64,000 bases of DNA from an uncultured Gammaproteobacteria bacterium (lineage in GTDB: Bacteria > Patescibacteriota > Patescibacteriia > Magasanikbacterales > GWA2-37-8), in assembly GCA_964444705.1 (NCBI GenBank), contig CAYUHX010000001.1, forward strand, positions 17,055-81,054. Reading direction: 5' to 3'. This document shows, in pieces, positions 1-64,000 of this stretch; positions within the stretch are counted from its first letter, which is position 1, and each line of letters opens with the position of its first letter. Both the position numbers and the translations under genes were made by a program. Below the pieces are notes generated by a model. It ran no database searches. It saw nothing but the letters and a program-made list of their open reading frames with translations, and had not been told where the DNA came from.

Positions 1-321
1 TCGTCTACTTGCCTCAACGTATTGTTTATACAATTTTAATTGCTCAGCAAGACTAGGGCCTTCGGCGGCTTCATCCGGATAGAGTAATGGCAGAAGTTGC
101 TTTGATTTAAGATAGACCAAACGAGCAGCCACCACTAAAAAATCAGCTAATGCCTCGGGATGTGATTCCTCAAGTGTACTCAAGTGACGCAAATATTGCT
201 CAGTCACCTCCGCCAGCGCAATATCGGTAATGGCTAATTTTTCTTCTTCAATTAATTGCAACAATAGATCCAACGGACCTTCAAAATGGGCGAGTTGTAC
301 GTCCGTGGTCATACGTTGTTA

Positions 322-1728
322 TTATTTTGTTTCAACACGATTCTTAATATGCACTTCAACCAGTGTTTTTTCTGGTAACGGCGTTGGCGCCCCCATCATT
401 AAGTCTCTGGCATCACCCGTTTTTGGAAACGCTATCACCTCACGAATATTGGGCTCGTTGCACATGAGCATGGCAATGCGATCAATGCCTGGAGCAAATC
501 CACCATGTGGTGGCGCACCGAACGTAAAGGCTTCAAGCATGTGCCCAAAACGTTCTTGCTGTTCTTGTTCACTGATTTTTAAAAGATCAAAAATCTTTTT
601 CTGCAATTCGCGCTCGTGAATACGAATGCTGCCGGAAGATAATTCATATCCGTTCAAAACTAAATCATACGCATTAGCGCGGATACTCATTAAATCTTCA
701 CCCTTCATAAATTTCTCGCGATCCTCATCTTTAATTGAACAAAATGGGTGATGCTTGGCCGCGATATTTCCCTCATCATCTTTTTCAAACATCGGAAAAT
801 CCAAAATCCAAGCAAAAGCAAATTCATCCGGATCATTTTTATTCACGCGCAGATCTGGTTTATCCGTACCGTATTTATCCACGCATTCTTGATAGGTCAA
901 ACGCGGGAAAGGTAAGTTGGTAAACTTTTTTTCCGGCGCAACCTGTTTTACAAGTTCAATAAACATCGCTTCGGTATAGGTCAAAATATCTTCTTGGGTC
1001 ACAAACGACATTTCGAAATCGAGCTGCGTGAATTCTGGCTGACGATCACCTCGCTGATCTTCATCACGAAAACAACGAGCGATTTGAAAATAGCGCTCAA
1101 ACCCCGCCACCATCGAAAGCTGTTTAAACTGTTGGGGAGATTGTGGCAACACGTAAAATTTTCCCGCGTGCAAGCGAGAGGGCACAATATATTCACGCGA
1201 TCCTTCGGGAGTACCTTTCATGAGAATCGGCGTTTCAATTTCCACAAAATCATTCCGGTGCATGTACTCACGAAAAAAACCGATGATTTTATCGCGGGTA
1301 CGAATATTTTTTTGCATACGCACACTGCGCAGATCAAGATAACGATACTTCAAGCGCAACTCTTCACTAATTGGTGTCGTATCTTTATCAATTTCAAACG
1401 GCGGCGTTTCAGCGGTGTTTAAGACTTTCAATTCTTTAATCAAAACTTCAATGGTGCCAGTTGGCATGTCGGGATTCTTCTGTTTCTCGCCACGCTCTTT
1501 CACGAGGCCACGAATTTCAATCACCCATTCCGGACGCACGGAAGTTAACTTTTCAAGCGAAGCGGCGTCCAATTCTTGCGGCACGCCCACAAGTTGCACA
1601 ATGCCCGAACGATCACGCAAATCTAAAAACACAATTTTGCCCATATTACGGCGGGCGTTGATCCAACCTTTGAGGACAATTTCTTGGCCAATTTTGGCTG
1701 TCGTTTCTACCGATAAAATGCGTTCCAT
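322..1728 (-). CDS. aspS: aspartyl-tRNA synthetase, short archaeal/eukaryal-type form (468 aa)
   Basis: Class II aaRS motif 2 FRDEDQRGDRQPEFTQLDFEMSF (Asp-specific FRDED) and motif 3 GAPPHGGFAPGIDRIAMLM. N-terminal OB anticodon-binding region. No bacterial-type GAD insertion, so it is about 120 aa shorter than typical bacterial AspRS. Confidence 0.85.
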   Translation of the reverse strand: MERILSVETTAKIGQEIVLKGWINARRNMGKIVFLDLRDRSGIVQLVGVPQELDAASLEKLTSVRPEWVIEIRGLVKERGEKQKNPDMPTGTIEVLIKELKVLNTAETPPFEIDKDTTPISEELRLKYRYLDLRSVRMQKNIRTRDKIIGFFREYMHRNDFVEIETPILMKGTPEGSREYIVPSRLHAGKFYVLPQSPQQFKQLSMVAGFERYFQIARCFRDEDQRGDRQPEFTQLDFEMSFVTQEDILTYTEAMFIELVKQVAPEKKFTNLPFPRLTYQECVDKYGTDKPDLRVNKNDPDEFAFAWILDFPMFEKDDEGNIAAKHHPFCSIKDEDREKFMKGEDLMSIRANAYDLVLNGYELSSGSIRIHERELQKKIFDLLKISEQEQQERFGHMLEAFTFGAPPHGGFAPGIDRIAMLMCNEPNIREVIAFPKTGDARDLMMGAPTPLPEKTLVEVHIKNRVETK

Positions 1729-1805
1729 ATAGCAAATATACCTTGAAAAAATGAATAAAAGGAGGTATTATATTTAGTCTTTCTCTTCAAAAAAAGGAGG
1801 TCGTC

Positions 1806-1949
1806 ATGTGCAGTTACATAGAGGAGCTACCCCCTGGCCACCCAAATGTGATCGGAGAAAAAAATTTTTTGAAGATTATGGGCGGAATAATTTGCGTGCT
1901 GATTATCGCAGTAATTATCTGCGCGGCAATCAGACGTATTTTCCGCTAG
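1806..1949 (+). CDS. small hydrophobic peptide (47 aa) with one predicted TM helix, unannotated
   Basis: Perfect SD AAAGGAGG ends 5 nt before the ATG at 1806. ORF MCSYIEELPPGHPNVIGEKNFLKIMGGIICVLIIAVIICAAIRRIFR. It is followed by a GC hairpin (GCCCCCAcctcgcTGGGGGC, about 1953-1974) and a U-rich tract. Confidence 0.35.
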   Translation: MCSYIEELPPGHPNVIGEKNFLKIMGGIICVLIIAVIICAAIRRIFR

Positions 1950-1982
1950 TTCGCCCCCACCTCGCTGGGGGCTTCTGATTCA

Positions 1983-2978
1983 TTAACCCCCAAATTTTTC
2001 TGCTAGTTCCACCAAGCGATGCGCATACCCATATTCATTATCATACCACGCAACCACTTTCACTAAATTTCCACCAACCACATTTGTCAGCTGCAAATCA
2101 ACAATGGCCGAATAACTATTCCCTCGAAAATCTGAAGACACCAACTCTTCATTCGTTACGGCTAAAATATTTTTTAACGTTTCGCCGCTCGCGGCCGTTG
2201 TGAACGCTTGATTTACCTCTTCAATCGTAACTGGCACTTTAAGCACCGCAGTAATATCTGATAATGACACGCTCGGCACCGGCACCCGAATCGCCAATCC
2301 GTCAAATTTATTTTTAAGACTCGGCACAGCTTCGGTGGTGGCGATCGCCGCCCCCGTTGTCGTGGGCACAATATTTTCCGCTGCCGCACGCGCTCGGCGC
2401 AGGTCTTTGTGTGGACCATCTTGCAAATTTTGATCAGCAGTATACCCATGCACTGTTGTCATCATTGCTTTTTCAATGCCAAAATTCTTCTCGAGCACCA
2501 ACATGACGGGGGAAATACAATTGGTGGTACAAGAGGCATTATTAATCACAAGACAACTCTCGGTCGTGACACCCTCAGAATTAACTCCCATTACATAGGT
2601 GGGTACACCACCTTTTGCCGGCGCGCTGACAATGACTTTTTTAGCACCCGCTTTCAAATGCAATTCAGCTCCAGCCTTATCAGTAAACCGACCAGTACAT
2701 TCAAGCACCACATCAACACTCAATGCTTTCCATGGTAAGAGACTCGGATCTTTTTCAGCCGACACTGGAATCGCCTGACCATCAACAATAATATTTTTAG
2801 CATCAAAAGTTACGTTACGATCATATTTTCCATAGGCGGTATCATGCACCAATAAATGGGCGAGTGTTTTGGTATCAGTTAAATCATTAATACCCACAAT
2901 TGAAATATTTTGACGACCAAAAGCAGCCCTAAATGCTTGGCGGCCAATGCGACCGAAACCATTGATAGCAATATGCAT
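1983..2978 (-). CDS. gap: glyceraldehyde-3-phosphate dehydrogenase
   Basis: N-terminal NAD-binding INGFGRIGR and active-site SCTTNC motif. Typical length of 331 aa. Confidence 0.9.
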   Translation of the reverse strand: MHIAINGFGRIGRQAFRAAFGRQNISIVGINDLTDTKTLAHLLVHDTAYGKYDRNVTFDAKNIIVDGQAIPVSAEKDPSLLPWKALSVDVVLECTGRFTDKAGAELHLKAGAKKVIVSAPAKGGVPTYVMGVNSEGVTTESCLVINNASCTTNCISPVMLVLEKNFGIEKAMMTTVHGYTADQNLQDGPHKDLRRARAAAENIVPTTTGAAIATTEAVPSLKNKFDGLAIRVPVPSVSLSDITAVLKVPVTIEEVNQAFTTAASGETLKNILAVTNEELVSSDFRGNSYSAIVDLQLTNVVGGNLVKVVAWYDNEYGYAHRLVELAEKFGG

Positions 2979-2984
2979 ATAAAA

Positions 2985-3482
2985 TTATAAAAATAAATCT
3001 CGTTCCTTAATTTCATCTATCAGTGCGACATAGAATCCTGGGTTTTTTTGCCACGCTTCATAATCAGAATTCGTCACCAAGAATTTTAAATCAGTAGGAC
3101 TATACTCTTTCGTATTTCGAAACAACTCCCTCTGCACCTTATAGGTTTCACCTTTCCGTGCCCCGGACCCGTAATAGCGTGCAAAATCTTCTAACTCTTG
3201 TACCTGCGACAAAATCTCTATTGAACGGTCGACTGAATCTAACTCAGCCAAGAAAGCTTGATTCGACCCACTTTCCTCTCGAGAACTACTCGCATTATCT
3301 TTTCTTCTTGATCTAGAACTAATCGGAATAATATCAGCCAATGGCGCTGATGATTCATTGCCCGCAACCTCCGCTACGTTCTGACTTGTAAGCATTTGTT
3401 CTCTTTCACCCTGAGGATTTTTAGGAAAAAGATGGATTACTTCACCCATAGCATTATTTAATACACTCTCAAAAATAGACAC
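2985..3482 (-). CDS. hypothetical protein (165 aa); start may be the internal Met at 3449
   Basis: Open frame only. It overlaps the downstream gene by 25 nt if the first ATG is used. No recognizable motif. Confidence 0.4.
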   Translation of the reverse strand: MSIFESVLNNAMGEVIHLFPKNPQGEREQMLTSQNVAEVAGNESSAPLADIIPISSRSRRKDNASSSREESGSNQAFLAELDSVDRSIEILSQVQELEDFARYYGSGARKGETYKVQRELFRNTKEYSPTDLKFLVTNSDYEAWQKNPGFYVALIDEIKERDLFL

Positions 3483-4642
3483 TTTAAATATTCCCCTTCC
3501 GTAAAAGCGACCATCTCCGGATGATCAATGCCGTGTGTATACGTTTCCAAAATTTGCACACTCCGACCCGCTCGCGCCGCTGCTTCACTCAGCATAAATC
3601 GAAAATCAGTCAGACTCACATGCGCCGAACATGATGCACTTACCAAAATACCCCCCGGCGGCAAAAGGTGGAGCGCACGTTCATTAATTTTTCGATAGCC
3701 CTGCAACCCTTCTTTCACTTTATGCCGATCTTTCACAAAGGCTGGCGGATCAAGAATAATCACATCAAATTCACCCACCGCTCGGTCAGCTAAATACTCT
3801 TTCACATCTGCAGCAACACACTCAGATTTTTTTTCCGGAAGCTTATTAAGCGCGATATTCTTTTCCGCAATTTCAAGCGCCGGCACTGACGCATCAACAC
3901 TCGTCACCTGACTCGCACCGGCAGCCAGGGCATAGACGCTAAATCCACCCGTGTATGAAAAACAATTTAATACTTTTTTATCTTTAACATATTTTGTGAG
4001 CGCGTGTCGTTTATCACGCTGATCAAGAAAAAATCCTGTCTTCTGACCACTTTTTATCTGCACAATAAAATGATGTCCATTTTCTAAAATACTAATTTCG
4101 TCTGGTACTTCACCATACAGGACACCTATCGTAGTCTCGCCTTCAGACGTGTTGTTTTTACGCTCACGCACATCGGAGCGTTCAAAAATGCCTTTTGGCT
4201 TCACCTCAGCCGTGAGCGCGGCCACAATTTCTTCTTTCCAGCGGGCAATGCCCGCAGTATGACACTGTACTACTAAATAGTCTGCATAACGATCAACGAT
4301 TAAACCAGGTAATAAATCATTCTCCGCATTAATAAGACGATAGGCATTGGTTGTAACATTCGCGACAAAAAGCTCACGAGTCTGAAGTGCTGCACGAACG
4401 CGCACACGAAAAAACATCGCATCAATCGGTTCTTCTTTCACAAAACCCCACAACCGCACCGCAATTTGAGAATAGGAATTAAAATATCCTTGCGCCAAAA
4501 AATTACCAGCTGGGTCGATCAGACTCACAGGATCGCCACTTTTTAATCCTTCGGGGATATGAGTCAACGCCCCGGAAAAAACCCAGGGATGACGACCCCG
4601 CAACGGACCAACGCGCTCTTTTCTAACACTCAAAATGACCAT
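3458..4642 (-). CDS. class I SAM-dependent rRNA (cytosine-C5) methyltransferase, RlmI/RlmK-like with N-terminal PUA-like region
   Basis: C-terminal Rossmann MTase segment VIILDPPAFVKDRHKVKEGLQGYRKINERALHLLPPGGILVSASCS. About 390 aa, typical of RlmI. Confidence 0.75.
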   Translation of the reverse strand: MVILSVRKERVGPLRGRHPWVFSGALTHIPEGLKSGDPVSLIDPAGNFLAQGYFNSYSQIAVRLWGFVKEEPIDAMFFRVRVRAALQTRELFVANVTTNAYRLINAENDLLPGLIVDRYADYLVVQCHTAGIARWKEEIVAALTAEVKPKGIFERSDVRERKNNTSEGETTIGVLYGEVPDEISILENGHHFIVQIKSGQKTGFFLDQRDKRHALTKYVKDKKVLNCFSYTGGFSVYALAAGASQVTSVDASVPALEIAEKNIALNKLPEKKSECVAADVKEYLADRAVGEFDVIILDPPAFVKDRHKVKEGLQGYRKINERALHLLPPGGILVSASCSAHVSLTDFRFMLSEAAARAGRSVQILETYTHGIDHPEMVAFTEGEYLKCLFLRVY

Positions 4643-4728
4643 ACACCAAAGTTACGAATATTTACTGCATTCTAGCAAACAAAAACCCGCCTTTCAATAG
4701 CGAAAGGCGGGTTGTGTTATTTTGGCTT

Positions 4729-7700
4729 CTACATGCCCAAGGCAGCCCTGGTCACCGAACCAACCTGGCCATTGACGGGTGTAATTTTATTTTTCTTTTG
4801 AAAGGCTTGGACAGCTTTTGTAGTAGCCGGACCAAAAATTCCGTTAATAGTGGTTGTTTTTGGGAAAAACCCAAGCTCTTGCAATTTCTTTTGCAGAATC
4901 ATTATTTCTTCTCCTTTCATCCCTGATTTAAGAATGCTTGGAGTCTTTTTTGGTGTCGGCGCAACCTCAACCACGAAATCAAATGAATTCTCATCGAGCA
5001 TCTCGCCAGTCGCTTTATCAGATATCTCTACGCGCATAGAGTACACTCCGTTTGGGATATTTTTCTTAAGCGCCTGTTGAATTGAGAAGTCAGCTCGCTT
5101 GCCTTTTTTAAGCTCTTTTTGAAGAGAACTATCGACAATAACGACACCATTCTGATCAATAAGCTGGCGATGAATTACTAACTTTTGAGTTTTAGCGGTT
5201 GAATTTTTATAATTGTATTTAAACGAAAGCGTCGTCCCTGGTCGTACCAATTTACCTGTTTTTGGTAATCCAGAAAAAATAATTGCCGAAGTTTCGTTGG
5301 TTGGCCTGAAAGATCGCAGAACCAAAGATTCATCTACAGATGGAACCACGGCCGTTTGGACAGTCTTAATTGGAACCATCGGCACAGTAGTCACAGTACT
5401 TGTCATTAAACTTGTACTGGTAGAAATTGCCACTGCAGTAGACGAACTGGCAATGGTGGTAGTCACAGTGGTCACAACATTAACCATAGATCCACCACCT
5501 CCGCTTCCACCACTTGATCCACCACTACCACCCGATCCTCCAGAACCACCATCACCACTACCCGATGAAGGGGTGTAGGCAATCACGAAGTCGGTAAAGT
5601 GATTGACCAAACCGGTAATGGTGTTATTCGTCGCATCGATAGTAAACCCGCCTTCAACCGGCACATACGCACCCGTTTCTGGAGATAAATACATCAGTTT
5701 TAAATCACTTTCAGCTACTCCCGAAGGAACTTGCGCCACCAAGTCACTATAACTAAGCTGCACTTCCGCATTACCATTCAAACTTTTGATCGTCGAATCC
5801 CCCGTAGCAGAAATTTTAAATGAAGCATTTCCGAGCGGAGTGAATCCTTCGGTTTTAGGAGCAGTATAATTTTTCTCGAGAGAAATGGTGACGTTACCAG
5901 AACCTGTCTCTAATACTCCCGAACCAGCTGTAAGCTTAATACCACTCGCCCCACTATCATTGACCGAACCACCAGAACTTGCGTCTACCACCCCACTCGT
6001 TGAGGTTGGTATTTTGGAGCTGTCACTGGTTAAATTAAAGTTATTGCCTGTGGAATTAGCACTCGTGATCACCACGGTGCCTGATTTTGCAGTTTGAGCA
6101 TGCTTAGGGCCAACGCCAGTGAGCGTCCAGGTGCCTGTCGTTACCGGAATTGAATAACTACCATCCGCAGGATTGATCGCTCCCGTGACAATTAAGCCGG
6201 CCGTATTTTCAGCCCACACATACCCGCTCGATAACGCCACTCCGTTTGAATCTCTAAGTACACCTTCAATCGTTTTGCCGGCTGTCTGTAAGGCCGCCTG
6301 ATCAGGGTCAGAGCCACCAAAATCGTACGCGTTAGTATTAGTACTAAATGAAACCAATTTTACCGTTTCACCAGGCACATACCCAGCCAAACTAGCACCA
6401 ACCTGATAGGTGCCTGCTTTCATATTCACGCTATAGGTACCGCTCGCATTAGTAACACCAGTTTCTATCACTCCCGTTGAAGTATTGGTAAAAGTAACCA
6501 CCGTTCCTGATAAAACAGCACCAGTATCATCTTTAATGGTTCCTGTAACGGTGATAAACCCGTTAGCTTGGAGCCCCAGGTTAATTGTCGCTGTTGCGCC
6601 CGATGCTACAGCGCCATTGAATCTACCCACACCAAATACGTCGACGAAATAATTATACGTCGCACCATTTTCAGTAGTAATTACCAAACTAGAATTAAGG
6701 CCATCTTTTTGGGTACGAATCACTTTGGTAGCGTCGGTCGCATTGCGGAGTTCCACCATGGTTTGCATGGCAGCGGTACCTCCGGTAAACACAAAGGTAA
6801 CGGTGCTAGTGGCAGTAACCGACACATTTTGTGTGGTATCTGCGCTTGATACTACTTTAGTAGCACTAAGTTCACCATATGTTGGACTCCATGTTCCCAC
6901 ACGGTACGTTTTACTTCCCTCCACTTTCATGGAATAAGCTCCGCTACTATCGGTTGAACCACCTTTGCGGATACCACCTGGAACCGGCGCATTACTACCA
7001 CTATTCCATTCCTCAAGGAAAATTGGTACATTTGCGAGCCCGGAACCACCAACACTCACCGTGCCACTTAAAGTATAACAAGTGCTTACGGAAGGACTAA
7101 TATTTTGGCTCGATTTACTTTCCGTACTCACCGTAACGGTAAGTGAGAAAGAACCACACGCATCACTTTTATCTGGTGGTAGCTGACTTTGCACATTCCA
7201 AGTGCCAGCATCCACAAACACACTATAACTACCATCTGAACCGCTCTTACCCGGAATCGATTCACCAGTAGACGCATTTACCGCAAACACCGGTGCATAC
7301 GCAATACCATTACCACTCGCATCAAGCACTTTACCAGAAATAGTATACGAAGATTTTTTAATACTGATCAGCAAAGGATTGGCATTGGTAATTTGTTTGC
7401 CCAGATAATAAATATCTGGATCGCTGCCCGCATCAGCACCGTCTGGTTTAATCTCTAGCTGTTTAAATGTCGGTGGTAAACCATCTTTCATTACACCAAT
7501 TTCATAGGACCCATAATCGCCAACCGCTAAACTAAATGTTCCTGATGCATTAGTTGAACCAAATGCGGGAGCGCCAAAACCCTGTCGATGCATGAATACT
7601 TCCATGTTACTAAGACCATTTTGAGAACCATCGACCACCTTACCGGTCACCGTCTTGTCCGCAGTCACAAAGGTGAAGGTTACAGTGTCAGTGCCATCAT

Positions 7701-10700
7701 TAAAAGCAACTCCCGGTGGCATTACGCCTCCAGCAGCAGTTACCGCCGGCGTATCGCCACCAATACCACTTACCACTAACTGAACTTGCGCAGGTGGCAT
7801 GCCTGGCAACGAAGTTGGTTTTGCACCAGTGCCATTTGATCCCTTTGGCATAGAAGGACCAACACCAAGTGACCACTGCCCATTGGCCGGTAATTTTACC
7901 GTATAACCATTCGCATCAGGAGTCGTAACCCCAGTTAATGTTTTAACCACAAACCGTCCAGGGCCACTGGCAAAAATATCTATATCACTACCACCAAAAT
8001 TTGAAATTCCGGCAAATTTAACAGTGGTGGTCACGGAAGCACCATTGGCACTCGCCGAGGTAAGTACGATATTTTTTGTTGAGGTGGTATTGCCGTTGAC
8101 ACAAATCGGCTCCGGACTCATCTGGCCAAAATAATCAGTACTACCCAAGGTAACAAACGGATCAGTATTCACAAAGTAACACCCGCTCGCAAGACCCGAA
8201 AGGCGTACCGTTGTTGCCGCACTCCCATCAACTTGCGAAATAATACCCGAAGCTAAAGTCACTCGCTTATTAATAGGGCCTGCGGGGCCGCCACCAAACA
8301 AATTCACCGTTCCGGCTACGTTATCGGGACTCCCCGAGCTGCCAGCATACAAATTAACCACAATCGTGTTTGTGCCTGCTGCCTGAATGAAATAGGGCAT
8401 GCTGGTTTTATTCACAATCGTCGTACTGCTTCGCACAATTTTTATTCCCACGGTATAACCACCGGTAGATGGATCTTTAGGAACAGCTGGGTTGATAATT
8501 TTTTTAAGATCTAAGGTATAGTTATCGCCTGACCCTGGAGTGCCCGATACCCCCAGCGTCACCGTTACTTTTTGCGTGGCACTATCTGCAACAAGCGTTG
8601 TTCCGGTTACGGTTCCGCTACCAAATTGATTTAGGTCTTTAACAAAAGGTGAATTACTATCAAGGGCTGCATTAGTAACGTCAGTGCCGTTCGGGAATGT
8701 GACGACTACCTGATCACCATTTTGAATAGCAATTCCAGGATTAAATCGCACTTGAAACACATTTGAATCTTGGCCAGCCATCTGCGAGAAAGGAAATGCC
8801 GTATCAGCCTGACCAAGCGCAAATTGCTCTGGAGTGAAGGTGCCAAACCCTTGAGGTTTAAACTGTTCACCCACGCCGCCCGCACCGGCTACCGGCGGAC
8901 CAAACATACCCTGGTCGCCAAAACCACCATACGTTTGCGTACTGTCTTCAACCTTACCGCTCGCAGAAACATTACCAAGATTGTTAGCTGACAAATCTTT
9001 AAGTCCACTCAGTGACAAAGAATACGTACCCCCTTTGGTGAGCGCCAGACCTTTAATCACAAGCGCGTTGCGCGGAAAATCATACGAAATAGCTGTAGAA
9101 GTGACCACTAAATCCGGTCCCGAATTTTGGGTAAGGGTAATATTTACATGGTTAAGCACACTGCTTGTCCAATTCGGATCAACCTGTGTGTCGTTATTCA
9201 TTGGCTCATTAAACACTACATTGCAGGTAAAATCATCACAGCGCGACTCTACTAAAGCTGGGGCGGTCGTATCACTAGCACCAGTAGTATAGGTAAGAGT
9301 AGTGGTAGCAAGTGCATTGCCCGGCAAATCGGTCACGGCAGGAGCAAACGTGATGGTGTACACCGTGCTCGGGGTGAGCACACGTGACGGCGCAAGAAGC
9401 ACACTGTTTTTGCCCGCATCATACTTCACCTGAATACCAACCGCCGTACTTCCCCGACTCATGGTGATATTCGTGGTGTTAATGGTATTAAAATTTAATG
9501 GTTCACTAAAACCAAACTCAAACACTTTACTTACCGATACACCCGTGGCATTGCTCGCCAAAAGTGGGTAAAGCACCGGTGGTGTTACATCGTTTGATCC
9601 CGAGACTTTGAAAAAAGAAGTAAACGACACCTGAGCCAATTCAGCGCTAGGGCGCATAGTGATACCACTCGTGGTACCCACCGCGCCTTTTACTCTTACT
9701 TCATACTCATGCCCAGCGGTGAGGGCGCTGCTTGGCGCGAGCGACACAAACCGTTTTTCAGTAGAGTCAAGACTGACCGTGCTTAACGAAACTTGACCAT
9801 TCGTAGTTTTGTCAAAAAGAACAATGTTTGTAGAATTAACCGTGGTTGAATCAAGCGCTTGGTTAAACTCCAAGGTTATTTTCGCGTTTGGCGCTACGCT
9901 TACTCCTGGACCAGGATTCATTGATTTGACAAACGGCGGCATGAATTGCCCGCTTGATCCCAACGTAAATGAACCAGAATCAAACGTGCCTCGATTGGTG
10001 GTAAACGAAATTTTGTGCCCGCCACCAGACCGATTTCCTTGAATTGACTGGCCGCCTTGACTAGTAACTCCTTCGGTAATTACCAAAGTATAAAAAGTAT
10101 TGGTGGCTAAATTACTGGTTGGGTTAAACAAAATTACATTAGAATCACCGGCAAAAAGTGCTGAACAACCAGGGGAACTACTGTTTTCACAATAAGTAAC
10201 CGAACCCGCTACTTTTGTTGTTCCTCCATCGGGGGTCAAATACACGCTCGTACTCGCGTCTGTCGGGTCAGTATCGTTGATTGAGCTTGCGGCCATTGTT
10301 TGCGATAAGCCGACTCTAATTTTTTCACCCACCGCCACATCGGTTGCTGCATCTGGTGGGCCAGAAAAAACCACCATGGGCGCACCGCCCCCTGCCGCAC
10401 CACCACCGACGACAAAACTACAATTGCCTGGGTTTAAAGAAAAATTAATACCACTAAGGTTGACACTTCCAAGCACTTCTCCAAATCGAGTATTTTCACA
10501 AAAATTATTTTTAAAAGCCGTGACATCTAGTGTCAAATTAGCAGGATAGGAGGTTAAAGAATAATTACCACTACCATCGGTGGTTACTGAAGGCTTGGCA
10601 ATACCTCCCGCAAATACCCGCGCACCAGACAAAGCGGCCCCGCCCGAAATAACCGTACCAGAAATAGATCTACCAAACGCCGTACGTACCGTTACTACAA

Positions 10701-11565
10701 ACGGAGCTGCTTGGCAGGCCGCATGACTATTGGCATTCGGCGCAGAACAAAAGAAACGCAGATTTCCAGCCCGATCTTTCGCCGCCAAATAATATTGAAA
10801 AGTACCTCCCGAACTTGGCACATCTCCTGAGGGAATAGTCAGCGTAAATAATTTTCCTTCAACCTGTACCGCATCAACCGTCGTTGAGGCTACCGTTAAA
10901 TCTGAACCATAATACACTCTTACAAATTCTCCACCACCATCAGTAGTACTTGCAAACTGCATATCCAACGTCTGATCATCAGTCACAAAAGTATTTAATA
11001 CTGCATTCTGCCCCGAGAGCGCCACATAGGCAGGAAAATGACTTATAAATGGTGCATTGGTATCTGCCACATTGTCGTAAGCACCGGCATACGACACCGC
11101 ACTTGAAGACACGATTGTTGGCTCGGTTGAGGATACATAAATCCAGGCAACATATGAAGTATTGGTAGTCCAAGATTGACCATTGCTATCTTTGGTCATA
11201 AACTGCGGCACGACAAATTCATTCATGCTGTGTTGATTAAAAAAACCCATTGGCACACACTGATTGCCCGGCGAACCCGTACATGCACTATTAAGGGTGC
11301 TTGTGGTAAGAGTGAGTGTGCTTGAAACAATAAAAATTTTGGTATTCTCATACCCCGCAGGCTGAGACCCAGGAGTCCAGGTTACCCTAAAATCGCGCCC
11401 ATCTAAACCAAACCCAGTGGTATCCGGGTCATTCAGCACTACCCCCGAAACCGCTTGAGCCACAAAAGGATAAATGAGTAGACCTGCCAAAAGAGCTCCC
11501 GCAAACAACATAATCCCTAAATTTTTTTTCTGCCTACCCCACCATGAAAGCCAAATATGTTTCAT
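4729..11565 (-). CDS. giant secreted/cell-surface protein (2278 aa) with multiple Ig-like/carboxypeptidase-regulatory-like beta-sandwich repeats and a C-terminal peptidoglycan-binding domain
   Basis: N-terminal signal/TM (LGIMLFAGALLAGLLIYPFVAQA). Many repeats of the GxVxDxxGxxxxxAxVxxxxxxxxTDxxGxY type. Gly/Ser linker SGSGDGGSGGSGGSGGSSGGSGGGGS followed by a Thr-rich stalk. C-terminal PG_binding_1-like module LQKKLQELGFFPKTTTINGIFGPATTKAVQAFQKKNKIT. One uninterrupted 6.8-kb frame. Confidence 0.8.
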   Translation of the reverse strand: MKHIWLSWWGRQKKNLGIMLFAGALLAGLLIYPFVAQAVSGVVLNDPDTTGFGLDGRDFRVTWTPGSQPAGYENTKIFIVSSTLTLTTSTLNSACTGSPGNQCVPMGFFNQHSMNEFVVPQFMTKDSNGQSWTTNTSYVAWIYVSSTEPTIVSSSAVSYAGAYDNVADTNAPFISHFPAYVALSGQNAVLNTFVTDDQTLDMQFASTTDGGGEFVRVYYGSDLTVASTTVDAVQVEGKLFTLTIPSGDVPSSGGTFQYYLAAKDRAGNLRFFCSAPNANSHAACQAAPFVVTVRTAFGRSISGTVISGGAALSGARVFAGGIAKPSVTTDGSGNYSLTSYPANLTLDVTAFKNNFCENTRFGEVLGSVNLSGINFSLNPGNCSFVVGGGAAGGGAPMVVFSGPPDAATDVAVGEKIRVGLSQTMAASSINDTDPTDASTSVYLTPDGGTTKVAGSVTYCENSSSPGCSALFAGDSNVILFNPTSNLATNTFYTLVITEGVTSQGGQSIQGNRSGGGHKISFTTNRGTFDSGSFTLGSSGQFMPPFVKSMNPGPGVSVAPNAKITLEFNQALDSTTVNSTNIVLFDKTTNGQVSLSTVSLDSTEKRFVSLAPSSALTAGHEYEVRVKGAVGTTSGITMRPSAELAQVSFTSFFKVSGSNDVTPPVLYPLLASNATGVSVSKVFEFGFSEPLNFNTINTTNITMSRGSTAVGIQVKYDAGKNSVLLAPSRVLTPSTVYTITFAPAVTDLPGNALATTTLTYTTGASDTTAPALVESRCDDFTCNVVFNEPMNNDTQVDPNWTSSVLNHVNITLTQNSGPDLVVTSTAISYDFPRNALVIKGLALTKGGTYSLSLSGLKDLSANNLGNVSASGKVEDSTQTYGGFGDQGMFGPPVAGAGGVGEQFKPQGFGTFTPEQFALGQADTAFPFSQMAGQDSNVFQVRFNPGIAIQNGDQVVVTFPNGTDVTNAALDSNSPFVKDLNQFGSGTVTGTTLVADSATQKVTVTLGVSGTPGSGDNYTLDLKKIINPAVPKDPSTGGYTVGIKIVRSSTTIVNKTSMPYFIQAAGTNTIVVNLYAGSSGSPDNVAGTVNLFGGGPAGPINKRVTLASGIISQVDGSAATTVRLSGLASGCYFVNTDPFVTLGSTDYFGQMSPEPICVNGNTTSTKNIVLTSASANGASVTTTVKFAGISNFGGSDIDIFASGPGRFVVKTLTGVTTPDANGYTVKLPANGQWSLGVGPSMPKGSNGTGAKPTSLPGMPPAQVQLVVSGIGGDTPAVTAAGGVMPPGVAFNDGTDTVTFTFVTADKTVTGKVVDGSQNGLSNMEVFMHRQGFGAPAFGSTNASGTFSLAVGDYGSYEIGVMKDGLPPTFKQLEIKPDGADAGSDPDIYYLGKQITNANPLLISIKKSSYTISGKVLDASGNGIAYAPVFAVNASTGESIPGKSGSDGSYSVFVDAGTWNVQSQLPPDKSDACGSFSLTVTVSTESKSSQNISPSVSTCYTLSGTVSVGGSGLANVPIFLEEWNSGSNAPVPGGIRKGGSTDSSGAYSMKVEGSKTYRVGTWSPTYGELSATKVVSSADTTQNVSVTATSTVTFVFTGGTAAMQTMVELRNATDATKVIRTQKDGLNSSLVITTENGATYNYFVDVFGVGRFNGAVASGATATINLGLQANGFITVTGTIKDDTGAVLSGTVVTFTNTSTGVIETGVTNASGTYSVNMKAGTYQVGASLAGYVPGETVKLVSFSTNTNAYDFGGSDPDQAALQTAGKTIEGVLRDSNGVALSSGYVWAENTAGLIVTGAINPADGSYSIPVTTGTWTLTGVGPKHAQTAKSGTVVITSANSTGNNFNLTSDSSKIPTSTSGVVDASSGGSVNDSGASGIKLTAGSGVLETGSGNVTISLEKNYTAPKTEGFTPLGNASFKISATGDSTIKSLNGNAEVQLSYSDLVAQVPSGVAESDLKLMYLSPETGAYVPVEGGFTIDATNNTITGLVNHFTDFVIAYTPSSGSGDGGSGGSGGSGGSSGGSGGGGSMVNVVTTVTTTIASSSTAVAISTSTSLMTSTVTTVPMVPIKTVQTAVVPSVDESLVLRSFRPTNETSAIIFSGLPKTGKLVRPGTTLSFKYNYKNSTAKTQKLVIHRQLIDQNGVVIVDSSLQKELKKGKRADFSIQQALKKNIPNGVYSMRVEISDKATGEMLDENSFDFVVEVAPTPKKTPSILKSGMKGEEIMILQKKLQELGFFPKTTTINGIFGPATTKAVQAFQKKNKITPVNGQVGSVTRAALGM
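5489..5570. repeat. low-complexity GGT/GGA-type simple repeat encoding the Gly/Ser linker of the giant protein
   Basis: Runs of tccacc/accacc triplets on the + strand (= GGx codons on the - strand). Confidence 0.5.
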
Positions 11566-12168
11566 ACTACTGTGTTAATAAAAAATAAATTTAAAAATAA
11601 AAATATAACCGTGATGGTTATATCGGCCCTCCCTTTTTTAAATTAGTAAAAAAATGTGTTCCCCTCCCTTGATTCATCTGATTTTGAAATTAAAACCGTA
11701 TGAACATACTTAGTATACACCAAAAAAAGCAAACAAAAAATCTCTGTGGATAAATATTTTTTCTTTAAAGAAAAAATTCCTGTCACACAACTGCAATATA
11801 TAGTGTACACATTTATTTTTAAAAAGAATTATATATCTCGTCGTATCATAAAAAATTAAGCGTTGGAACGCTTGGTTTGCTGTTGATCGCACTCCTGAAA
11901 TGAGTTAACCTGAAAGCAAAAAGTCGCCCGCCTATCGACATTTCAACTGAATCAAAACTTCAAACAATTTAAAAACACAATGCGAAGCGGTGAAAAAAAA
12001 CGCATGTCGATTTCTCCTGATACCAAACAATGCTTCAAACTCATTCGAGGCACAATCAACATTATAAATCACACAACGAATCATTCAAACCAGCGATGAC
12101 ATTGACATACTCAACCAAAACCTGCGCAGTACCTTGGATGTACTTCAAATGGGATTCTAAAAAAGTCC

Positions 12169-12200
12169 AAAAAACCACCTGAAATACAGGTGGTTTTTTT
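12169..12200 (-). terminator. rho-independent terminator downstream of tsf (palindromic, A/T-flanked, bidirectional)
   Basis: AAAAAACCACCTGaaatacAGGTGGTTTTTTT: 9-bp GC-containing stem flanked by A-run and T-run. Confidence 0.6.
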
Positions 12201-12221
12201 AAATTTTTTCTTCAGTAAATA

Positions 12222-12866
12222 CTAACCTACTTGTTCAGCCACTTCGTCAGCAAAATTCTTCACGATCTTTTCAATACCTTCACCAAGTTCATAGCGCACA
12301 AAACGACGCACTGAAATCTTTTCACCAATTTCCGCCGTAGCTTCAGTTAAAAGCTGCTGAATTTTTTTGCTGTCATCTTTAATATAAAGCTGTTCAAGCA
12401 AACAAATGTCTTCGTAAAATTTATCAAGCTTGCCTTTGAGAATGTTTTCAATAATATTTTCTGGTTTTCCCTGGGCTTTAAGCTGTGCACGATAGACATC
12501 CATCTCTTTGGCAACAAGTTCTTCTGGCACAACCGCACGTTCCAAATATTTTGGATTTGCGGCCGCAATGTGTAGTGCGATATCTTTGGCCAAATTTTGA
12601 AAACGCTCAGTACGCGCCACAAAATCAGTTTCAGAATTCATTTCGAGGAGCACGCCAATTTTTCCACCCGCGTGAATATAACTAATCACCGCACCTTCGG
12701 TCGCGATTTTGTCCGCTCGTTTGGCGGCTTTAACAATTCCTTTTTTACGCAAAAGATCAGCGGCTTTTTCCATATCACCACCCGCTTCTTCGAGTGCGCC
12801 TTTGCAATCCATCATGCCAGCGCCAGTTTGAGCGCGAAGCTTGGCAATGTCAGCAGCAGTTACCAT
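12222..12866 (-). CDS. tsf: elongation factor Ts
   Basis: N-terminal UBA-like ITAADIAKLRAQTGAGMMDCKGAL plus the EF-Ts dimerization core. Directly downstream of rpsB (conserved rpsB-tsf operon). Confidence 0.9.
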   Translation of the reverse strand: MVTAADIAKLRAQTGAGMMDCKGALEEAGGDMEKAADLLRKKGIVKAAKRADKIATEGAVISYIHAGGKIGVLLEMNSETDFVARTERFQNLAKDIALHIAAANPKYLERAVVPEELVAKEMDVYRAQLKAQGKPENIIENILKGKLDKFYEDICLLEQLYIKDDSKKIQQLLTEATAEIGEKISVRRFVRYELGEGIEKIVKNFADEVAEQVG

Positions 12867-12899
12867 ATGAAATACGCTAAAAGTAATTTAATCTACAAT

Positions 12900-13721
12900 T
12901 TATACGCTTTCCGCAATTTGCAAAGCGCGTTTTTCTTTCTTGGGAGCAAGATCTTTAGATGTTTTGTCAGCACTTGGTGCTTTGGCTTTCTCAACTACCG
13001 GCATTTCTTCTTTCATCATAGCTTTTTTCTTTTCTGCTTCAAGCTTACCTTCGTTCACCGCTTCAGCCATAAGATCGGCAATCATTTTGATGGCATTAAC
13101 CGCGTCATCATTGGCAGGAATAGGAAACGCCACCTTGGTTGGGTCAACATTGGAATCACTCACCGCAATTACTGGCACCTCAGTCTTTCTTGATTCAGTG
13201 ATCGCTGTTTTTTCAACGCGCATGTCGGCAATGTAGAGCGCATCAGGAATTTTTTCGAGACTGGTTAAACCAACCAAATATTTATCCATCTTCTCAATCA
13301 TTTTCTTCAAAACAGCTTGTTCTTTTTTGGTATATTTTTCAATCTCACCGGTGGCAACCTGCTCTTTGAGACCACGATATTTAACGAGTCGTCGTTTGCA
13401 TTCAGGAAAGTTGGTTAAAAGTCCACCAATCCAGCGTTCAACCACATATGGCATACCACAACGTTCGGCGGCATCTTTCACAAATGTGCGAGCCTGACGC
13501 TTAGTACCCACAAACAAAATAACTTTACCTTTGCTGGCCAAATCTTTCACATGGGCCAACACTTTTACCAATTCATCGGTGGTTTTTTCAAGATCAATAA
13601 CATGAATACCATTACGGACACCGAAAAGATACGGCTCCATTTTAGGGTGCCAACGTGAACTTTGGTGACCAAAGTGCACTCCGGCCTTAAGCATCTCAAC
13701 GAGAGATGGAATTTGTGGCAT
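12900..13721 (-). CDS. rpsB: 30S ribosomal protein S2
   Basis: MLKAGVHFGHQSSRWHPKMEPYLFGVRNGIHVIDLEKT is a canonical S2 N-terminus. Acidic and Lys-rich C-terminal tail. Confidence 0.92.
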   Translation of the reverse strand: MPQIPSLVEMLKAGVHFGHQSSRWHPKMEPYLFGVRNGIHVIDLEKTTDELVKVLAHVKDLASKGKVILFVGTKRQARTFVKDAAERCGMPYVVERWIGGLLTNFPECKRRLVKYRGLKEQVATGEIEKYTKKEQAVLKKMIEKMDKYLVGLTSLEKIPDALYIADMRVEKTAITESRKTEVPVIAVSDSNVDPTKVAFPIPANDDAVNAIKMIADLMAEAVNEGKLEAEKKKAMMKEEMPVVEKAKAPSADKTSKDLAPKKEKRALQIAESV

Positions 13722-13975
13722 AGATTTTCCTTATTAGTTCCTCTCAGCCATGCCCCGAGGGTGGCCCCAGGGAGGAAAAAATCAAGAACGAGTGCTCTTG
13801 AGACTGATGCGGAGATAAATAAAAGTGCGTAAACTATAGCTAAATTAAGGATTAAAGTCAAGAGTCATGTTCAAACACAAGACTCTATTTACATTTTTTA
13901 ATTTTGGAGTATACCTATATTCATTCCCGCCAGCCAAATCGGCTGGTAATCAGGAAGGGAAGGAGGTGAAGAAAA

Positions 13976-14131
13976 ATGTTGACGAAGGCGCTCGCATGCC
14001 TCACTCTTCTAGCCCTGTTAGCGCAAAGCGCAGTGGCAGTGGCATGCAACTGTAACAAAAAAAGTCGCGATTATTGCGGCGACAACCAGTGCATGAAGAC
14101 GGAGTCAGACAAGCCAAGAAAGAAGAAATAG
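13976..14131 (+). CDS. small secreted Cys-rich peptide (51 aa), unannotated
   Basis: Strong SD GGAAGGAGGTG 6 nt upstream of the ATG. Signal peptide MLTKALACLTLLALLAQSAVAVA followed by CNCNKKSRDYCGDNQCMKTESDKPRKKK (4 Cys, basic tail). Followed by two hairpins (14196-14235 and 14262-14290). Confidence 0.4.
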   Translation: MLTKALACLTLLALLAQSAVAVACNCNKKSRDYCGDNQCMKTESDKPRKKK

Positions 14132-14261
14132 GCTTGTCTGATTCTGCTTCAAACCTCCACACAAACATCTTAAGCCCCACGCACCCTTCCTGTCTACTAT
14201 GAACGCGCCTGAAATCAAGCGCCTTCATAGTAGAACCCAACTTCAATCGTAAATAAAAGAG

Positions 14262-14290
14262 TTTTACAAAAAACTCTTTTATTATTTTAA
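14262..14290. terminator. bidirectional hairpin terminator between the small peptide ORF (+) and acylphosphatase (-)
   Basis: AAAAGAGTTTTacaaaAAACTCTTTT flanked by A/T runs on both sides. Confidence 0.5.
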
Positions 14291-14595
14291 TGGCTCACAA
14301 ATTCTAAAAAACGCTCTTGCATAGATTGCCATTCAATCGTGACGCTGTGCACCCGAGCAGTCGGCGGCCCTATTTTGAGTAGCTTTATATAGTTTTCTAC
14401 CACCACCTTTTGCCCTTGCACCACCACGTTTACCCCACCTTCTTTCGTATTTTCAACCATACCCACCAATCCCATTTTCTTTCCTTCGGTGCGAGCAAAT
14501 TGACGAAAAAATACTCCCTGTACTCTCCCCGCAATGTGTATCTGTGCTTGCGCCATCTCGCCTGCAGCAACGTTTTTTATTTTTTGTTCCTTCAT
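14287..14595 (-). CDS. acyP: acylphosphatase (start uncertain: Met at 14595 or 14556; the 14679 ATG of the ORF track is probably too long)
   Basis: Acylphosphatase signatures IAGRVQGVFFRQF and GLVGMVENTKEGGVNVVVQG, then GPPTARV. Domain is about 90 aa. Confidence 0.7.
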   Translation of the reverse strand: MKEQKIKNVAAGEMAQAQIHIAGRVQGVFFRQFARTEGKKMGLVGMVENTKEGGVNVVVQGQKVVVENYIKLLKIGPPTARVHSVTIEWQSMQERFLEFVSH

Positions 14596-14679
14596 AATCA
14601 GTATTAAAAAATTGATTTTAAACCACCCCATATTATGTGTTATACTTACAGTATACAAAAAATAAATTACTGAGATCAA

Positions 14680-15495
14680 TTGCGTATGCTTAGAGAAGGG
14701 GGGCCAGCATTAACTGATTTTTTTGTCACCACACAACCCACAACTATTAAAAGAAGAAGAAACCCATCTACAACACAAAAAGAGACAGCTTTTTTTTCAA
14801 GTTCTTCTACACGGCGAACCAAATCTTCTTCATTGCACAAAAGAAGAACACCCAACAACTTTCCTGAGCGGCGAAGAAGAAAAATCATACCAGCTGAACC
14901 AAGCGAAATTCCTCCTGCCCTTCTGCCAAACACTCTTCGCAGAACAACGGAACAACGTTATTTTCACGTTAAAAATGGCGGTTATCTCCCTATTCAAAAT
15001 GGTTGCGTCGTTGTTGGTGACCACATCATTGATATTCAAACATTAAAAACCAAAGAGACCCATTTACTGAGCACGCTTAACTCAAAAATTGCGAAACTTG
15101 CCACAAGCGACCTCGGGCATGAGTTGCTTGCTCGAGCGGGAATACAAAATCAAACCGACTGTACTCTTAACCAAATTTTTATCATTGCCGGCATCAGTGA
15201 CCTCGTACCACTTCAAACTGAAGGAATTATTTTTGACCCTCTCGATCTCGACCGACTACACAACATACTTCTTCGTGAAAAAAATGCCACCCAACAAAAA
15301 TTAGCTGATTTTAAAAAAGAAACACTTCGCACTAATCGACGATCCTTTTCTCTATTAAACCGAATTACCCACCGCTTCTTTTCCGGCCGTTCCAAAATAC
15401 CAAAAGAGAAAGCAGTGCTTGATGCACGGCATACCAAAGAATTAGAACAAAAATTAGCAGCTCTTCAACTCATTGAGATTGTCTTGACGGTGTGA
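14680..15495 (+). CDS. hypothetical protein with Arg/Ser/Thr-rich basic N-terminal region (271 aa)
   Basis: Long open frame divergent from acyP. No internal Met. No recognizable motif. Confidence 0.45.
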   Translation: MRMLREGGPALTDFFVTTQPTTIKRRRNPSTTQKETAFFSSSSTRRTKSSSLHKRRTPNNFPERRRRKIIPAEPSEIPPALLPNTLRRTTEQRYFHVKNGGYLPIQNGCVVVGDHIIDIQTLKTKETHLLSTLNSKIAKLATSDLGHELLARAGIQNQTDCTLNQIFIIAGISDLVPLQTEGIIFDPLDLDRLHNILLREKNATQQKLADFKKETLRTNRRSFSLLNRITHRFFSGRSKIPKEKAVLDARHTKELEQKLAALQLIEIVLTV

Positions 15496-15621
15496 CTTAA
15501 AAAACCAAAAACTCCACCCACTCCCGCTTTAAAAAAGCTCTTCACACAGCTTGCCCCTCGCCTTTTTTTGTGATAGCATACGCCTTGTTAATCATGTTTG
15601 AGATTTGTTTTCATAATTTGT

Positions 15622-17679
15622 ATGGCTCAAAAAAATCCTGCTGACACATCTTCCTATAGCGCTAAAAACATCACGGTTCTTGAAGGTCTCGAGGCGGTGC
15701 GCCGTCGCCCCGGCATGTACATTGGTTCCACTGGCCCCACCGGTTTACACCATCTCATTTGGGAGGTTGTCGATAACTCCATCGACGAAGCAATGGCCGG
15801 CTACTGCACCCAAATCACCATCACTCTCCTCCCCGATCACCACGTTGAAGTGCGCGACAATGGTCGTGGTATTCCAGTTGATATTCATCCTCAGCAAGGC
15901 ATTAGCGCGCTTGAAGTTGTAATGACTAAACTCCACGCTGGTGGTAAATTTGGTGGCGAAGGCTACAAAATTTCTGGTGGTTTGCACGGTGTTGGTGTGT
16001 CTGTCGTCAACGCGCTGTCTGTCTACACCAAAGCCGAAGTTCACCGCGATGGCGAAGTGTGGGTGCAAGAGTATAAAGAAGGCAACCCACAAAAAAAGGC
16101 GCGCTCCGTAGGCACCTGTAAAGACACTGGCACCATCATCACCTTCCGTCCAGACGATACTATTTTTGAAACCATCGACTTTGAATGGAAAACTATTATT
16201 GATCATCTACGCCAACACAGCTACCTCACCAAAGGTATTCATCTTATCATCAAAGACGCTCGATCAACCGAAGAGAAAGCCAAAGACGCGACTGCGCTTA
16301 CCTTCCCCAACCCCACCTATCAATTTTATTTTGAAGGCGGCGTGGCCTCATACGTTCATTATCTCGACCACAACAAAGAGGTCAAACACGACACTATTTT
16401 CTATCTTGAAAAAGAAGTTGAAGGAGTTAATGTTGAGCTCGCTCTCCAATATACCAACGAATATAACGAATCATTATTTGCCTTTACCAACAATATCTAC
16501 AACCCAGAAGGTGGCACACACGTGGCTGGGTTTCGCACAGCGCTTACCCGCTGTCTTAATACCTACGCACGCAACAAAGGTTTTTTAAAAGAAAAAGATG
16601 GTAATCTCACTGGTGAAGATGTACGTGAAGGCCTCACCGTTGTCATCTCTGTTAAAATTCGCGAACCGCAGTTTGAAGGTCAGACTAAAGCAAAACTTGG
16701 AAACACCGAAGCCAAAACTGCCGTTGAAGCGGTGATGAATGAAGGCTTCTTAATTTTCCTTGAAGAACACCCTAAAGACGCCGAAGGTATTATTAGCAAA
16801 TGTTTACTCGCCGCCCGAGCACGTGCTGCTGCCCGCATTGCGCGTGATACCATTTTAAGAAAAGGTGCTCTCGAAGGTTTCACTCTTCCTGGCAAACTCG
16901 CTGATTGCTCTAGTAAAAACGCAGAAGATTCTGAACTCTTTATTGTTGAGGGAGACTCGGCCGGCGGCTCAGCCAAACAAGGCCGAGATCGTCACTCACA
17001 AGCCATCCTTCCTTTACGTGGAAAGGTACTCAATGTCGAACGCGCTCGTCTCGACAAAATTTTAGGTAACAATGAACTAAAATCACTCATCATTGCCCTT
17101 GGCACCAACATCGGCGAACAATTTGATATCAGCAAATTACGCTACCATCGCATTGTCATCATGACTGATGCTGACGTCGATGGTGCACACATTCGAACTC
17201 TTCTTCTCACTTTTTTTTATCGCCACTTCCCCAGCCTTATTACCGAAGGACATGTATTCATCGCTCAACCACCTCTTTACAGCCTTAAATACGGCAAAGA
17301 AATGCGTTACGCCTATAACGATGAAGAAAAAGAAATTGCTTTGCAAGAAATTACTGCGGCCAAGGGTATAAAATTATCAACCAAAGAAAAAGACGCAGCT
17401 CCAATTGTCAAAGAAGAAGGCGCGGAAGAAGGAGAGTCAATGTTGGTGATAGGAGGCATTAAAATCAATATTCAACGTTATAAAGGTTTGGGAGAAATGA
17501 ACCCCGAGCAACTGTGGGAAACAACCATGGATCCCGCAAGACGCCTTATGAAACTTGTCACCGCCGAAGACGCAGTGCTCGCCAACGAAACCTTTGAAAC
17601 ACTCATGGGTGAAGATGTAGAACAACGCAAAAAATTCATTCAAACTCAGGCAAAAAACGTTCGTAATCTTGATATTTAA
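15622..17679 (+). CDS. gyrB: DNA gyrase subunit B
   Basis: GHKL ATPase N-terminus VLEGLEAVRRRPGMYIGSTGPTGLHHLIWEVVDNSIDEAMAGY. Toprim region EGDSAGGSAKQGRDR. C-terminal QRYKGLGEMNPEQLWETTMDP. Confidence 0.92.
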   Translation: MAQKNPADTSSYSAKNITVLEGLEAVRRRPGMYIGSTGPTGLHHLIWEVVDNSIDEAMAGYCTQITITLLPDHHVEVRDNGRGIPVDIHPQQGISALEVVMTKLHAGGKFGGEGYKISGGLHGVGVSVVNALSVYTKAEVHRDGEVWVQEYKEGNPQKKARSVGTCKDTGTIITFRPDDTIFETIDFEWKTIIDHLRQHSYLTKGIHLIIKDARSTEEKAKDATALTFPNPTYQFYFEGGVASYVHYLDHNKEVKHDTIFYLEKEVEGVNVELALQYTNEYNESLFAFTNNIYNPEGGTHVAGFRTALTRCLNTYARNKGFLKEKDGNLTGEDVREGLTVVISVKIREPQFEGQTKAKLGNTEAKTAVEAVMNEGFLIFLEEHPKDAEGIISKCLLAARARAAARIARDTILRKGALEGFTLPGKLADCSSKNAEDSELFIVEGDSAGGSAKQGRDRHSQAILPLRGKVLNVERARLDKILGNNELKSLIIALGTNIGEQFDISKLRYHRIVIMTDADVDGAHIRTLLLTFFYRHFPSLITEGHVFIAQPPLYSLKYGKEMRYAYNDEEKEIALQEITAAKGIKLSTKEKDAAPIVKEEGAEEGESMLVIGGIKINIQRYKGLGEMNPEQLWETTMDPARRLMKLVTAEDAVLANETFETLMGEDVEQRKKFIQTQAKNVRNLDI

Positions 17680-17691
17680 TTTTAATAAAAC

Positions 17692-17720
17692 TTGACAGCC
17701 TACCCCCCCTAGGGTAGGAT
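17692..17720 (+). promoter_or_regulatory. candidate sigma70-type promoter for secE-nusG (TTGACA, 17-nt spacer, TAGGAT) with a palindromic spacer
   Basis: TTGACAgcctaccccccctagggTAGGAT. The spacer contains CCTACCC/GGGTAGG. The -10 is weak (TAnnnT). Confidence 0.35.
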
Positions 17721-17768
17721 TGGGGCATTAACAGCCCAAAGGCTGTTTTAAAAAACTAGTTTTTCCTT

Positions 17769-17957
17769 ATGGTTGAGGCAATAAAAAACTATCTAGTCGG
17801 TTCGTACGCTGAAATGAAAAAAGTCACTTGGCCCTCCAAAGAGCAGACCATGAACTACAGCTTGCTCGTCATTGGTTTAAGCCTTGGATTGGCATTTTTC
17901 TTTTCCTTGCTCGATTATACTTTTAGCCACGTCATAACGACGATCATTTCACGCTAA
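17769..17957 (+). CDS. secE: preprotein translocase subunit SecE
   Basis: 62-aa single-TM protein VTWPSKEQTMNYSLLVIGLSLGLAFFFSLLDYTF immediately upstream of nusG (conserved secE-nusG-rplK order). Confidence 0.8.
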   Translation: MVEAIKNYLVGSYAEMKKVTWPSKEQTMNYSLLVIGLSLGLAFFFSLLDYTFSHVITTIISR

Positions 17958-17961
17958 CTCT

Positions 17962-18504
17962 ATGGCCAAACAAGTCTCCCAGGGGCGCCGTTGGTACGTG
18001 CTCCACACCTACAGTGGTTACGAAGAAAACGTGAAACGCAATCTCGAGCAACGTATCGAATCATTCGATATGCAAGAAAAAATCTTTGGTGTATTAGTAC
18101 CAAAAGAGAAAAAAATTAAAATCAAAAACGGTAAACGCGTGTCAGTAGAAGAAAAAATCTTCCCTGGCTATGTGCTTGTTGATATGGTGGTTACCGATGA
18201 CTCATGGTATGTGGTGCGCAACACTCCGAATGTCACCGGTTTCATTGGGTCTGGTACTACTCCCACCCCAATTGATCAAAAAGAAATTGATACTCTCCTC
18301 AAACGAGTTTCTGCCGGAGAACCGCAACAAAAAATCGATGTTGATGTGGGTGATGTAGTCAAAATCATTGATGGACCATTCAAAAATTTCGAAGGTAAAG
18401 TATCGAGTGTTGATCATGAACGTGGGCGTATTAAAGTCATGGTAAGTATGTTTGGTCGCGAAACGCCAGTTGAACTCGACGCCTTGCAAGTCAAAAAAAT
18501 TTAG
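17962..18504 (+). CDS. nusG: transcription termination/antitermination factor NusG
   Basis: NGN domain WYVLHTYSGYEENVKRNLEQRI and FPGYVLVDM. C-terminal KOW VGDVVKIIDGPFKNFEGKV. Confidence 0.9.
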   Translation: MAKQVSQGRRWYVLHTYSGYEENVKRNLEQRIESFDMQEKIFGVLVPKEKKIKIKNGKRVSVEEKIFPGYVLVDMVVTDDSWYVVRNTPNVTGFIGSGTTPTPIDQKEIDTLLKRVSAGEPQQKIDVDVGDVVKIIDGPFKNFEGKVSSVDHERGRIKVMVSMFGRETPVELDALQVKKI

Positions 18505-18531
18505 CCCATTCTTTTGTCGTTCTGACCACAG

Positions 18532-18564
18532 CGAAGGATCACCTCATGAGACCCAGATCCTTCG
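18532..18564 (+). promoter_or_regulatory. stem-loop in the rplK 5' leader (possible r-protein autoregulatory leader)
   Basis: CGAAGGATC-13nt-GATCCTTCG, a 9-bp perfect stem about 100 nt upstream of the rplK ATG. Confidence 0.3.
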
Positions 18565-18660
18565 TTCCACTCAGGCTGACAGGTGAATTGGTTCTTTGTC
18601 TCAAAGAACGCTTCTCAATATCACCCTAAAACCTACTACCTAAAATAATACCTACGTTAT

Positions 18661-19086
18661 ATGGCCAAAAAACTAGTCACTCAAATCAAGCTCCAAATCG
18701 TTGGTGGAGCTGCAAATCCAGCGCCTCCAGTTGGTCCAGCGCTCGGTCAACACGGCTTAAATATCCAAGGTTTTTGTAAAGAATTCAACGACAAAACCCA
18801 AGATAAAAAAGGTGAAGTTGTTCCAGTTGTCATTAATGTGTATGCCGACCGCACGTTCGACTTTATCATGAAAATTGCCCCCATGGCCGAACTTATTAAA
18901 AAAGCTGCGAACATCAAAAAAGGTTCTGGCAAACCACTTCAAGAAAAAGTGGGTAAAATCACCAGAGCACAAATCAAAGAAATTGCTGAAAAGAAAATGC
19001 CAGATCTTAACTGCCACACCGTTGCCGCCGCAATGAAAATGGTAGAAGGAACTGCCCGCCAAATGGGCGTTACCATTGAAGGCTAA
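18661..19086 (+). CDS. rplK: 50S ribosomal protein L11
   Basis: [35 protein letters not shown] is a canonical L11 N-terminal domain. Confidence 0.92.
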
Positions 19087-19096
19087 AAATATTACC

Positions 19097-19129
19097 AAAA
19101 AAAATCCGAGCAATCAGCTCGGTTTTTTT
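19097..19129. terminator. bidirectional rho-independent terminator between rplK (+) and the convergent hypothetical gene (-)
   Basis: AAAAAAAATCCGAGCaatcaGCTCGGTTTTTTT. Confidence 0.6.
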
Positions 19130-20115
19130 GTATTTTTTCGATCAGCTTTTCGTTTTAAAATAGCCCTTCGTGCCTCAACAAGATAATCGGGCAAATCCCC
19201 TTCATGTTCATTAATCTCACTAAGAAAAGCATGATCTTGTTCGGCTGTAGGCAAAGGCTCTTCTTTAAAGGCAATTACTTTTATACCTCCCTGATATTCT
19301 TTAATTTTTAAACCACTTTCAAGACTAACAGTTTCAATGGCTAACTCTGGTTTTATTTTTTTAAGCAGACGAAGTAAGCGACTTTGATCTCTCGCATCTA
19401 AACCAGTTTGTAATACATCGCTTTTAAGCTCCTCATACTCAGATCTTTCTTGAGTGGTTAATATTCCGAGTTGTTCATCAGTAACCACATCAAAATTAAA
19501 AGCATCTATTTGCTTCGCTAATGAAATGCTGGAAGCCATGGTAGCATCAGCATTAATTCCAAAAAAATCTTCAAAAGAAGGGATTTTTTCTGCAATTTTT
19601 AAACGTAAAAAACGATCTAAAGCTTCGGTCCGCGACAGAGGAAACGGTAAATAATAGCGCCTCTTTCCTTCAACCCCTCTACTTTCTACCACCACTTTAA
19701 GCCGCACATACTCACCTGCTGTTACTTCATAAAATTTCAAAAATTCTCTTGCCAAAACTTGGTAAGAAAGATCGTGAGGATTTTTCGCTATTATTTTTTC
19801 TGCTTTTAAACTTAAATCTTGAAGTATTGTTGCACTATGTTCGGTACGAAGATAATCAACGGCCGCATCCATCTCATTGGATAAAAATAATCTTTTTTCA
19901 TCTAGCTGTTTTCGCTCTCCGTTGTGTTTAAATAACTTACTTTTTAAGGAAGGAGTTAACATGGCAGCCGCTTTGCGCCGCACTTTCGCCTCATGCGTTC
20001 CATCAAGCAAAGAAGCGATGAGCTGACAATTTTCAGCCTCAACACGAGGTTCAATCTCAATGGATCGTTCGATTAAAGGGGTTCTGTTAAAAGAACCTCT
20101 AAGTTCAGCACTCAT
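19114..20115 (-). CDS. hypothetical protein (333 aa)
   Basis: Long open frame with coding-like composition and no recognizable motif. It replaces the rplA-rplJ-rplL genes that usually follow rplK. Confidence 0.5.
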   Translation of the reverse strand: MSAELRGSFNRTPLIERSIEIEPRVEAENCQLIASLLDGTHEAKVRRKAAAMLTPSLKSKLFKHNGERKQLDEKRLFLSNEMDAAVDYLRTEHSATILQDLSLKAEKIIAKNPHDLSYQVLAREFLKFYEVTAGEYVRLKVVVESRGVEGKRRYYLPFPLSRTEALDRFLRLKIAEKIPSFEDFFGINADATMASSISLAKQIDAFNFDVVTDEQLGILTTQERSEYEELKSDVLQTGLDARDQSRLLRLLKKIKPELAIETVSLESGLKIKEYQGGIKVIAFKEEPLPTAEQDHAFLSEINEHEGDLPDYLVEARRAILKRKADRKNTKKPS

Positions 20116-20135
20116 ATATTTTTAAATATTCCCAC

Positions 20136-21290
20136 TTAACAAATAAACATGGCGTCTCCAAAACTATAAAACCGGTATTTTTCTTCAACTGCCTGTCGGT
20201 AACAGCTTAAAATAAAATCCTGATCTTGAGCAAAAGCTGACACCAACATAAGGAGCGTTGATTTAGGCAAATGAAAATTGGTGATGAGCGCATCAACGAC
20301 TCTAAACTTAAAACCTGGGGTGATAAAAATATTTATATCTCCTGAATAAGGCAGTACCACTTCTGACCTCGAACGAGTTTCTCCCAATCGAAGCGCAATA
20401 CCCTCTAGCGTGCGCACGGTGGTGGTGCCCACAGATACGATTCGCCTGCCTTCCGCCTTAGCCCGATTAATCAAATCGGCATTTTTGGCAGTAAGTTCAA
20501 CCTCTTCAGCATGCATGGTGTGATTCTCAACCTCTTCAGATTTCACCGGTAAAAAAGTACCCAAACCCACATGCAAAGTTATTTCAGCAAACTCAACTCC
20601 TTTATTTTTTAATTTCTCAATTAACTCGGGAGTGAAATGAAAACCCGCTGTCGGTGCTGCTACCGATCCTTCTTGTTTTGCATACACCGTCTGATATCGA
20701 TCAGCATTGCGTTCTGCAATTACATTTTTTTCATTTTTCACTTCTCCTTTTTCCTTAGAAATATAAGGCGGCAACGGCACTTCGCCATACAAATTTGCTT
20801 TTGCTCGCACCGCCAAATCGTCTTCAGCAAACTGTAACAACACCGTTCCATCATTTTCCTTAAAAAGTACCTCTGCCTCAAAATCCGGTGCAAACCTAAG
20901 CTTCATACCCAAACGCAACTTACGCCCCGGTTTTGCAAGCACCTTCCACACATATTTATTTTCCATCGGACGCACTAAAAAAATTTCTAAAACAGGTGCA
21001 TTTAAAATAGTACCTGTTACATGAAGCCTTTCTTCTTGCCGATCATCTACACCATCACTTGCAACATCGAGCACAACTTCAGCCCTGAGCCGCGCCCTAA
21101 ATACTTTTGAGGTGTTCCATACCAACAAATCACCGGAGGTAAGATGGTCAACAATATCATAGAAATGCTGATGGTATATTTTTTTATTCATCGCATCAAC
21201 TACCATCAAACGAGAGTGGTCACGCAATTCAAGCGGGGCTTGTGCAATCAATTCAGGTGGCAACAAAAAATCAAAATCAGATGTACGCAT
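20136..21290 (-). CDS. queA: S-adenosylmethionine:tRNA ribosyltransferase-isomerase
   Basis: N-terminal FDFLLPPELIAQAPLELRDHSRLMVVD. Core TVYAKQEGSVAAPTAGFHFTPELI and C-terminal SFGDAMFI. Typical QueA length. Confidence 0.88.
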   Translation of the reverse strand: MRTSDFDFLLPPELIAQAPLELRDHSRLMVVDAMNKKIYHQHFYDIVDHLTSGDLLVWNTSKVFRARLRAEVVLDVASDGVDDRQEERLHVTGTILNAPVLEIFLVRPMENKYVWKVLAKPGRKLRLGMKLRFAPDFEAEVLFKENDGTVLLQFAEDDLAVRAKANLYGEVPLPPYISKEKGEVKNEKNVIAERNADRYQTVYAKQEGSVAAPTAGFHFTPELIEKLKNKGVEFAEITLHVGLGTFLPVKSEEVENHTMHAEEVELTAKNADLINRAKAEGRRIVSVGTTTVRTLEGIALRLGETRSRSEVVLPYSGDINIFITPGFKFRVVDALITNFHLPKSTLLMLVSAFAQDQDFILSCYRQAVEEKYRFYSFGDAMFIC

Positions 21291-21328
21291 AATTTTTCTT
21301 CACACATGATCGAATCCAGACCACACAT

Positions 21329-22204
21329 TTATCGTAAATATTTCATACGGTTCGCTGTGTGTCCTTCCAATGTTTTTGCATAATACATTTTTCCATCAGA
21401 TCCGGTTAAAAAATACCAATCTGAATTTTTTTCAGGAAAAAGTGCCGCCTGCAGTGCGCCAAGGCCTGGATTACAAATTGGACCTGGTGGCAATCCTTTA
21501 TATTTGTAAGTATTCCACGGCGAATTAATCTCCCGATCAGCGGCAGAAGTAAACACCGTACCCGTTTTATCAACTGCATAATGCACACTTGAATCAACTT
21601 GAAGCGGCATGCCACGGGCAATGCGACGCCACAAAATATCGGCAACAAGCGCTTGGTCGTGAGCTGTATTCGCCTCACGCTCAACAATGCTTGCCAAGGT
21701 AAGCACACTATTTAAATCAACGGAATCAGCGCTACCGACACGACTGGTAATTGAAGCAATGTCCCCCACTCTCTGCCTTAATTCTTTATCTCTTTCCGTT
21801 ATCAATTTTTGTACCACTTCAAAAAGTGAGGAATTTTTAAAAACTCGATATGTTTGTGGAGCAAGATACCCTTCAAATGAAATTGTCGATGGTTTTTTAA
21901 TTACCTCGGAAAGATCTTCGAGCAAATCAGTCCCCACTGGACCAGCCCGAAGACTGCGCACAACACCAGGTTTTCCAAGCAAAGAAAAGACCTGCTCGGT
22001 CGAGCTTGCAAACCCCTTTAACACCAAATAGTCCGCCACTTGTCGCAAATTCCAACCTGGAATAATTGTGATGTTAACTTCTTCACGCGGCGCAGGTGGC
22101 ACATACGCCGGATGTATTTGACGATATAAAAAATATGCCGCGTACAAAACAGCTCCCACCACGCACACACCCAACACTATTTTTTTAAAAAATGATGAAT
22201 ACAT
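21329..22204 (-). CDS. mltG: endolytic murein transglycosylase MltG (YceG-like)
   Basis: N-terminal TM. YceG signature LASIVEREANTAHDQALVADILWRRIARGMPLQVDSSVHYA and YNTYKYKGLPPGPICNPG. Confidence 0.8.
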   Translation of the reverse strand: MYSSFFKKIVLGVCVVGAVLYAAYFLYRQIHPAYVPPAPREEVNITIIPGWNLRQVADYLVLKGFASSTEQVFSLLGKPGVVRSLRAGPVGTDLLEDLSEVIKKPSTISFEGYLAPQTYRVFKNSSLFEVVQKLITERDKELRQRVGDIASITSRVGSADSVDLNSVLTLASIVEREANTAHDQALVADILWRRIARGMPLQVDSSVHYAVDKTGTVFTSAADREINSPWNTYKYKGLPPGPICNPGLGALQAALFPEKNSDWYFLTGSDGKMYYAKTLEGHTANRMKYLR

Positions 22205-22229
22205 ACTAACTCACTCAATAGTGAATAAT

Positions 22230-22748
22230 TTAGTGTTGTGGTGGAATGAAAGACGCTTCTTTCTTTCCCAAAACAAACTCTCCCCACTCTTTCAAAAAAT
22301 CAGAACTCGACCAGCGTTTATCAAGTCCCACTCCCGTTTCAATCTGAATTCCAAGCTCTTTACACACACTCCACTCAGGAATAGTTGCAACGTCAATTCG
22401 ATCCCCTCCTTTTGTGAACACATGCGGACGCAAGGCACGCAAAGCCTGACACACCGTTGTGTCATTCAAAATTTCAAAAGGGAAAACATAATCCACACCA
22501 CGCACATATGACACAATCGCACAGCGTGTTTCAAGATCCTGAAATGGCCTACCTTTTTTTGTTCGCAAAAAATTATCACCATTCACAATAACAACTAACG
22601 TATCACCAAATTTTTTTGACTCAAGCATACAAGAAAGATGCCCCGGGTGAATGGGATCAAAACCACCACTTGTGCACACAATCTTTCCCAAACGTGGTCT
22701 AATTTTTTCAAACTCATCTAATGAAATGATCGACGCTGGTTTTTCCAT
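22230..22748 (-). CDS. cytidylyltransferase-fold nucleotidyltransferase (RfaE domain II / TagD-like)
   Basis: (H/T)xGH motif GGFDPIHPGHL. VVIVNGDNFLRTKKGRPFQDLETR and FTKGGD resemble the heptose-1-P adenylyltransferase / glycerol-3-P cytidylyltransferase family. Start taken at MEKPAS to avoid overlap with the upstream Nudix gene. Confidence 0.7.
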   Translation of the reverse strand: MEKPASIISLDEFEKIRPRLGKIVCTSGGFDPIHPGHLSCMLESKKFGDTLVVIVNGDNFLRTKKGRPFQDLETRCAIVSYVRGVDYVFPFEILNDTTVCQALRALRPHVFTKGGDRIDVATIPEWSVCKELGIQIETGVGLDKRWSSSDFLKEWGEFVLGKKEASFIPPQH

Positions 22749-22752
22749 AAAA

Positions 22753-23289
22753 TTAAGAATTACATGCGATATAATCCAACGCCCGACGCACGGCAAGCTC
22801 GGCGTAGCCTTCTTCAAATTTTCCTTGGTCAACTAATAATTTCACCTCATCACGAGTCGCCAGCATGACTTCAATCTCTTCAGCATCTTCTAATTCTTGA
22901 CCACCATTTTCTTCTAAACCGCGAGCTAAATAAAAATGAAACAAGCCAGTTGCATATTTGCCTTTAGCCGTAGTGCCAAGCGGAATAATGTGTGCTGTTC
23001 GGTAACCCGCTTCTTCCTGCAACTCTTTTTCTGCTGTCTCAAGGGGCGTAAAGCCAGGTTCCACAAAACCCGCCACAACTGACGTAACAACACGCTGAAG
23101 TGCAATATAAAACTGTTTAACTAAAAGGATTTTCCCAGCACTAGTTTCACCCACCACCATCACCACATCCATAGCTTCTTGCAGAAAAAAAGATTTCTCT
23201 TTTCCTTGATGCGTGAGCATGTGCCACTCAACAATACTAATCCATTTACTCGAAAAAGCCGGTTTGGTTGAAAGTAATTTCCAAGTCAT
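22753..23289 (-). CDS. NUDIX hydrolase (ADP-sugar pyrophosphatase-like)
   Basis: Nudix box GFVEPGFTPLETAEKELQEEAGY (Gx5Ex7REUxEExGU). Confidence 0.8.
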   Translation of the reverse strand: MTWKLLSTKPAFSSKWISIVEWHMLTHQGKEKSFFLQEAMDVVMVVGETSAGKILLVKQFYIALQRVVTSVVAGFVEPGFTPLETAEKELQEEAGYRTAHIIPLGTTAKGKYATGLFHFYLARGLEENGGQELEDAEEIEVMLATRDEVKLLVDQGKFEEGYAELAVRRALDYIACNS

Positions 23290-23296
23290 ACAAATT

Positions 23297-23839
23297 TTAT
23301 AATCCCCACATCACCCCAAGCGGAGACACATATATCACACTTGCCGCTCCTGCAGCAACAAGTAAACCACCTAAAATATCAACTGGATAATGAACCCCTG
23401 CGTACACTCGCCCCCACCCCACCCATACTGCCAACGGAATAAAAAGATATGCACCAGGCAACGCCACCATTCCCGCAACAAATACCATAAGCCACGCACA
23501 CATTGCATGGTCAGAAGGAAATGATTTCCAGTTCATCCACGGCTTGAGCAAACGTCGACTGGTGGGATGTGTGGTGTGAGGTCGCGGCTCACGCACAAAA
23601 ATAGCAAGCAACAAACTCGTTGACTCTCCGAGAACCCAGGCTACAAAAAGTATACCAAATGGTTGTAGAGCAGAAGTTTCTCGACCATAAAAACGCACGC
23701 TCAAAAAGGATAAAAAAATAAACCCGGCCAGCATCATAAAAATGACGACCTCTGCCCCCAGCCAACCAAACCAATCAGCAAAACGATTCTTACCCACTAA
23801 CCGGTTAATGGCTAAAAAAACACGAGTATTTAAACGCAT
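23297..23839 (-). CDS. PAP2-family membrane phosphatase (undecaprenyl-diphosphatase / phosphatidate phosphatase-like)
   Basis: PAP2 motifs REPRP, FPSDHAM (PSGH-like) and YAGVHYPVDILGG (SRx5Hx3D-like). Multiple TM helices. Confidence 0.75.
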   Translation of the reverse strand: MRLNTRVFLAINRLVGKNRFADWFGWLGAEVVIFMMLAGFIFLSFLSVRFYGRETSALQPFGILFVAWVLGESTSLLLAIFVREPRPHTTHPTSRRLLKPWMNWKSFPSDHAMCAWLMVFVAGMVALPGAYLFIPLAVWVGWGRVYAGVHYPVDILGGLLVAAGAASVIYVSPLGVMWGL

Positions 23840-23984
23840 ACACTATCCGTTAATAGTAACAGGTCTAATCCCGGCTGGCAAATTCGTATTCTTGAATAAA
23901 AATGGTGTTTTTGCTAGACTAGACACACTTTTATGTGCCTTTATTTTTCGCCAATTTAAAGGCTTCCGCACCCAATACATTAAT

Positions 23985-24057
23985 GCGCCTGTAGCTCAGG
24001 GGTTAGAGCGCCACCCTTATAAGGTGGATGTCGATGGTTCAATTCCATCCAGGCGCA
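23985..24057 (+). tRNA. tRNA-Ile with anticodon UAU (TAT)
   Basis: Manual cloverleaf fold: 7-bp acceptor GCGCCTG/CAGGCGC, D-stem GCTC/GAGC, anticodon stem CCACC/GGTGG with loop CTTATAA (U33, anticodon TAT, A37), T-stem GATGG/CCATC with loop TTCAATT, discriminator A73. No CCA encoded. Candidate promoter TTGAAT-17-TAGACT about 60 nt upstream. Confidence 0.85.
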
Positions 24058-24083
24058 CATTTATTTTCTAATCACAGATTAAT

Positions 24084-24437
24084 ATGCCTCTCACCTCTCT
24101 TCCTCTGGCCGGCGGAATGAAATTTGGTTCAGGCGCAAATTTGGGTCGAACCGGAATGCCTCCTTCACGCGTCGGCGGCATCGGTAGTATCAACCAAGCA
24201 AAAGGAGGTGCTCTCACCAGTGCCAGTAACCTAGGCAAAAAAATGAACAGCATTAGTCAAAATCAGGGCATAGCTCATGTGTACCAAGTCGGCGATCGCA
24301 CCGGTGTGCAGGGCGCTGGCGGATATGCGGGGCAAGGTAGCAATGTGAGTATTGCTCAAGCCATTAAAAATAAATCTCTCACTCCTCCCGGAACAACCAC
24401 CACCGGCGGAGTAAAACCGATTCTTCCACTTAAATAA
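24084..24437 (+). CDS. hypothetical Gly-rich small protein (117 aa)
   Basis: Open frame only. Composition slightly GC-richer than its surroundings. No SD. Confidence 0.3.
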   Translation: MPLTSLPLAGGMKFGSGANLGRTGMPPSRVGGIGSINQAKGGALTSASNLGKKMNSISQNQGIAHVYQVGDRTGVQGAGGYAGQGSNVSIAQAIKNKSLTPPGTTTTGGVKPILPLK

Positions 24438-24482
24438 ATTTAAATTTCTTTACTCGTTCAATCAGGCCATAATCCTCTCGTT

Positions 24483-25493
24483 ATGAATCCTATCGATTCC
24501 ATCATCGTCCCCACCGACACCAAACCTCAACGACTGGATATTTTTTTGGCCGAATACCTTAAAATAACCCGCTCACAAGTTCAAAAAAAAATCGAGGCTA
24601 ATGAAATTTTTGTGAATGGCACCCTGCCTAAAAAAGCTGGTGACACAATTCATGCTGGAGATAAAATTAGCCCTGTATCATCTACAAAAAAATCACCTAC
24701 AGTGGCCAGACCAACGAAAACTACCACCACGGTGACTCCAAAAGATCTCAAGCCAACTTTCGTCGCCACCACAACTGAATACGTGGTGATAGACAAACCT
24801 TCGGGTCTACTCACCCACCCTACCATGGCACATGAAAAAACTACGCTGGTTTCTTTTCTTGTCAAAAAATACCCATCCATAAAATTGGTCGGAGAAAACG
24901 ATCTCAGACCTGGCATTGTGCACCGTCTCGACAAAGAAGCTTCTGGCCTACTCGTAGCAGCGCGAACAGAAAAAATGTTCAAACATCTCAAAGAACAATT
25001 CAAAAATCGTACCGTAAGCAAAGAGTACCTCGTCCTTGTTCATGGTCGCACTTCTAAAGAAGAAGATACCATCAACTTTCCCCTCGCCCGTTCAGAAAAT
25101 GAAGATCGCATGGCCGCCCGCCCCCGAACTAAAATCAACGCCGATGGGAATGCGGCAGCTCTCCTCCCAGGAGAAAAAGAAGCCCTGACCGAATTTGTGG
25201 TAGAAAAATATTTTGTCAATTTCACCCTATTGCGTGTACGACTACATACTGGCCGCATGCACCAAATTCGTGCGCATCTTTTCGCCTACAACCACCCTGT
25301 GGTTGGCGACCCGCTGTATATTCAAAAAAAACGCAAACGAACCTGGGACGAACGACTGGGCCGCTTATTTCTTCACTGTACCAATTTGGGATTTAATGAT
25401 TTAAAAGGAGAAAAACAAACTTTTAATTCTCCTCTACCAAAAGAATTAGCCGAATTTTTAAACACCCTCGCCCCACAACCAACTAATTCCTAA
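24483..25493 (+). CDS. rluD: RluA-family 23S rRNA pseudouridine synthase (RluD-like) with N-terminal S4 domain
   Basis: S4 domain LDIFLAEYLKITRSQVQKKIEANEIFVNG. Catalytic HRLDKEASGLLVAART. C-terminal HTGRMHQIRAHL. Confidence 0.88.
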   Translation: MNPIDSIIVPTDTKPQRLDIFLAEYLKITRSQVQKKIEANEIFVNGTLPKKAGDTIHAGDKISPVSSTKKSPTVARPTKTTTTVTPKDLKPTFVATTTEYVVIDKPSGLLTHPTMAHEKTTLVSFLVKKYPSIKLVGENDLRPGIVHRLDKEASGLLVAARTEKMFKHLKEQFKNRTVSKEYLVLVHGRTSKEEDTINFPLARSENEDRMAARPRTKINADGNAAALLPGEKEALTEFVVEKYFVNFTLLRVRLHTGRMHQIRAHLFAYNHPVVGDPLYIQKKRKRTWDERLGRLFLHCTNLGFNDLKGEKQTFNSPLPKELAEFLNTLAPQPTNS

Positions 25494-25517
25494 CACATAA
25501 CACTTAACCCCTCACGT

Positions 25518-26078
25518 ATGCCCGGTCTTCTTGTGATCATTTCCTCCACCGTTGGTGGTGGAAAAGATTCTGTCATTCGCGGACTTCTTAATATCTTTCC
25601 TGAAGCTGCTCGCCTGGTTACCACCACCACTCGCGCCCCCCGCCCCGGAGAAATAGATGGCATCGACTATCATTTCATTTCAGTGACAGATTTTCTTTCT
25701 CTCGTAGAAAAAAATCAATTTGTAGAGCATAATTTTCTTGCGAACAACTACTACGGCATCCAAAAAATCCACCTGGAAGAAATGCTCGAAAGACACCCTA
25801 TCGTGCTCGTGCAAGCAGATGTTAACGGCAAACACAACCTAGACCGATTACATATTCCTCATCTTTCAGTTTTTCTTCTACCAGAAAATATCGATATACT
25901 TCGTTCTCGAGCAGCTGCCCGCGGGGGTATGACGCCAGAAATGATTGAAGAACGAGTACAAATCGGCCTCAAAGAAATTGAAGCCGCCAAAGACTACACC
26001 TACAGCCTCGTCAATTATCAAGGCAAACTTGCCGAAACTATTGAAAATATAGCAAAAAACATCCAAAATCGCCTTTAA
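25518..26078 (+). CDS. gmk: guanylate kinase
   Basis: P-loop SSTVGGGKDS. TTTRAPRPGEIDGIDYHFIS and NYYG motifs. Confidence 0.88.
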   Translation: MPGLLVIISSTVGGGKDSVIRGLLNIFPEAARLVTTTTRAPRPGEIDGIDYHFISVTDFLSLVEKNQFVEHNFLANNYYGIQKIHLEEMLERHPIVLVQADVNGKHNLDRLHIPHLSVFLLPENIDILRSRAAARGGMTPEMIEERVQIGLKEIEAAKDYTYSLVNYQGKLAETIENIAKNIQNRL

Positions 26079-26154
26079 ACAACCCATCTATTGACAAAAA
26101 TGAGGTTACCCGCTAAAATAGCACCACTTTTAACAAGTCTCTTATTTCAATGGT

Positions 26155-26493
26155 ATGACTGAAGAAGCAAAAAATCTTACTTTTAAACCCGGAATGGTGG
26201 TAAAAGTGCACCAAAAAATCAAAGAATTTAACACCAAAGGTGAAGAAAAAGAGCGTATTCAAATCTATGAAGGTTTAATCATTGCCGCAAGCCATGGCAC
26301 AGAGGCTGGCGCAACCATTACCGTTCGCAAGGTATCTGAAGGAATTGGTGTTGAAAAAATATTTCCCATTCATTCTCCTGTCATTGCTAAAATAGAACCA
26401 GTACGTCAATTCAAAGTCCGTCGTGCGAAACTCAATTTCGTCCGCGATCCAAAATTCAAACGTAAAATGGACGAAGAAAAAATTGCCGCCTAG
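26155..26493 (+). CDS. rplS: 50S ribosomal protein L19
   Basis: FKPGMVVKVHQKIKEFNTKGEEKERIQIYEGLIIA and VRKVSEGIGVEKIFPIHSP are a canonical L19 pattern. Confidence 0.9.
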   Translation: MTEEAKNLTFKPGMVVKVHQKIKEFNTKGEEKERIQIYEGLIIAASHGTEAGATITVRKVSEGIGVEKIFPIHSPVIAKIEPVRQFKVRRAKLNFVRDPKFKRKMDEEKIAA

Positions 26494-26509
26494 CAAAGCA
26501 CACCAAATC

Positions 26510-26540
26510 AAAAAAACAGGGTTTAAACCCTGTTTTTTTG
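26510..26540 (+). terminator. rho-independent terminator after rplS
   Basis: AAAAAAACAGGGTTTAAACCCTGTTTTTTT, a perfect palindromic hairpin plus T-run. Confidence 0.65.
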
Positions 26541-26579
26541 ATAAGAAGAAGTTCACAAATAGGCATTGCCGTGATTATC

Positions 26580-26608
26580 TTGACATAAGTACAAAAATAT
26601 GGTTAAAT
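26580..26608 (+). promoter_or_regulatory. candidate sigma70-type promoter (TTGACA-17-TTAAAT) for the 910-aa secreted protein gene
   Basis: Consensus -35 hexamer, 17-nt spacer, A/T-rich -10, about 20 nt upstream of the ATG at 26628. Confidence 0.45.
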
Positions 26609-26627
26609 CATAAATTAAAAAAAAATT

Positions 26628-29360
26628 ATGAAAAAATCAATTTTAGTAATCCTTACTTTCTCTTTATTTTGCCAATTAGCACCCGTCGAAGCCTTTTCAT
26701 TAAGCAGTGCCGAATCCTTCGCAAATATTCGTTTGTCAAAACCACTCAACTCTCCCGACCTGCGCACTCCGCTCAAAACACCATTATTTTCTCCACAGTC
26801 AAACAGCACAAACCCCGCCGAACAAGAAAATGTTCCAAAAGATTCTTGGTATTACAGCAAGGAATACACGGCTCCCGATGAAAATTTTTTATTTGAAACT
26901 AATTTACGTATTGATGAACAAGCTACCCAACGCTTGCCCATTGAACAAGATTTAAAAGGAATGGATTATAATAATCAAGAAAATATCGGTGGATACGAAG
27001 CTGCTTTAGTGATGCGCCAGTCCGGCACCAACGATCGCTATCGGGCCATGTTTTCTTCCACTTGGAAAGAAATATTAATATGGTCGAGTCGCGGCGGTAT
27101 TTTGGCGGTGAAACCTTTTGCATTTGATCCGGGCGTGACGTATAAAGTTTCGTTTGCCAAACACGGCAACCGTTTGTTAGTAGCTGTCAATGACAAAACT
27201 ATTGTTTCGTTGATTGATCGTACCACTCCCATCAAAGTTGACCGTTACGGCTTGGCCACCAAAGAAGGCATCGTGTGGTTTTCTAGAATAAAATCCAAAA
27301 CGCTTACCGGCTCCATTTCTCGTTTGGATACTTCGGTGCATGTGGCTAATTTTTCTTTACGCACTTGGAAAGGTGTTACATGGGGATTTGATGGCGACGA
27401 ACCTATTTTTGCCTTACCGAATCGTACCGCTTTTGCTTCGGAAGTAAAATTGGTGCCAGGGTACGCGGCGCAAATGGCCCTGCAATGGTACATCCAAAAT
27501 TGGGTAGACGAAGCATTTCGTACGGATATTGTAACTAACATTGAAGAACATGAAAAAGGTACTAAATTAAGCTTTACTATTACGAGTAAAGATGAAACCA
27601 ATCGAACAGATTTAATCAACAAAACCAAAGTAACCGTGAGTTATGACGAAGCCAAAAATGTGTATGTGTATGATCATGTCAGTGAGCTCATTGTTCCTGC
27701 TGGATCAAATTTACGGATGAGCTATCCACTTGATATTGCGGATCCGGTATTTTTACAATCAGTTCCCTCCGGAAGTACTTACGGCCGACAATGGCCGGTA
27801 ACGCACCAATGGGGAGCATACCAACACCCTGATGGTAATTATTATAAACAGCCTTTTAATCACGCCGATTGGTATCCAGGCTACGGTACTCAGGAATTTT
27901 GGAATAAAGGCATGCACAAAATGAAAGCCGATGGCGGTTCGTGGGCTTTGGTGGGCGACAGGATCGCTAATCCAGTATTACAATGGAACGAATCACCGAC
28001 GCGCAATGAATTTAGCGCGCTTGTCTGCTGGTTCGCTTACGACCTGCATTTTAATTGGATGCCAGGAGATGGTAGCCCCGTTACCTTGCCAAGTGGTACA
28101 TATACCTTTAAATGGAGCGTATCTTCGCTTCCTGGAGATGAAGCCGATGCTCGCTTAAGCTCGGCGAAATATGCGGTGGAAGGCGACATGAGCTTAAAAT
28201 GGTTGCTTTATACTGGTGGCGTGGGTCATGTCGAAAAATTTGATAAAACCGCTTTACGAGCTTCACCGTTTGGAGAGTATATCTGGGGAGATAGCGCCTA
28301 TCAAGACACTGCTGTTGGCTATGATGATACTACCTCACTACGCCTGGAAGGTCCGGATTTTGTAAAAACCTCAGCGGGCGATAGCATGTTTACCGAGTCA
28401 TTTTTGCCGGACACTGACTATGAAATTTCTGCGTGGATAAAAACTGAAAATGTGCAGGGCAAGGGCCCCGGCATCATCTTTAGCGGGCAGCCCTATTATC
28501 CCGGTATCACCGGCACTACCGACTGGCAACAAATTGGCTTCGTGGCTCGCCCGCAAGAGCCGCTTTATTCGGTGCCGTTCTTTTTACACAATGCCGGTTC
28601 GGGCAAGGTATGGTTCGACAACTTCCAGATTCGCCCTATTACTGCCGTGAATCCAGTCGCGCTAAACTTAAACAATCGTCCTCGCCCTATTGCCAAAGGA
28701 ATTGCCATAGATCCAAACGCCTATTTGATTCTTGATCCAAAAAATGCGCTGACAGATGCGGCGCGCACCGTTCTGGATGGTTCAAATCGCCAAAATAACG
28801 GCGTGTTACAAAATGCGACAGTCGAAACAGTAGCAGAAAACAAGATATTCCGTTTCCGCGGCAACGACGCGCAAGTTTTGATGCGCGGGCATGAAAGCAC
28901 GGATTTTTCGGCTCCTGCCACCTTGGTCACCTGGATCAAACCGGGAACCGGTGTAAATGGCTGGAACGTGGTGGCGAGCGGTGGCATTGATCGGGCCGAT
29001 TATTGGCGTATTATTCTCAGCAAAGTAGATGATTATCGATTAGCCGTACACACGCCAGGAGGCACAATTGATGGTAGCGGTACGATTGTGCCAGAAGGCG
29101 TCTGGTCGCAATTGGCCTTGGTTGACGATGGCACTACCGCATCATTCTATTTCAATGATACGCTGGTTGGTACCACGCCTTCCAATGGGAATATTTTTGG
29201 CAAAGGCCCAACCGGGTATGTGCGATTAGGGGCCATGTCCTATGAAGGGCGGCCGACTTCAGGAGTTGAAGGTGATGTGAGCGCGCTCACTATTTTCACC
29301 AAAGCTTGGAGTGCGGAGGAAATAAAAGCGAGCTATCTAAAAGGACCGTTTGGATTATAG
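26628..29360 (+). CDS. large secreted protein (910 aa) with concanavalin-A-like/LamG-type and CBM-like beta-sandwich domains
   Basis: Signal peptide MKKSILVILTFSLFCQLAPVEAFS. C-terminal LamG-like pattern (TLVTWIKPG...WSQLALVDDGTTASFYFNDTLVG...GDVSALTIFTKAWSAEEI). Central CBM_4_9-like segment (DYEISAWIKTENVQGKG...VWFDNFQIRPI). Confidence 0.7.
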   Translation: MKKSILVILTFSLFCQLAPVEAFSLSSAESFANIRLSKPLNSPDLRTPLKTPLFSPQSNSTNPAEQENVPKDSWYYSKEYTAPDENFLFETNLRIDEQATQRLPIEQDLKGMDYNNQENIGGYEAALVMRQSGTNDRYRAMFSSTWKEILIWSSRGGILAVKPFAFDPGVTYKVSFAKHGNRLLVAVNDKTIVSLIDRTTPIKVDRYGLATKEGIVWFSRIKSKTLTGSISRLDTSVHVANFSLRTWKGVTWGFDGDEPIFALPNRTAFASEVKLVPGYAAQMALQWYIQNWVDEAFRTDIVTNIEEHEKGTKLSFTITSKDETNRTDLINKTKVTVSYDEAKNVYVYDHVSELIVPAGSNLRMSYPLDIADPVFLQSVPSGSTYGRQWPVTHQWGAYQHPDGNYYKQPFNHADWYPGYGTQEFWNKGMHKMKADGGSWALVGDRIANPVLQWNESPTRNEFSALVCWFAYDLHFNWMPGDGSPVTLPSGTYTFKWSVSSLPGDEADARLSSAKYAVEGDMSLKWLLYTGGVGHVEKFDKTALRASPFGEYIWGDSAYQDTAVGYDDTTSLRLEGPDFVKTSAGDSMFTESFLPDTDYEISAWIKTENVQGKGPGIIFSGQPYYPGITGTTDWQQIGFVARPQEPLYSVPFFLHNAGSGKVWFDNFQIRPITAVNPVALNLNNRPRPIAKGIAIDPNAYLILDPKNALTDAARTVLDGSNRQNNGVLQNATVETVAENKIFRFRGNDAQVLMRGHESTDFSAPATLVTWIKPGTGVNGWNVVASGGIDRADYWRIILSKVDDYRLAVHTPGGTIDGSGTIVPEGVWSQLALVDDGTTASFYFNDTLVGTTPSNGNIFGKGPTGYVRLGAMSYEGRPTSGVEGDVSALTIFTKAWSAEEIKASYLKGPFGL

Positions 29361-29435
29361 ATGCAACAATTTTTTAACGAATTAAAAACAGCGATAATTT
29401 TTCTATCGCTGTTTTTTAATTAATATTACTTTTTA

Positions 29436-29942
29436 TTATCCTTTGTTTAAACGCCTAGGAATCATAAAATTCTTTACATACTCATAACTTCGAGGATCAT
29501 TTTTTATTCTATTCATTTCCGCATAAATTTCTTGAGCCACTTGACGAGGACTCACTTTGCAATCATCACTACGATATAATTCCCAAGCTGACAAATCACC
29601 TTCAGAATGTTGGTTAAACCCCCAAAGTTTTTCTTTAGGTTCCTCAAGTCTGTTTCTTTCACGGAGGACTCTTTGAGCTGCTAAATCAAAAATGCAACGA
29701 GTTTCAGCGTCTTTGGTTTGAAGAGCTATCATATGAGATTTGTCAACTCTGGGATGCATTATTGTAAGATATCCTTTTTCAAGAGCTTGATACCAATTTT
29801 CATAACCTGTATCATCTTTAGCTCTCTCGACAATTTCTTCTGCCAAATCATAGTCTTTTTTTGTATCGCCGGGACGCAGTAAGTCTTGCATTTTCTTAGC
29901 TTCTGCTTCAGCGTCTTCTAAAGAATAACGTAATTCTCTCAT
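29436..29942 (-). CDS. hypothetical protein (168 aa)
   Basis: Open frame only. Confidence 0.45.
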   Translation of the reverse strand: MRELRYSLEDAEAEAKKMQDLLRPGDTKKDYDLAEEIVERAKDDTGYENWYQALEKGYLTIMHPRVDKSHMIALQTKDAETRCIFDLAAQRVLRERNRLEEPKEKLWGFNQHSEGDLSAWELYRSDDCKVSPRQVAQEIYAEMNRIKNDPRSYEYVKNFMIPRRLNKG

Positions 29943-29961
29943 ATTATTTAATAATAAGTAT

Positions 29962-31539
29962 TTACGGCGCCCCCTCGCTCCTTTTTACCGTCCCGCCCGC
30001 GACGAACGTCCCTTTTTCCAGGTCGCTAAATACCCGATTCATCGGGCCAAAATAAATGCCGTGCGGATAGGCAAGACCACTCGAGGCCTGACAGTAACGA
30101 ACTTTTTTTAGCGTCGCTTTATCAGCTGGCATTTTATTGGTCAGTGCACATTTTTGGGCTGCGGCTTTATCACGATAACCGCTTTGCACAATTTCGTATT
30201 TTACTTGCGCGCCGATTTTTTTAGCAACCTTAACATCCTCTTCGCCCACTTTTTGAATCTCTTTCCATTTTTCTTGGTAGGGCAAATAATCATCCTCAAT
30301 TACATTCAAAAAAATCTTTTTACCTTTGTTCATAGCAATACGCACCAAGCCAGGCGAATCAAGTGGAATGCTGGCAGTATCTTTAAATTGACACACGCGT
30401 GGCAAATACCCCCAACCGCACCAGCGACCAATAAAACCGGTTACGCCATTATTGCCGCTGGCTTCCTCAATCGCTAAATCATCAGCGCGCCACGGGTAGC
30501 TAAGCGGGCCGGCATTAGAAACAATGATGGAAACATCAGGATCAAGTACACCGTACATGAGCGAGCTATACGCGCCTTTGGAATGACCAGAGACAATCAA
30601 TTTTTTTTGATTAGAAATAGTAAAATTTCCTTCTTTTTGTAAGGCCAGAACCGCGTTGATGCCACGACGCGTACGGATTTGTTCCGCCAGCAATACCGAC
30701 ATATCAGGAAAATACTGGCGAATTTTATGCATGGCCACGGTATCGTATTCCAGTGACGTATCTTGTCCGCCCGGATATTCCCGCATCGTGCCATACCCCG
30801 GCATATCTGGCCCGGCCAGTACAATGTACCCGCGACGAGCGAATTCTACGCCCAGTGCATACGCCGGCGCAATCCCTTCGCCTTCGGTACAGGCGCCGAT
30901 TTGTTCGCGTGAAGCACACGCTGCCAGTGTCTGATGGCGGGCAATTACTAATTCGCGCGGCCCAGTATAATCACTGCGCGGCACCATTAAATAGCCATAA
31001 GATTTTTCACCAAGTAATCCATCAAATTCAAAACCATATACTTGAATATTTTCCTCAGCTGGTTTGGTTGGTTTCACAAAACCCAGGTCTTCCCACACTG
31101 GCTTGGCAAAAAACCCCCGATCAGTTTTAGTGATATGTGCTACCTTCATTTGATCCTCTGTTAATCCAGGATCCAATTTTAATTTCGGATTCAACGGCAC
31201 GCATGTATCCTGAAATTTCCCGCCCAGCATCCATTCTAAAGCTTTTCGCAATTTTTCCGGATTTTTTATTTCTTCTTCGGTAAGCGGTACCAACTCCTTT
31301 TTCCCTTCTTGGCTGGTTTTAAATTGCGGTGGCAGGCCTTTTTTCTTTTGTTCTTGTATTAATTCTTTGCCCCAAAACCGCACCTCTTCTTTAAGAGGTG
31401 TTTGAGGAACCTCCAAACAATTTTTTTTCTTCTCACTTTCTGCTTGAGCTGGTGATGAAATTGCCAAAATCCCCACCGCAGAAAAAATTAAAAAAATTGC
31501 ACTATTCACCAAAATAAGAGTATGTGTTTTTTTGTACAT
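29962..31539 (-). CDS. secreted alpha/beta-hydrolase-fold esterase/lipase-like protein
   Basis: N-terminal TM/signal LILVNSAIFLIFSAVGILAISSPAQA. Nucleophile elbow GHSKG (GxSxG) in VSGHSKGAYSSLMYGVLDP. Start chosen at MYKKTH so it does not overlap the uvrA stop. Confidence 0.65.
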   Translation of the reverse strand: MYKKTHTLILVNSAIFLIFSAVGILAISSPAQAESEKKKNCLEVPQTPLKEEVRFWGKELIQEQKKKGLPPQFKTSQEGKKELVPLTEEEIKNPEKLRKALEWMLGGKFQDTCVPLNPKLKLDPGLTEDQMKVAHITKTDRGFFAKPVWEDLGFVKPTKPAEENIQVYGFEFDGLLGEKSYGYLMVPRSDYTGPRELVIARHQTLAACASREQIGACTEGEGIAPAYALGVEFARRGYIVLAGPDMPGYGTMREYPGGQDTSLEYDTVAMHKIRQYFPDMSVLLAEQIRTRRGINAVLALQKEGNFTISNQKKLIVSGHSKGAYSSLMYGVLDPDVSIIVSNAGPLSYPWRADDLAIEEASGNNGVTGFIGRWCGWGYLPRVCQFKDTASIPLDSPGLVRIAMNKGKKIFLNVIEDDYLPYQEKWKEIQKVGEEDVKVAKKIGAQVKYEIVQSGYRDKAAAQKCALTNKMPADKATLKKVRYCQASSGLAYPHGIYFGPMNRVFSDLEKGTFVAGGTVKRSEGAP

Positions 31540-31552
31540 GTACCTATTTTTA

Positions 31553-34330
31553 CTATAAATACTTTGCGGTCCAACCTTTTTTGCGAGAGATAAGATCAGC
31601 CGGCGTACCAAAATCAACAATTTCACCACCACTCTCGCCTCCTTCAGGGCCAAGATCAATTACCCAATCACTGGAACGAATCATCTCCACATTATGCTCA
31701 ATCACAAGAACGCTATTACCTTTGTTCACCAAAGCATTAAGCACCTGGAGTAAGCGTTTAATATCTTCAAAGTGCAAACCTGTAGTAGGCTCATCCAGAA
31801 TATAAAGCGTTTTACCAGTAGAATGGCGCGCTAATTCTTGAGCAAGCTTGATACGCTGTGCCTCACCGCCTGAAAGGGTTGTAGCAGGTTGGCCAAGCTC
31901 AATATACCCCAAACCTACTTCACGGAGCACATTAAGCTTATCTGCAATCGCCGGAATATCACAAAAAAATTTAAACGCTTCTTCGACAGTCATCTTGAGC
32001 ACGTCGGCAATATGTTTGTTGTGATAATGCACTTCCAGAGCTTCTCGATTATACCGCCACCCACCACACTCATTACACTCCACATATACATCCGCCAAAA
32101 ATTGCATGGGAATACGAATATATCCATCACCACTACACGCTTCACATCGCCCACCACCCTTTACATTAAAACTAAATTTACCTGCATCATACGCACGCAT
32201 TCGTGCTTCTGGCAAAGACGCAAACAGATCTCGAATCAAATTAAAGATACCCGTATAAGTAGCCGGATTCGAACGTGGTGTGCGGCCAATCGGTGATTGA
32301 TCGATGGTAATCACCTTATCAATATGCGACAACCCCTGAATACTTTTGTGCGCCCCTGGCTCTTCTTTGGCGCGATAAAAATACTTAGCTAAGGCTTTAC
32401 TTAAAATATCGATAATTAATGTCGATTTACCCGATCCCGACACACCCGTAACACACACTAATCGACCAAGCGGAATATCGACATCAATATTTTTAAGGTT
32501 ATGAGCCGAAGCACCAGTAATCACAATTGACTTCCCCGTTCCTTTACGCACGACACGTTTTATAACCCCAATATTAGCTCGTCCAAAAAGATAGTCTGCC
32601 GTTAAAGAATCAGTTGATTTTTTAAACTCTTTAAGAGTGCCCTGTGCAATCACTTGTCCGCCATATACCCCGGCCCCTGGCCCCACATCAACCAAATAAT
32701 CGGCGGCGAGCATCATGGTGGCATCGTGCTCAACCACGATAACGGTATTACCCAAATCACGAAGATATTTAAGCGTTTCAATTAATTTTTGATTATCACG
32801 TGGGTGTAAACCAACCGATGGTTCGTCGAGCACATACACAATACCACTCAATCCCGAAGAGAGTTGCGTTGCCAAACGCACGCGAGTCACCTCACCGCCC
32901 GACAATGTATTCATGGCGCGATCAAGATTTAAATACCCTAAGCCTACACGCTCTAAATTTTCTAACCGCGGCACGATTTCACGAATAATCAAATCTGCCA
33001 CTTTTGAACTTTTTATTTCGCCTGTCAACACTCGTTTGACATCTTCCACATTCATCGCAGAAAAAGCCGAGATAGTATAATCTCCTAAACGTACGGCCAA
33101 CGACTCAGCCTTAAGACGTTTTCCTTGGCACACAGAACAAATTTTTTCTCGCATGTACTGCTCAATTTCTTTGCGCACATACTCAGAATTGGTTTCAAGG
33201 TGTTTGCTCATGAGATCGGGGATGACACCTACAAAACCAGTTTTCTTACCTTCAACGTCATACCATTCTTCGCCACTGCCATACAAAATGACATTCAAAA
33301 TTTTTGGTGATAAATCAACCACTGGAGTGTTGAGCGAAAAATTAAATCGATCGGCCACCGCTGCAAGAAGTTTGGTGTAAAAACTATGATTGCCGGTAAT
33401 ACGAGTCCAAGGCTGGATCGCACCTTCGGCTAAAGTAAGCCGTGCGTTTGGAATAACCAAACTCGCGTCAACCTCCATCGTCACCCCAAGACCAGTGCAA
33501 CGTGTGCACGCGCCATAGGGACTATTAAAACTAAAACTGCGCATATCAACCGGCGCCATGGTGCGACCACATTTTAAACAAATTCCCATGGTTGAACACA
33601 ATTTGTTTTTTTCTTCAGCCGAGAGCATCACCACCCCATTCGCAAGGTCAAGCGCACTTTCAATAAGCTTAGTAGGGTCTTGTTTTTTAATATCAGTAAT
33701 AGTGCCAATGAGTATCTCTACCGTGTAGAGGACATCTTTCTCAAACTGAAAATCAAGCAAATCGTTAATTTTAAAACGATTACCATTGAGACGCAACCAT
33801 TCAAACCCCGATTTTTCAATTCGCTCAAGTAATGATTTTTTTTCTATTTTTCCCTCGCGAATAAGAGGTGCATACACAGAAACTTCACCACTTTTACGGG
33901 CAAAACGACGTAATTCTTCCACAATTTCTCCACTCGTTTTCACCTCAACCGCCAAATGACATTCGGGGCAATACTGCTCACCCACGCGGGCAAAAAGCAA
34001 ACGCAAAAGATCATAAATCTCGGTTACGGTGCCCACGGTTGAACGTGGATTTTGCGTTGACATCTTTTGATCAATGGCGATAGTTGGCGATAAACCTTCA
34101 ATCGAATCGGCATCTGGTTTGTCTTGGGTTTCCATGAATTGTCGCGCATACGACGACATTGACTCCGCATAACGCCGCTGCCCTTCGGCATAAATAGTAT
34201 CAAACGCAAGACTCGATTTTCCTGATCCAGATAAACCAGTGATCACCACCAATTTATGCTTAGGAATTTCAATATCTACATTCTTTAAATTATGAACCCT
34301 GGCGCCACGAATTTTAATAGTGTCTGACAT
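31553..34330 (-). CDS. uvrA: excinuclease ABC subunit A (paralog 1, 925 aa)
   Basis: N-terminus [50 protein letters not shown]. Two ABC modules (second Walker [11 protein letters not shown]). Zn-finger cysteines. Confidence 0.92.
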   Translation of the reverse strand: MSDTIKIRGARVHNLKNVDIEIPKHKLVVITGLSGSGKSSLAFDTIYAEGQRRYAESMSSYARQFMETQDKPDADSIEGLSPTIAIDQKMSTQNPRSTVGTVTEIYDLLRLLFARVGEQYCPECHLAVEVKTSGEIVEELRRFARKSGEVSVYAPLIREGKIEKKSLLERIEKSGFEWLRLNGNRFKINDLLDFQFEKDVLYTVEILIGTITDIKKQDPTKLIESALDLANGVVMLSAEEKNKLCSTMGICLKCGRTMAPVDMRSFSFNSPYGACTRCTGLGVTMEVDASLVIPNARLTLAEGAIQPWTRITGNHSFYTKLLAAVADRFNFSLNTPVVDLSPKILNVILYGSGEEWYDVEGKKTGFVGVIPDLMSKHLETNSEYVRKEIEQYMREKICSVCQGKRLKAESLAVRLGDYTISAFSAMNVEDVKRVLTGEIKSSKVADLIIREIVPRLENLERVGLGYLNLDRAMNTLSGGEVTRVRLATQLSSGLSGIVYVLDEPSVGLHPRDNQKLIETLKYLRDLGNTVIVVEHDATMMLAADYLVDVGPGAGVYGGQVIAQGTLKEFKKSTDSLTADYLFGRANIGVIKRVVRKGTGKSIVITGASAHNLKNIDVDIPLGRLVCVTGVSGSGKSTLIIDILSKALAKYFYRAKEEPGAHKSIQGLSHIDKVITIDQSPIGRTPRSNPATYTGIFNLIRDLFASLPEARMRAYDAGKFSFNVKGGGRCEACSGDGYIRIPMQFLADVYVECNECGGWRYNREALEVHYHNKHIADVLKMTVEEAFKFFCDIPAIADKLNVLREVGLGYIELGQPATTLSGGEAQRIKLAQELARHSTGKTLYILDEPTTGLHFEDIKRLLQVLNALVNKGNSVLVIEHNVEMIRSSDWVIDLGPEGGESGGEIVDFGTPADLISRKKGWTAKYL

Positions 34331-34352
34331 AGTTCTCCTTCCTTAAATAAAA

Positions 34353-35798
34353 CTATTTGGAAATATTAAAACGTTTAAAATAAACTTGACGATGCTCTTC
34401 TCCACCAACAGTGGGAATATCTTTTATAGACGCAGCCTCGATATTGAGCGGAATTCCTTTTTTTAACTCTTCGACACTAAAAAAATAAGATTGATTAATA
34501 TCATATTTGTGCGTATCAAAAAATCCCCGATTTAAAGCCGTTCCATCACCCAAATCAACTCCATCTTTGCCAATATAATGAACTTGCACCGCACCCGCAT
34601 AAGTCTCATTCATTCCAAGTTTGAGCACAAAACCTCTAAATTTTTCTTTTCCACCGATACAATGTATGGTTGGTAGATTTAAATCTGCATCTGAGGCTTG
34701 CACCGTAAAAACCTGTGTTTTACCATCTGCAAGTGTCTGTAATTTTGCACTGGAATTTTCAACCATTGATACACCACTTTCACCTTCAACACACACCGCA
34801 TACAACCCCTCCACCGAACTTACTGACGGATTATTCCACTCTCGAGTTAAAAAATCAGGAAAAAAATCCTTAACAAAAGAATTGTGTGTAATAGTTCCAA
34901 TAATATTACCTTTCTTGCACAAATACTTCTTTTCATTAGGATCGGAAACGCAGATTGGTTTCTTGCCCCCTTCATCATCACACCAATTTCCCCAACAGGT
35001 GGCACCACCGCCCTGTTTCACAAAAAAACGCTTACCGCAATAAAAATTACGAGCATTGCTTTTTTCTGGAGGAACTTTGGTTTCATCTTTGAAGGTAATG
35101 TCGAACTTTGTATCTTTACCTGCCGGTTTGACCGGATTCTGTTGGTCGTCAACTCCCGAAGCAAGAGCAAAGCTTTTATCATTTTTTATTTCATCCCCCG
35201 CATCAGCACAAAATTTTGGCAACATTTTTATAGACCTCACCACATACACCGACGGCAAACGCAACTGCACGAGCGCAGGGTTGAGGGTGTTCAAAATAAA
35301 ATATGACAAAAAAACAATAAAAAGTCCTGTCACTGCACCAACAATTTTCTTTTTAGCCCCAGAAATAACCTCAGTATTACCACCCGAAGTTGTCCATTGA
35401 ATTCCCGCTAGCATGATAATGATGGTGGCCAAAATTGGCGCCACACCAATTGCATATTTATATCCAAGCTGAATGAATTCACCAATATTTTGAAATTTAT
35501 TTTTTCCAAAAAAAGTTATCGCCGTTTTACTTTGCCCGGCCGGCAAACATTTACCCCATTCTTTACCCACGCACGGCTCTTCGCCCTGAATCCAGCCATC
35601 TTTTGACTCTGCCTCATTAACAAGAGGATCTTGTGCTCGACGATATTCAGCACAATCCTTTTGTTTCCAACAAAGCGGATTAAATTCAGGAATAACTGTT
35701 TCGTTTGCTGCAACACAGACCGACCACGACCCAACCAAAGCCACCATCACACACACGCCGAATAAAAATTGTTTCCAAAAATTAAATGTTGACTTCAT
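34353..35798 (-). CDS. Cys-rich polytopic envelope protein with a TrbC/VirB2-pilin-like two-helix hairpin (hypothetical)
   Basis: N-terminal TM. Two Cys-containing extracytoplasmic domains (about 13 Cys). Internal hairpin GVAPILATIIIMLAGIQWTTSGGNTEVISGAKKKIVGAVTGLFIVFLSYFIL resembles the conjugative-pilin hydrophobic hairpin. Start at the second Met to avoid overlap with dsbA. Confidence 0.6.
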   Translation of the reverse strand: MKSTFNFWKQFLFGVCVMVALVGSWSVCVAANETVIPEFNPLCWKQKDCAEYRRAQDPLVNEAESKDGWIQGEEPCVGKEWGKCLPAGQSKTAITFFGKNKFQNIGEFIQLGYKYAIGVAPILATIIIMLAGIQWTTSGGNTEVISGAKKKIVGAVTGLFIVFLSYFILNTLNPALVQLRLPSVYVVRSIKMLPKFCADAGDEIKNDKSFALASGVDDQQNPVKPAGKDTKFDITFKDETKVPPEKSNARNFYCGKRFFVKQGGGATCWGNWCDDEGGKKPICVSDPNEKKYLCKKGNIIGTITHNSFVKDFFPDFLTREWNNPSVSSVEGLYAVCVEGESGVSMVENSSAKLQTLADGKTQVFTVQASDADLNLPTIHCIGGKEKFRGFVLKLGMNETYAGAVQVHYIGKDGVDLGDGTALNRGFFDTHKYDINQSYFFSVEELKKGIPLNIEAASIKDIPTVGGEEHRQVYFKRFNISK

Positions 35799-35799
35799 A

Positions 35800-36567
35800 T
35801 TATTTTGAAGAAAGAAATCGATCCCATAATTCAAACGGAATCACACCTTCAACCCTCTCGCCATTAATAAAAAAAGTAGGCGTCCCCCGAACACCAAAAC
35901 GCAAGCCATCGGCATAATCACGATTAATTGCCACCGCTGTAGCTGGCGTAGAAAGACACGCGTTCAATTTGTTTTTATCGAGGCGTGTATTTTTTACTAA
36001 TTCATTAATTTCTGCCTCACCCCAACTACTAGTAAAAAAAGTATCTTGAGAGGCGAAGAAAAAATCATACACGGGCCAAAAAAGATTTTGAGCTTTAGCA
36101 CATTGCCCAACTTCGGCCAACTGCGTTGCTCCTGGGTGCAATGATTCAACCGGAAAATTTCTGAACACAAAACGTACTTTCCCGGGGTATTTTTGCAACA
36201 CCTGGGCCACAATTGGGACTGCTAATTTACAATTGGGACATTTAAAATCTATAAACTCCACCACCGTAATCGGTGCGTCAGCCTGGCCAAAAACTAAAAA
36301 ATCCCCTTGTTCCAAATCTTTCCTTTCAGCTGCCGAAAGTACTCCATTTTGTGATACCGGTCCAGCGGCGGCACTAAACCGACCGCCCGATCCTTCCAAA
36401 GTGATTAAGTCACCCTGTTTTATCTGCCGCAGATACGACAAAGTAATATAACCAAACACAGTCAGCATGAAAATGATAGCTCCGCCTACCACAAGAGAGG
36501 TAATACCCCACCATTTTTTATACCATGGCTTTAAAATCACGGCGACATCCATACCAATTACCCTCAC
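35800..36567 (-). CDS. membrane-anchored DsbA-like thiol:disulfide oxidoreductase
   Basis: Thioredoxin fold with CPNC active site (FIDFKCPNCKLAVP) and cis-Pro region GTPTFFING. N-terminal TM anchor. Confidence 0.8.
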   Translation of the reverse strand: MRVIGMDVAVILKPWYKKWWGITSLVVGGAIIFMLTVFGYITLSYLRQIKQGDLITLEGSGGRFSAAAGPVSQNGVLSAAERKDLEQGDFLVFGQADAPITVVEFIDFKCPNCKLAVPIVAQVLQKYPGKVRFVFRNFPVESLHPGATQLAEVGQCAKAQNLFWPVYDFFFASQDTFFTSSWGEAEINELVKNTRLDKNKLNACLSTPATAVAINRDYADGLRFGVRGTPTFFINGERVEGVIPFELWDRFLSSK

Positions 36568-36673
36568 CTGGCTAATTTAAGAATTAAATAGTACCATCAA
36601 TTTCAAATTTTGACAAATCTAAATAGGGCTAAATCTGCGCTTGAGAAGCCTACAAATCTTCTGTCAAAGCCAT

Positions 36674-36702
36674 TGACAGAACCGCCGCGCTCATGCTACA
36701 AT
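36674..36702 (+). promoter_or_regulatory. sigma70-type promoter for rpmE (TTGACA-17-TACAAT)
   Basis: cATTGACAgaaccgccgcgctcatgcTACAATg, about 20 nt upstream of the rpmE ATG at 36725. Confidence 0.6.
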
Positions 36703-36724
36703 GAACGCACTTAAATTTTTCTTT

Positions 36725-37036
36725 ATGAAAAAAGACCTTCATCCTGAATACTTTGCTGCCGCCATGGTAACCTGCGCCTGTGGGAATTCTTTTGCGACCG
36801 GAAGTACTTTAAAAGAGATTCGTATTGAGCTTTGCAGCCAATGCCACCCTTTTTATACTGGTAAACAAAAATTTGTCGATACAGCTCGTCGTGTCGAAAA
36901 ATTCCAAGAACGAACGGTACGCCAAGATGCTGCGGCCGCCACTCGTAAAGGTAAAAAAGTGAAAAAGATTGCCGTTGCTAAGAAAAAATCCGACAAAAAA
37001 GCTGCTGAAGCCACCAAACAAGGGACTGAAAAATAG
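36725..37036 (+). CDS. rpmE: 50S ribosomal protein L31 with Lys/Ala-rich C-terminal extension
   Basis: [29 protein letters not shown]...[10 protein letters not shown] (CxxC...CxxC zinc ribbon). The product is about 104 aa against the usual about 70, because of a [22 protein letters not shown] tail. Confidence 0.88.
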
Positions 37037-37051
37037 CTTTTCCATTTTAAA

Positions 37052-37080
37052 AACAGGCCATTCATAGGTCTGTTTTTATT
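37052..37080 (+). terminator. putative terminator after rpmE
   Basis: AAACAGGCCattcatAGGTCTGTTTTTATTTTT (stem with one G-U pair, then T-run). Confidence 0.45.
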
Positions 37081-37118
37081 TTTAGACGCATCTTCAATAC
37101 CCTGTTTTTTCTTCTTAT

Positions 37119-38177
37119 ATGCAACAAAAATACCTTACGATTTTAGAACACTACACCTCTCTTGAAGAAAATCTACAAGATCAGGCGGTGCTGAATGATG
37201 CCAAAAAACTGAAAGATATTTCTCAGGAATACAATGAGCTCAAAGAGGTAGCGAACAAAATAAAAGAATTAGACGCACTCGAAAAAAAATACCATGAAAC
37301 AGAACAACTACTTGCGGGTAGTGATGAAGAAATGCGCGCCTTGGCAAGCGCCGAACTCAACGAACTTACCAACGCCAAAGAAACATTAGAAAAAGAGCTC
37401 CTTGAGGCAACCAGACCCAAAGACCCACTCGATAAAAATGACGTCATTGTCGAAATTAGAGCTGGCGTAGGCGGCGATGAAGCAGCCCTTTTTGCGGCTG
37501 AACTCTATCGCATGTATCAGCGTTATGCCGAAAACCACGGCTGGAAAACGGCCCTCATTGATGCTAATCGTATTGGCATCGGCGGTTTTAAAGAAGTTAT
37601 TTTCTCCATCAAGGGTCATGGCGTCTATGGCCAACTGAAATATGAAATGGGCGTGCATCGTGTGCAACGTGTGCCTGAAACCGAAAAAGCCGGACGCGTG
37701 CACACCAGCACCATCACCGTGGCAGTTCTCCCTGAAATTGAAGAAACTGAAATGAAAATTGAAGCCAAAGACTTGCGTATCGACACCTTCTGCTCAGGCG
37801 GCGCAGGCGGGCAAAGCGTGAACACGACATACTCAGCCGTACGCATTGTCCATATTCCCACTGGTGTTATGGTGCAATGCCAAGACGAACGCTCACAAAC
37901 GGCTAACAAAGAAAAAGCTATGGCCGTACTTCGTGCCCGCTTGTTTGAAGTAGAACGTGAAAAACGTGCTCAAGAACTCACTGAAAAACGCCGTAGTCAA
38001 ATCGGTAGCGGTGATCGCAGTGAAAAAATACGCACCTACAACATTCCACAAGATCGCATCACCGATCATCGTATTCACCAAAATTGGAACAATATCCATG
38101 TCATACTCGACGGTGCCCTTGACCCTCTTATTGCTGCCCTCAAAGAAGCAGAGTTTAAAGACGAAGCACCTCAATAA
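37119..38177 (+). CDS. prfA: peptide chain release factor 1
   Basis: GGQ motif ([12 protein letters not shown]). RF1-type tripeptide PET in [16 protein letters not shown]. Followed by prmC. Confidence 0.9.
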
Positions 38178-38188
38178 TCAACCCTCTT

Positions 38189-39058
38189 ATGACTATCGAA
38201 CGGTTGCAACGCCGTTTTGCCCACCTACCCACGCGAGATATTGATCTGCTGCTGAGCTTCGCCCTACGCCAACCAAAAGAATTTATTTTTGCCCATCCGA
38301 GTCATCACCTTACGACCGGTGATTTTTTTCGTTTTTATTGCGCGCTCTGGCGCTATCAGCATGGCTGGCCACTTGCCTATATACATGGCCACAAAGAATT
38401 CTACGGCCTCGATTTTTATGTGAATAAAAATGTATTAATTCCCCGCCCTGAAACCGAACTCATGATCGACGAAGTGCGTAAGTGCCTTGAAACTCTTACA
38501 CACAAACACCCCATTCTCATTGATGTCGGCACCGGCAGCGGGTGTATTCCCATCGTACTGAGTCAAAAAACCACACCTGGATCTGTCGCCATCTACGCCA
38601 GCGATCTTTCCAAAAAAGCACTTCGAGTAGCAAAAAAAAATGCGCTCTACCACAATGCATTAATCACATTTTTAGAAGGCAATCTACTTGAGCCATTTGT
38701 TGCGTGCATGCGCACAAAACCACTTGAGGAACACACACAACCACTCATTATAACCGCCAACTTACCTTACCTTACTCAAGCTGAATTTACACACGAACCT
38801 TCAATACAAAAAGAGCCAGTGCGGGCTCTTATTTCTGATAATAAAGACGGGCTTGATCTCTACCGCAATCTTGCTCAACAAATAAAAGCGCTTCTCTCAA
38901 AACACTTCTCTCCACTACATATTTTTCTAGAAATCAACCCACACCAAACTAACGCTCTCACTGATTTTTTGAGAAAAGAATTTTCGACCGCACACGTGCG
39001 CTGTCTAAAAGACCTTGCACAAAAAGAACGACTGATTGTGCTAGATATTATTTCGTAA
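38189..39058 (+). CDS. prmC: release-factor glutamine N5-methyltransferase PrmC/HemK
   Basis: SAM motif IDVGTGSGCIPIVL. NPPY-type motif ANLPYL. Conserved prfA-prmC linkage. Confidence 0.85.
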   Translation: MTIERLQRRFAHLPTRDIDLLLSFALRQPKEFIFAHPSHHLTTGDFFRFYCALWRYQHGWPLAYIHGHKEFYGLDFYVNKNVLIPRPETELMIDEVRKCLETLTHKHPILIDVGTGSGCIPIVLSQKTTPGSVAIYASDLSKKALRVAKKNALYHNALITFLEGNLLEPFVACMRTKPLEEHTQPLIITANLPYLTQAEFTHEPSIQKEPVRALISDNKDGLDLYRNLAQQIKALLSKHFSPLHIFLEINPHQTNALTDFLRKEFSTAHVRCLKDLAQKERLIVLDIIS

Positions 39059-40094
39059 GCACCACATCGGTGCCGAGCGGCACCACTTCCACCCACGTCA
39101 CGCCTGGAGTTAAGACAATTTCTTCACCAGTTGATCGATAAAATCGCGTACGGCTACGCTGATTAGTTTTCTTCCATTTTCCTCGCTCTAAAACACCCCG
39201 ATGAAAAACGAGTACTTCACCCTCACCCACCGTATCTATTTCACGCCTTCCTTCATCATCAATAATGTCAACTGACGTGAACTGCACAACCACATTATGC
39301 GCTTGAAGCAGATGAGCAGTGTCACGCGCAATGACACCATTTAAAAATCGTTGATATTTTTTTTGATCAGCGTCATATTTCCAGCCTATACGATAATTTG
39401 AGCTAAATGGCACTAAAAATTCCAACACCTCTTCAGACGAAGTAGGTAGAGTCGAAGACGCAAACAACCAGCCTTTCCACGGAGGTTGCACCGGACGCTC
39501 CCCTGCAGACTCCGCTACGATTTTTTGCCAACGATCACTTGAGGTATACAAATTATGCGGTGCACCTCTTTCGTCACTTCGCCAAAAATAACGACCCCAA
39601 TAAAATTCATTAATATCAAATACTGATGAATTTTTAAGAAAAGCCAGGGCTGCCGGCGAACCGCCTGAATGGAGATACAAGGCGTCACCATATTCTTGAT
39701 CCCAATCAATAAAATAGGGACGAGCACTTCTAACTGGCCCCACTTCAGCTACAGTGCTTGTTACTTTAAAAAGAGCTAAATAACGAGTGATTCCGCCCTC
39801 AACTGGCGCTTCATACACTACCCCTGCGGCCGATAAACCACTTTGCGGTCTGGCATCAGCGTGATTATCGATCATCACCCCCACTATTCGAGATGCAGCA
39901 TCTTCGCTTGCCGCCAACGGTAACCCGTCGAATTCACTGACCGGAACTGCTGCAACCGGAGTAGTCAATGGCGTTGTTAAGTCGAGCTGAGAAACAACTT
40001 TTGGTTTTTGAACCAAAAAAGCAATCGCAACAAAAAACAAAACAAACAACACGATGCTTAATAAAATGATGCCTGTTAATTTTTTTCTTGTCAT
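39048..40094 (-). CDS. DUF3048 (YerB-like) secreted/membrane-anchored protein
   Basis: N-terminal TM. Segment RIVGVMIDNHADARPQSGLSAAGVVYEAPVEGGITRYLALF matches the DUF3048 N-terminal pattern. Confidence 0.65.
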   Translation of the reverse strand: MTRKKLTGIILLSIVLFVLFFVAIAFLVQKPKVVSQLDLTTPLTTPVAAVPVSEFDGLPLAASEDAASRIVGVMIDNHADARPQSGLSAAGVVYEAPVEGGITRYLALFKVTSTVAEVGPVRSARPYFIDWDQEYGDALYLHSGGSPAALAFLKNSSVFDINEFYWGRYFWRSDERGAPHNLYTSSDRWQKIVAESAGERPVQPPWKGWLFASSTLPTSSEEVLEFLVPFSSNYRIGWKYDADQKKYQRFLNGVIARDTAHLLQAHNVVVQFTSVDIIDDEGRREIDTVGEGEVLVFHRGVLERGKWKKTNQRSRTRFYRSTGEEIVLTPGVTWVEVVPLGTDVVLTK

Positions 40095-40198
40095 ACGCAG
40101 ATCTAACTTCGAATGTAGTATAACACAAACCAATCTTCTTCAAACTCTATACAAAAACCCCGCCGAGCAGGCGGAGATTTTGTAATACTACTGATAGA

Positions 40199-40879
40199 TT
40201 ATTTTTTCTCTTCTGTTTTAACTGCTTCTTCCTTGGCTTTCACTGCATCTTTTTCTTCTTTCACCGTCTTAATTTGGGTCAAATCAGCGGCTGGAGCAGT
40301 AGTGTCTTCAAGAGCTTTCAATTGAGCTTCGGTGAGAGGGGCTGCTACCTTAGCCACCAAGGCTTCGCTTTGTGGAGAAATAACGGTAACGCCAGCTGGC
40401 ACAACCACATTTTTAATTTTAATAACCTCTTCAAAAGAGGTAAGAGCAGAAAGATCAATATCAATATGCGCGACCAAGTCTTTTGGCAAACATTCAACCT
40501 CTACTTCTGTCACATTGGTGATAAGCGTGCCGCCAGAAGCCTTAACCACCGGCGCTTCTCCCACAAATCGCAATTCCACTTTCGCACGAAGAGTTTTTTT
40601 CATATCAATACGACGTAAATCAACATGGATGATATGATCACTCACTGGATCGCGTTGAATATCTTGAAAAAGAACCTTGCCCATATCTTCTCCCCCGACC
40701 TTCAAATCAATCAAACTTGATTCTCCAGCTTCTTTGTAGAGCTTGGTCAATAATGGGTAGTCAAAAGTCAAATTTTCACTCGCTCCGCCTGCACCATACA
40801 CCACACCAGGAATTTTTCCACTGGTACGAGCATGAGAGCCGGTCGCCGTTCGTTTCGTCGCCACCAACGTATACGCCAT
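40199..40879 (-). CDS. rplY: 50S ribosomal protein L25/general stress protein Ctc
   Basis: TKRTATGSHARTSGKIPGVVYGAGGASENLTFDY and IHVDLRRI. Acidic/Lys-rich C-terminal extension. Confidence 0.88.
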   Translation of the reverse strand: MAYTLVATKRTATGSHARTSGKIPGVVYGAGGASENLTFDYPLLTKLYKEAGESSLIDLKVGGEDMGKVLFQDIQRDPVSDHIIHVDLRRIDMKKTLRAKVELRFVGEAPVVKASGGTLITNVTEVEVECLPKDLVAHIDIDLSALTSFEEVIKIKNVVVPAGVTVISPQSEALVAKVAAPLTEAQLKALEDTTAPAADLTQIKTVKEEKDAVKAKEEAVKTEEKK

Positions 40880-40880
40880 A

Positions 40881-41270
40881 TTAAATCCGATTTAAAAATA
40901 GTGAATTAAACTTCTCTTTAGAGAATAAAGTATAGCCGTCCAAAGCTTCGTCTAGTGTAATCGGCACGCTTTTGTACAATCGTTTCGCATCTGCCAGGCT
41001 CAGATCGGTAATCATTCCCACCGAACTCAAACCCTGGCCCAGCACCACGACCATCGCCATAAAATAACTCTGGCATTTAGGACAGGTGAAATGCACCAAA
41101 CGGGCGCTTTCATTTTTAATAAACACCTCAGCCCGATTCACATCATACCCTTCTGAACAAATAGGGCATTTATTGATGAATTTTAAAACTTCCTGCCAGG
41201 AATCTGACTGTAATTTCGGCTTTTGCATAGAATGCTCGAATACCTTACCTAAAAAAGACCTAACTGTCAA
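40881..41270 (-). CDS. hypothetical zinc-ribbon protein (CxxC...CxxC)
   Basis: CPICSEGYDVNRAEVFIKNESARLVHFTCPKCQ. Ends 1 nt before the rplY start, so it is probably co-transcribed. Start may be the Met at 41228. Confidence 0.45.
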   Translation of the reverse strand: MTVRSFLGKVFEHSMQKPKLQSDSWQEVLKFINKCPICSEGYDVNRAEVFIKNESARLVHFTCPKCQSYFMAMVVVLGQGLSSVGMITDLSLADAKRLYKSVPITLDEALDGYTLFSKEKFNSLFLNRI

Positions 41271-41295
41271 GATTAGCCATAGTGTACACGATTCT

Positions 41296-41766
41296 TTAGC
41301 TCTTAAGCAAGGTAAGGTCAGACGTCACCTCAGCTACATGGTTTTCTGGCTTCACTTTATCGTAAATTTTGACAATTTTTCCCTGGGCATTGATCAAAAA
41401 AGACATTCGAAAAATTCCTTCGTATTCTCGACCCATAAACCGCTTTTTACCCCAGACACCATAGGCCTTGACGACATCATGATGAGAATCCGACAAAAGC
41501 AAAAACGGCAAATCGTATTTTTTAGCAAACTTATCATGGCTTTTTACACTGTCAGCACTCACACCAAGCACAACCACTCCCTTTTTCGTGAGTGAAGAAA
41601 AATTATCTCTAAAACTACACGCCTCTTTGGTACAACCAGGAGTATCATCTTTCGGATAAAAATACAAAAGCACTGCCTGACCTTTAAATTCAGCCATTGA
41701 ATGTTCTTTGCCGGTTTGGTCGGCTAAGGTAAAATCAGGAGCTGCTTCCCCAACCTGAAGAGCCAT
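41296..41766 (-). CDS. bcp: thioredoxin-dependent thiol peroxidase (Bcp-type peroxiredoxin)
   Basis: Peroxidatic Cys motif YFYPKDDTPGCTKEACSFRD. Confidence 0.85.
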   Translation of the reverse strand: MALQVGEAAPDFTLADQTGKEHSMAEFKGQAVLLYFYPKDDTPGCTKEACSFRDNFSSLTKKGVVVLGVSADSVKSHDKFAKKYDLPFLLLSDSHHDVVKAYGVWGKKRFMGREYEGIFRMSFLINAQGKIVKIYDKVKPENHVAEVTSDLTLLKS

Positions 41767-41784
41767 ACGATAAAATTCAATAAA

Positions 41785-42531
41785 TTAAAGGTTGTTATAA
41801 AAAACACTGCACGTCGTCGCCCAAAAAACTGCTACCAAAGCTGCGGTTTCGCCGCGCAGGGTATGATCACCCAAACGCAACAACGGAATTTGGCACTCTT
41901 TAATTTCTCTGAGCTCTCGCTCACTCCAGCCACCTTCTGGCCCCACAAAGAGTGATAAGCACTCTCGACCTAAATTTTTAATATGCCCCTCAATCACATC
42001 ATCATTGCACAGAAATCCACTTCGATCACACACCACCGTGCAACCCACTTTTTTTGCCTCCATTAACGCTTCTTTAAACCCAATCACTGTGCCAAGGCTG
42101 GGCATAAAAGCGCGCTCTGAAACCTCAGCGGCTTCACGCATAATTTTTTCTAAGCGAGGCCTATTAACCGCCGTTTTAATGGTCCTGTCTGAACACACCG
42201 GCACAAGGTGGCTAACCCCAAGCTCTGCAGCTTTTTCGGCCACGAGTTCGAAATGCTCACGCTTCAGCACTGCACAATACAACGCCACTTTTTTTCCTTG
42301 CGCCTGCGTAGTGATTGTTTCTATTTTTAAATGAACATTTTTATTATTCACTTGTTGAATAATGGCGAGAGCCATCTGTCCTGCACCATCAGACACCACC
42401 ACCTTTTCACCTGGCTCCAAACGAAGCACATCTTTGATATGATGCACCACCGAAAAATCGCTGATGACAAAATCTCCTTCTTTAAGTGCGGTGGTAAGAA
42501 TAAAATAGTGCTGTTTCATACGACGCATCAC
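41785..42531 (-). CDS. rsmE: 16S rRNA (uracil1498-N3)-methyltransferase RsmE
   Basis: RsmE C-terminal SPOUT pattern LFVGPEGGWSERELREIKECQIPLLRLGDHTLRGETAALVAV. Confidence 0.8.
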   Translation of the reverse strand: MMRRMKQHYFILTTALKEGDFVISDFSVVHHIKDVLRLEPGEKVVVSDGAGQMALAIIQQVNNKNVHLKIETITTQAQGKKVALYCAVLKREHFELVAEKAAELGVSHLVPVCSDRTIKTAVNRPRLEKIMREAAEVSERAFMPSLGTVIGFKEALMEAKKVGCTVVCDRSGFLCNDDVIEGHIKNLGRECLSLFVGPEGGWSERELREIKECQIPLLRLGDHTLRGETAALVAVFWATTCSVFYNNL

Positions 42532-42591
42532 CTTATTCTACCACTTTTCTCTTCATAAAACAATCTATCTAAAACCACACTAGAGTGACTA

Positions 42592-43845
42592 CTAACGCTT
42601 TATTTTTCTCTTTGAACGATTAAAGGTAATTGCAAAACGATGTGCTTCATCACGCACACGAATGAGCGCCTCGCGATGGTGCGACACCCACGCCACGAGC
42701 GCCGGCTCCACACTCCCCAAAATAATATCGTTACGCTTTCGCTCTTTACCTTTAGCCAAACCTACTATGGGAATATCGACGTTTTTTGAACTAAGCACTT
42801 CTTTGGCACGATTCACCTGCGGTCGACCACCATCAATTAAAAAAAGAGTTGGCAACGGCCAATCAGCGTGTGCTAAACGACGATTCAACACCTCAGCTAA
42901 ACAATCTACATCACTCTGCCCCACTACTGTTTTAATGGTAAATTTTCGATAGGCTGCTTTAATTGGGCCATGCTCATCAGCAACCACCAAACTACCTACC
43001 TTGTCAGTGTCGCCCAAATTGGAAATATCATATCCTTCAATGCGATAATGATCTGCTTCATCGTTTGTCCCCGCGTGCTCTCTAAAAAATTCTTGATTTA
43101 AGAGAGCGACATCTTGAATACGATACAATGATTTTGATTGATCGCGCAGGCGCGCTGCTTCTTCAAAACGAAATTCTTTGGCTGCCAGCTTCATTTTATT
43201 TTCCCACTCTCGCACCAACTTCTTTTTTTCACCCTGTAAAAACAGCACCAGCGGCCGAATTACTTTTAACGCATAGTCGCGAGGACTAATTTCACCCGTA
43301 CAGACGCCCAGACACTCTTCCATCTGTCGATAGAGACAGGGCTTTAACGAAAGAGGTCGGCAACTCGAAAAACGAAATAATCGGCGAAGTAACTTCATGG
43401 TGGCCTTGGTATTGAGGCCAGGATACGGCCCGAACACATACTTGAAACCAGGCGGCACCTTTCCTTCTTCATGTGAAAGAAGACGCAGCTCGCGCTCACG
43501 AATAGTTTTCACCTGCGGATACAGCTCTTTCGTAATAATAATATAATTCCAACTTTTATCATCTTTACCAAGTACGTTGTATTTGGGTTGATTTTTTTTG
43601 ATGTACAACGCCTCTAAAATAATCGCCTCAAGCACTGATTCGGTTTCTTTCCACTCAATACGTGCCACCTCATGAATCATTTCTTCAATCGGCCGCGGCG
43701 TGCGTAGCCCACGAAAATAGCTTTGCACCCGGCTTTTAAGCGACGTTGCTTTACCCACATACACCAGCTCACCATCTTCAGAATAATACAAATAAATACC
43801 TGGGGCATCGGGTAATTTTTTAAAAACAGAATCAAATTTGTGCAT
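42592..43845 (-). CDS. uvrC: excinuclease ABC subunit C, compact form lacking the C-terminal (HhH)2 domain (417 aa)
   Basis: GIY-YIG N-terminus LPDAPGIYLYYSEDGELVYVGKATSLKSRVQSYF. UVR domain FRFEEAARLRDQ. RNase-H-like endonuclease domain RIEGYDISNLGDTDKVGSLVV...LIDGGRPQ. The frame ends before any helix-hairpin-helix pair. Confidence 0.85.
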   Translation of the reverse strand: MHKFDSVFKKLPDAPGIYLYYSEDGELVYVGKATSLKSRVQSYFRGLRTPRPIEEMIHEVARIEWKETESVLEAIILEALYIKKNQPKYNVLGKDDKSWNYIIITKELYPQVKTIRERELRLLSHEEGKVPPGFKYVFGPYPGLNTKATMKLLRRLFRFSSCRPLSLKPCLYRQMEECLGVCTGEISPRDYALKVIRPLVLFLQGEKKKLVREWENKMKLAAKEFRFEEAARLRDQSKSLYRIQDVALLNQEFFREHAGTNDEADHYRIEGYDISNLGDTDKVGSLVVADEHGPIKAAYRKFTIKTVVGQSDVDCLAEVLNRRLAHADWPLPTLFLIDGGRPQVNRAKEVLSSKNVDIPIVGLAKGKERKRNDIILGSVEPALVAWVSHHREALIRVRDEAHRFAITFNRSKRKIKR

Positions 43846-44082
43846 ACAATTTATGAGGTGACGGCGTCTTATTTATTTAATATTACGCCAAAAAAAAGCC
43901 CTTCGCAACCACTCCACGCATTTTTTCACTTTTAAAATTATCATAACTTCTATTTTTATATACAGATATCACCATGCTATCCTTGACAAGATTGAAAATA
44001 CATAGTATACTCACCCGTCAAGCGTAATTGCTTGATTGACTATTTTAAAGCTCGTTTACAACGGCCATTTAGATTACTACTC

Positions 44083-44211
44083 CTGATATCACCGTCGATA
44101 ATCAGAAATCAAAGAGACAAGAAACCGACATCCTGCTAGAATTTTCTACCTACTTACCTGTTTCGGATCTCTCCACACATGTTCATCGGGTTATCGACCG
44201 TGATATCAGAG
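44083..44211. repeat. 19-nt inverted repeat pair (CTGATATCACCGTCGATAA / TTATCGACCGTGATATCAG, 1 mismatch) bracketing about 90 nt of noncoding DNA
   Basis: Seen directly. A third half-site copy GATATCACC lies at about 43965. No ORF in the region. Confidence 0.4.
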
Positions 44212-44270
44212 TGTTTCTAAAAAAGCCTCTACGGAGTTTGGATTAAACAAATACTAAACCACTGGCTAAT

Positions 44271-44375
44271 CCCGACGATGGTAATCTGCGCTTGAATTTG
44301 AAAGGAACAAGGATCAAGGAACAAAGAGCAATTTGTCCTTTTTCCTTCACTCGAACTCACATTACCATCGTCGGG
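44271..44375 (+). promoter_or_regulatory. 15-bp perfect inverted repeat (CCCGACGATGGTAAT ... ATTACCATCGTCGGG) enclosing a 75-nt purine-rich spacer, at the low-GC/high-GC junction just upstream of the high-GC lipoprotein gene
   Basis: Seen directly. The right arm ends 40 nt before the ATG, and a strong SD GAGGAGG follows. Confidence 0.4.
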
Positions 44376-44415
44376 CACTTGCGCCCGTCGATCCCTACGT
44401 CCTGAGGAGGACCGC

Positions 44416-45105
44416 ATGAACCGCATCCGTCGCAACTCGTTCCTGTCCCGCTACCTGCTGGCCGCCAGCCTGGCCGCCAGCCCGCTGACCACCGGCTGCG
44501 GCACGCCCGAGCCCACCACCCCGGTGGCACCGCAGCCCAGCACCCTGGCCAAGGTGAGCCGGAAGATCCCCGCCGACGGGGAGACCACGGGCCGGAGCCC
44601 GCTGGTGGGGGCGCTGCTCGACCGGCAGGTCACCGTCGGCGTCGCCAGCTTCACCATCACCCCCCACGCCGACGGCACGGCCAACGCCGAGGCCGGCGCC
44701 GTCTTCTGGAAGCCCAATGCGGAGCTGAAGGCCGGCCAGCGGTACGAGTGGACCATGGTCTTCAACGACCGCGGCTACGAGACGACCCTGAAGGGCAACT
44801 TCACCGTGGCCAAGGACCCCCCGCCCGCGCCGATGGGCCCCCTGTGGGGGCTCTCTGAGGGCACCCTGGGTGGGGCCACCAAGCAGTTCACCTGCAGCGG
44901 TACCCACGCCGGCCAGTACTACCTGACGGTCACCAAGGCCGGTGACGGCGCGCTGATCTGGGGCCAGAAGGTGGGCGGCTTCGGGCAGGAGTTCTACTAC
45001 ATCAACTCCCAGGACCTGGCGGCCACGTACCTCCAGACGGGCATCGTCTCGGGGATCACCTTCAGCGCCGAGGGCCTGCAGGAGGGTACCACCACCTGCA
45101 AGTAG
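44416..45105 (+). CDS. lipoprotein of unknown function encoded in a high-GC (about 70%) island
   Basis: SD GAGGAGG 6 nt upstream of the ATG. Signal peptide plus lipobox LAASLAASPLTTGC. GC3-rich codon usage unlike neighbouring genes. Downstream hairpin terminator at 45276-45312. Confidence 0.7.
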   Translation: MNRIRRNSFLSRYLLAASLAASPLTTGCGTPEPTTPVAPQPSTLAKVSRKIPADGETTGRSPLVGALLDRQVTVGVASFTITPHADGTANAEAGAVFWKPNAELKAGQRYEWTMVFNDRGYETTLKGNFTVAKDPPPAPMGPLWGLSEGTLGGATKQFTCSGTHAGQYYLTVTKAGDGALIWGQKVGGFGQEFYYINSQDLAATYLQTGIVSGITFSAEGLQEGTTTCK

Positions 45106-45275
45106 CGGCGCTGCCGCCCGACCCGCGGCGGCGCACACCGGCCATCAAATCGCTTGATCCACCGCTCCGTTCCGCAGCCCCCGCTCGCCTAAACCTGCTC
45201 GCCCACTTCGGTGCGAACAGCGGTGCGAGGGGGGCCTGCATCTGTTGAATAAAAGAACTGTCTTTTGTTCATAGA

Positions 45276-45312
45276 ACACACAATCCCGATACCCCTCGGG
45301 ATTTTGTGTTTT
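45276..45312 (+). terminator. rho-independent terminator closing the high-GC island
   Basis: ACACACAATCCCGAtaccccTCGGGATTTTGTGTTTT. Confidence 0.6.
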
Positions 45313-45498
45313 AAATAATTTTTTAACTAAATTTTTTTCTTTACACCCACATGGCGGAATTTGGGCTTGGGCTCAAATTTTTTCCTTTATCCTTTTTCTT
45401 TTTTCCTTCACCCACCTAATAGCCAAACCCCTTCAATTACGCTATACTATTTCTATTCCCGCACTGATTTTACCTCACTCACCTACTCTCCATTTCAT

Positions 45499-46455
45499 AT
45501 GCCTACTTTTCTCGAAGATGTAAAAGTGCCTGCCTCGCAACAATCATCTCAAAAAAAAGGGCCAGAAAAATTTGAACATTACATCAATGCCGGTGGTGGC
45601 CTCAGCAATAAAAATCTTAAATACGCACTGTGGTTTACTGAGAACAAATTGCTACTCTATCGTCTCTTGCTCGGCTTCATTGGTTTTTGGTGTGTATTAT
45701 TTTGGGGCTACACTCTTTTTAATGTAGGTGATTATCTCATTTTTGGATTACGTGCCGATCAAAATCTGGCTCGTGAAATGTCGTACTTTCCTAACTACAC
45801 CCTCATCAACACTCGCCTCTCACCTGAACTACCAAAAATAATAAGCACTCAAGCATTGCCAAGCGGCACTGATAAATACGACCTCGTTGCGGAAGTGGCC
45901 AACACCAACGAGCGTTTCCTTGTTACTTTTGATTATTATTTCAATTTGAACAATGGCAAAAGTGAAAAACAGCATGGTTTTCTTCTCCCAGGTGAAAACA
46001 AATTTCTCACCCTGCTTGGAGTGAAAAACGCTGATTTTTCTGGCGGCGACGTGCAAATTAGTTTTGATAATTTTGTCTGGAAACGCGTGAATGCGCATGA
46101 AATAAAAAACACCACACAGTGGCAAAGCGAACGCTTAAACTTTACCACCGATAATTTTGCACTCATCCGCACCACTAACCCCGACTCTGGCGCACACGCT
46201 GATCGCGTTACATTCAAACTCACGAACAACAGCCCCTATTCATTCAAGGCGCCTTTTTTTTACATCGCCCTCTATTTTCAACAAAGTTTGGTGGGCATTT
46301 TGCCGCTCGAGCTCACCAGCTTTGGCTCGCTCGAAACCAAAGCAATTGATGTACGGGTCTTTACTCCCAACATTAATGTGAGTGATGTGGTGGTTTATCC
46401 ACTCATCAATGTGTATGATTCCGAAGAATACGTAAAAGCCACGGCTAGCTCTTAA
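45499..46455 (+). CDS. hypothetical single-pass membrane protein with extracytoplasmic domain (start at MPTFLEDV)
   Basis: TM LLLYRLLLGFIGFWCVLFWGYTLF, then about 230 aa of beta-rich sequence. Immediately upstream of the SEDS gene, with the same orientation. Confidence 0.5.
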   Translation: MPTFLEDVKVPASQQSSQKKGPEKFEHYINAGGGLSNKNLKYALWFTENKLLLYRLLLGFIGFWCVLFWGYTLFNVGDYLIFGLRADQNLAREMSYFPNYTLINTRLSPELPKIISTQALPSGTDKYDLVAEVANTNERFLVTFDYYFNLNNGKSEKQHGFLLPGENKFLTLLGVKNADFSGGDVQISFDNFVWKRVNAHEIKNTTQWQSERLNFTTDNFALIRTTNPDSGAHADRVTFKLTNNSPYSFKAPFFYIALYFQQSLVGILPLELTSFGSLETKAIDVRVFTPNINVSDVVVYPLINVYDSEEYVKATASS

Positions 46456-46473
46456 GGCACCGTATATTGTTTT

Positions 46474-47577
46474 ATGGACTTACGGAAACTTTCTCCGCGC
46501 AGTTTTGATTGGACACTTCTTCTCGCTGTACTTCTTCTTTTCTCTATCGGCCTCGAAGCCATCTACAGCGTTGATCTTTCACGCGGTGGCGAACTTATAC
46601 TCTTCAAAAAACAACTCTTGGCAGCCGGCATTGGCCTTATTTTGTTTTTTTTAACGAGTCTCACCAACTATTCTTTTTTTCGATCGATTAGTAAAGGCGT
46701 CTATTTACTCTCTGGCAGTTTATTATTTTTGGTTTTGTTTTTAGGTAAAACTATTCGCGGCACGAAGGGCTGGTTTGTGTTTGGTGGGTTTTCTTTTCAA
46801 CCCGTTGAACTCGCCAAACTCGGCCTTATTCTCATGCTCGCCTATATCATTGCCAATTTTGGTCGCCGCTTTGAGCGGCCGCTGTTCTTTTTTGGCACGG
46901 GTATTTTGACCGCTCTTTACATGGTGCTCGTCATGGGCCAACCCGATCTTGGTTCCGCAATTTTACTCGGCCTCATTTGGTTTGGGCTCATGAATCTAGT
47001 CGGCGCAAGAAAATTATTTATCATTGGTCTTGTGGGCGTGGGCGTGCTTGGCGCCACTCTGGCATGGTTTACGGTGCTCAGTCAGCCAAGTCATGAATAC
47101 CAAAAAAAGCGCATTCTTACTTTTTTAAACCCCGAACTCGACACACTTGGTGCGGGTTACAACGTAGCTCAATCCACCATCGCGGTGGGTGCCGGCCAAC
47201 TGTTTGGGCGCGGCCTGGGGCGCGGCTCGCAAAGTCAACTCCGTTTTCTCCCTGAGGCACAGACCGATTTTGTTTTCTCAGTCATTGGTGAAGAACTCGG
47301 CTTTGTGGGCGCCTGTTTAGTACTCTTTCTCTATGGCCTCATTTTTTGGCGTCTCATTATTATTATGAAAAAAACCCAAGACGATTTTGTCTTGGGTGTG
47401 GTGGGTGGAGTGGTGATTATTTTTTTCAGCCAAATGATGTTTAATATTGGCGCAGAAATTGGCGTGCTGCCTCTTACCGGTGTCACCGTGCCGTTTGTCA
47501 GCTACGGAGGATCATCACTCATTGTTGATTTTATTATGATTGGCCTCGCGGAGAGTATGGTGGAGAAGAGATATTAA
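46474..47577 (+). CDS. ftsW: SEDS-family peptidoglycan glycosyltransferase (FtsW/RodA)
   Basis: Ten-TM profile. Conserved FVSYGGSSLIVDFIMIGLA C-terminus and the PEAQTDFVFSVIGEELGFVGA segment. Confidence 0.85.
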   Translation: MDLRKLSPRSFDWTLLLAVLLLFSIGLEAIYSVDLSRGGELILFKKQLLAAGIGLILFFLTSLTNYSFFRSISKGVYLLSGSLLFLVLFLGKTIRGTKGWFVFGGFSFQPVELAKLGLILMLAYIIANFGRRFERPLFFFGTGILTALYMVLVMGQPDLGSAILLGLIWFGLMNLVGARKLFIIGLVGVGVLGATLAWFTVLSQPSHEYQKKRILTFLNPELDTLGAGYNVAQSTIAVGAGQLFGRGLGRGSQSQLRFLPEAQTDFVFSVIGEELGFVGACLVLFLYGLIFWRLIIIMKKTQDDFVLGVVGGVVIIFFSQMMFNIGAEIGVLPLTGVTVPFVSYGGSSLIVDFIMIGLAESMVEKRY

Positions 47578-48038
47578 GAATTTTGAATCGCATATAACGT
47601 GCGAAGAGCATCTATCTGCTTATCTAAAAGAAGTTTCTGTACTTTACTATTAAGATCATTTTTTGAATCGATCAGATGCTCAAGCTCTACACTTTGTTTC
47701 AGTAAAGGACGAAGTATTTCTGCAAAATCAATTGTGGCCAACGCAGCCGCATTTTCAAAATGCGCTGTTTCAAGGGCTTTTTTTAAGGCTTCTCTTAACT
47801 TAGGTTTTGAAGTACCTTTATATTCTGGCATGCGCTCCATTAATCTTACCCATCCCTCAAAAGTTTCTTGCACCTCTTCTACAAAATCAGGATTACCCGA
47901 TACATCAATCATATTTAACAACTGAGTTTTTCCTTCTTTGCCATCTTTTGACCCATTATCACCACGACCCTTTACATCAATAATGGGAAAACCACCCATA
48001 CGAGTTTCTTTAGATGAAGGTTGATGTTGAGAAAGCAT
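47574..48038 (-). CDS. hypothetical protein (154 aa)
   Basis: Open frame convergent with ftsW. Confidence 0.45.
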   Translation of the reverse strand: MLSQHQPSSKETRMGGFPIIDVKGRGDNGSKDGKEGKTQLLNMIDVSGNPDFVEEVQETFEGWVRLMERMPEYKGTSKPKLREALKKALETAHFENAAALATIDFAEILRPLLKQSVELEHLIDSKNDLNSKVQKLLLDKQIDALRTLYAIQNS

Positions 48039-48202
48039 ACTATTTTAGTAATTAATGATTAAATTTATAGTACTATAATACCACAAAAACTGCATTTTGT
48101 CAAGCTAAAATTTAGCTAAATTTAGATAAAAATAGCGTACTGTTCGCAAATAAACACCCAAACCAGTGGACACTCCGCCCCAAAATGATAGACTACTTTT
48201 CT

Positions 48203-50281
48203 ATGCCTTTTAAACTTGTTTCTTCCTACCAACCATCGGGTGACCAACCAAAAGCCATTGATCAGCTTGTCTCTGGCTTAAAACAAGGGTTTAAAAAACA
48301 AACCCTGCTTGGTGTTACTGGCTCTGGCAAAACGTTTACCATGGCAAACGTGATTACCAAGCTGCAACGACCAACTTTAGTGATCGCTCACAATAAAACC
48401 TTGGCTGCCCAACTGTGCAACGAATTTCGTGAATTTTTTCCCGAAAATGCAGTGGAATATTTTGTCAGTTACTACGATTATTATCAGCCTGAGGCCTACA
48501 TGCCGCACAGCGATACCTATATTGAAAAAGAGGCGCAAATCAACCAAGAAATTGATCGCTTGCGCCACGCCTGCACCCAAGCCCTACTCACCCGTGAAGA
48601 TGTGATTATTGTGGCGTCGGTATCAGCCATTTACGGTTTGGGTTCACCAAAAGAATACGAACAAATCGTCCTCCACGTGCGCGTGGGAGAGCTCCTTAAT
48701 CGGCGCGACATGCTCGAACACCTCATCAGCATGCAATTTGAACGCACCAATCTTGAGTTAACCCGCGGCTCATTTCGCCTCACCGGCCAAGTGATTGAGG
48801 TAATGCCAGTCAACGAAGAAATGATTTATCGCCTCGAAATAGGCAATACTATTAATAACATTGAAATCATTGACCCAGTGACTCGTAAATTACGCCACAC
48901 CGTCAACGACGCCTGGTTCTTTCCTGCGAAACATTACGTCGTGGGCGAACAAGCAAAAGCGCACGCCATTGAAACAATTCAAACTGAATTGACGGAACAG
49001 CTGGCTGCCTTTGAACGACAGGGAAAAGTACTTGAGCATGAACGGTTAAAACGCCGAGTGAGTTATGATCTTGAACTTATTCGCAATCTTGGTTATTGCA
49101 ATGGCATTGAAAATTATTCCCGCCATTTTGATGGCCGCGCCGAGGGCGAGCCGCCGTTTAGTCTGCTTGACTATTTTACCCACGGTGCACGTACATTTCT
49201 CACCATTATCGATGAATCACACGTCACGTTACCCCAGCTTCGTGCGATGTATGCCGGCGACAGAGCCCGCAAAGAAACATTGGTTGAACACGGGTTTCGT
49301 TTACCAAGCGCCAAAGACAATCGTCCGCTCACCTACCCTGAGTTTGAAGCACGCACCGAAGGAGTGATATATGTTTCCGCCACACCAACTGAATATGAAA
49401 TAGCAGAAAGTGCCCAGGTGGTAGAACAGGTGGTGCGCCCCACTGGTCTTATTGACCCGGAAGTGCTCATCTGCCCCATCACTGGCCTCGGCAATCTTTC
49501 ACAAATTGAAGATCTTTTGGTGCGCATTGAGGCACGGATCAAAAAAAATGAACGTGTGCTCGTAACCACACTCACCAAACGTATGGCCGAAGACCTCACC
49601 GATTATTTACATGAGAAAAAAATTAAAGTGAGCTACCTTCACAGCGATATCAAAACTCTTGAGCGGGTGGAAACAATTATGAATTTACGCTTGGGAAAAA
49701 TTGATGTGCTGGTAGGTGTCAACCTGCTCCGCGAAGGCCTTGATATGCCTGAGGTGTCCCTCGTTGCCATTCTTGATGCGGATAAAGAAGGTTTTCTGCG
49801 CAGTGAAACCAGCTTAATTCAAACCATAGGCCGCGCGGCCCGCAATGTAAATGGGCAGGTTGTGTTGTATGCAGATCACTCCACTGGCTCGATTGAGCGA
49901 GCAGTGGCTGAAACGAATCGTCGCCGTGCCATTCAACTCGCCTACAATACGGAACATGGCATCACTCCGAAAACAATTGAAAAAACAATTCGAAATATTT
50001 TGGAAGAGTTTGGTATTTCTGAAAAGAATAAGGAGCATGGAACAAGGAACAAAAAAAACCACACACTCAGCACTACCGATCTCGATTTACTCGGCGATGC
50101 CAGACCACTTAAAGACATTATCAAAGACAAAGAGGCGCAGATGAAAGAAGCGGCGCGCACATTAGAATTTGAGCTGGCTGCAATTTTGCGTGATGAGGTG
50201 CGTGAACTCACTGCTCGACTTAAAACTGGCGAGAAAACGACTCATCAAAAAAAATCTACTCCCCGACGAAAAAAAATATGA
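48203..50281 (+). CDS. uvrB: excinuclease ABC subunit B
   Basis: N-terminus MPFKLVSSYQPSGDQPKAIDQLVSGL. Walker A TLLGVTGSGKTFT. Helicase motifs. C-terminal UVR domain LEFELAAILRDEVRELTARL. Confidence 0.92.
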   Translation: MPFKLVSSYQPSGDQPKAIDQLVSGLKQGFKKQTLLGVTGSGKTFTMANVITKLQRPTLVIAHNKTLAAQLCNEFREFFPENAVEYFVSYYDYYQPEAYMPHSDTYIEKEAQINQEIDRLRHACTQALLTREDVIIVASVSAIYGLGSPKEYEQIVLHVRVGELLNRRDMLEHLISMQFERTNLELTRGSFRLTGQVIEVMPVNEEMIYRLEIGNTINNIEIIDPVTRKLRHTVNDAWFFPAKHYVVGEQAKAHAIETIQTELTEQLAAFERQGKVLEHERLKRRVSYDLELIRNLGYCNGIENYSRHFDGRAEGEPPFSLLDYFTHGARTFLTIIDESHVTLPQLRAMYAGDRARKETLVEHGFRLPSAKDNRPLTYPEFEARTEGVIYVSATPTEYEIAESAQVVEQVVRPTGLIDPEVLICPITGLGNLSQIEDLLVRIEARIKKNERVLVTTLTKRMAEDLTDYLHEKKIKVSYLHSDIKTLERVETIMNLRLGKIDVLVGVNLLREGLDMPEVSLVAILDADKEGFLRSETSLIQTIGRAARNVNGQVVLYADHSTGSIERAVAETNRRRAIQLAYNTEHGITPKTIEKTIRNILEEFGISEKNKEHGTRNKKNHTLSTTDLDLLGDARPLKDIIKDKEAQMKEAARTLEFELAAILRDEVRELTARLKTGEKTTHQKKSTPRRKKI

Positions 50282-50910
50282 ACCGTTTAATTGGATTCAA
50301 TACAAAAATTTTTCTTTTTTTAATTTGTTCTTTTACGTCACTTTTTCTACTCATTGTTGTTGCAAATGGCACCATTCTTCGCTATCAAAAAAACATTATC
50401 CATGAGACAGATTCGGTTCCAACCACGTCTATTGCGCTCATTTTTGGTGGGGGCATGAAAAATGCCACCGAAATGGGAGAGACTCAAACCGACCGTGTGC
50501 TCCAAGGAATTGAGTTGTACAAAAAACACAAAGTGACTACTTTGGTGATGACAGGTGATGACGGCGCATGGCACGGAAACGAAGTCGATGCGATGAAAAA
50601 TTTTGCTCTTGAGCACGGCGTTACCTCAAGTGCTATTCTCATTGACCCCCACGGCTACACCACCTACCGCAGCTGTGCCCGTGCCAGCACTACTTTTCAT
50701 TTTTCACACGTCATAGCGATTTCACAAAATTTTCATTTACCACGCATTTTATTTCTTTGTCGCTCGTTCGGCATTGAAACAGACGGCCTCAGTGCCGACC
50801 TACGCCCGTACGACCGAATGCTCTACAACGAAACGAGAGAAATTGGCGCACGCGTCAAAGCCTGGCTGATGGTAACCCGCGATCGCTTAGAACGACTATT
50901 CTCAGAGTAA
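50278..50910 (+). CDS. DUF218 (YdcF/SanA/ElyC-like) membrane-associated protein
   Basis: N-terminal TM. DUF218 core ALIFGGGMKNATEMGETQTDRVLQGIELYKKHKVTTLVMTGDDG. Confidence 0.7.
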   Translation: MNRLIGFNTKIFLFLICSFTSLFLLIVVANGTILRYQKNIIHETDSVPTTSIALIFGGGMKNATEMGETQTDRVLQGIELYKKHKVTTLVMTGDDGAWHGNEVDAMKNFALEHGVTSSAILIDPHGYTTYRSCARASTTFHFSHVIAISQNFHLPRILFLCRSFGIETDGLSADLRPYDRMLYNETREIGARVKAWLMVTRDRLERLFSE

Positions 50911-51022
50911 ATAGGCACCTTGCAATGGAAGATATGTATTTTTCTGAGGGCGGTTGGAGTTTTGAATAAACCCCAACCGCCACGATGAATGGCATGCCGA
51001 CCCTCCGAAGAGAAGCCGGCGC

Positions 51023-51406
51023 TCACGAGGCGGCCTCCATGCTGCTGGTGGTAACGACCGGCGGCGCGGCCTCGTGGCGAACAGGCAGATGAGCGATGGC
51101 CGGCGGCGCGGCGGCGCGCCGCTTAGCCTCGTCGCGAAGGAAGTTGTCGGCCTGCACCCAGAGCGGTACGCCGATCATAAGGCCAACCCAGAGGCCGAGA
51201 CCACACCAGAACGCCCCAGTCATGGTGGCGTCGATGCCTAGCCCCAACTCGGGAACAATTTCGTTGTCGAGCTGGGTAGCTCGAATGAGATAGGCAAGCG
51301 CCCAGAGGACAAGTACCCACCCGATGACGGTAATGAACTGACCGATCGTCCTTTGGATCTTGGCCCGCGAACCGTTCTCGATCCGGATCATGTCTTTGAT
51401 CTTCAT
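51023..51406 (-). CDS. small two-TM membrane protein encoded in a high-GC (about 60%) island
   Basis: Hydrophobic helices VIGWVLVLWALAYLI and GAFWCGLGLWVGLMIGVPLW. Ala/Pro-rich tail. Composition differs sharply from its flanks. Confidence 0.5.
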   Translation of the reverse strand: MKIKDMIRIENGSRAKIQRTIGQFITVIGWVLVLWALAYLIRATQLDNEIVPELGLGIDATMTGAFWCGLGLWVGLMIGVPLWVQADNFLRDEAKRRAAAPPAIAHLPVRHEAAPPVVTTSSMEAAS

Positions 51407-51536
51407 CTCAAACTCCTTTCTAAGTTCTGCGAAGAGCGTCTCCTCGCCACCACGCTGGTGACGAACGCTCTACTCTTCACGAACTATTGTCAAAGAACAA
51501 AAAAGGATACTACAAAATTGAGTGACATTATACTTT

Positions 51537-53303
51537 TTATGCGCCAAAGAAATTACTCAATCGTTTCAATATTGTAGGCTTAGTTCGATTAAGATATTCT
51601 TGATCCTTGGCATGCTGATATAACTTAGCCGTTAAAAGAGAAAAAAATTGCGGCACATCCACTGTTTTATCTTTTTTATTGATAATTGGAAGATTACTCC
51701 AGTCGGCATCATATAACCCTAATTTCTTTCCAAGTTTCTCGGCTTTCACACCACCCGCTGCCAACACCTTAAGATTTTCCACAATGTTGTGTGAATAAAT
51801 GCTCGCTTCTGGCACCACCTTAACTACCGCGTCGGTAAGGACATGTTCGAGGTGACGACCGTTTCCCCAACGATATATCACCGAAGTATTTTTCTCTGTT
51901 GGTGCGACCGCCGTCTTTTTTGTCATCTCAGATGTTGAAGGTTGTGAATCGACTTGATCTCTGTTGCTTTGTAGCAACTCTTTTGCTCTCTTAACCTCTT
52001 GCGCAATATCGTTATCGCCTTTAAAAAGACCAGAATTTTTAAGAATGGCTTTAAACGAATCTGGGGCGTCTTCCTGTGGTGCCAAGGCTTTTTTTATTCC
52101 TTTCACAGCGTGTACCACGGCTGGATTTTCGGTTACTTGGCCTCGATGCTCATACGCAAATACGCCCGCAAATAAACCGGCAACCAGGCCAGCAGTTTGT
52201 TGCAGTCGTTTAAACACACCCTGCTTCTTTCGTGCGCGTTCTCGTTGTTGATAAACCGAAATGGCCGCTCGCTGAATCTGCGCAATATTTTCTTCATTAT
52301 CAAGCAATATCGCGTCTGGAACAGGCGCAGTAACATTCTCTTCTTTGACAACACTTACTTCTTGTTCTTTAGTCGGTTCTTCGAAAGGAGCCTCAATAAC
52401 AATATTTTCTACCTCAAGCGCAGCGAGCTCTTTAACGTCTTGGTTCGCAATTTCTGTCGCTGCCGGTGGCAACTGATCATTATCTACCAACCCAACCGAA
52501 GCGTGCTGTTCGTCTAAGAAAGACACTGCTGGCTCCCTTGCCAAAATGTTGGCTTCTTTTTCGGCAAAATTCTTAAGAGTTCCCTCAGCCTGGCTCATTT
52601 CTTCTTCAGCGGCAACCTGTTGAATTGTTTCATAGGCAATGTGTACTAGCCGACGCTGAACAGCCTGCACCAGCTCAGCAAATTTAGTTGGGTGCATAGT
52701 TCTTGCCAAGGCTCGCTGAACACCATCGGCTTCAGTATAAAGTCGACTAACAACTGCCGAAGCTGAACCGGTCTTTACCGACACTTGTTGAAAAAGATCA
52801 ATGAATTGGCGCACGATATCAAGGTGATGGCCAAGCTCAGTAGTGATATCAGTTCGCAATCGTGCATCAACTGCACTCAAGGCTTTAGAAAGTTTCATTT
52901 TGTCTGTGCCGCTTTGGTTATGTTTCTTTTTAAGAAGTGTTATTTCTGCTGCATAGGCACTCACCAATTCACTCACACCCTGCACTAGTTCCGCTGCATA
53001 ACGCAATTGAGTGGCATCAACAACTTTGTCTTGTTGCAATGCTTTTATCAATCGTTCTGGGCCTGAGAACAGTGCCGCAAAATATTCTTGATGTGCTCGT
53101 GGCGCATCAAGATATTCTTCTTGCAACTGCGGACCCTTAATCGGACGGGCAATTAAAACAATTTCTTTACGCACCTGGGCCAAGCTTTCTGCAATGGCTT
53201 TTAATGTATAGTTTTTTTCTTCTCTTTTTAAATCAACTACCTCACCAAGAAACCTGTTACGGGATTCAGAAATAGGCATATACATTGAATATGTTTTACA
53301 CAA
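51537..53303 (-). CDS. hypothetical alpha-helical protein (588 aa; alternative start at 53279)
   Basis: Long open frame with one hydrophobic segment (TAGLVAGLFAGVFAY). No recognizable domain. Confidence 0.5.
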   Translation of the reverse strand: MCKTYSMYMPISESRNRFLGEVVDLKREEKNYTLKAIAESLAQVRKEIVLIARPIKGPQLQEEYLDAPRAHQEYFAALFSGPERLIKALQQDKVVDATQLRYAAELVQGVSELVSAYAAEITLLKKKHNQSGTDKMKLSKALSAVDARLRTDITTELGHHLDIVRQFIDLFQQVSVKTGSASAVVSRLYTEADGVQRALARTMHPTKFAELVQAVQRRLVHIAYETIQQVAAEEEMSQAEGTLKNFAEKEANILAREPAVSFLDEQHASVGLVDNDQLPPAATEIANQDVKELAALEVENIVIEAPFEEPTKEQEVSVVKEENVTAPVPDAILLDNEENIAQIQRAAISVYQQRERARKKQGVFKRLQQTAGLVAGLFAGVFAYEHRGQVTENPAVVHAVKGIKKALAPQEDAPDSFKAILKNSGLFKGDNDIAQEVKRAKELLQSNRDQVDSQPSTSEMTKKTAVAPTEKNTSVIYRWGNGRHLEHVLTDAVVKVVPEASIYSHNIVENLKVLAAGGVKAEKLGKKLGLYDADWSNLPIINKKDKTVDVPQFFSLLTAKLYQHAKDQEYLNRTKPTILKRLSNFFGA

Positions 53304-53308
53304 ATTTT

Positions 53309-54073
53309 TTAACTACGCGCAATCGTCTGATCTTCATAAGCTCCAAGATCATCGGATGCATACATATCACGCAGCATAGTATACGGCGCTGCAACAAGCT
53401 CGTCGATCGACATCGCATCAATCTGACGTTTTATTTTTTCTTTTTGCAAAGCTTCAATCAATGTTATGTAGTGCAATCGCCACTCACGAATCACATCAGG
53501 AAACGAAAATAAATCATTTTTTTTACCAAAATCTTCAGGCGAATAACTACTAATATCCTTTTGGAGCGCATTCGCATGACGCATCATTTTTTGCCACGCC
53601 CCGTGAGATAAAGATTTCAGACTGCTCTCTGAAACAGTTTGAAGTAACGCTTTGGTATAACGAACGGCGTTATCAAGCACGTGTTTTCGAAACAACAATC
53701 GCCGCGTATGGATCTCATGCTCTTTTTGAGTAACCACTTTTTCATTTTCCGTTTTGAGAGCAGATTGTCTTGCTGCAAAAAGCGTTTCAAGCTCGCGTAA
53801 CTGGTTGGCAACTACGCGGTGGGTGCCTTTGATATGCTGCAGAAGTTCTCTTGTTTGGTGAGGGGTAATTCCTTCTTTAGCGAACACATGCCTGCTCACC
53901 ATGTCTTCAAGCGGCCAAATAACGACGATACAGTCATCTTTATCTTCTTGTGACACTCTGGCAGTTTGAATTATTCTTTTTAAATCGCCTAATTTTTCTG
54001 CTAACGAAACATTTTTTTCAGCTGCGGCAATTGGTTCTGAATGTTCTCTTGTTTGAGCGTGAACATTGCGCAT
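53309..54073 (-). CDS. hypothetical alpha-helical protein (254 aa)
   Basis: Open frame tightly spaced with the upstream gene on the same strand. Confidence 0.5.
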   Translation of the reverse strand: MRNVHAQTREHSEPIAAAEKNVSLAEKLGDLKRIIQTARVSQEDKDDCIVVIWPLEDMVSRHVFAKEGITPHQTRELLQHIKGTHRVVANQLRELETLFAARQSALKTENEKVVTQKEHEIHTRRLLFRKHVLDNAVRYTKALLQTVSESSLKSLSHGAWQKMMRHANALQKDISSYSPEDFGKKNDLFSFPDVIREWRLHYITLIEALQKEKIKRQIDAMSIDELVAAPYTMLRDMYASDDLGAYEDQTIARS

Positions 54074-54491
54074 GTCACACTGATTATTATTCTATGTACA
54101 AAAAGTATAGCACAAAAAACCCAATCAAACACGGCCCGAGCGATATCCCAACTTCTCCATCTCTCTTTTTAAAAAGAGAGGTAGAAAAGCTGACCGACGG
54201 CACCCGAAACCAACTGCTGTTGGTGGGTGCCGTCGCTGTGTGTACTCCTAACAAACAAAAACGAAATGGATCAGACCACTGTAGCCTGCTCCGCGATCAG
54301 GGCGCGGAGTTCTGCGGCGTCTTTGGCCGCGGCGCGGATCTGGAGCTCCTCGAGCCGCTGGTGCCGCCGCCGCGTCGACCGTCGCACGAAGTTCTCCCAA
54401 TATCGCGGAAGCCGCTCGGGCGGCTTGGGCGCCGCTGGCGCCGCCGCTTTCGGCAACACCCGGTTGAGCCAACGGAGGTTGACCCAAAGGA

Positions 54492-56240
54492 TCACTGCCG
54501 ACACCAGGCACAACCCCACCAGGAGGAGGAAGAACCAGTGGTGGGGCCAGGGCTTCCAGAACCTCCCGAGCGCGGCGCGAGCTTGCTGACCAGCGCCAGC
54601 CCCATGGGGGACAGGCACAGCTCAGCCAGGGTGACGACGAAGTAGCTGCTGATGAGCCAGAGCGGGCTCACTCGGCCAGAGTTGCCACCGGCGAGCGAAC
54701 CCACCACCATGATCAGGTACGAGATGGCCGTAAGCACCATCCCAATGCCGATCTTGGCTGCGGTGGACGGCTGACGGCCGCGCTTCTCGAGGAAGACTCC
54801 GAAGAACCAGTTGAGAACTGGCGTCAGAGTCACGACGAAAAACGGGTTGACGCTATTGTAAACAATAGCGCCGGGCTTCCAGCCGAGGATGCTCTCGCGG
54901 GTGTGGTCGTCGGCCCAGAAGACCAAAACGCTGCCGTTCTGGTGAAACGCCGCCCAGAAAAAAATGACAATCACACAAATAACACTGATCGCGAGGATCC
55001 GTAGACCCTCGACGAGCGGCGGCTCGCGCGCGTCTTCGTATTCCTTGGGCAAGGGGACCCCAAGGACGGCCGCGACACTCGATCTCTGATCCGCCAGCTT
55101 GAACCAGCGGTAGCACGCGGCGGCGATGACGAAGCCGACCATCATGCCGACACCGGCCGCCGAGAATGCCGCCGCCCACCCGTAGTGCGCCACCATGTAG
55201 TCGGCAACAAAGGGGCTAAAAAATGCCCCAATGTTGACGCCCATGTAGAAGACGCTGAAGGCAGCGTCCCGCCGCGAATCGCCGGCGGGATACATGTTCC
55301 CCAGCATCGTCCCGATGCTGGGCTTGAACATGCCGTTCCCCAAGACGATGAGAATGATCGCCGTCCAGAGAAACTTGGGAGGAGCGCCGAGCGCGAAGTA
55401 GCCCACGGCCATGAGGGCCGCGCCGAAGAGCACCGCCTTCCGATAGCCCAGCCACCGGTCGGCGATGATGCCCCCGAAGAACGGGGCGAAATAGGTCAAC
55501 GCGATGAAGCTCCCATACGTACTCGAGGCTTCGGCCGCCGAGTACCCCAAGTGCTTCTTGAGGTACAAGGTGAAAATGGCCAGCATCAGGTAGTAGCCGA
55601 AGCGCTCCCACATCTCGACCATAAAAAACGCGTAGAGCTGACGCGGGTGCCGGGGACCAGAGGAGCGGCGGGTCGCGAGCTTGCTGAGGAGGCGAGCGAT
55701 CGGACGGAATGGCCAGTTCCGCCTGGTCACGGCCCAGTCATCGGCTAAGAGCCAACTCCAATACCGGAGCTCCGCCATGAGCTCGCCGATCCAGGGGTGC
55801 GCCTTGAGGAAGCGCGCCCGGCGGTAAGCCGCGATGCGAGCCTGCTGCGCCCTCCTCTCGGCGCGCTCCGCCTGCCGAATGGCGTTGATGCGGGCCGCGC
55901 CATCACGGCGGATCTGCTGGGCACGCTCGAACGCAGCGAAACGCGCGAGAAGCCGCTGCCACGGGGGCGACACGCCCGAGTGGACCAGCGCGTACGCCGC
56001 CCGCCCGGCGGTGAAAAACCAGAAGATGGCGGGCGCGACGAAGTTGAAAAACTCACGGGCCGGCGGGGCAAGCCGCTGCCGAACGGCGTCCACGGTCGCG
56101 AGCACGCGCCGTTTGACGCTGGCGAACGTCGCGGCCACCACGGTGAAAAATGCGATGATCTTGAGCACCACCCGCTCCTCGATGAGAAGCTGCGGAGCCG
56201 TCATAGTTGCCTTGGCCTGGATCGGACGCTTTCTCTTCAT
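54492..56240 (-). CDS. POT/PTR2-family proton-dependent oligopeptide transporter in a high-GC (about 65%) island, with an about 190-aa N-terminal extension and a probable 3' frameshift (continuation likely in frame 54271-54618)
   Basis: PTR2 signature FFMVEMWERFGYYLMLAIFTLYL, GGIIADRWLGYRKAVLFGAALMAVGYFALG and LAELCLSPMGLALVSKLAP. After KLAP the frame degenerates (SGGSGSPGPTTGSSSSWW) while the overlapping -frame reads a plausible TM (HHWFFLLLVGLCLVSAVILW). Confidence 0.7.
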   Translation of the reverse strand: MKRKRPIQAKATMTAPQLLIEERVVLKIIAFFTVVAATFASVKRRVLATVDAVRQRLAPPAREFFNFVAPAIFWFFTAGRAAYALVHSGVSPPWQRLLARFAAFERAQQIRRDGAARINAIRQAERAERRAQQARIAAYRRARFLKAHPWIGELMAELRYWSWLLADDWAVTRRNWPFRPIARLLSKLATRRSSGPRHPRQLYAFFMVEMWERFGYYLMLAIFTLYLKKHLGYSAAEASSTYGSFIALTYFAPFFGGIIADRWLGYRKAVLFGAALMAVGYFALGAPPKFLWTAIILIVLGNGMFKPSIGTMLGNMYPAGDSRRDAAFSVFYMGVNIGAFFSPFVADYMVAHYGWAAAFSAAGVGMMVGFVIAAACYRWFKLADQRSSVAAVLGVPLPKEYEDAREPPLVEGLRILAISVICVIVIFFWAAFHQNGSVLVFWADDHTRESILGWKPGAIVYNSVNPFFVVTLTPVLNWFFGVFLEKRGRQPSTAAKIGIGMVLTAISYLIMVVGSLAGGNSGRVSPLWLISSYFVVTLAELCLSPMGLALVSKLAPRSGGSGSPGPTTGSSSSWWGCAWCRQ

Positions 56241-56540
56241 GAGCGACCTCGCATGATTATTTATTTCCGTTGTTCAAAGAGGGTTAACTCATCTGCCACA
56301 CCGGCAGCTGAGCCCTCTCCTCTTTGCCAACACTTTTTGACCCACCCAAGGCGGACGAGAGTTAATTCTCCGTAGCTTTTTGTTACGAGACTTCCAATCA
56401 ACACCTCGTCAGTTCTACTGCGAGGTACTTCATTTGTAAAGAACAGATACAAAATAAGCGCACCGATGTTTTCCGTACGCCTTATCTATACTGAACGTAG
56501 CACAAAAACGACCAAAAGTCAATGGTCTTAAGGTACAAAA

Positions 56541-56575
56541 AAAGCCCACTTTTTAAGCAAAAAATGGGCCCAGAC
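56541..56575 (-). terminator. rho-independent terminator downstream of the 324-aa hypothetical gene
   Basis: Minus-strand reading GGGCCCATTTTTTGCTTAAAAAGTGGGCTTTTTTTG. Confidence 0.5.
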
Positions 56576-56587
56576 GTTTATGTTGCC

Positions 56588-57562
56588 CTACTCATCACGC
56601 AGCACTTTCCTCAGTCGATCTGCTTCGTCCTCATTCGCTTGAGTTGTTTCTAAAAGATCGAGATATTCTTTCCACACGGTGGCTCGCTCTTTATTTACCC
56701 TATTGCGTAATCGATTCCCAAAAGAAATAAATGCCGATGGTTCGTTCAACTCTTTTGCAGCAACACCCAAGCGAAGCAGCAACTGGTCTTTTAAAAAACC
56801 TAATTGTGAATTATTTTGTGCAATAACCTCCTCAAGCTGGCTAATTTGTGACTCTACAACATCACGAGGGGTTGACCTGCCCTCAACCTTTAAATCATGA
56901 TTTTTCGAAAGCGGTTCATCCCAGGCTGATCGGGTCGCACTTACGTGCGATGCTTTGACTAACGATTGACGCTCAAGCGCAGCATTTTCTCGCTGCAAAC
57001 GCTGCATATTCGCCTCTTCTTTTTCTGCGTTGCGCTTAATTTCCGCTTCCAATTCTGCGCGCTGCCGTTTTTCAATCACTTCATTTCTTCTTTTTTCCAT
57101 TAACTCATCCATTGCCACCGCATTTTGTTTTCTATACGCCCGCCTCTCTTCTTCTGTTAAATTCGGTGGAAAATCAATGCCATCAACTGGCTCCGTCAGT
57201 TGCGTTGCTTCATTCGTTAAATCTGGCACACCATCACTACTTTCATCAACTGGCGACACCAATTTCGTCTCAGCACCCAAAACAACTTCCGGAGAAAACA
57301 TATCTGTAATCCGAACTGGGGAAACGCCACTTGGAAACGAGGGATCTAATCTAGCGCGACCCTCGACATCACGCGATTTTTGTACCCTCGTCCGCAACTC
57401 TTCTAAACGAATCAGATCTTCTGGCTTCAAATTACTTTGCGCAAATGAAAGTGGTATATCTAGCCACTCTACCAGATTTGCATCTGTTAACCTTCCATTT
57501 TCTTCAAAATGATTAACTAATTTTTCTGGCACATGCCCCCCTGATGAAACATTTTCTCCCAT
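56588..57562 (-). CDS. hypothetical coiled-coil protein (324 aa)
   Basis: Glu/Arg-rich heptad-like stretch (EERRAYRKQNAVAMDELMEKRRNEVIEKRQRAELEAEIKRNAEKEEANMQRLQRENAALERQ). Confidence 0.5.
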   Translation of the reverse strand: MGENVSSGGHVPEKLVNHFEENGRLTDANLVEWLDIPLSFAQSNLKPEDLIRLEELRTRVQKSRDVEGRARLDPSFPSGVSPVRITDMFSPEVVLGAETKLVSPVDESSDGVPDLTNEATQLTEPVDGIDFPPNLTEEERRAYRKQNAVAMDELMEKRRNEVIEKRQRAELEAEIKRNAEKEEANMQRLQRENAALERQSLVKASHVSATRSAWDEPLSKNHDLKVEGRSTPRDVVESQISQLEEVIAQNNSQLGFLKDQLLLRLGVAAKELNEPSAFISFGNRLRNRVNKERATVWKEYLDLLETTQANEDEADRLRKVLRDE

Positions 57563-57731
57563 ATAACTATGTAAGAAATAAAAACATGTTTATGCTAACA
57601 TAAATAAACGCAAAGTCAATTAAGGTTTGACAAAAAAAATACACCGAGTTAAGCTAATTTTACTTCTTCTCTACGAAAGATGAGGCCCCGCCGTGGGCTT
57701 TTTTAGATTCGTACGACCTACTTATATTTTT

Positions 57732-60407
57732 ATGGATAAAATTACCATTAAAGGCGCCCGAGAACATAACCTAAAAAACATTTCTCTTGAGCTGCCACGC
57801 AACAAAATGATTGTGTTTACGGGTTTGTCTGGTTCGGGAAAATCAAGCCTCGCGTTTGATACTATCTTTGCCGAAGGTCAGCGTCGCTATATTGAAAGTT
57901 TGTCCGCCTATGCGCGGCAATTTTTGGGTGGTATGCAAAAACCTGATGTGGATGAAATCGAAGGCTTGTCCCCCGCTATTTCTATTGACCAAAAAGCGCA
58001 TAGTGCAAACCCGCGTTCTACGGTGGCCACCATCACCGAAATCTACGATTACCTGCGCGTGTTGTTTGCTCGCGTCGGCGCACCACATTGCCCCATCTGT
58101 GGCACCAAAATAGAAAAAATGACTATCGATCAAATGATTGAACGAATAGTGAAAGGAATAAAAAATAAAGACAAAGAAAAAAATGTATTAACCATTCTTT
58201 CTCCCATAGTCCGCGGACGCAAAGGTGAATATTACCAATTACTCTATGACACCTATAACTCTGGCTACCTTGAGGTGCGCGTTGATGGCAAAATAAAAAG
58301 TCTGCGAGAAAGAATTGTCTTATCAAAAAACAATGCGCACACCATTGAAGTTATTGTCGATAAAATTCCATTAAAATTTGACGAAAAAAATCTAAAATCA
58401 AAAACTACTACACCGCTATCAGAAGATGATTCCCAACGCCTCACCGAAGCAGTACGTTCGGCCACCGATCTTTCAAACGGCCTTTGTACAGTCATTTACC
58501 CCAGCGGTGAGGAGCAGGTATACAGCACCGAATATTCCTGCCCCAACGATGGGTTTAGCTTCCCAGAAATTGAGCCGCGCTTGTTTAGTTTCAACAGCCC
58601 CTATGGCTACTGCGAAGCCTGCACCGGCCTTGGTACCAAAGAACTTTTCAGCACCGAAATATGCACCGTCTGCCAAGGTAAACGTCTCAACAAAAATGCA
58701 CTTAGTGTAAAAGTGGGTACCAAAAACATTTGGGAAATCACCACGCTCACCATTAGTGATGCGCGCGAATTTTTTGCCGCAGTCGACATGGAGCTGAGCG
58801 ACACTGAGCGAGAAATTTCTGGTGCAGTGCTTAAAGAAATCGGCAATCGTTTACAATTCATGTTTAATGTAGGTTTGCATTATTTGAGTCTCAACCGCAA
58901 AGCCGGCACTCTCTCGGGTGGCGAGGCGCAACGCATTCGCCTCGCGTCGCAAGTGGGCACCAAACTCGTCGGTGCGCTTTATGTGCTCGACGAGCCCACC
59001 ATTGGACTCCACCAAAAAGACAATGACCAGTTGGTGAAAACGCTTCGCAATCTCTGCGATGTGGGCAACACCATCATCGTGGTGGAGCACGACGAAGACA
59101 CCATTCTTGCGAGTGATTGGCTCGTTGATTTTGGCCCGGGCGCCGGAAAGCATGGTGGCGAAGTGGTGTATTCTGGTCCACTCACCACACTGCTCGAAAC
59201 ACGCAACGACACGAATGTAAAAAAATCTACTGCCCGCGCGCTTGGTGCGACTGTGGCTATCCCAAAGAAAAAAAATTCTGAAGACCTGGTTGGTCAAACC
59301 GCCTTTCACTGCGCTCTTCAAGGCAGTGCCCTCCAGTCGCTCACTGGGCAGTATTTGCGCGGTGAAAAAACCATCGCTATTCCAGAAACACGGCGCAAAG
59401 TTGATTCCGCGACACCAAAAATAAAAATCAAAGGCGCCAAAGAACACAACCTTAAAAACATCACCGTTGAAATTCCACTCCGACGTTTGGTGTGTCTTAC
59501 CGGCGTCTCGGGATCGGGCAAGTCAACCCTCATGCATGATATTTTGCATGAAGCGGTAACGAATAAATTTTTCCGCACGAGCCGAGTCGTCGGCGCGCAC
59601 CAAGAAATTACCGGCCTTGAATATATTGATCGCATGATTACCATTGATCAATCGCCGATCGGCCGTACCCCCCGCTCTAACCCCGCAACATATACCAAAG
59701 CTTTTGATATCATTCGCGACTTATTTTCTTCCACCGCCGAAGCCAAAATCCGCGGCTTTAAAAACGGAATGTTTAGCTTCAATGTCCCCGGTGGACGCTG
59801 CGAGCACTGCGAAGGACGTGGCACACTCGAAATTGAAATGCACTTCTTGCCAAGTGTAGAAATTGTCTGTGATGTGTGCCGAGGAAAACGTTTTACTCAA
59901 GATGTGCTTCAAATTCATTACAAAGAAAAAAATATTTCTGAAGTTTTGAGCATGACCGTCGAAGAAGCGGAAGAATTTTTTCGCGACGTTCCTCTCATTC
60001 ATGATAAATTAAAAATGCTGAAAGAAGTGGGTCTTGATTATCTCACGCTTGGGCAATCAGCCACGACGCTTTCAGGCGGTGAAGCACAACGCATCAAGCT
60101 CTCGAAAGAACTTTCTAAATACGGCACGAGCAAAACACTCTACCTCTTGGACGAACCCACCACCGGTCTCCACTACGAAGATGTACGCAAATTAGTGGAT
60201 GTACTCCAACGCCTGGTTTCGCAAGGCAACACGGTGATGGTGATTGAACACAATCTTGATGTGATCAAATCTGCCGACTGGATTATTGATCTTGGCCCAG
60301 AAGGTGGTGACAAAGGGGGTCAATTAGTTGCCACTGGCACGCCCGAAGAAGTAGCTAAAAAAAGTGGCAGCGCCACTGGGCATTATTTAAAAAGACTTCT
60401 GAAATAA
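57732..60407 (+). CDS. uvrA: excinuclease ABC subunit A paralog 2 (UvrA-like, about 892 aa)
   Basis: N-terminus [65 protein letters not shown]. Second ABC module [18 protein letters not shown] signature LSGGEAQRI twice. Cys clusters. Confidence 0.88.
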
Positions 60408-60494
60408 CGCTATCGTGCCCTCTGGTTTTTTACTCACACCAAAGCAAAAACAACTCCCCATATTGCCTTTTACCATAAAAAATGGCATACTGAG

Positions 60495-60915
60495 CGCTCA
60501 TAACAGGTAATCGCCCCGACGTAAAGTCGGGGAGGAAAGTCCGAACACCCTACCCTCCGCCTCGTGCGGAGATTGAAAAAGGTAGTGGGTAACACCCACC
60601 CTTTGTTTCGTGAGGAGCAAGGCGGGACAGTGGCACAGAGACAATACTAACCAGTGCTTGGCACTGGCGAAAGGTGAAAAGTGTGAGGAGGTAAAAAATC
60701 TTCGGATTTCTTGCCACCCCACTCCTCGGCTGGCAACAGCCGAGTGTGCTAAACCCTACCTGGTGCAAGAGCAGCCCCAAATTCCCTTTATGGAATTTGT
60801 CGGAAAAGTTCGCTCGCACAGATTCCGTCAGCAATGCCGGAGCCAGAGAAATGATTACCACTCCCCCATCTAAAAAATGGTGGAGCACAAAATTCGGCTT
60901 ATCGTTATGAGCATC
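60495..60915 (+). ncRNA. rnpB: RNase P RNA (bacterial type A-like)
   Basis: Conserved P4 5' strand GGAGGAAAGTCCGAACAC and 3' strand ACAAAATTCGGCTTATCG, with compensatory CCGAA/TTCGG changes relative to the common CCGGG/CCCGG. P1 closing helix GCTCATAAC...GTTATGAGC. GGTAACACCC (P10-P12 region) present. Only short spurious ORFs overlap. Confidence 0.85.
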
Positions 60916-60986
60916 CTAAAACCTCTCTTCCTCAGAGAGGTTTTAGTTTGACGATGAACCGCTTTAGGCATAAAATAGCTCGTACT

Positions 60987-62405
60987 ATGAAACGCTTTGA
61001 ACTTATTTTTACCTTTCTCAAACTTCCACTTGATTTTATTCTTCTGGTTTGTGCTGGACTCACCGCCTACAGCATACGCTACACCCCTCTCGTTGTCTCA
61101 ATTCGCCCAATTCTCTTCAATCTTAAGTGGCCGCATTTTTTTCAAAGCCTCCTTCTTGTTGCAGCTGGTTGGATCGGCATCTTCATCGTCTCCGGACTCT
61201 ACGATGCCAACCCCAACCGAAAATTTTCAAATGAAATTACTAAAATAGTGATGGCCTGCTCAACCGGTTTTGCCGCTATCACTATCTATGTTTTTTTTAC
61301 ATTGCAAAAATTTGATTCCCGTTTTTTGGTGCTGGCTGGCTGGCTCATTGCCACGGTATACCTCATCGCCATGCGCTTGATACTTCACGGTATTAAAACT
61401 TTGTGTTATCGCTATGGTTTTGGTCGCCGCCGCGCAGTGATCATTGGATCCGAAACCATTGCGGAAACTATTACGACAACTCTTCAAAATAACCCTCGCT
61501 TTGGATATCTCATAGTCGGCACCTTTTCTGCCTTCACAAAAAACAATAGTTCACACATTCTCACTCTTCAGCCAGACGAAATTATTTTTACCAACCCGCG
61601 AGGCAATGAAGACGAGACCTTGGCTGCCATCGACTTTGCCAACGAACATCACCTCACCTTTAAATATTCAGCTGACCTATTTGCCACCATCTCCACCAAC
61701 CTGTCTGTTTCCACCATTGCCGGCATTCCCATCATCGAACTCCAACGCACTCGCCTCAATGGGTGGGGCAGAATTATTAAACGCTTGATTGATATTGTAG
61801 GTAGTATTTTTTTTCTCCTCCTCTTTTCGCCACTATTCGGATTTGTTGCCCTGTACATTCTTATTGAAAGCGGTCGACCAATTATCTATAAAAATAAACG
61901 TGTCGGGCAAAATGGAAAGCTTTTTTTTACTCTCAAATTCCGCTCCATGTACCAACGCTTTTGCACCGGCGAACAATTTAGCAGCAACGACAAAAAAGCA
62001 CTGGCCCTAGAAAAAGAACTGATCACAAAACAAAGTATCAAAACTGGTCCCGTGTATAAAATTAAAGATGACCCCCGTGTCACGCCTTTTGGTCGTTTTA
62101 TTCGGCTCTGGAGCCTTGATGAATTACCCCAATTTATCAATGTCTTAAAAGGTGAAATGAGCCTCGTTGGACCGCGACCACACCAACCTCGAGAGGTGGA
62201 CAATTATGACACCCATCACAAAATTGTACTCACCCTCAAGCCTGGTATCACCGGCCTTACTCAAATCTCTGGTCGTAGTAATTTGCCATTTGAAGAAGAA
62301 GTTAAACTCGATACTTTTTACATTGAACACTGGAGTTTGTTTCTTGATGCAATTATTCTACTCAAAACTCCGTTTGTGGTACTCAAAAGAGATGGTGTGT
62401 TATGA
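60987..62405 (+). CDS. polyprenyl-phosphate sugar phosphotransferase (WbaP/exopolysaccharide-priming bacterial sugar transferase family); start could be 60948
   Basis: N-terminal TM block. C-terminal bacterial sugar transferase domain RLIDIVGSIFFLLLFSPLFGFVALYILIESGRPIIYKNKRVGQNGKLFFTLKFRSM...LVGPRPH...LKPGITGLTQISGR. Confidence 0.8.
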   Translation: MKRFELIFTFLKLPLDFILLVCAGLTAYSIRYTPLVVSIRPILFNLKWPHFFQSLLLVAAGWIGIFIVSGLYDANPNRKFSNEITKIVMACSTGFAAITIYVFFTLQKFDSRFLVLAGWLIATVYLIAMRLILHGIKTLCYRYGFGRRRAVIIGSETIAETITTTLQNNPRFGYLIVGTFSAFTKNNSSHILTLQPDEIIFTNPRGNEDETLAAIDFANEHHLTFKYSADLFATISTNLSVSTIAGIPIIELQRTRLNGWGRIIKRLIDIVGSIFFLLLFSPLFGFVALYILIESGRPIIYKNKRVGQNGKLFFTLKFRSMYQRFCTGEQFSSNDKKALALEKELITKQSIKTGPVYKIKDDPRVTPFGRFIRLWSLDELPQFINVLKGEMSLVGPRPHQPREVDNYDTHHKIVLTLKPGITGLTQISGRSNLPFEEEVKLDTFYIEHWSLFLDAIILLKTPFVVLKRDGVL

Positions 62406-63520
62406 AAATTGCTCTAGTCCATGATTACCTTGCTCAAGATGGAGGGGCTGAGCGTGTCCTTAAAGCTATGCACGAGCTGTGGCCCGATGCTCCTATTTTT
62501 GTATTGTTTCATGATCGTGAGAAAATTCCTTACTTCACCAATACAACCATTCACGAGTCGTGGCTAGCCAAAATGCCCGGCATTAACACCCATTATCAAT
62601 GGTACCTCCCCTTTATGCCCGGCGCCACCGAACAATATGATCTACGGGCATTTGATGTGGTGATCTCGTCCACCAGTGCTTTTGCCAAAGGAGTCATTAT
62701 TTCCCCTCATACACTCCACCTTTCATATTGCCACACGCCCACGCGTTTTCTCTGGGCCGACAGTCATGAATACTTGGCCGACCTCAACTACAGCTGGGCG
62801 GTTAAAGCGTTTGTACCCCGGCTACTTTATCGCTTACGGCTCTGGGACAAACTCAGTGTTGATCGAGTTGACCACTTCATCGCAAATTCTCACACCGTTC
62901 AACAGCGCATCAACAAATATTACCGCCGCCAGAGCGATGTCATCTACCCACCAGTTGACACCCACCTCTTTTCAATCGCACCACAGATAAAAAACTACTT
63001 TATTGCTGGTGGCCGCCTGGTGCCCTACAAACGATTTGATTTAATTGTTCGGGTATTTAATCGCTTAGGTTATCCGCTCAAAATTTTTGGCACCGGACCA
63101 GAGCTTGATCGTCTCCAACGCTACGCTAAAGCCAACATTGAATTTCTTGGCCGGGTGAACGACGAAGAAAAACGCCAACTCCTCAGCGAAGCACAAGCTT
63201 TTATCCACCCTCAACTCGAAGACTTTGGCATCACCACCGTTGAATCGCTCGCCAGCGGGCGACCGGTCATCGCTTTTGCAGCTGGCGGCGCCGCCGAAAC
63301 CATTCTTCCTGGGGAAACAGGCGTTTTATTTCCCGAACAAAGCTGGGAATCACTCCTCAATGCAGTACTTCACTTTAACGCTTCTCATTGGGATAGTCTT
63401 GCTATCCGTGAGCACGCGCTTAAATTTAGCGCTGATACTTTCAAGCTCACCTTACAAAAATATGTTAATGATCGTTATGAAGAATTTCTCAAAAGCCTCG
63501 ACCAAAGCACATTGATTTGA
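62402..63520 (+). CDS. GT4-family glycosyltransferase (glycosyl transferase group 1)
   Basis: MKIALVHDYLAQDGGAERV N-terminus. C-terminal GT4 fold with EDFGITTVESLASGRPVIA (EX7E-like). Start overlaps the upstream stop by 4 nt, suggesting an operon. Confidence 0.8.
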   Translation: MKIALVHDYLAQDGGAERVLKAMHELWPDAPIFVLFHDREKIPYFTNTTIHESWLAKMPGINTHYQWYLPFMPGATEQYDLRAFDVVISSTSAFAKGVIISPHTLHLSYCHTPTRFLWADSHEYLADLNYSWAVKAFVPRLLYRLRLWDKLSVDRVDHFIANSHTVQQRINKYYRRQSDVIYPPVDTHLFSIAPQIKNYFIAGGRLVPYKRFDLIVRVFNRLGYPLKIFGTGPELDRLQRYAKANIEFLGRVNDEEKRQLLSEAQAFIHPQLEDFGITTVESLASGRPVIAFAAGGAAETILPGETGVLFPEQSWESLLNAVLHFNASHWDSLAIREHALKFSADTFKLTLQKYVNDRYEEFLKSLDQSTLI

Positions 63521-63667
63521 CGTTGTTCAGATTTTAGCTTGTAGGCGGTAGTTTCTAAGTTGAAAAATGTTTATTTTTTAGGTTAGAAATCTTAATGCAA
63601 GCTACAAGTTAACGCCTAAATCCTGCAATCTAAAAACTAACACCTAAAACCTCTAACCTAAAACTTT

Positions 63668-63976
63668 GTGACTTGGAAAACTCCCTCACTCAAACATCTC
63701 GCACATACCATTCATACCATAAAAACCGAGTCTGACCTGCTTAATTTTTTGCGTGATCTCTGTACGCACGAAGAGTTAGCCGACTTATCTATTCGTTGGC
63801 AGATCGTACGTTTACTTCACCAGGGCATGCCCTACCGAAAAGTGGCCGAAAAAACCGGCGTCAGCACCACCACGGTCACCCGTATTGCCCACTGGCTCCA
63901 TCATGGCACCGGCGGCTACCAAGCAGTGTTGGCAACCTCTCCCACCCATCCACGCCGCCGACGCCAGAAACAATAA
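63668..63976 (+). CDS. TrpR-like YerC/YecD-family DNA-binding protein
   Basis: LRDLCTHEELADLSIRWQIVRLLHQGMPYRKVAEKTGVSTTTVTRIAHWL matches the TrpR/YerC HTH family. Confidence 0.7.
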   Translation: MTWKTPSLKHLAHTIHTIKTESDLLNFLRDLCTHEELADLSIRWQIVRLLHQGMPYRKVAEKTGVSTTTVTRIAHWLHHGTGGYQAVLATSPTHPRRRRQKQ

Positions 63977-64000
63977 TATTTCTCTACATTACATAAAAAC

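Follow-up and report, generated by a model that had tools for sequence, protein, structure and literature searches.

In the annotation of CPR bacteria small ORFs are systematically missed, and the locus analyzed here raises the question whether the 565-nt gap between rpsB and acyP contains such a missed gene or only a chance reading frame in an intergenic region rich in structure. The gap lies in the window, i.e. the whole 64-kb stretch of DNA that was analyzed. A preliminary description had pointed in this gap to an unannotated frame of 51 codons, preceded by a textbook Shine-Dalgarno (SD) sequence and encoding a signal peptide and a short Cys-rich mature part. On the basis of sequence comparison we propose that 13976-14131 is a real, independently transcribed small gene, missed in annotation, for an exported cationic peptide with four Cys residues, and we assign to this reading a probability of about 75%.

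The small ORF runs away from rpsB and towards acyP, both of which are on the minus strand (Table 1), and its translation gave exactly the 51-aa sequence described before. The product is absent from a collection of 5.8 billion proteins; the S2 protein of the same genome (P0006, an NCBI entry on a 139-kb contig) is present there, so the ORF has never been called in the source annotation. According to Pfam, the neighbouring genes have housekeeping functions (EF-Ts, S2, AcyP, GyrB, NusG, QueA and YceG), and no transporter, immunity or regulator gene is adjacent. Neither a radical-SAM enzyme nor any other maturase is encoded within about 10 kb, and no NCBIfam family matches, as would be expected for a RiPP precursor of the SCIFF/ranthipeptide kind.

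The gap itself is exceptional in length. Among 119 relatives, rpsB and the next ORF of 90 aa or more are separated by a median of 206 nt, and nowhere by as much as 565 nt; the gap being longer than in 119 of 119 relatives, about 360 nt of extra sequence are therefore present here, which corresponds to the size of the proposed transcription unit (about 370 nt). The ORF track lists in this region an overlapping 62-aa frame (13867-14055), which was rejected as not conserved, with stop codons in that frame in the contig that carries the homologue described below. The codon usage of the small ORF is not gene-like: the log-likelihood per codon amounts to -0.12, as compared with -0.07 for spurious ORFs and +0.30 ± 0.13 for the real genes of the genome. 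Such a value fits horizontal acquisition or an odd amino-acid composition, yet it counts as a negative result.

Table 1 Features of the rpsB-acyP region in the coordinates of the window
Feature	Coordinates	Strand	Basis and remarks
rpsB	12900-13721	-	Pfam
rpsB promoter-like site (13861..13833) and conserved rpsB 5' leader	13722..13861	-	promoter scan, alignment; occupy the left part of the gap
Possible promoter of the small gene, TTTACA-16 nt-TATACC	13888..13915	+	read from sequence; weak, low confidence
5' leader hairpin, GCCAGCC-AAAUC-GGCUGGU	13929..13947	+	predicted fold
Translation-initiation region: AATCAGGAAG, then AAGGAGGTGA, then A-rich spacer	13948..13975	+	conserved in contig L161
Small ORF, 51 aa	13976..14131	+	sequence reading, ORF translation
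Codons 1-23, predicted Sec-type signal peptide MLTKALACLTLLALLAQSAVAVA	13976..14044	+	n/h/c regions read from sequence
Four-Cys core CNCNKKSRDYCGDNQC, C-x-C-x7-C-x4-C	14045..14092	+	comparison with P0003
Lys-rich charged tail MKTESDKPRKKK and TAG stop	14093..14131	+	translation; P0003 tail longer, Lys-rich
Hairpin spanning the stop codon, 20-bp stem, loop AAGAAAGAAGAAAUA	14095..14150	+	dG -30.5 kcal/mol, z -8.0, reached by 0/200 shuffles
3'-UTR pyrimidine blocks ACCTCC (14153-58) and CCCTTCCTG (14184-92)	14153..14192	+	complement SD GGAGGT and leader CAGGAAGGG
Second 3'-UTR hairpin, stem of 11, 4 and 2 bp with a C.C mismatch after the first 11	14193..14234	+	dG -23 kcal/mol, z -9.5
Bidirectional intrinsic terminator, perfect 14-bp AT-rich stem (14252-14283), A-run/T-run flanks	14252..14290	both	dG -12.9 (+) and -12.8 (-) kcal/mol
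acyP	14287-14679	-	Pfam acylphosphatase domain over residues 46-127

When 1.84 billion representative proteins were searched exhaustively by phmmer with the window peptide as a query, five matches below E 1e-3 were obtained. Four of them, long and repetitive proteins matched partially at several places, were discarded as spurious. The one true homologue, P0003 (MQKKAAALIALLGILITTTTMAWAEPCNCRRSSKNYCGDNQCADTSKNDKKEPEKKQGKK; 60 aa), was matched with E 7.1e-5 and 49% identity over nearly the full length. It has the same architecture as the window peptide, consisting of a signal peptide, a CNC-x6-YCGDNQC core and a Lys-rich tail; all four Cys residues and the heptad YCGDNQC are identical in both proteins, and the mature parts alone gave E 1.3e-12 in pairwise BLASTP. 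The gene for P0003 is known from one Logan contig of 1,021 bp (L161, run SRR13208893), where it is located divergently from the 5' end of a PBP1A-family gene and not beside rpsB; the GC content is 44.8% for this contig and 44.7% for the window. The family has two members, and its conservation is that seen in a single pairwise comparison. In the same contig, between 945 and 1021, a second strong SD sequence (TAAGGAGGTAAAA) is found about 40 nt 3' of the stop codon of the homologue, followed by TTG and an ORF beginning with MQEVATCHRHSS that is cut by the contig end. This second element opens with another copy of CAGGAAG, with which CUUCCUG (998-1004) could form a local hairpin; the window has no counterpart of this downstream ORF.

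The features of a cleavable signal peptide, claimed in the preliminary description for the window peptide, were recovered by sequence rules in both family members. The n-region is positively charged (K4 in the window peptide, K3 and K4 in P0003). The h-region is uncharged and comprises 12 residues in each case (ALACLTLLALLA, A5-A16, in the window peptide and AAALIALLGILI in P0003), which falls within the expected range of about 7-15 residues, and its best Kyte-Doolittle mean over 10 residues amounts to 2.82 and 3.19, respectively. In the c-region small residues occupy positions -3 and -1 and there is no Pro at +1, the predicted cut (marked by a slash) being QS-AVA/VA or AVA/C in the window peptide and TTTTM-AWA/EP in P0003. 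The signal peptide of P0003 can thus be divided into MQKK, AAALIALLGILI and TTTTMAWA/EP; in the window peptide the h-region is followed by QSAVAVA, whose AxA sites permit cleavage after A21 or A23. The mature part of 28 residues, with four Cys and a KPRKKK tail, was also found as reported. Depending on the site of cleavage, the mature window peptide would have 28-30 residues and a net charge of +5, and that of P0003 36 residues and +4, with four Cys in each. Both peptides are without a match in Pfam, NCBIfam or PDB (E <= 1-10) and showed no homology to a described bacteriocin family there. The AlphaFold2 model built on the two-sequence alignment (pLDDT 58) was uninformative.

The homologue made it possible to examine the coding signature in a codon-by-codon alignment of the two genes, evaluated according to Nei-Gojobori. 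Identical residues occupy 24 of 51 aligned positions, and 14 of these 24 are encoded by different codons. The value of pS was 0.97 (saturated) versus pN of 0.36 for the whole ORF, 0.24 for the Cys core and 0.41 for the signal peptide, the last of which suggests that hydrophobicity is kept there rather than sequence. In the core 10 of 16 residues are identical, six of these ten with different codons. Nucleotide identity of the ORFs is 52%, and the three indels that separate them, each of 9 nt, are in frame; the other two frames of the same alignment contain stops in both sequences and show 10-12 identities in 50 positions. Saturated pS combined with low pN, the in-frame indels, the broken alternative frames and the conserved leader (see below) therefore argue for a genuine, self-contained small gene. 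It had been proposed beforehand that lack of conservation of the frame, with substitutions neutral at third positions, or lack of a predicted signal peptide would speak against the gene. The pattern observed is the opposite of the former, and by sequence rules both proteins have the regions of a signal peptide.

All other searches for relatives were negative within their scope. The word-index protein search with the window peptide and P0003 as queries returned only the queries themselves, and scans for the peptide in genome and metagenome contigs gave no confirmed case among the 600 pattern matches listed for each. At 160 rpsB loci from genomes and metagenomes, where S2 identity is at best about 67-72%, there was no acyP neighbour, no tblastn or HMM match and no analogous ORF upstream of rpsB, and the classical dN/dS analysis of orthologues was ruled out since none of these loci has a syntenic orthologue. 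Searches with S2 place the window in a Magasanikbacteria-like lineage of the CPR (Patescibacteria). The synteny tests failed because the collections searched contain no close relative of this genome: the best relatives from species-representative genomes, JGI metagenomes and the 5.8-billion-protein collection show about 67-76% identity in S2, and the S2 search of the last collection returned the genome itself, with all other proteins at most 76% identical. Viral contigs, phages and plasmids gave nothing, or chance matches to YCGDNQC in unrelated frames, and no relevant literature was found on the motif or on secreted Cys-rich peptides of CPR bacteria.

The SD sequence, previously singled out as a textbook one, was borne out by its complementarity: AAGGAGGTGA at 13960-13969, 6 nt 5' of the ATG, is complementary without mismatch over 10 nt to the usual 3' end of 16S rRNA, and this 10-mer occurs once in the window when both strands are considered (128 kb in total). 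Before the real genes of this genome strong SD sequences are seldom found, GGAGG preceding ORFs of at least 100 aa in 9 of 66 cases in the whole window, and rpsB itself has AAGGAAA; the perfect SD of the small gene is thus an outlier and not the genomic norm. The combination of a 10-nt SD, a signal-peptide-like start and four Cys was found only for the small ORF and the P0003 gene in about 1 Mb of CPR sequence searched on both strands. The only other AGGAGGTG in the window is located at 24203-24210 (+), about 150 nt 3' of the tRNA gene at 23985-24057; only a 4-codon frame comes after it, and AGGAGG is present on the opposite strand at 24164.

The whole leader of the small gene is shared with the homologue. 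Upstream of the ATG 38 of 56 nt are identical in L161, with about 25 of 28 in the last 28, and the two leaders have in common a hairpin, AATCAGGAAG, two variable bases and AAGGAGGTGAA-N-AAAAATG. In L161 the hairpin reads GCCAGUG-AGUA-UACUGGC and occupies the same place, two loop-proximal pairs being altered on both sides. When the window leader alone was used as an nhmmer query against about 2 Mb, the best non-self match was that in L161 (E 0.067, the next one having E 15), and it falls exactly upstream of the homologous ATG. P0003 had been found by protein similarity alone, and the conservation of the leader DNA is an independent confirmation of the homology. No other copy of the leader motif was detected in the window, at the other 160 rpsB loci or in viral contigs (IMG/VR). 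A structured covariance model of the leader was dropped, the two hairpins being offset in the alignment, and nhmmer was used instead. The possible promoter of the small gene would stand back to back with the rpsB promoter-like site (Table 1). It aligns with TTGATT-17-TAAAGA of L161 at an equal distance from the leader hairpin; the consensus promoter scan found no convincing sigma-70 promoter on the + strand and did not flag this site.

Downstream of the Cys core three hairpins are predicted. The strongest one spans the stop codon and was missed in the preliminary description; its loop contains the RKKK codons and the stop codon, it is not followed by a U-run and has no counterpart in L161, being lineage-specific. 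The hairpin at 14193-14234, also devoid of a U-run, had been reported as a perfect 14-bp hairpin at 14196-14235: the hairpin is real, but its stem is interrupted by a C.C mismatch and the coordinates had to be corrected. No other copy of it exists in the window, so it does not represent a repeated element. Since the two hairpins without U-runs are not conserved in L161, they are not a feature of the family. For the third one, the terminator placed earlier at 14262-14290, the assignment as a terminator held and the position of the stem did not (Table 1). The stem begins 3 nt past the acyP stop codon (14287-14289) and has T-rich tails on both sides; with a stable stem-loop and a U-run at the gene end, 14252-14290 is an ordinary bidirectional intrinsic terminator common to the small gene (+) and acyP (-), of the A-run/stem/T-run class to which hairpins at other gene ends (12159-12209, 29384-29416 and 4684-4713) also belong. 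The terminator scan was silent at this site because the stem has fewer than three G-C pairs. The layout of the locus, with divergent promoters and a shared terminator of the type usual in this genome, is coherent. The longest inverted repeat of the window lies elsewhere, just 5' of the 910-aa ORF at 26628, and is a perfect 22-nt palindrome (ATCAAAAAAACAGGGTTTAAAC/GTTTAAACCCTGTTTTTTTGAT; 26507-26542).

The predicted transcript as a whole folds exceptionally strongly (-142.5 kcal/mol, z -10), and its leader is predicted to pair with the pyrimidine blocks of the 3' UTR. The pairing probability is about 1.0 for CAGGAAGGG:CCCUUCCUG and 0.94 for GGAGGU:ACCUCC, whichever 5' end is assumed, and the SD is only 16% unpaired in the full-length fold. 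In an energy-based control with dinucleotide-shuffled 3' UTRs, 18 of 200 equalled or exceeded the observed pairing of the leader in the window and 22 of 200 in L161. As 9% of the shuffled UTRs pair as fully as the native one in the window, the pairing seems to be largely driven by composition. L161 contains 3' of the stop codon a perfect complement of the same invariant 7-mer of the leader, found in 0.5% of shuffled pairs (p about 0.005, post hoc); for this CUUCCUG a closer local partner is available. We consider the 'mRNA lock' formed by the leader and the 3' UTR an unproven lead suggested by modeling and not a finding.

Several other readings of the locus have to be weighed against these data. 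In one of them the ORF would have arisen by chance in a regulatory or structured intergenic region, where what matters are RNA or DNA elements (hairpins, control of rpsB and acyP, or a small RNA). The codon usage, the unusual richness of the region in stable hairpins, the omission from the source annotation and the lack of an orthologue in related genomes are all consistent with it. Nevertheless, we hold it to be highly improbable, as it appears to be largely refuted already by the homologue and the coding signature: amino acids are kept at 52% nucleotide identity, with saturated synonymous sites, in-frame indels and stops in the other frames, and it is the SD and the ATG that are conserved in L161 and not the downstream hairpins. 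No Rfam family came near the threshold at this locus. Very unlikely, in our estimation, is also a module resembling type I toxins, in which a membrane-active peptide would be encoded by an mRNA silenced through pairing of its 3' UTR with the leader and the SD, possibly together with an antisense antitoxin. Type I toxins are usually narrowly distributed and unannotated, as the small gene is, and the peptide shares with Hok/Gef proteins (PF01848) a size of about 50 aa, a hydrophobic N-terminal segment and Cys in a charged C-terminal part, along with a folded mRNA whose predicted 5'-3' pairing covers the SD; the complement of the leader 7-mer present downstream in L161 and a 9/12 promoter-like site at 14196..14167 (-) can be read in the same direction. 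However, the pairing stays within what composition gives in both sequences, the L161 element has its nearer partner, and the stop-spanning hairpin is not conserved. The conservation concerns the soluble Cys core and not the hydrophobic segment, which carries cleavable AxA sites in both members. The peptide matches neither PF01848 nor any other Pfam toxin family (Ldr, Fst and TisB included), and no antisense RNA is evident: near the 14196..14167 (-) site there is no terminator for it and no match to an RNA family.

The fate of the N-terminal segment allows for another explanation, namely that the product is a membrane-tethered small protein, held either by an uncleaved anchor, possibly with the basic four-Cys part inside the cell binding metal, or as a lipoprotein lipidated at Cys24. 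The difference in net charge (+5 for the C-terminal part, +1 for the N-terminus) would favour a C-in orientation according to the positive-inside rule, and C-x-C...C-x4-C resembles a metal site, which is likelier in the cytoplasm. The core of the h-region, limited to 12 residues in both members, is on the other hand short for a transmembrane helix, and the polar c-region (QS or TTTT) with AxA that follows it is typical of a cleaved signal peptide. As for the lipoprotein variant, the window peptide has the size of small lipoproteins (entericidin- or Lpp-like; PROSITE PS51257) and its signal ends with ...AVAVA-C, placing Cys at +1. In the comparison with the lipobox pattern, A-V-A-C fitted a relaxed lipobox only and A-E-P-C of P0003, with Pro at -1 to Cys, was incompatible, so that a lipobox [LVI][ASTVI][GAS]-C for signal peptidase II is not conserved in the family, and the Cys would be a part of the folded core rather than a lipidation site. 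Because AWAEP-C of the homologue cannot be a lipobox, we prefer cleavage by signal peptidase I for the family and regard tethering in either form as unlikely.

For the exported peptide we can thus outline the following course of events. Transcription would start near 13922 from the promoter standing back to back with that of rpsB, and the mRNA would open with the conserved short hairpin followed by the unusually strong ribosome-binding site, whose 10-nt SD should ensure efficient initiation at ATG 13976. The product would be exported by the Sec system; judging from sequence rules and the AWA/EP site of the homologue, signal peptidase I would cleave it behind AVA (A21 or A23) and release a peptide of 28-30 residues with a net charge of +5. 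The functional part would be the 16-residue C-x-C-x7-C-x4-C core, the most conserved segment, probably held together by a pair of disulfides or by a single tetrathiolate metal site; it may be speculated that the disordered Lys-rich tail binds anionic surfaces. Transcription would stop at the bidirectional terminator common with the convergent acyP. The gene with its own leader seems to behave as a self-contained cassette, and its occurrence in two unrelated genomic contexts together with the atypical codon usage and GC content suggests horizontal mobility.

The most likely role is an extracellular one, as a cationic antimicrobial or surface-binding peptide, but this is a guess that we would expect to fail considerably more often than to hold. 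Among the nearest known systems are the Sec-dependent, disulfide-containing cationic bacteriocins of monoderm bacteria, such as enterocin P-type class II bacteriocins, bactofencin and defensin-like peptides. Compared from their general description, they likewise have a small Sec precursor and a short cationic mature peptide stabilized by Cys, and likewise are encoded by a gene that stands alone, has strong signals for translation and is patchily distributed. The small gene differs from them in the lack of similarity in Pfam, NCBIfam and PDB, in the spacing of its Cys residues and in its CPR host; the immunity, transporter or modification genes adjacent in bacteriocin clusters are absent both here, where the neighbours are housekeeping genes, and in L161, with its PBP1A gene. 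The animal two-disulfide beta-hairpins protegrin and tachyplesin, which can serve as an analogy only, are also short and strongly cationic with four Cys including C-x-C; they are of unrelated origin, and the Cys spacing of the window peptide is asymmetric. The small gene founds a tiny unnamed family of two members, although the general kind, i.e. small Cys-rich peptides with signal peptides, is already known. A broader proposal, which we rate as rather unlikely, would see in this gene the founder of a new family: cationic mini-proteins with four Cys, highly expressed and exported via Sec, which would be encoded on a self-contained mobile cassette (leader, SD and ORF, all conserved) and would act for a CPR episymbiont as antimicrobial or adhesion effectors on the surface of a host or competitor, with expression possibly gated by conserved CAGGAAG:CUUCCUG pairing of the leader with the 3' region.

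Some other features of the window were recorded during this analysis. The 5' leader of rpsB (13722-13861, -) is conserved in all 20 of the Magasanikbacteria-type loci aligned and contains an invariant UUUUCCUCC (anti-SD-like CCUCC) as well as an invariant GAGG...AUAAGGAAA...UAUG. Its long-range stem (ACU-CAUCAG / CUGAGAGG-type) shows double-sided compensatory changes in 6 of 9 pairs, and a variable terminator-like hairpin with a U-run is located at 13801..13782. The rpsB leader matched no Rfam family and probably serves CPR bacteria for the autoregulation of S2. Between acyP and gyrB a candidate TTG-start ORF of 271 aa without a Pfam domain (14680-15495, +) was noticed, the N-terminal third of which is very basic and rich in Ser, Thr and Arg. 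An ORF of 2,278 aa (4729-11565, -) in which CarboxypepD_reg and Big_5 domains recur and a PG_binding_1 domain stands at the C-terminus probably encodes a giant cell-surface protein typical of CPR episymbionts.

CPR bacteria (Patescibacteria) have tiny genomes and depend on other cells; to our knowledge, the molecules that they export toward hosts or competitors are largely unknown. At the locus described here annotation has missed a gene for which the support is good, whose expression signals are unusually strong and whose conserved Cys core has no known family. Its practical significance is modest at present, since this orphan family has two members so far. Should the peptide act on other cells, it would provide, with its 28-30 aa, a tractable and synthesisable handle on the interaction between CPR bacteria and their hosts.

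Follow-up and report, generated by a model that had tools for sequence, protein, structure and literature searches.

A tRNA-Ile gene with an encoded UAU anticodon

The window analyzed here, which is the whole 64-kb stretch of DNA, carried a single tRNA recognized by ARAGORN, a tRNA-Ile with the anticodon (tat) at position 34, called at 23985–24058 on the forward strand. The Rfam model RF00005 matched 23985–24057 (+) over its full length (model positions 1–71 of 71); the score was 74.5 bits (E = 1.8e-14), where the gathering score is 29. The gene reads GCGCCTG TA GCTC AGGGGTTA GAGC G CCACC CTTATAA GGTGG ATGTC GATGG TTCAATT CCATC CAGGCGC A, and the corresponding RNA is GCGCCUG-UA-GCUC-AGGGGUUA-GAGC-G-CCACC-CUUAUAA-GGUGG-AUGUC-GAUGG-UUCAAUU-CCAUC-CAGGCGC-A. 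Its raw numbering coincides with the standard tRNA numbering, with U34, A35 and U36 as the anticodon nucleotides (Table 1). The unconstrained minimum free energy (MFE) fold was a perfect cloverleaf of -31.8 kcal/mol, compared with a mean of -20.6 kcal/mol for shuffled sequences (z = -3.6), and none of 200 shuffles was as stable. An earlier note on this DNA had given the coordinates, the cloverleaf and the anticodon UAU in the loop CUUAUAA, all of them correctly. ARAGORN, which the note had named as a check, returned the same anticodon at the locus, and the proposal that this is a true tRNA-Ile whose gene itself spells UAU is supported by ARAGORN, by Rfam and by the match to Escherichia coli tRNA-Ile(GAU) described below.

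The 3' CCA was absent from the gene, with CATTT following A73, and a CCA-adding enzyme would therefore be needed. A weak sigma-70-like promoter candidate lies upstream (Table 1), but two such sites occurred around the tRNA compared with a mean of 1.8 in shuffled sequences, and the match is no sign of function. Overall, the scan for promoters and terminators around the gene performed no better than chance. No half-tRNA copies flanking the gene were found in the window.

Table 1 Features of the tRNA-Ile(UAU) locus in the window.
Feature	Position	Strand	Evidence and remarks
tRNA-Ile(UAU) gene, 73 nt, positions 1–73	23985..24057	+	ARAGORN; Rfam; MFE cloverleaf; homologues with compensatory changes
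Anticodon loop C32 U33 U34 A35 U36 A37 A38	24016..24022	+	Sequence; ARAGORN; anticodon TAT at 24018–24020
Acceptor stem, 5' strand GCGCCUG	23985..23991	+	Pairs with 24050–24056; C4-G69; discriminator A73 at 24057
Weak sigma-70-like promoter candidate TAGACA-16-TATTTT	23920..23947	+	~38 nt upstream of the tRNA; consensus scan 9/12
RluA-family pseudouridine synthase gene	24483..25493	+	3' of the tRNA; TIGR00005 at 203 bits

Genomic context and host

Annotation of essentially all ORFs of at least 100 aa with Pfam and NCBIfam identified the window as an ordinary chromosome segment. Its genes included those for AspRS, GAPDH, EF-Ts, S2, GyrB, NusG, L11, QueA, YceG, Gmk and L19, for two UvrA paralogues, UvrB, UvrC, RF1/PrmC, L31, L25 and FtsW, and for a T4SS-pilin-like protein, a 2278-aa surface protein and glycosyltransferases. 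The RNase P RNA gene was found by Rfam in the same window as the tRNA. The gene order around the tRNA was QueA-YceG-(NUDIX)-PAP2-tRNA-RluA family-Gmk-L19-UvrA.

The gene order of the window was common to genomes titled Magasanikbacteria or Patescibacteria, with proteins 50–82% identical. The closest relatives were L005 and L008, whose tRNA was 98.6% identical, and also L022, L027 and L032; all of these kept the gene order of the window, as did L007, a Magasanikiibacteriota genome. NCBI places the Magasanikiibacteriota in the Patescibacteria group. Gene content and synteny indicate that the window is chromosomal DNA of a Magasanikbacteria-like bacterium of the Patescibacteria/CPR, which agrees with the reduced or unusual host genome that the earlier note had associated with such a tRNA. 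Thirteen of the 32 related genomes, the nearest relatives of the window among them, were co-assembly MAGs titled 'uncultured Gammaproteobacteria'. These titles are almost certainly wrong, because gene order and protein identity match the Magasanikiibacteriota genome L007. Identical copies of the QueA and L11 proteins of the window were absent from the protein collection searched, which therefore does not include the source genome.

The tRNA and the RluA-family gene on the same strand were adjacent in 10 of the 32 related genomes. The class I synthetases adjoining tRNA-Ile(UAU) in relatives were all ValRS, and no ileS was found in the window or the related loci.

Isoleucine identity elements and the meaning of AUA

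The identity elements for IleRS in E. coli are A73, C4-G69, U12-A23, A37, A38 and C29-G41. Across 54 distinct sequences of the tRNA and its homologues, A73 (54/54), U12-A23, A37 and A38 were invariant, and C4-G69 was kept in 50 of the 54 while the neighboring acceptor pairs varied freely. The 29-41 pair was A29-U41, not C29-G41 as in E. coli. Among the tRNAs of 5,426 annotated E. coli genomes, the tRNA-Ile(GAU) of the rRNA operons matched best (84%); the window tRNA was identical to it at 60 of 73 positions, compared with 55 of 73 for ileX. Taken together, these features indicate a tRNA body of the isoleucine type.

Codon usage was examined across 34 confidently identified genes of the window, all of which translated cleanly with table 11. 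AUA made up 9% of their isoleucine codons and occurred 82 times among 14,662 codons in all (5.6 per 1000), a usage that is 'medium' on the scale of PMC12514573 and similar to that of E. coli. The genes for EF-Ts, S2, L11, NusG, L25 and L31 were free of AUA, which occurred in L19 and in most enzymes. At the AUA sites of the window, homologues in the related loci had I in 41% of cases, V in 21%, L in 14% and M in 2%. Subject ATA codons were then left out of the count to avoid circularity, and the proportions became 33% I, 24% V, 16% L and 2% M. This profile resembled that of ATT and ATC sites and differed from that of ATG sites, which were aligned with M in 55% of cases. Since the residues opposite AUA are mostly I, V and L and rarely M, AUA means isoleucine in these genes. 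On the evidence of its sequence and of the codons it would serve, tRNA-Ile(UAU) is a functional AUA-reading tRNA.

Distribution and conservation of the tRNA family

The search pattern for homologues had the anticodon arm and the T-arm of the window tRNA fixed, with C or T allowed at position 34. It was applied to one genome per GTDB species, and metagenome contigs were scanned with the same pattern. The matches comprised 32 GTDB species genomes, nearly all of them CPR, and 55 metagenome contigs, giving 87 copies. The pattern was deliberately narrow, and the 32 species-level genomes are a lower bound. ARAGORN called a tRNA-Ile(tat) in all 32 matched genomes, whose titles included Magasanikbacteria/Magasanikiibacteriota, Buchananbacteria, Kuenenbacteria, 'Patescibacteria group' and two 'Saccharibacteria'. 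A search of the 2.9 million viral contigs of IMG/VR returned no match.

Position 34, although free to be C or T in the search, was T in 87 of 87 copies and C in none. UAU is therefore the fixed anticodon of this tRNA body, which does not alternate with a CAU form. For the same reason, the gene does not belong to the tRNA-Ile2(CAU)/lysidine class, a candidate assignment that we rejected on its TAT anticodon and on the count of C34 copies (0/87).

When the 54 distinct sequences were compared with the cloverleaf, 99.3% of 1134 pair cells were Watson-Crick or G-U. Double-sided compensatory changes were found in 10 of 21 stem pairs, comprising all seven pairs of the acceptor stem and three of the five of the T-stem, and none of 500 column shuffles reached the observed values. 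Sliding the 3' partners by 1–3 columns lowered the pairing to only 22–44%. Because the search pattern wholly or partly prescribed the anticodon arm, the end of the D-stem and the T-loop, their invariance is uninformative. The covariation points to a functional gene that strong purifying selection has preserved in streamlined genomes of deep divergence. The spread of the matches also shows that tRNA-Ile(UAU) is fixed and vertically conserved in part of the CPR, and is not a one-off.

Nested tRNA-Ile(UAU) genes were observed in some relatives. In four loci (L029, L024, L045 and L051), an older tRNA-Ile(UAU) gene was split in the anticodon loop by an insert of ~190 nt, which held a complete second tRNA-Ile(UAU), with TATAA duplicated at both junctions. 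A fifth locus (L049) retained a 3' remnant with a homologous flank. The flanks of the insert pair with each other, forming a long helix that stacks on the anticodon stem of the outer tRNA, and the paired flank sequences differed by eye between L029 and L024. The outer tRNA halves were decaying, with mismatches in their stems and, in L024, an extra GC-rich hairpin in the D-loop. It looks as if an inserted cassette had taken the place of a tRNA gene.

Replacement or retention of the lysidine system

TilS was present in 98.18% of the bacteria surveyed and has been described as evolutionarily stable (PMC6063277), and some bacteria carry both tilS and tRNA-Ile(UAU) (PMC3575796). A 'transition state' with both systems has been proposed for Lactobacillus casei, Cyanothece and Ferrimonas. 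The host of the window might likewise have kept tilS and tRNA-Ile2(CAU), with the UAU tRNA as a redundant second AUA decoder alongside the lysidine tRNA, and both the near universality of TilS and the precedents for coexistence speak for this reading.

The tRNA genes near the UAU gene bear on this question in both directions. In 14 related loci, the UAU gene lay within ~1 kb of exactly two CAU tRNA genes. The first was a clear initiator, with the C1xA72 mismatch and the GGG/CCC anticodon stem. The second, a non-initiator, had A/U4-U/A69 instead of C4-G69, and its best local BLAST match in E. coli was an island tRNA-Ile(CAU) (82% over 68% of the length), which favors retention of the lysidine system; BLAST against annotated E. 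coli tRNAs does not cleanly part this tRNA from tRNA-Ile2. We read it, more simply, as the elongator tRNA-Met, because it is without C4-G69 and every genome needs an elongator tRNA-Met.

Pfam and NCBIfam scans found no PF01171/TilS-type PP-loop gene in the 64-kb window. No ORF with an SGGxDS PP-loop was found in the window and 641 kb of related loci (87 loci of ~8 kb each), which is a weak point against tilS because only ~0.6 genome-equivalents were covered. A search started from residues 24–240 of Aquifex TilS (PDB alignment) gave at least 120 matches, and the 120 listed were all in Aquificae. In other bacteria, the linkage of tilS, hpt and ftsH is widespread. No PF01171 gene neighbored the FtsH gene of L070 or the CPR FtsH gene on the 929-kb contig L088, but these neighborhoods are uninformative on tilS because the linkage may not hold in CPR bacteria.

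Long-term redundancy would be unexpected in streamlined genomes, where the UAU tRNA appears to have been under strong purifying selection, and no copy of its body was found in a CAU form. Together with the reading of the neighboring CAU tRNA as tRNA-Met, this makes retention of both systems rather unlikely, though it is the alternative that fares best. We lean towards replacement, in which tRNA-Ile(UAU) would have taken over from the lysidine system in this lineage as the likely sole AUA decoder, because the gene has been long conserved in streamlined genomes and has no CAU form. A broader version of this proposal is put forward tentatively, namely that whole CPR lineages might have abandoned lysidine, and that a tRNA-Ile(UAU) passed on by vertical inheritance might be the only AUA decoder of Magasanikbacteria-, Buchananbacteria- and Kuenenbacteria-like Patescibacteria, which comprise at least 32 species-level genomes. 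As for the UAU tRNA itself, its gene carries T34, and lysidine formation on it is therefore neither possible nor needed.

Proposed maturation of the tRNA and the probable state of U34

Eukaryotic tRNA-Ile(UAU) bears psi34, as tRNA-Ile(psi-A-psi). By analogy, U34 of the CPR tRNA could be modified enzymatically to avoid AUG, either to psi34, perhaps by the downstream RluA-family synthase, or to a nucleoside of the xm5U type, and the earlier note had taken a modified U34 to be implied. The position of the RluA-family gene 3' of the tRNA on the same strand, repeated in the relatives with the same adjacency, is consistent with such a role. However, the synthase combines S4 with an RluD-like part, as is typical of synthases for helix 69 of 23S rRNA, its adjacency is part of a lineage-level synteny that also takes in Gmk and L19, and no MnmA, MnmE, MnmG or Cmo genes were found within the 64-kb window.

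Bacterial precedent also runs against modification. In native Mycoplasma mobile tRNA-Ile(UAU), U34 is unmodified; the UAU anticodon is recognized through Arg865 of the M. mobile IleRS, and AUG is rejected by the M. mobile ribosome but not by that of E. coli (PMC3575796). In a suppressor of a Bacillus subtilis tilS deletion, U34 is again unmodified, with psi34 explicitly excluded, and the tRNA binds AUA strongly and AUG weakly, with a misincorporation of ~10^-3 (PMC3919564). Because both bacterial tRNA-Ile(UAU) analyzed biochemically, by mass spectrometry or TLC, have a plain U34 (PMC3575796, PMC3919564), the implication drawn in the earlier note is not supported, and we consider a modified U34 improbable.

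For the CPR tRNA, we propose a course of maturation based on these precedents and on the gene itself. The 5' end of the transcript would be trimmed by RNase P, CCA would be added post-transcriptionally by the CCA-adding enzyme, and A37 would become t6A, as inferred from precedent. IleRS would charge the tRNA with isoleucine. The minor codon AUA would then be read through a U34-A pair, with U34 probably unmodified or lightly modified. Misreading of AUG would be kept low by intrinsically weak U34-G binding together with adaptation of the ribosome and IleRS, as in M. mobile and the B. subtilis suppressor. The tRNA would be the dedicated, and probably the only, AUA decoder of the lineage, replacing tRNA-Ile2(CAU) and TilS. 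That the locus holds a functional chromosomal tRNA-Ile(UAU) gene of a Magasanikbacteria-like CPR host, matured and reading AUA in the way proposed, seems quite probable to us. None of the findings speaks against a real tRNA that reads AUA as Ile.

Two further readings were set aside. Altered genetic codes occur in some CPR lineages, and a tRNA with the anticodon UAU would read AUA irrespective of the amino acid it carries. Reassignment of AUA, for example to Met as in many mitochondria, with the tRNA charged with an amino acid other than Ile, is nevertheless highly improbable: homologues have I, V and L at AUA sites and M in only 2% of cases, the tRNA body is of the Ile type, and the 34 genes translate cleanly with table 11. 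A pseudogene, an assembly artefact or a phage or mobile-element tRNA outside host translation, which its status as the only tRNA in 64 kb and the insertion and duplication scars in a few related genomes might suggest, can be dismissed with much the same confidence on the perfect cloverleaf, the high Rfam score, the compensatory evolution, the syntenic position between housekeeping genes in several genomes, the zero viral matches and the lack of flanking half-tRNA copies in the window.

Comparison with known systems

The earlier note had described a tRNA-Ile(UAU) as the rarer alternative to tRNA-Ile2(CAU) with TilS, and published surveys bear this out (PMC6063277, PMC8450103, PMC4013482). In a survey with tRNAscan-SE 2.0, tRNA-Ile(UAU) replaced Ile2(CAU) in only 17 bacterial genomes, and the genome-encoded form was named 'tRNA-Ile3' or 'tRNA-Ile3(UAU)' (PMC8450103). 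tRNA genes with the anticodon TAT were recorded for 19 species in tRNADB-CE (PMC4013482), and a preprint of 2026 still speaks of 'rare cases' (10.64898/2026.02.03.703510). The known holders are M. mobile, other haemoplasma-type mycoplasmas, Bifidobacterium, Neorickettsia, a few bacteria that keep tilS, Nanoarchaeum and Korarchaeum. Our full-text literature search found no paper joining lysidine or tilS to CPR, Patescibacteria or Saccharibacteria, and a literature search on TIGR02432 returned nothing relevant. The encoded tRNA-Ile(UAU) is of a known rare kind, and the CPR tRNA is a new member of it, because the kind has been described and no paper on lysidine or tilS in CPR was found.

Among bacteria, the closest parallel is the tRNA-Ile2(UAU) of M. 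mobile (Taniguchi et al. 2013, PMC3575796), which likewise has an encoded UAU for AUA in a reduced genome and provides the model for the mechanism: U34 is left unmodified, Arg865 adapts the IleRS to the anticodon, and AUG is rejected at the ribosome. M. mobile belongs to the Mollicutes and the window to the Patescibacteria. Loss of tilS and tRNA-Ile(CAT) has been documented for M. mobile, whose tRNA has also been studied biochemically; for the CPR host, such a loss is the reading towards which we lean. The trait is found in few species of mycoplasmas, compared with at least 32 species-level genomes under several CPR groups. Bifidobacterium and Neorickettsia resemble the window in having tRNA-Ile(UAU) across related species, where it stands in for tRNA-Ile2(CAU); they have an IleRS of the eukaryote type and are without tilS (PMC3575796).

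Like the window tRNA, the B. subtilis suppressor tRNA-Ile1 G34U (PMC3919564) joins the anticodon UAU to a tRNA-Ile1-like body. The suppressor arose by mutation in the laboratory, in one gene copy among several, while the CPR gene is natural, fixed and separately located, and has been under long-term selection. The classical pair of tRNA-Ile2(CAU) and TilS achieves the same end, reading AUA as Ile without AUG, but the tRNA-Ile2 gene has C34, in contrast to the T34 of the window family in all 87 copies. In other domains, tRNA-Ile(UAU) of Nanoarchaeum, Korarchaeum and eukaryotes also reads AUA with an encoded UAU. In eukaryotes the tRNA has psi34/psi36, and in the archaea it takes the place of agmatidine/TiaS. 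Nanoarchaeum, like the CPR host, is an ultra-small organism of the episymbiont type.

Implications for AUA decoding in the CPR

The genetic code is classically weak at telling AUA from AUG, a difficulty that almost all bacteria overcome with lysidine. The natural bacterial exceptions amount to 17–19 genomes or species in published surveys, all in cultured groups. Our results show that the UAU solution is also fixed in part of the CPR, a very large branch, most of it uncultured, whose genomes are minimal and whose ribosomes are atypical. A UAU decoder of this breadth would be noteworthy for specialists in translation, although the class of mechanism is already established.

What this means for the lineage depends on tilS. 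If tilS is present, the UAU tRNA would be an ordinary redundancy of a kind already described. If tilS is absent, these bacteria would offer a second, independent and much broader natural system in which to study how the lack of a U34 modification is offset by IleRS and the ribosome. TilS is also represented among the bac120 markers by its N-terminal model. Because of this, the scoring of MAG quality would be affected: were lysidine abandoned in these lineages, marker sets based on TilS and completeness checks that expect 'three CAU tRNAs' would systematically mis-score their genomes. In that case, these CPR lineages would be by far the largest natural group of bacteria without TilS, which would imply that IleRS has co-adapted and that the CPR ribosomes, unusual in any case, prevent U34 from reading AUG.

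Nested tRNA-Ile(UAU) genes

At several related loci (L numbers, from species genomes or metagenome contigs), one tRNA-Ile(UAU) gene lies within another. There the anticodon loop of the outer tRNA is interrupted by a ~190-nt insert that harbours a complete inner tRNA-Ile(UAU), and a TATAA duplication is present at both insert junctions. In the predicted fold, the flanks of the insert form a long helix atop the anticodon stem of the outer tRNA (MFE −81.9 kcal/mol, z = −4.5); the paired flank sequences of L029 and L024, compared by eye, are not the same. The outer halves contain stem mismatches, and the L024 outer tRNA has an additional GC-rich hairpin within its D-loop; because of these features, the halves look like decaying remnants. 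The nested loci gave no match to a group I intron family. The arrangement may represent either a tRNA-carrying insertion cassette aimed at the gene for its own tRNA or a scar left by old recombination.

Features of the window and of related loci
Locus	Position	Strand	Feature	Remark
Window	24084-24437	+	117-aa Gly/Ser-rich ORF	Directly downstream of tRNA-Ile(UAU)
Window	31553-34330	-	UvrA-like ABC ATPase	
Window	42592-43845		UvrC	
Window	44395-45138		Second GC-rich patch	ORFs on both strands
Window	48185-50281		UvrB	
Window	54492-56240	-	POT/MFS peptide-transporter gene	GC-rich segment
Window	57693-60407	+	UvrA-like ABC ATPase	
Window	60495-60917	+	RNase P RNA, bacterial class A	155.8 bits, full length
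L010	7609-7649		Nested tRNA	Possible fragment
L020	3050-3082		Nested tRNA	Possible fragment
L024	2900-3175	-	Nested tRNA genes	Outer tRNA-Ile(UAU) split by insert
L029	7700-7945	-	Nested tRNA genes	Outer tRNA-Ile(UAU) split by insert
L045			Nested tRNA genes	
L049			Nested tRNA	3' remnant
L051			Nested tRNA genes	
L076	2628-5801	+	ValRS, 1058 aa	Beside tRNA-Ile(UAU)

Gene neighbourhood and taxonomic labels of related loci

A recurrent cluster, lying within ~1 kb of the UAU gene, was composed of tRNA-Ile(UAU), an initiator tRNA-fMet, and another CAU tRNA, probably the one for elongator Met, thus bringing three AUN-box tRNAs together. It was seen in L001, L014, L020, L036, L044, L046, and L048, and further in L050, L054, L061, L064, L074, and L082. 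At some other loci, the UAU gene adjoins tRNA-Val(GAC) and ValRS, and in L030 it adjoins the gene for a CCA-adding enzyme. The ValRS of L076 carries a ~180-aa insertion in the middle of the synthetase, which, judged by eye, resembles a histidine-phosphatase (phosphoglycerate-mutase-like) domain.

Thirteen public co-assembly MAGs with tRNA-Ile(UAU) are titled "uncultured Gammaproteobacteria" (L003, L005, L006, L008, L010, L018, L019, L021–L023, L026, L027, and L032). Those nearest the window have gene order and 50–80% protein identity in common with Magasanikbacteria genomes. The taxonomy labels in the database look wrong.

Other features of the window

Two UvrA-like ABC ATPases are encoded in the 64-kb window together with UvrB and UvrC. 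The second of these UvrAs had no Pfam match to the UvrA DNA-binding domain, which makes it a candidate class II UvrA paralogue.

The segment containing the POT/MFS transporter gene has a GC content of 61.6%, compared with ~44% across the window, and the isoleucine codons of the gene (24 ATC, 9 ATT, and no ATA) show the reverse of the preference in the other window genes; it was probably acquired horizontally. GC content is also raised, to 52.9%, at 44–46 kb, where the second patch contains a 229-aa ORF on the forward strand, mirrored on the reverse strand by one of 247 aa; neither ORF matched Pfam. The only repeat in this patch is one trivial 12-nt tandem repeat.

The 117-aa ORF, which had no Pfam or NCBIfam matches, has a counterpart at the same position in L005, among the nearest relatives of the window, with 46% identity; its product is a small lineage-specific protein. 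The RNase P RNA encoded in the window would provide the ribozyme for trimming the 5' leader of tRNA-Ile(UAU).

Follow-up and report, generated by a model that had tools for sequence, protein, structure and literature searches.

The question raised by this locus is whether a large, cysteine-rich envelope protein, which carries a pilin-like hairpin and is encoded directly beside a DsbA-like oxidoreductase, belongs to a type IV secretion system (T4SS) pilus, or whether the hairpin serves the cell in another way. All coordinates are positions in the window, which is the whole 64-kb stretch of DNA that was analysed, from an uncultured, ultra-small bacterium of the Patescibacteria, and the genes discussed lie on its minus strand.

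The hairpin gene occupies 34353..35798 (stop codon 34353..34355) and encodes 481 amino acids from the ATG at 35798, one residue more than the 480 given by the first-pass annotation. The open reading frame would extend over 34353..35834 and give 493 aa if read from a TTG, but this TTG start at 35834 was dropped for the ATG because the alignments of homologues begin there. We identified 55 homologues at E values from 1e-128 to 1e-33, and a homology search with the 481-aa protein gave 314 representative clusters at E<=1e-30. Among the best 150 of these 314 representatives the size was 331–618 aa, with three exceptions: two proteins of 294–307 aa and one 91-aa fragment. The gene was found at 43 species-level loci of Magasanikbacteria, in one locus (L016) as a tandem duplicate. 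With so many homologues and 43 species-level loci, it is a genuine gene and not a chance ORF. No match to the family was obtained by tblastn in plasmid and phage collections.

The hydropathy scan showed three hydrophobic stretches, at residues 4–33, 111–137 and 150–179. Hydropathy and sequence indicate that the first belongs to a signal peptide (residues 1–31, 35706..35798), which has an n-region with K2 and K9, a hydrophobic core and the cleavage site V-A-A/N near 31/32; the 'AA' ahead of the mature N-terminus is present in the family consensus. After the predicted cleavage the protein would be bitopic through one hairpin, so the earlier term 'polytopic' was not retained. Next comes an N-terminal ectodomain (residues 32–104, 35487..35705), which is small, alpha/beta in type and carries C43, C49, C76 and C84, in agreement with the roughly 80-aa extracytoplasmic domain with four cysteines that had been proposed. 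The VirB2-like hairpin (residues 105–182, 35253..35486) was delimited by the PF18895 and TrbC matches and by the helices of the structural model: one helix at 105–137, the turn SGGN, a second helix at 142–172 and the conserved exit motif NPALVQLRLP (35253..35282). The hairpin sequence quoted at first lies at residues 126–169, and a KKK (residues 147–149) stands just after the turn. Behind the hairpin we distinguished a membrane-proximal C-terminal Cys-rich region (residues 183–300, 34899..35252), with C197, C254, C268, C273, C283 and C294, and a distal, highly variable, beta-rich domain (residues 301–481, 34356..34898), with C336 and C380. The roughly 300 residues expected for this C-terminal part were found, but they hold eight cysteines and not about nine.

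The AlphaFold2 model of the 481-aa protein was confident (mean pLDDT 87.6, pTM 0.71), with pLDDT mostly >85 over residues 183–300. It placed helices at 6–27 (the signal peptide), 105–137 and 142–172, with a four-residue turn between the last two. Structure prediction, which the first-pass annotation had suggested for the C-terminal Cys domain, gave a confident model of the whole protein, but Foldseek revealed no match for the ectodomains to a solved (PDB) or viral (BFVD) fold. A profile search of PDB sequences returned chance matches alone (E 0.5–1). Outside the hairpin there was no Pfam match in the 481-aa protein, and in it we identified no adhesin-type domain and no Hint, toxin or protease-site signature.

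It is the hairpin that connects this protein with known families. Residues 106–172 matched profile positions 6–71 of 71 of PF18895 with 26.1 bits (E 9e-6), which is 0.5 bit under the gathering threshold of 26.6 bits. The same profile was matched by all 56 of the 56 aligned homologues at E<=0.01 (best 5.2e-10), about half of the homologues had a precomputed match, and two positional orthologues (L046 and L047) reached 43.2 and 50.9 bits. The TrbC/VirB2 model PF04956 gave 18.4 bits (E 0.0025, residues 115–171) for the 481-aa protein, also under its gathering threshold of 27.9 bits, and was reached by 18 of the 56 family members at E<=0.01 (best 5.6e-6). The Mycoplasma ICE pilin-like model NF045849 was reached by 24 of the 56 at the same limit (best 7.7e-6); the 481-aa protein scored 12.5 bits, and all family scores were far under the 40-bit cut-off. 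The resemblance to T4SS pilins noted at first is thus borne out by the family as a whole. As judged by these profile matches, the hairpin is related at family level to the PF18895 pilins, and the 481-aa protein is an enlarged, previously unstudied variant of a known pilin family. It has a signal peptide and, further along the chain, two hydrophobic helices with a short, basic turn between them, but it is not small and hairpin-only, as a 73-aa domain precedes the hairpin and a 300-aa part follows it. Membership in the type IV (T4P) pilins was rejected: the protein starts with an ordinary signal peptide of the Sec type, its hydrophobic core lies mid-chain and takes the form of a two-helix hairpin, and no T4P pilin Pfam model matched it. 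Accessions of the family were not present among the listed rows of the supplementary VirB2 table of PMC12102498.

Directly upstream lies the gene for a DsbA/BdbD/MdbA-like thiol-disulfide oxidoreductase of 255 aa (35800..36567). One base separates its stop codon from the ATG of the hairpin gene (TAA-T-ATG), and the median gap between the two genes across loci is 9 nt. The protein matched Thioredoxin_4 with 96.7 bits (2e-27, cut-off 23.2) and DSBA with 57.4 bits (2e-15, cut-off 25.6), and its nearest solved relatives were BdbD 3eu3 (2e-11), then the DsbA entries 4pwp (4e-10) and 4pwo. The active site CPNC is at residues 110–113 (36229..36240), the cis-Pro loop GTPTF is at residues 228–232 (35872..35886), and two further cysteines are at 156 and 204. 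Hydropathy showed a single hydrophobic segment at residues 19–46, with KK ahead of it, as an N-terminal TM anchor, and the orientation of the protein is probably extracytoplasmic. The early description of a membrane-anchored CPNC protein encoded adjacent on the same strand was therefore correct. The first cysteine of the active site was kept in 44 of 44 orthologous partners, and the second was Thr or Ser in 21 of them. Since the resolving cysteine is gone in these 21 partners, disulfide exchange or isomerisation appears more likely as the conserved role than classical DsbA-type oxidation. The neighbour proposed as partner for oxidative folding is thus present, with a classical oxidising role the less likely one. 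Among the window ORFs of at least 150 aa, no DsbB/BdbC/VKOR Pfam family was detected.

On the other side, uvrA (31553..34330) is the invariant downstream neighbour, 22 nt away and probably in one transcription unit with the hairpin gene. The order DsbA-like gene, hairpin gene, uvrA was invariant in 43 species genomes of Magasanikbacteria. With 46 loci scored, uvrA came after the hairpin gene in each of the 43 species loci. The DsbA-like gene adjoined the hairpin gene wherever upstream DNA was available, in 44 scored loci and in 41 of the 43 species loci, an adjacency that spans at least four different upstream contexts. Regional synteny is high in general in this lineage, with SecG upstream in 30 and L19 downstream in 37 of about 41–45 loci, so the DsbA adjacency is only moderately above the baseline. 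A functional link to uvrA found no support beyond this synteny.

VirB4/VirD4-type ATPases are missing from the 64-kb window, as had been noted, and neither a polytopic protein like VirB6 nor a further hairpin ORF was found there. Within ±10 kb in six Pfam-annotated loci (L001–L004, L048 and L049) there was no virB4/trsD/virB3 and no pilin array. With no T4SS gene in the window or in these loci, the surroundings of the gene give no genomic link to a T4SS. In a survey of Patescibacteria, about 40% of the VirB2-like genes were not near virB4 (PMC12102498), so proximity to virB4 is typical and not obligatory for PF18895 pilins. According to the entries for two Magasanikbacteria genomes in Tables S1/S3 of that survey, both encode VirB4, TrsD and T4CP (one also VirB3), and their VirB2-like matches are away from VirB4 (PMC12102498).

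Conservation is very unequal along the locus. The median identity across loci was 66% for UvrA, 60% for the hairpin, 44% for the N-domain, 41% for the DsbA-like protein, 30% for the membrane-proximal C-terminal Cys-rich region (Cys2) and 29% for the C-terminal part. The hairpin, at 60–61% identity, is the best-conserved part of the protein, and G132, G140, G158, L169, P174 and P182 are invariant in it. The distal domain has 22–29% identity and is detectable at >=50% coverage in 16 of 46 loci only. In positional orthologues the C-terminal end is swapped for other Cys-rich repeats or Hint-bearing ends; two of them (P0054 and P0053) end in Hint, pretoxin-HINT or intein-like domains, with weak matches (E 1e-6 to 4e-3). 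In one locus (L014) the hairpin is fused to Amidase_2, a peptidoglycan amidase, which like the Hint-bearing orthologues suggests a hairpin reused as carrier for different parts; two others (L045 and L046) have Gly/Ala-rich, glycine-zipper-like tails.

All 12 cysteines of the mature protein are at least 90% conserved, C76 and C84 are invariant, and an N-domain with four cysteines is present in nearly all family members. The number of C-terminal cysteines ranges from 6 to 32 and is even in 44 of 45 loci. It is so whatever the type of partner, and the idea that a monothiol partner goes together with an odd, unpaired cysteine in the hairpin protein was rejected. The signal peptide, the KKK after the turn, the conservation of the 12 cysteines and their even counts in the C-terminal part suggest that the Cys-rich parts are outside the cell, as first supposed. 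Both doubts raised in advance, that the hairpin might match no pilin family and that the Cys-rich domains might be cytoplasmic, were examined, and the sequence evidence points the other way in each case.

We propose that the two genes form an envelope module of Magasanikbacteria-type Patescibacteria. The 481-aa protein would be exported by Sec, with subsequent removal of the signal peptide, and its VirB2-type (PF18895) two-helix hairpin would seat it in the cytoplasmic membrane, with the short turn and the KKK facing the cytoplasm. The 4-Cys N-domain and the 300-aa, 8-Cys C-terminal part would then stand outside the cell, probably with six disulfides together. The membrane-anchored BdbD/MdbA-like enzyme, presumably co-transcribed and translationally coupled, may form or reshuffle disulfides on the emerging chain; the loss of the resolving cysteine in 21 of 44 orthologous partners is a counterpoint to a simple oxidase model. 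Conservation of the hairpin and of the core near the membrane, together with a highly variable distal domain, is what a surface adhesin or host-recognition protein would show, and from this we infer a function of the pair in adhesion or as an appendage, as the first-pass annotation had put forward. The hairpin is the likely docking element, either for self-association or for a T4SS or pilus encoded elsewhere in the genome, and the protein would be a 'modular pilin' at the tip or in minor amount, not the bulk pilin. Its incorporation into a pilus is speculative, and doubtful because a 33-kDa domain per subunit is hard to fit into VirB2-type helical packing, as we judge from published pilus structures. 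A modular surface adhesin or host-recognition protein, anchored by a VirB2 hairpin, served by a BdbD/MdbA-like partner and possibly docking to a T4SS elsewhere, is the reading towards which we lean, at little more than even confidence.

The hairpin might also have been co-opted purely as an anchor by a T4SS-independent envelope protein, with a housekeeping surface role (wall, S-layer or uptake-related) unrelated to a pilus. In its favour, the gene is single-copy and keeps one chromosomal position in all 43 species, with core genes (uvrA, rplS, gmk, secG) around it; T4SS genes were not found nearby, plasmid and phage collections gave no trace of it, and the hairpin that carries a peptidoglycan amidase in L014 suggests a generic anchor. 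Against it, the hairpin is the best-conserved part of its protein, near UvrA in identity and with invariant Gly/Pro residues and a conserved turn, which one would not expect of an anchor alone, and a housekeeping protein would not usually have a distal domain that varies so strongly or is exchanged. We consider this explanation rather unlikely. The strong conservation of the hairpin would suit subunit–subunit packing, as in a giant VirB2 that forms the pilus shaft by polymerisation and carries its domains on the outer face. The hairpin does fall in pilin families, and the entries of Table S3 for two Magasanikbacteria genomes list 1–3 VirB2-like genes, all away from virB4 (PMC12102498). The mature protein, however, has about 450 aa against about 70–100 for known VirB2-type pilins, its gene is neither in a pilin array nor beside virB3/virB4, and by our own estimate from published structures the pilus surface available per subunit would be too small for a 33-kDa head and an 8-kDa N-domain. 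A role as major pilin is very unlikely.

The exchange of C-terminal parts among species recalls polymorphic toxins, and with the Hint-type ends of P0054 and P0053 and the glycine-zipper-like tails of L045 and L046 it could indicate the precursor of a released effector or toxin, which the hairpin keeps membrane-bound until the C-terminal, variable part is cut off or delivered to a host cell. The 481-aa protein itself has none of the Hint, toxin or protease-site signatures, though, the Hint matches elsewhere are weak, and an immunity-like small gene is missing after the hairpin gene, because uvrA begins 22 nt on; we find this highly improbable. Its strict adjacency to the DsbA-like gene, the conserved cysteine pairs and membrane core, and the lack of DsbB or VKOR in the window might instead make the protein a DsbB/VKOR analogue, which re-oxidises its partner through extracytoplasmic cysteine pairs. 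We rejected this idea: the protein lacks a CxxC motif and shows no signature for binding a cofactor or quinone, just two TM helices are left after signal-peptide cleavage, and the C-terminal domain is highly variable in sequence and in cysteine number. One partner in two is monothiol (CxxT/S) and cannot form an intramolecular disulfide, which brings the analogue close to excluded.

The reading as a modular surface protein can be compared with several known systems. The hairpin protein shares with the VirB2-like pilins of Patescibacteria (PF18895) the phylum, the signal peptide with a two-helix hairpin and the HMM match (PMC12102498, PMC10633639), and like about 40% of the surveyed VirB2-like genes its gene is not beside virB4 (PMC12102498). 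Those pilins are small, often encoded in tandem arrays of 2–11 genes and about 25% identical to each other (PMC12102498), and in Ca. Southlakia epibionticum the pilin array is essential (Wang et al. 2023, PMC10633639). Unlike them, the protein studied here has 481 aa, is single-copy and has its hairpin flanked by Cys-rich domains, and the hairpin is 60% conserved across species and its gene locked to the DsbA-like gene and uvrA. With VirB2/TrbC/TraA (PF04956) it has in common two hydrophobic helices, a turn that is short and basic, and a predicted location of both termini outside the cell, and the HMM similarity is weak but repeated across the family; it differs by standing outside a T4SS operon, by a mature size 5–6 times larger and by a monoderm host, and there is no sign of cyclisation or C-terminal processing. 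The pilin-like conjugal transfer proteins of the Mycoplasma ICE Mbov_0395 family (NF045849) are likewise of the hairpin type and belong to a wall-less/monoderm conjugation system, but they are about 80 aa long and ICE-borne. PilB of Streptococcus sanguinis, with a conserved pilin module and a surface-exposed adhesion module (PMC8179133), is an analogy only. Pilins of the PilB type are not homologous: their signal peptide is of class III, they have one helix only, at the N-terminus, and T4P machinery assembles them. The partner resembles BdbD and MdbA in its membrane anchor, extracytoplasmic CxxC and cis-Pro loop, and as an oxidoreductase that would serve a disulfide-containing pilin-type substrate. 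BdbD of B. subtilis is needed for the pseudopilin ComGC, and actinobacterial MdbA for pilus assembly. Here, by comparison, the enzyme is paired in its operon with a single, specific candidate substrate, BdbC/DsbB/VKOR genes are not found in the vicinity, and 21 of 44 orthologues have CxxT/S as their active site.

A bolder form of our reading is that these are the first 'modular T4SS pilins'. The hairpin would sit in a Patescibacterial T4SS pilus or membrane platform and show exchangeable, disulfide-locked heads (adhesins, amidases or Hint-releasable modules) at the host contact site, and the dedicated DsbA-like enzyme would have turned repeatedly into a monothiol (CxxT/S) isomerase without need of DsbB or DsbD. 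We regard this form as unlikely.

Patescibacteria live as obligate episymbionts, and the single species among them that is genetically tractable cannot do without its T4SS and VirB2-like pilins, with function and host recognition unexplained (PMC10633639, PMC12102498, PMC12857230), and PrgB-type adhesins were not found in the phylum by the survey of Patescibacteria (PMC12102498). Because it joins a conserved pilin hairpin, a variable disulfide-stabilised head and a folding enzyme of its own, the hairpin protein offers a candidate, open to testing, for the adhesin or element of host specificity that is still missing in one large order. The recurrent change from CxxC to CxxT/S bears on how disulfides are handled outside the cytoplasm without quinones, DsbB or DsbD. 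If the protein is a mere membrane-anchored surface protein, it still represents an uncharacterised family, whose two ectodomains are new to Pfam, PDB and BFVD. If the reading as a modular T4SS pilin is true, it would provide a concrete host-recognition component for the essential T4SS of these episymbionts.

The gene encoding the Cys-rich protein with a pilin-like hairpin (hairpin protein) was identified at 34353..35798 on the reverse strand. The longest form of its ORF (34353..35834, -) adjoins the ORF of a 255-aa DsbA-like protein (35800..36567, -), hereafter the partner. Homologue alignments begin at the ATG at 35798, which gives a protein of 481 aa instead of the 480 aa in the first-pass annotation. 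The TAA stop of the partner (35802..35800) lies 1 base ahead of this ATG, and uvrA (31553..34330, -) begins 22 nt past the hairpin-gene stop. Based on these gaps, the three genes are probably a single transcription unit, with the first two probably translationally coupled.

PF18895 (T4SS_pilin), the Pfam model of Patescibacteria VirB2-like pilins, matched the hairpin protein over nearly the full model with 26.1 bits (E 9e-6), 0.5 bit below the curated cut-off, and TrbC/VirB2 (PF04956) matched with an E-value of 0.0025. The family as a whole leaves no ambiguity: PF18895 matched each of the 56 aligned members (best 5e-10), and two positional orthologues reached 43 and 51 bits. TrbC/VirB2 was matched by 18 of the 56, and the Mycoplasma ICE pilin-like model NF045849 by 24 aligned members. 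These matches agree with the resemblance to conjugative/T4SS pilins first read from the hairpin sequence, which we located at residues 126-169. The AlphaFold2 model (mean pLDDT 87.6, pTM 0.71) has helices at 105-137 and 142-172, with the four-residue turn SGGN between them and KKK opening the second helix, a predicted layout of the VirB2 type. Because of the HMM matches across the family and this modelled arrangement, the hairpin is homologous to the Patescibacterial VirB2-like pilins of Quinonero-Coronel et al. 2025 (PMC12102498). The HMM match (family-wide, borderline for the window sequence) and the hairpin anatomy agree with PF18895 membership, but the hairpin protein is not small like the pilins of this family, nor is its gene in a T4SS or array context. 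So we class it as a modular PF18895 superfamily member of enlarged size, not as an ordinary T4SS pilin.

The hydropathy scan detected a signal-peptide-like segment at 4-33 with V-A-A|N, and further hydrophobic stretches at 111-137 and 150-179. Four Cys are present between signal peptide and hairpin, as counted before, and the C-terminal part is Cys-rich as described, with 8 Cys and not about 9. By the positive-inside rule, a signal peptide together with basic residues directly past the turn predicts that both parts flanking the hairpin are extracytoplasmic. The Cys pattern gives independent backing to this placement: in the alignment of 56 sequences, each of the 12 Cys in the mature protein is invariant or at least 90% conserved, the N-domain (residues 32-104) has 4 Cys in nearly all family members, and in 44 of 45 loci the C-terminal part has an even Cys count, ranging from 6 to 32, which fits the behaviour of disulfide-bonded extracellular domains. 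Signal peptide, basic turn and Cys conservation and parity all predict the Cys domains outside and not in the cytoplasm, the location that would speak against the first-pass annotation.

There were 55 homologues of the full-length hairpin protein (E 1e-128 to 1e-33), which where named belonged to Magasanikbacteria or Patescibacteria; one was annotated as 'pilin' and the others as 'hypothetical'. An exhaustive representative search yielded 314 clusters with a threshold of E<=1e-30, rising to 10,822 with E<=1e-3, and no relatives were found in plasmid or phage collections. The locus scan, with one genome per GTDB species, recovered 43 loci. The same-strand DsbA-like gene noted in the window was immediately upstream in all 44 scored loci having upstream DNA, among which are 41 of the 43 species loci, with a median gap of 9 nt from its stop to the first in-frame ATG, and uvrA was downstream in every locus. 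Loci retrieved by exact protein look-up had this order as well, also where the member has a Hint-type C-terminus. Regional synteny is high, with SBP5-SecG upstream in 30 loci and L19-Gmk-Rlu downstream in 35-37, therefore the DsbA-like/hairpin adjacency is only moderately above baseline. The triad with uvrA is kept across at least four upstream contexts (SecG, L31/PrfA, S2/EF-Ts, other). In one species the hairpin gene is tandemly duplicated between the DsbA-like gene and uvrA (L016:5613-7256 and L016:7260-8885), the only array-like case seen. Despite their Patescibacteria-type locus, many MAGs have the record title 'uncultured Gammaproteobacteria bacterium', and one that of 'Candidatus Udaeobacter' (L005-L011, L017, L021, L023, L031, L034, L036, L039, L043, L044, L046, L047, and L019); such records are probably mislabelled.

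Median identity to the window proteins across loci was highest in UvrA (66%) and the hairpin (60%), followed by the N-domain (44%) and the DsbA-like protein (41%). Past the hairpin it fell to 30% in the membrane-proximal Cys region (183-300) and 29% in the distal C-terminal domain (301-481). Because its conservation nearly equals that of UvrA, the hairpin is probably more than a passive anchor and makes specific contacts with itself, lipid or a conserved machine. Only 16 of 46 loci carry a recognisable distal domain. Different Cys-rich repeats replace the post-hairpin part in the most divergent positional orthologues (L046, L047), and longer Cys-rich ends do so in L040, L042 and L044; in L046, L047, L042 and L044 there are 28-32 Cys in EGF/Dickkopf-like repeats. 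Two further positional orthologues in the slot between the DsbA-like gene and uvrA, P0054 (L048:10001-11947) and P0053 (L049:10001-12109), carry Hint, pretoxin-HINT or intein-like C-terminal domains, a hint that some species process the C-terminal end autoproteolytically or release it. A second hairpin protein with an NPxLV exit motif in L014 (20263-21312, -) is fused to Amidase_2 (N-acetylmuramoyl-L-alanine amidase, E 3e-19), and by its domains is a predicted peptidoglycan hydrolase anchored by a pilin hairpin. The C-terminal 60-80 residues at L046:3458-4648 and L045:9947-11569 are long Gly/Ala-rich, glycine-zipper-like hydrophobic tails. The picture from these sequences is a slowly evolving hairpin with the exit motif NPxLVxLRLP as putative carrier of fast-evolving or exchangeable extracellular modules.

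The partner has one TM segment (19-46), CPNC (110-113) and a GTPTF cis-Pro loop, with strong Thioredoxin_4 and DSBA matches, as expected of the membrane-anchored thioredoxin-fold protein described earlier; among solved structures, B. subtilis BdbD and DsbA-type entries are its nearest relatives. The gene pair of the first-pass annotation is confirmed, with the protein length and Cys count corrected as above. In the 44 orthologues aligned to window 36229..36240 (L002-L047), the first active-site Cys was always retained and the cis-Pro loop was retained in 42. At the second active-site position, 23 have Cys, 10 have Thr and 11 have Ser. Since Ser forms sit in several sequence backgrounds, the resolving Cys seems to have been lost repeatedly. 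A CxxS/T thioredoxin-fold protein is unable to cycle through an intramolecular disulfide, and mixed disulfides and reshuffling of substrate disulfides are established for single-Cys PDI and DsbA variants. Because monothiol forms are common and still capable of mixed disulfides, we infer that what is conserved in the partner is the ability to exchange or isomerise disulfides of a demanding substrate, for which neither DsbB nor DsbD would be required; the dithiol form in the window may also be oxidising. Operon structure and Cys content point to the hairpin protein as the putative substrate. The partnership first proposed keeps its adjacency, with exchange or isomerisation more likely than simple oxidation, as 21 of 44 partners have no second Cys.

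The window is core chromosome (gyrB, nusG, rpsB, tsf, prfA, prmC, uvrABC, ftsW and RNase P RNA, the last of bacterial class A at 60495..60917, +, 155.8 bits). As first reported, no VirB4/VirD4-type ATPase was found within the 64 kb, nor a VirB6-like polytopic protein or DsbB/VKOR, and the family-specific hairpin HMM detected no second hairpin ORF there. By gene calls and Pfam, two UvrA-type genes, one canonical (31553..34330, -) and one second copy (57693..60407, +), together with uvrB (48185..50281, +) and uvrC (42592..43845, -), lie within 30 kb. Between uvrA and gmk/rluD (26628..31659) the window has three genes that are missing at the same position in L001-L004. They encode a LamG-domain protein of 910 aa, a protein of 168 aa and a secreted 8-Cys protein of 565 aa without Pfam match, and would be an insertion of surface proteins specific to this lineage. 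Another surface protein, a giant of 2278 aa (4729..11565, -), has CarboxypepD_reg, Big_5 and C-terminal PG_binding_1 by Pfam, and similar giants occupy this neighbourhood in L002 and L049. GC content is 0.616 at 54001-56000 against about 0.44 elsewhere, which coincides with a POT/PTR2-MFS peptide transporter ORF (54492..56240, -) that may be horizontally acquired; it is also raised at 44001-46000 (0.529), where the ORFs have no Pfam match. The sole tRNA, found by tRNA scan and Rfam match, is tRNA-Ile (23985..24058, +) with anticodon TAT, which is uncommon in bacteria, where AUA is usually read by a lysidine-modified CAT tRNA.

In the proposed mechanism, Sec would export the hairpin protein, the pilin-type hairpin would anchor it with both ends outside, and the co-translated DsbA-like enzyme would aid folding of a six-disulfide head whose distal part differs between species; these features combined would serve surface adhesion or host recognition. 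We are fairly confident of the predicted architecture, a pilin-homologous hairpin with outside Cys-rich domains and a dedicated thiol-disulfide partner. The adhesin or host-recognition role, which assumes an episymbiotic lifestyle here as in all cultivated Patescibacteria, is tentative and somewhat short of even odds. The earlier preference for a surface appendage or adhesin over conjugation agrees with the window, where no T4SS genes were found, and for its adhesin part is kept at that level.

Physical association with a T4SS pilus is rather unlikely. In two Magasanikbacteria genomes of PMC12102498, VirB4, TrsD and T4CP are present, VirB3 in one of them, and the VirB2-like matches lie away from virB4. 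A T4SS elsewhere in the genome is plausible here, and the hairpin could dock to it. The hairpin protein is unlikely to be a major pilin, since bulk polymerisation would be hindered on steric grounds. Monothiol partners and varying numbers of Cys all but exclude a redox role like that of DsbB. An effector precursor is possible for the Hint-bearing orthologues, but the window protein offers no support for it.

The candidate adhesin is like modular type IV pilins such as PilB of S. sanguinis (PMC8179133) in fusing a pilin to a module, by analogy, but is built on an unrelated VirB2-type hairpin. PrgB-type adhesins were absent from the phylum in a survey (PMC12102498). We found no paper on extended PF18895-type forms, on the DsbA-like protein encoded beside them or on the constant gene order DsbA-like/hairpin/uvrA. 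By its predicted function, the hairpin protein is a candidate host-contact component, concrete enough to test, in a phylum whose annotation is very poor.

Follow-up and report, generated by a model that had tools for sequence, protein, structure and literature searches.

The locus considered here raises a simple question: does the perfect inverted repeat that abuts a foreign lipoprotein gene record how that gene arrived, or does it belong to the RNA from which the gene would now be expressed? The original prediction had offered both readings, a regulatory RNA stem in the 5' UTR of the lipoprotein mRNA and a recombination or insertion-site footprint of the acquired segment. The window, by which we mean the whole 64-kb stretch of DNA that was analysed, comes from Candidatus Magasanikbacteria (Patescibacteria/CPR) and has a GC content of 44.7%. 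Its genes are housekeeping genes, including aspS or a relative of it, gap, gyrB, nusG, L11, queA, uvrA, uvrB, uvrC, prfA and rodA.

The arms of the repeat are exactly as first described. CCCGACGATGGTAAT occupies positions 44271-44285 of the plus strand, its exact reverse complement occupies 44361-44375, and a spacer of 75 nt lies between them. We refer to the whole element, 44271-44375, as H2. The repeat finder extends the arms inward to 25 nt with 84% complementarity (44271-44295 and 44351-44375), and when one arm is aligned with the other, 38 of about 46 positions match, so the entire 105 nt of H2 is a single imperfect palindrome, which in the predicted fold closes on an apical loop of 13 nt. 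The left inner arm is rich in purines and contains AAGGA three times, and pyrimidines prevail in the right inner arm; the tandem purine-rich units noticed earlier in the spacer are indeed there, as AAGGAACAAGGATC and AAGGAACAAAGAGC (14 nt, 86%). First-order Markov simulations of the window (n=100) give a chance expectation of 0.01 per 64 kb for inverted repeats with perfect arms of 15 nt or more lying within 150 nt, and the window holds two such loci, H2 and the L19 terminator at 26507-26542. H2 is highly non-random.

Folding agrees with this. The plus strand of H2 has a minimum free energy (MFE) of -44.1 kcal/mol (z -7.1), and the minus strand folds slightly better, with -50.6 kcal/mol (z -8.1). 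Ranked by GC-corrected MFE among about 6400 sliding 110-nt windows, H2 comes third on the plus strand and first on the minus strand, and its companions at the top of the ranking are terminator clusters and RNase P. Pairing is perfect over the outer 15 nt and reaches about 75-80% over the inner 75 nt. Among the arm mismatches in the alignment, G-U-compatible changes are not in excess, and neither strand is preferred. The arms have 60% GC, against a lower GC content in the remainder of the leader, and in the fold 44261-44269 can form eight extra pairs with the initial 13 nt of the high-GC island.

A near-consensus sigma-70-type promoter, TTGACA-17-TATACT, is found on the plus strand at 43983-44011, 405 nt upstream of the lipoprotein ATG. 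It matches the consensus at 11 of 12 positions, which would place the transcript start near 44018. Only four matches of this quality exist in the window, all of them intergenic and all oriented towards genes. The other three belong to L19, L31 and p154 (a 154-aa gene) and end 23-37 nt ahead of the respective start codons, which argues that a match of this quality marks a real promoter in this organism. The predicted transcript would open with a small 8-bp stem-loop, P0 (44017-44036, plus strand), as a putative 5'-terminal hairpin. The first long hairpin, H1, follows at 44083-44209 on the same strand, with 24-nt arms of 88% complementarity, 79 nt between them, and pairing that continues with bulges to about 44068-44224 (MFE -37.1, z -4.9). 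The self-complementary octamer TGATATCA is present in each arm of H1, and a weak promoter-like site lies in its loop at 44114-44142 (GAGACA-17-TAGAAT, 9 of 12 matches, extended -10). H1 lies 61 nt upstream of H2, to which it has no sequence likeness.

Taken as a whole, the leader (44000-44420) folds with a z of -6.4, has a genome-like GC content of about 40%, and is roughly ten times as long as the other strong-promoter leaders in the window; those of L19 and L31, each with its promoter match, are short. The terminator scan found no terminator-like site between H1 and the ATG and did not call H2, which is followed by CACTTGCGCC and not by a U-tract, and transcription should therefore read through it. 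Two small leader ORFs, of 35 aa from a TTG at 44032 and of 37 aa from a TTG at 44292, have no support and were rejected as genes. When the 863-bp foreign block is taken out, the unit has no plus-strand ORF of at least 40 aa, and folding of the RNA reconstructed in this way retains all of the hairpins.

The foreign block itself, delimited by its GC profile and codon-position GC, extends over 863 bp of the plus strand (44376-45238). It is made up of a 40-nt GC-rich 5' UTR with a GGAGG, the lipoprotein ORF, and a 133-nt GC-rich 3' UTR. The ORF (44416-45105, plus strand) encodes 229 aa with the lipobox LTTGC, and its GC content at the three codon positions is 0.60, 0.54 and 0.97. Since native genes of the window have a GC3 of 0.23-0.48, the lipoprotein gene is a recent foreign acquisition. 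The sharp switch in composition that had been reported is also borne out: 30-nt windows pass from 0.40 GC at 44340 to 0.70 at 44370. Given a genome-like leader and an ORF with a GC3 of 0.97, the boundary falls at or just after 44375 and leaves H2 on the host side; a host-side H2 with the junction at its base is the simplest reading. It is implausible that the right arm came with the donor DNA, because a 15-nt complement would then have had to exist already in the host, 75 nt upstream, and a split of the two arms across the boundary is unlikely unless repair synthesis made one of them.

The lipoprotein has no Pfam domain, and a word-index search returned no homologue. A full HMMER search gave three weak matches, the best of which (4e-13) falls on a domain that is repeated in a protein of 1045 aa. 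The AlphaFold model has a pLDDT of 37 and is unusable, and exact-protein look-ups of the lipoprotein, the flanking protein p318 and RodA gave no match. As an observation on translation signals, made by reading of the sequence and with no statistic attached, no Shine-Dalgarno sequence is visible in the native start regions at 26155 (L19), 36725 (L31), 43845 (uvrC) and 45499 (p318), and a strong GGAGG was noted on the foreign lipoprotein gene and on a small Cys-rich ORF. The latter, at 13976-14131 on the plus strand, encodes 51 aa with a signal peptide and a Cys-rich/Lys-rich tail, MLTKALACLTLLALLAQSAVAVACNCNKKSRDYCGDNQCMKTESDKPRKKK, matches nothing in Pfam, and has three strong hairpins after it; the region 14100-14290 is among the most structured of the window.

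On its far side the foreign block is followed, 7 nt past its end, by a low-GC stem-loop, T1 (45246-45271, plus strand), and then by an intrinsic terminator, T2 (45272-45313, plus strand), with 18-nt arms of 89% complementarity, a 6-nt loop and a T-rich run. The two together (45240-45330) fold with a z of -8.2, and the terminator scan called T2 at 45282-45303. T2 contains a stem of AATCCCGA and TCGGGATT. The original prediction had pointed to the recurrence of AATCCCGA at 45282-45289, and the octamer is present there; its five occurrences in the window compare with 2.2 expected, and five were reached in 8 of 100 shuffles, so that the recurrence is at chance level and a motif common to H2 and T2 was rejected. 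Direct repeats between the leader and the 3' UTR of the island (D16 and D17) were likewise set aside as lying, by our estimate, within chance expectation.

The explanation that we favour, and to which we would give a little less than an even chance, is that H2 is transcribed within a host-side, ORF-free structured leader, and that the 863-bp foreign fragment landed in that unit. In the proposed sequence of events the strong promoter would fire and the transcript would fold into the 5'-terminal P0 and then the two long imperfect hairpins, H1 and H2. It would continue without a terminator into the Shine-Dalgarno sequence and the lipoprotein ORF, and would end at T1 and T2. The original unit would have consisted of the promoter, about 360 nt of hairpins and the double terminator, and may have been a transcription unit for a non-coding RNA or else the untranslated remains of a gene that was lost. 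A fragment from a GC-rich donor would have integrated by illegitimate recombination in the unstructured linker between H2 and T1, and would thereby have come under a strong promoter and terminators of the host. Within the mRNA, H2 would be a double-stranded stem of about 40 bp, which could act as an RNase III-type substrate, could stabilise the mRNA or insulate the foreign translation start from the leader, or could do both. According to this explanation H2 is most likely neither donor DNA nor the end of a mobile element.

How far the RNA itself speaks for this explanation can be judged from several kinds of evidence. The predicted regulatory stem keeps its position between the promoter and the GGAGG and ATG, its expected read-through, and a fold beyond that of shuffled controls; what did not emerge is a strand preference in the arm mismatches. 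Position and thermodynamics fit an RNA stem and stop short of proving selection on the structure. No nucleotide homologue of the leader was found in 80 related uvrC loci (875 kb) or in p318 loci, and in these relatives the regions upstream of uvrC are short and have no long hairpins. At the gathering threshold, Rfam 15 identified only RNase P and one tRNA in the window, and at E values up to 10 it gave only sub-threshold noise in the region 43800-45400. SRP RNA and 6S RNA came into consideration because the structure is rod-like and the promoter strong; both were rejected because there is no Rfam hit, and for SRP RNA also because the conserved apical motifs are absent. The RNase P RNA is of bacterial class A (60495-60917, plus strand, 155.8 bits). 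A tRNA-Ile gene at 23985-24058 on the plus strand has the anticodon UAU, an uncommon bacterial means of reading AUA.

A more far-reaching form of the same idea is that P0, H1, H2, T1 and T2 together constitute an undescribed, structured and strongly expressed ncRNA gene of this Magasanikbacteria lineage, that the captured lipoprotein gene now uses the ncRNA promoter, and that at least three such captures of high-GC DNA, all recent, took place within 12 kb. We regard this as unlikely; were it so, the donor of the 863-bp fragment could possibly have been a GC-rich, Myxococcota-like neighbour. The lipoprotein block is one of three high-GC islets within 12 kb. The second, at 51023-51406 on the minus strand, is a 127-aa membrane-like ORF with a GC3 of 0.77, and the third, at 54271-56240 on the minus strand, comprises a 115-aa ORF and a 582-aa POT/MFS peptide transporter with GC3 values of 0.81-0.82. 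The best non-self matches of the transporter are 57% identical, those that are named carry the labels Myxococcales, Polyangia or Pseudomonadota, and the matches span only the C-terminal 62% of the protein, with about 200 N-terminal aa unmatched. Horizontal gene transfer into Patescibacteria from diverse donors is documented (PMC12455944), and together with the two further islets and the Myxococcota-type transporter matches it makes the uptake of foreign DNA plausible here. An assembly chimera was rejected, as the three islets lie on one 139-kb contig, each in a correct promoter and terminator context. At the junction, no shared k-mer exceeds about 15 nt.

The context outranks the hairpin in importance. 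Three unameliorated high-GC islets lie within 12 kb of a streamlined CPR genome of about 45% GC, and one of them sits inside an apparent native non-coding unit whose promoter looks as strong as those of ribosomal-protein genes. Should this be confirmed, the locus would show cleanly, in a natural setting, how a bacterium that is ultra-small and probably scavenges DNA places foreign genes under its own signals. Hints as to the neighbours or hosts of the organism could come from the composition of the donor DNA and from the Myxococcota-like transporter.

Fifteen perfect pairs and a palindrome running the whole length of the element exceed what most regulatory RNA stems need, and they fit a palindrome acting at the DNA level equally well. 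It is conceivable, if doubtful, that H1 and H2 are non-autonomous MITE-like palindromes in the manner of ERIC or Correia elements, that they inserted into a permissive stretch between genes, and that they stand beside the foreign gene by coincidence, even should one transcript include both them and the gene. Both are imperfect palindromes throughout their 105-160 bp and are best matched at the outer ends. Both have the terminal inverted repeats of such elements, with 15 perfect nt within 25 nt at 84% in H2 and 24 nt at 88% in H1. They are also adjacent to one another in an unusually long intergenic region, and the gene order around it differs from that of the relatives. In the latter, gyrB and p318-rodA are divergently oriented, and uvrB is followed on its own strand by uvrC-rsmE-bcp. 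Here, by comparison of 42592-50281 with the related loci L004-L113, the uvrC block is inverted and adjoins the leader, lipoprotein and p318 region, so that the intergenic region between uvrC and p318 is a lineage-specific rearrangement junction, a setting that would suit mobile palindromes. The relatives themselves are distant. UvrC is at most 66% identical across the 80 related MAG loci, most of which are titled Magasanikbacteria or Patescibacteria, the closest non-self homologue of p318 is 45% identical, and the nearest relatives overall are 45-66% identical at the protein level.

Long inverted repeats of unrelated sequence do occur sporadically in the related loci, 18 of them in 875 kb, or about one per 49 kb, which also accords with MITE-like palindromes. 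In one related genome (GCA_964533715.1, locus L111, 7768-7870) a hairpin of roughly 100 nt, its 21-nt arms matching at 86%, lies in the intergenic region upstream of the p318 homologue, which has a z of -5.9; it is unrelated in sequence to H1 and H2. What speaks against mobile palindromes is, for one, the lack of copies. Neither H1 nor H2 has a second copy in the 64-kb window, and phage and plasmid records contain no copy of either. The 15-mer of H2 recurs nowhere else in the window, and its closest look-alike, at 51320 inside another high-GC gene, has two mismatches and was rejected as a second copy because it is at chance level. In viral contigs the 15-mer was hit singly 29 times, which is the number expected by chance; none of these hits has the second arm, and the two-arm pattern is absent from that collection. 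In metagenome contigs the two-arm pattern recovered nine palindromes, eight in DNA of at least 55% GC and one locus at 44%, none of which resembles the interior of H2. A near-perfect, GC-rich palindrome of 104 nt was picked up by chance through the two-arm pattern in a 70% GC metagenome contig (Ga0137414_1165654, L115, 2033-2136; MFE -96.6 kcal/mol); it runs on into its flanks and shares only 11-nt ends with H2.

H1 and H2 are, moreover, dissimilar. Target-site duplications are absent from both: the best direct matches within the 12-nt flanks are 3-4 nt long and not adjacent to the ends, and the flanks of H1 continue the palindrome where direct repeats would be expected. A Pfam scan of the window ORFs detected no recombinase, integrase, transposase or reverse transcriptase domain; the missing transposase counts against MITE-like elements, and on the missing reverse transcriptase a retron ncRNA was rejected. 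An integron attC site was rejected on its core sites, since neither R'' (RYYYAAC) nor R' (GTTRRRY) is found within 25 nt of H1 or H2 in either orientation, and a lone GTTGAAT at 45244 has no partner core. The predicted recombination or insertion-site footprint accordingly drew support from none of the tests made of it, whether for copies, duplications, attC cores, recombinases or a shared motif.

A different link between H2 and the insertion would not require mobility. The hairpin could have stalled replication or been cleaved, giving a break that captured foreign DNA, or one arm could have been made by fold-back (template-switch) repair. We consider such a mechanistic tie improbable. In its favour, the perfect arm ends at 44375, exactly at the jump in GC content, at its far edge the block comes within 7 nt of the base of T1, and the 60% GC of the arms and the eight further pairs of 44261-44269 with the island start would be in keeping with it. 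A single recent inverted duplication would, however, be expected to decay uniformly, and the perfect outer 15 nt beside about 75-80% pairing within do not look like this; the edges of the block share a microhomology of only 4 nt (CATC). The coincidence of boundary and hairpin has a p of roughly 0.02-0.07 by our own estimate, and this value is subject to ascertainment. Hairpins cover more than half of the leader region, and an insertion inside a hairpin would erase that hairpin from view, which weakens the coincidence: a visible insertion in a region so packed with hairpins must abut the base of one. The gene boundaries of the other two islets carry hairpins too, as gene boundaries generally do.

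Very improbable, finally, is an invertible DNA switch (inverton) in H1, H2 or both, flipped by a recombinase to phase-vary the surface lipoprotein as in Clostridioides difficile cwpV: the leader of this surface-protein gene does contain short segments bounded by inverted repeats of 24-25 nt, and the spacer of H1 does contain its promoter-like site with an extended -10, but the segments between the arms are palindromic up to the apex, which invertons do not need and which would make inversion nearly silent, they are only 55-79 bp long and shorter than in the better-known examples, and no recombinase is encoded by the scanned window ORFs, though such enzymes can be encoded elsewhere in a genome. 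The UvrC look-up recovered a sole independent contig (L001; Logan SRR13287419, 1987 nt), which is identical through uvrC and the promoter. Its first position corresponds to 44022 of the window, a few bases past the predicted transcript start, and, ending before the repeats, it is silent on their orientation. The end of the contig at this point could reflect a coverage gap or population variation that begins there.

Set beside known systems, H1 and H2 resemble several and coincide with none. The cwpV switch of C. difficile is a leader-embedded invertible switch, and the likeness extends to inverted repeats of about 21-25 nt in a leader that connects a constitutive promoter to a surface-protein gene; unlike in cwpV, the inner segments of H1 and H2 are palindromic and very short, and no recombinase is nearby. 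Integron attC sites (57-141 nt) are, like H2, imperfect palindromes adjoining a foreign ORF that lacks a promoter of its own, and the boundary likewise falls at the hairpin base. They differ in their R' and R'' cores, which H1 and H2 do not have, and in the associated integrase, which the window lacks; H2, furthermore, lies upstream of the ORF and has host composition, and the 3' end of the block has no attC of its own. The palindromic intergenic MITE-like repeats include the ERIC/IRU elements of enterobacteria, of about 127 bp, and the Correia elements of Neisseria. With these H1 and H2 share their size of 105-160 bp, an imperfect palindrome over the whole length, an intergenic position, probable co-transcription with the neighbouring gene and, in H1, a possible internal promoter, whereas they are single-copy in the collections searched, have no target-site duplication and are unrelated to each other or to any sequence in those collections.

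Long stem-loops in bacterial 5' leaders, which stabilise the transcript or are processed by RNase III, are known from the 5' UTR hairpins of ompA and from the leader stems of rnc and pnp in E. coli. H2 differs from these in being longer, with about 40 bp and 15 perfect pairs, and it has no homology to them; since the downstream lipoprotein gene is foreign, the leader moreover did not evolve together with the gene that it now precedes. In other respects H2 resembles them. It lies between a promoter and a start codon, forms a long and nearly continuous stem, and has no terminator tail, and P0 would supply the hairpin that such leaders have at the 5' terminus of the transcript. H2 by itself, an element with no detectable relatives, is of an ordinary kind, either a long leader stem or a palindromic intergenic element.
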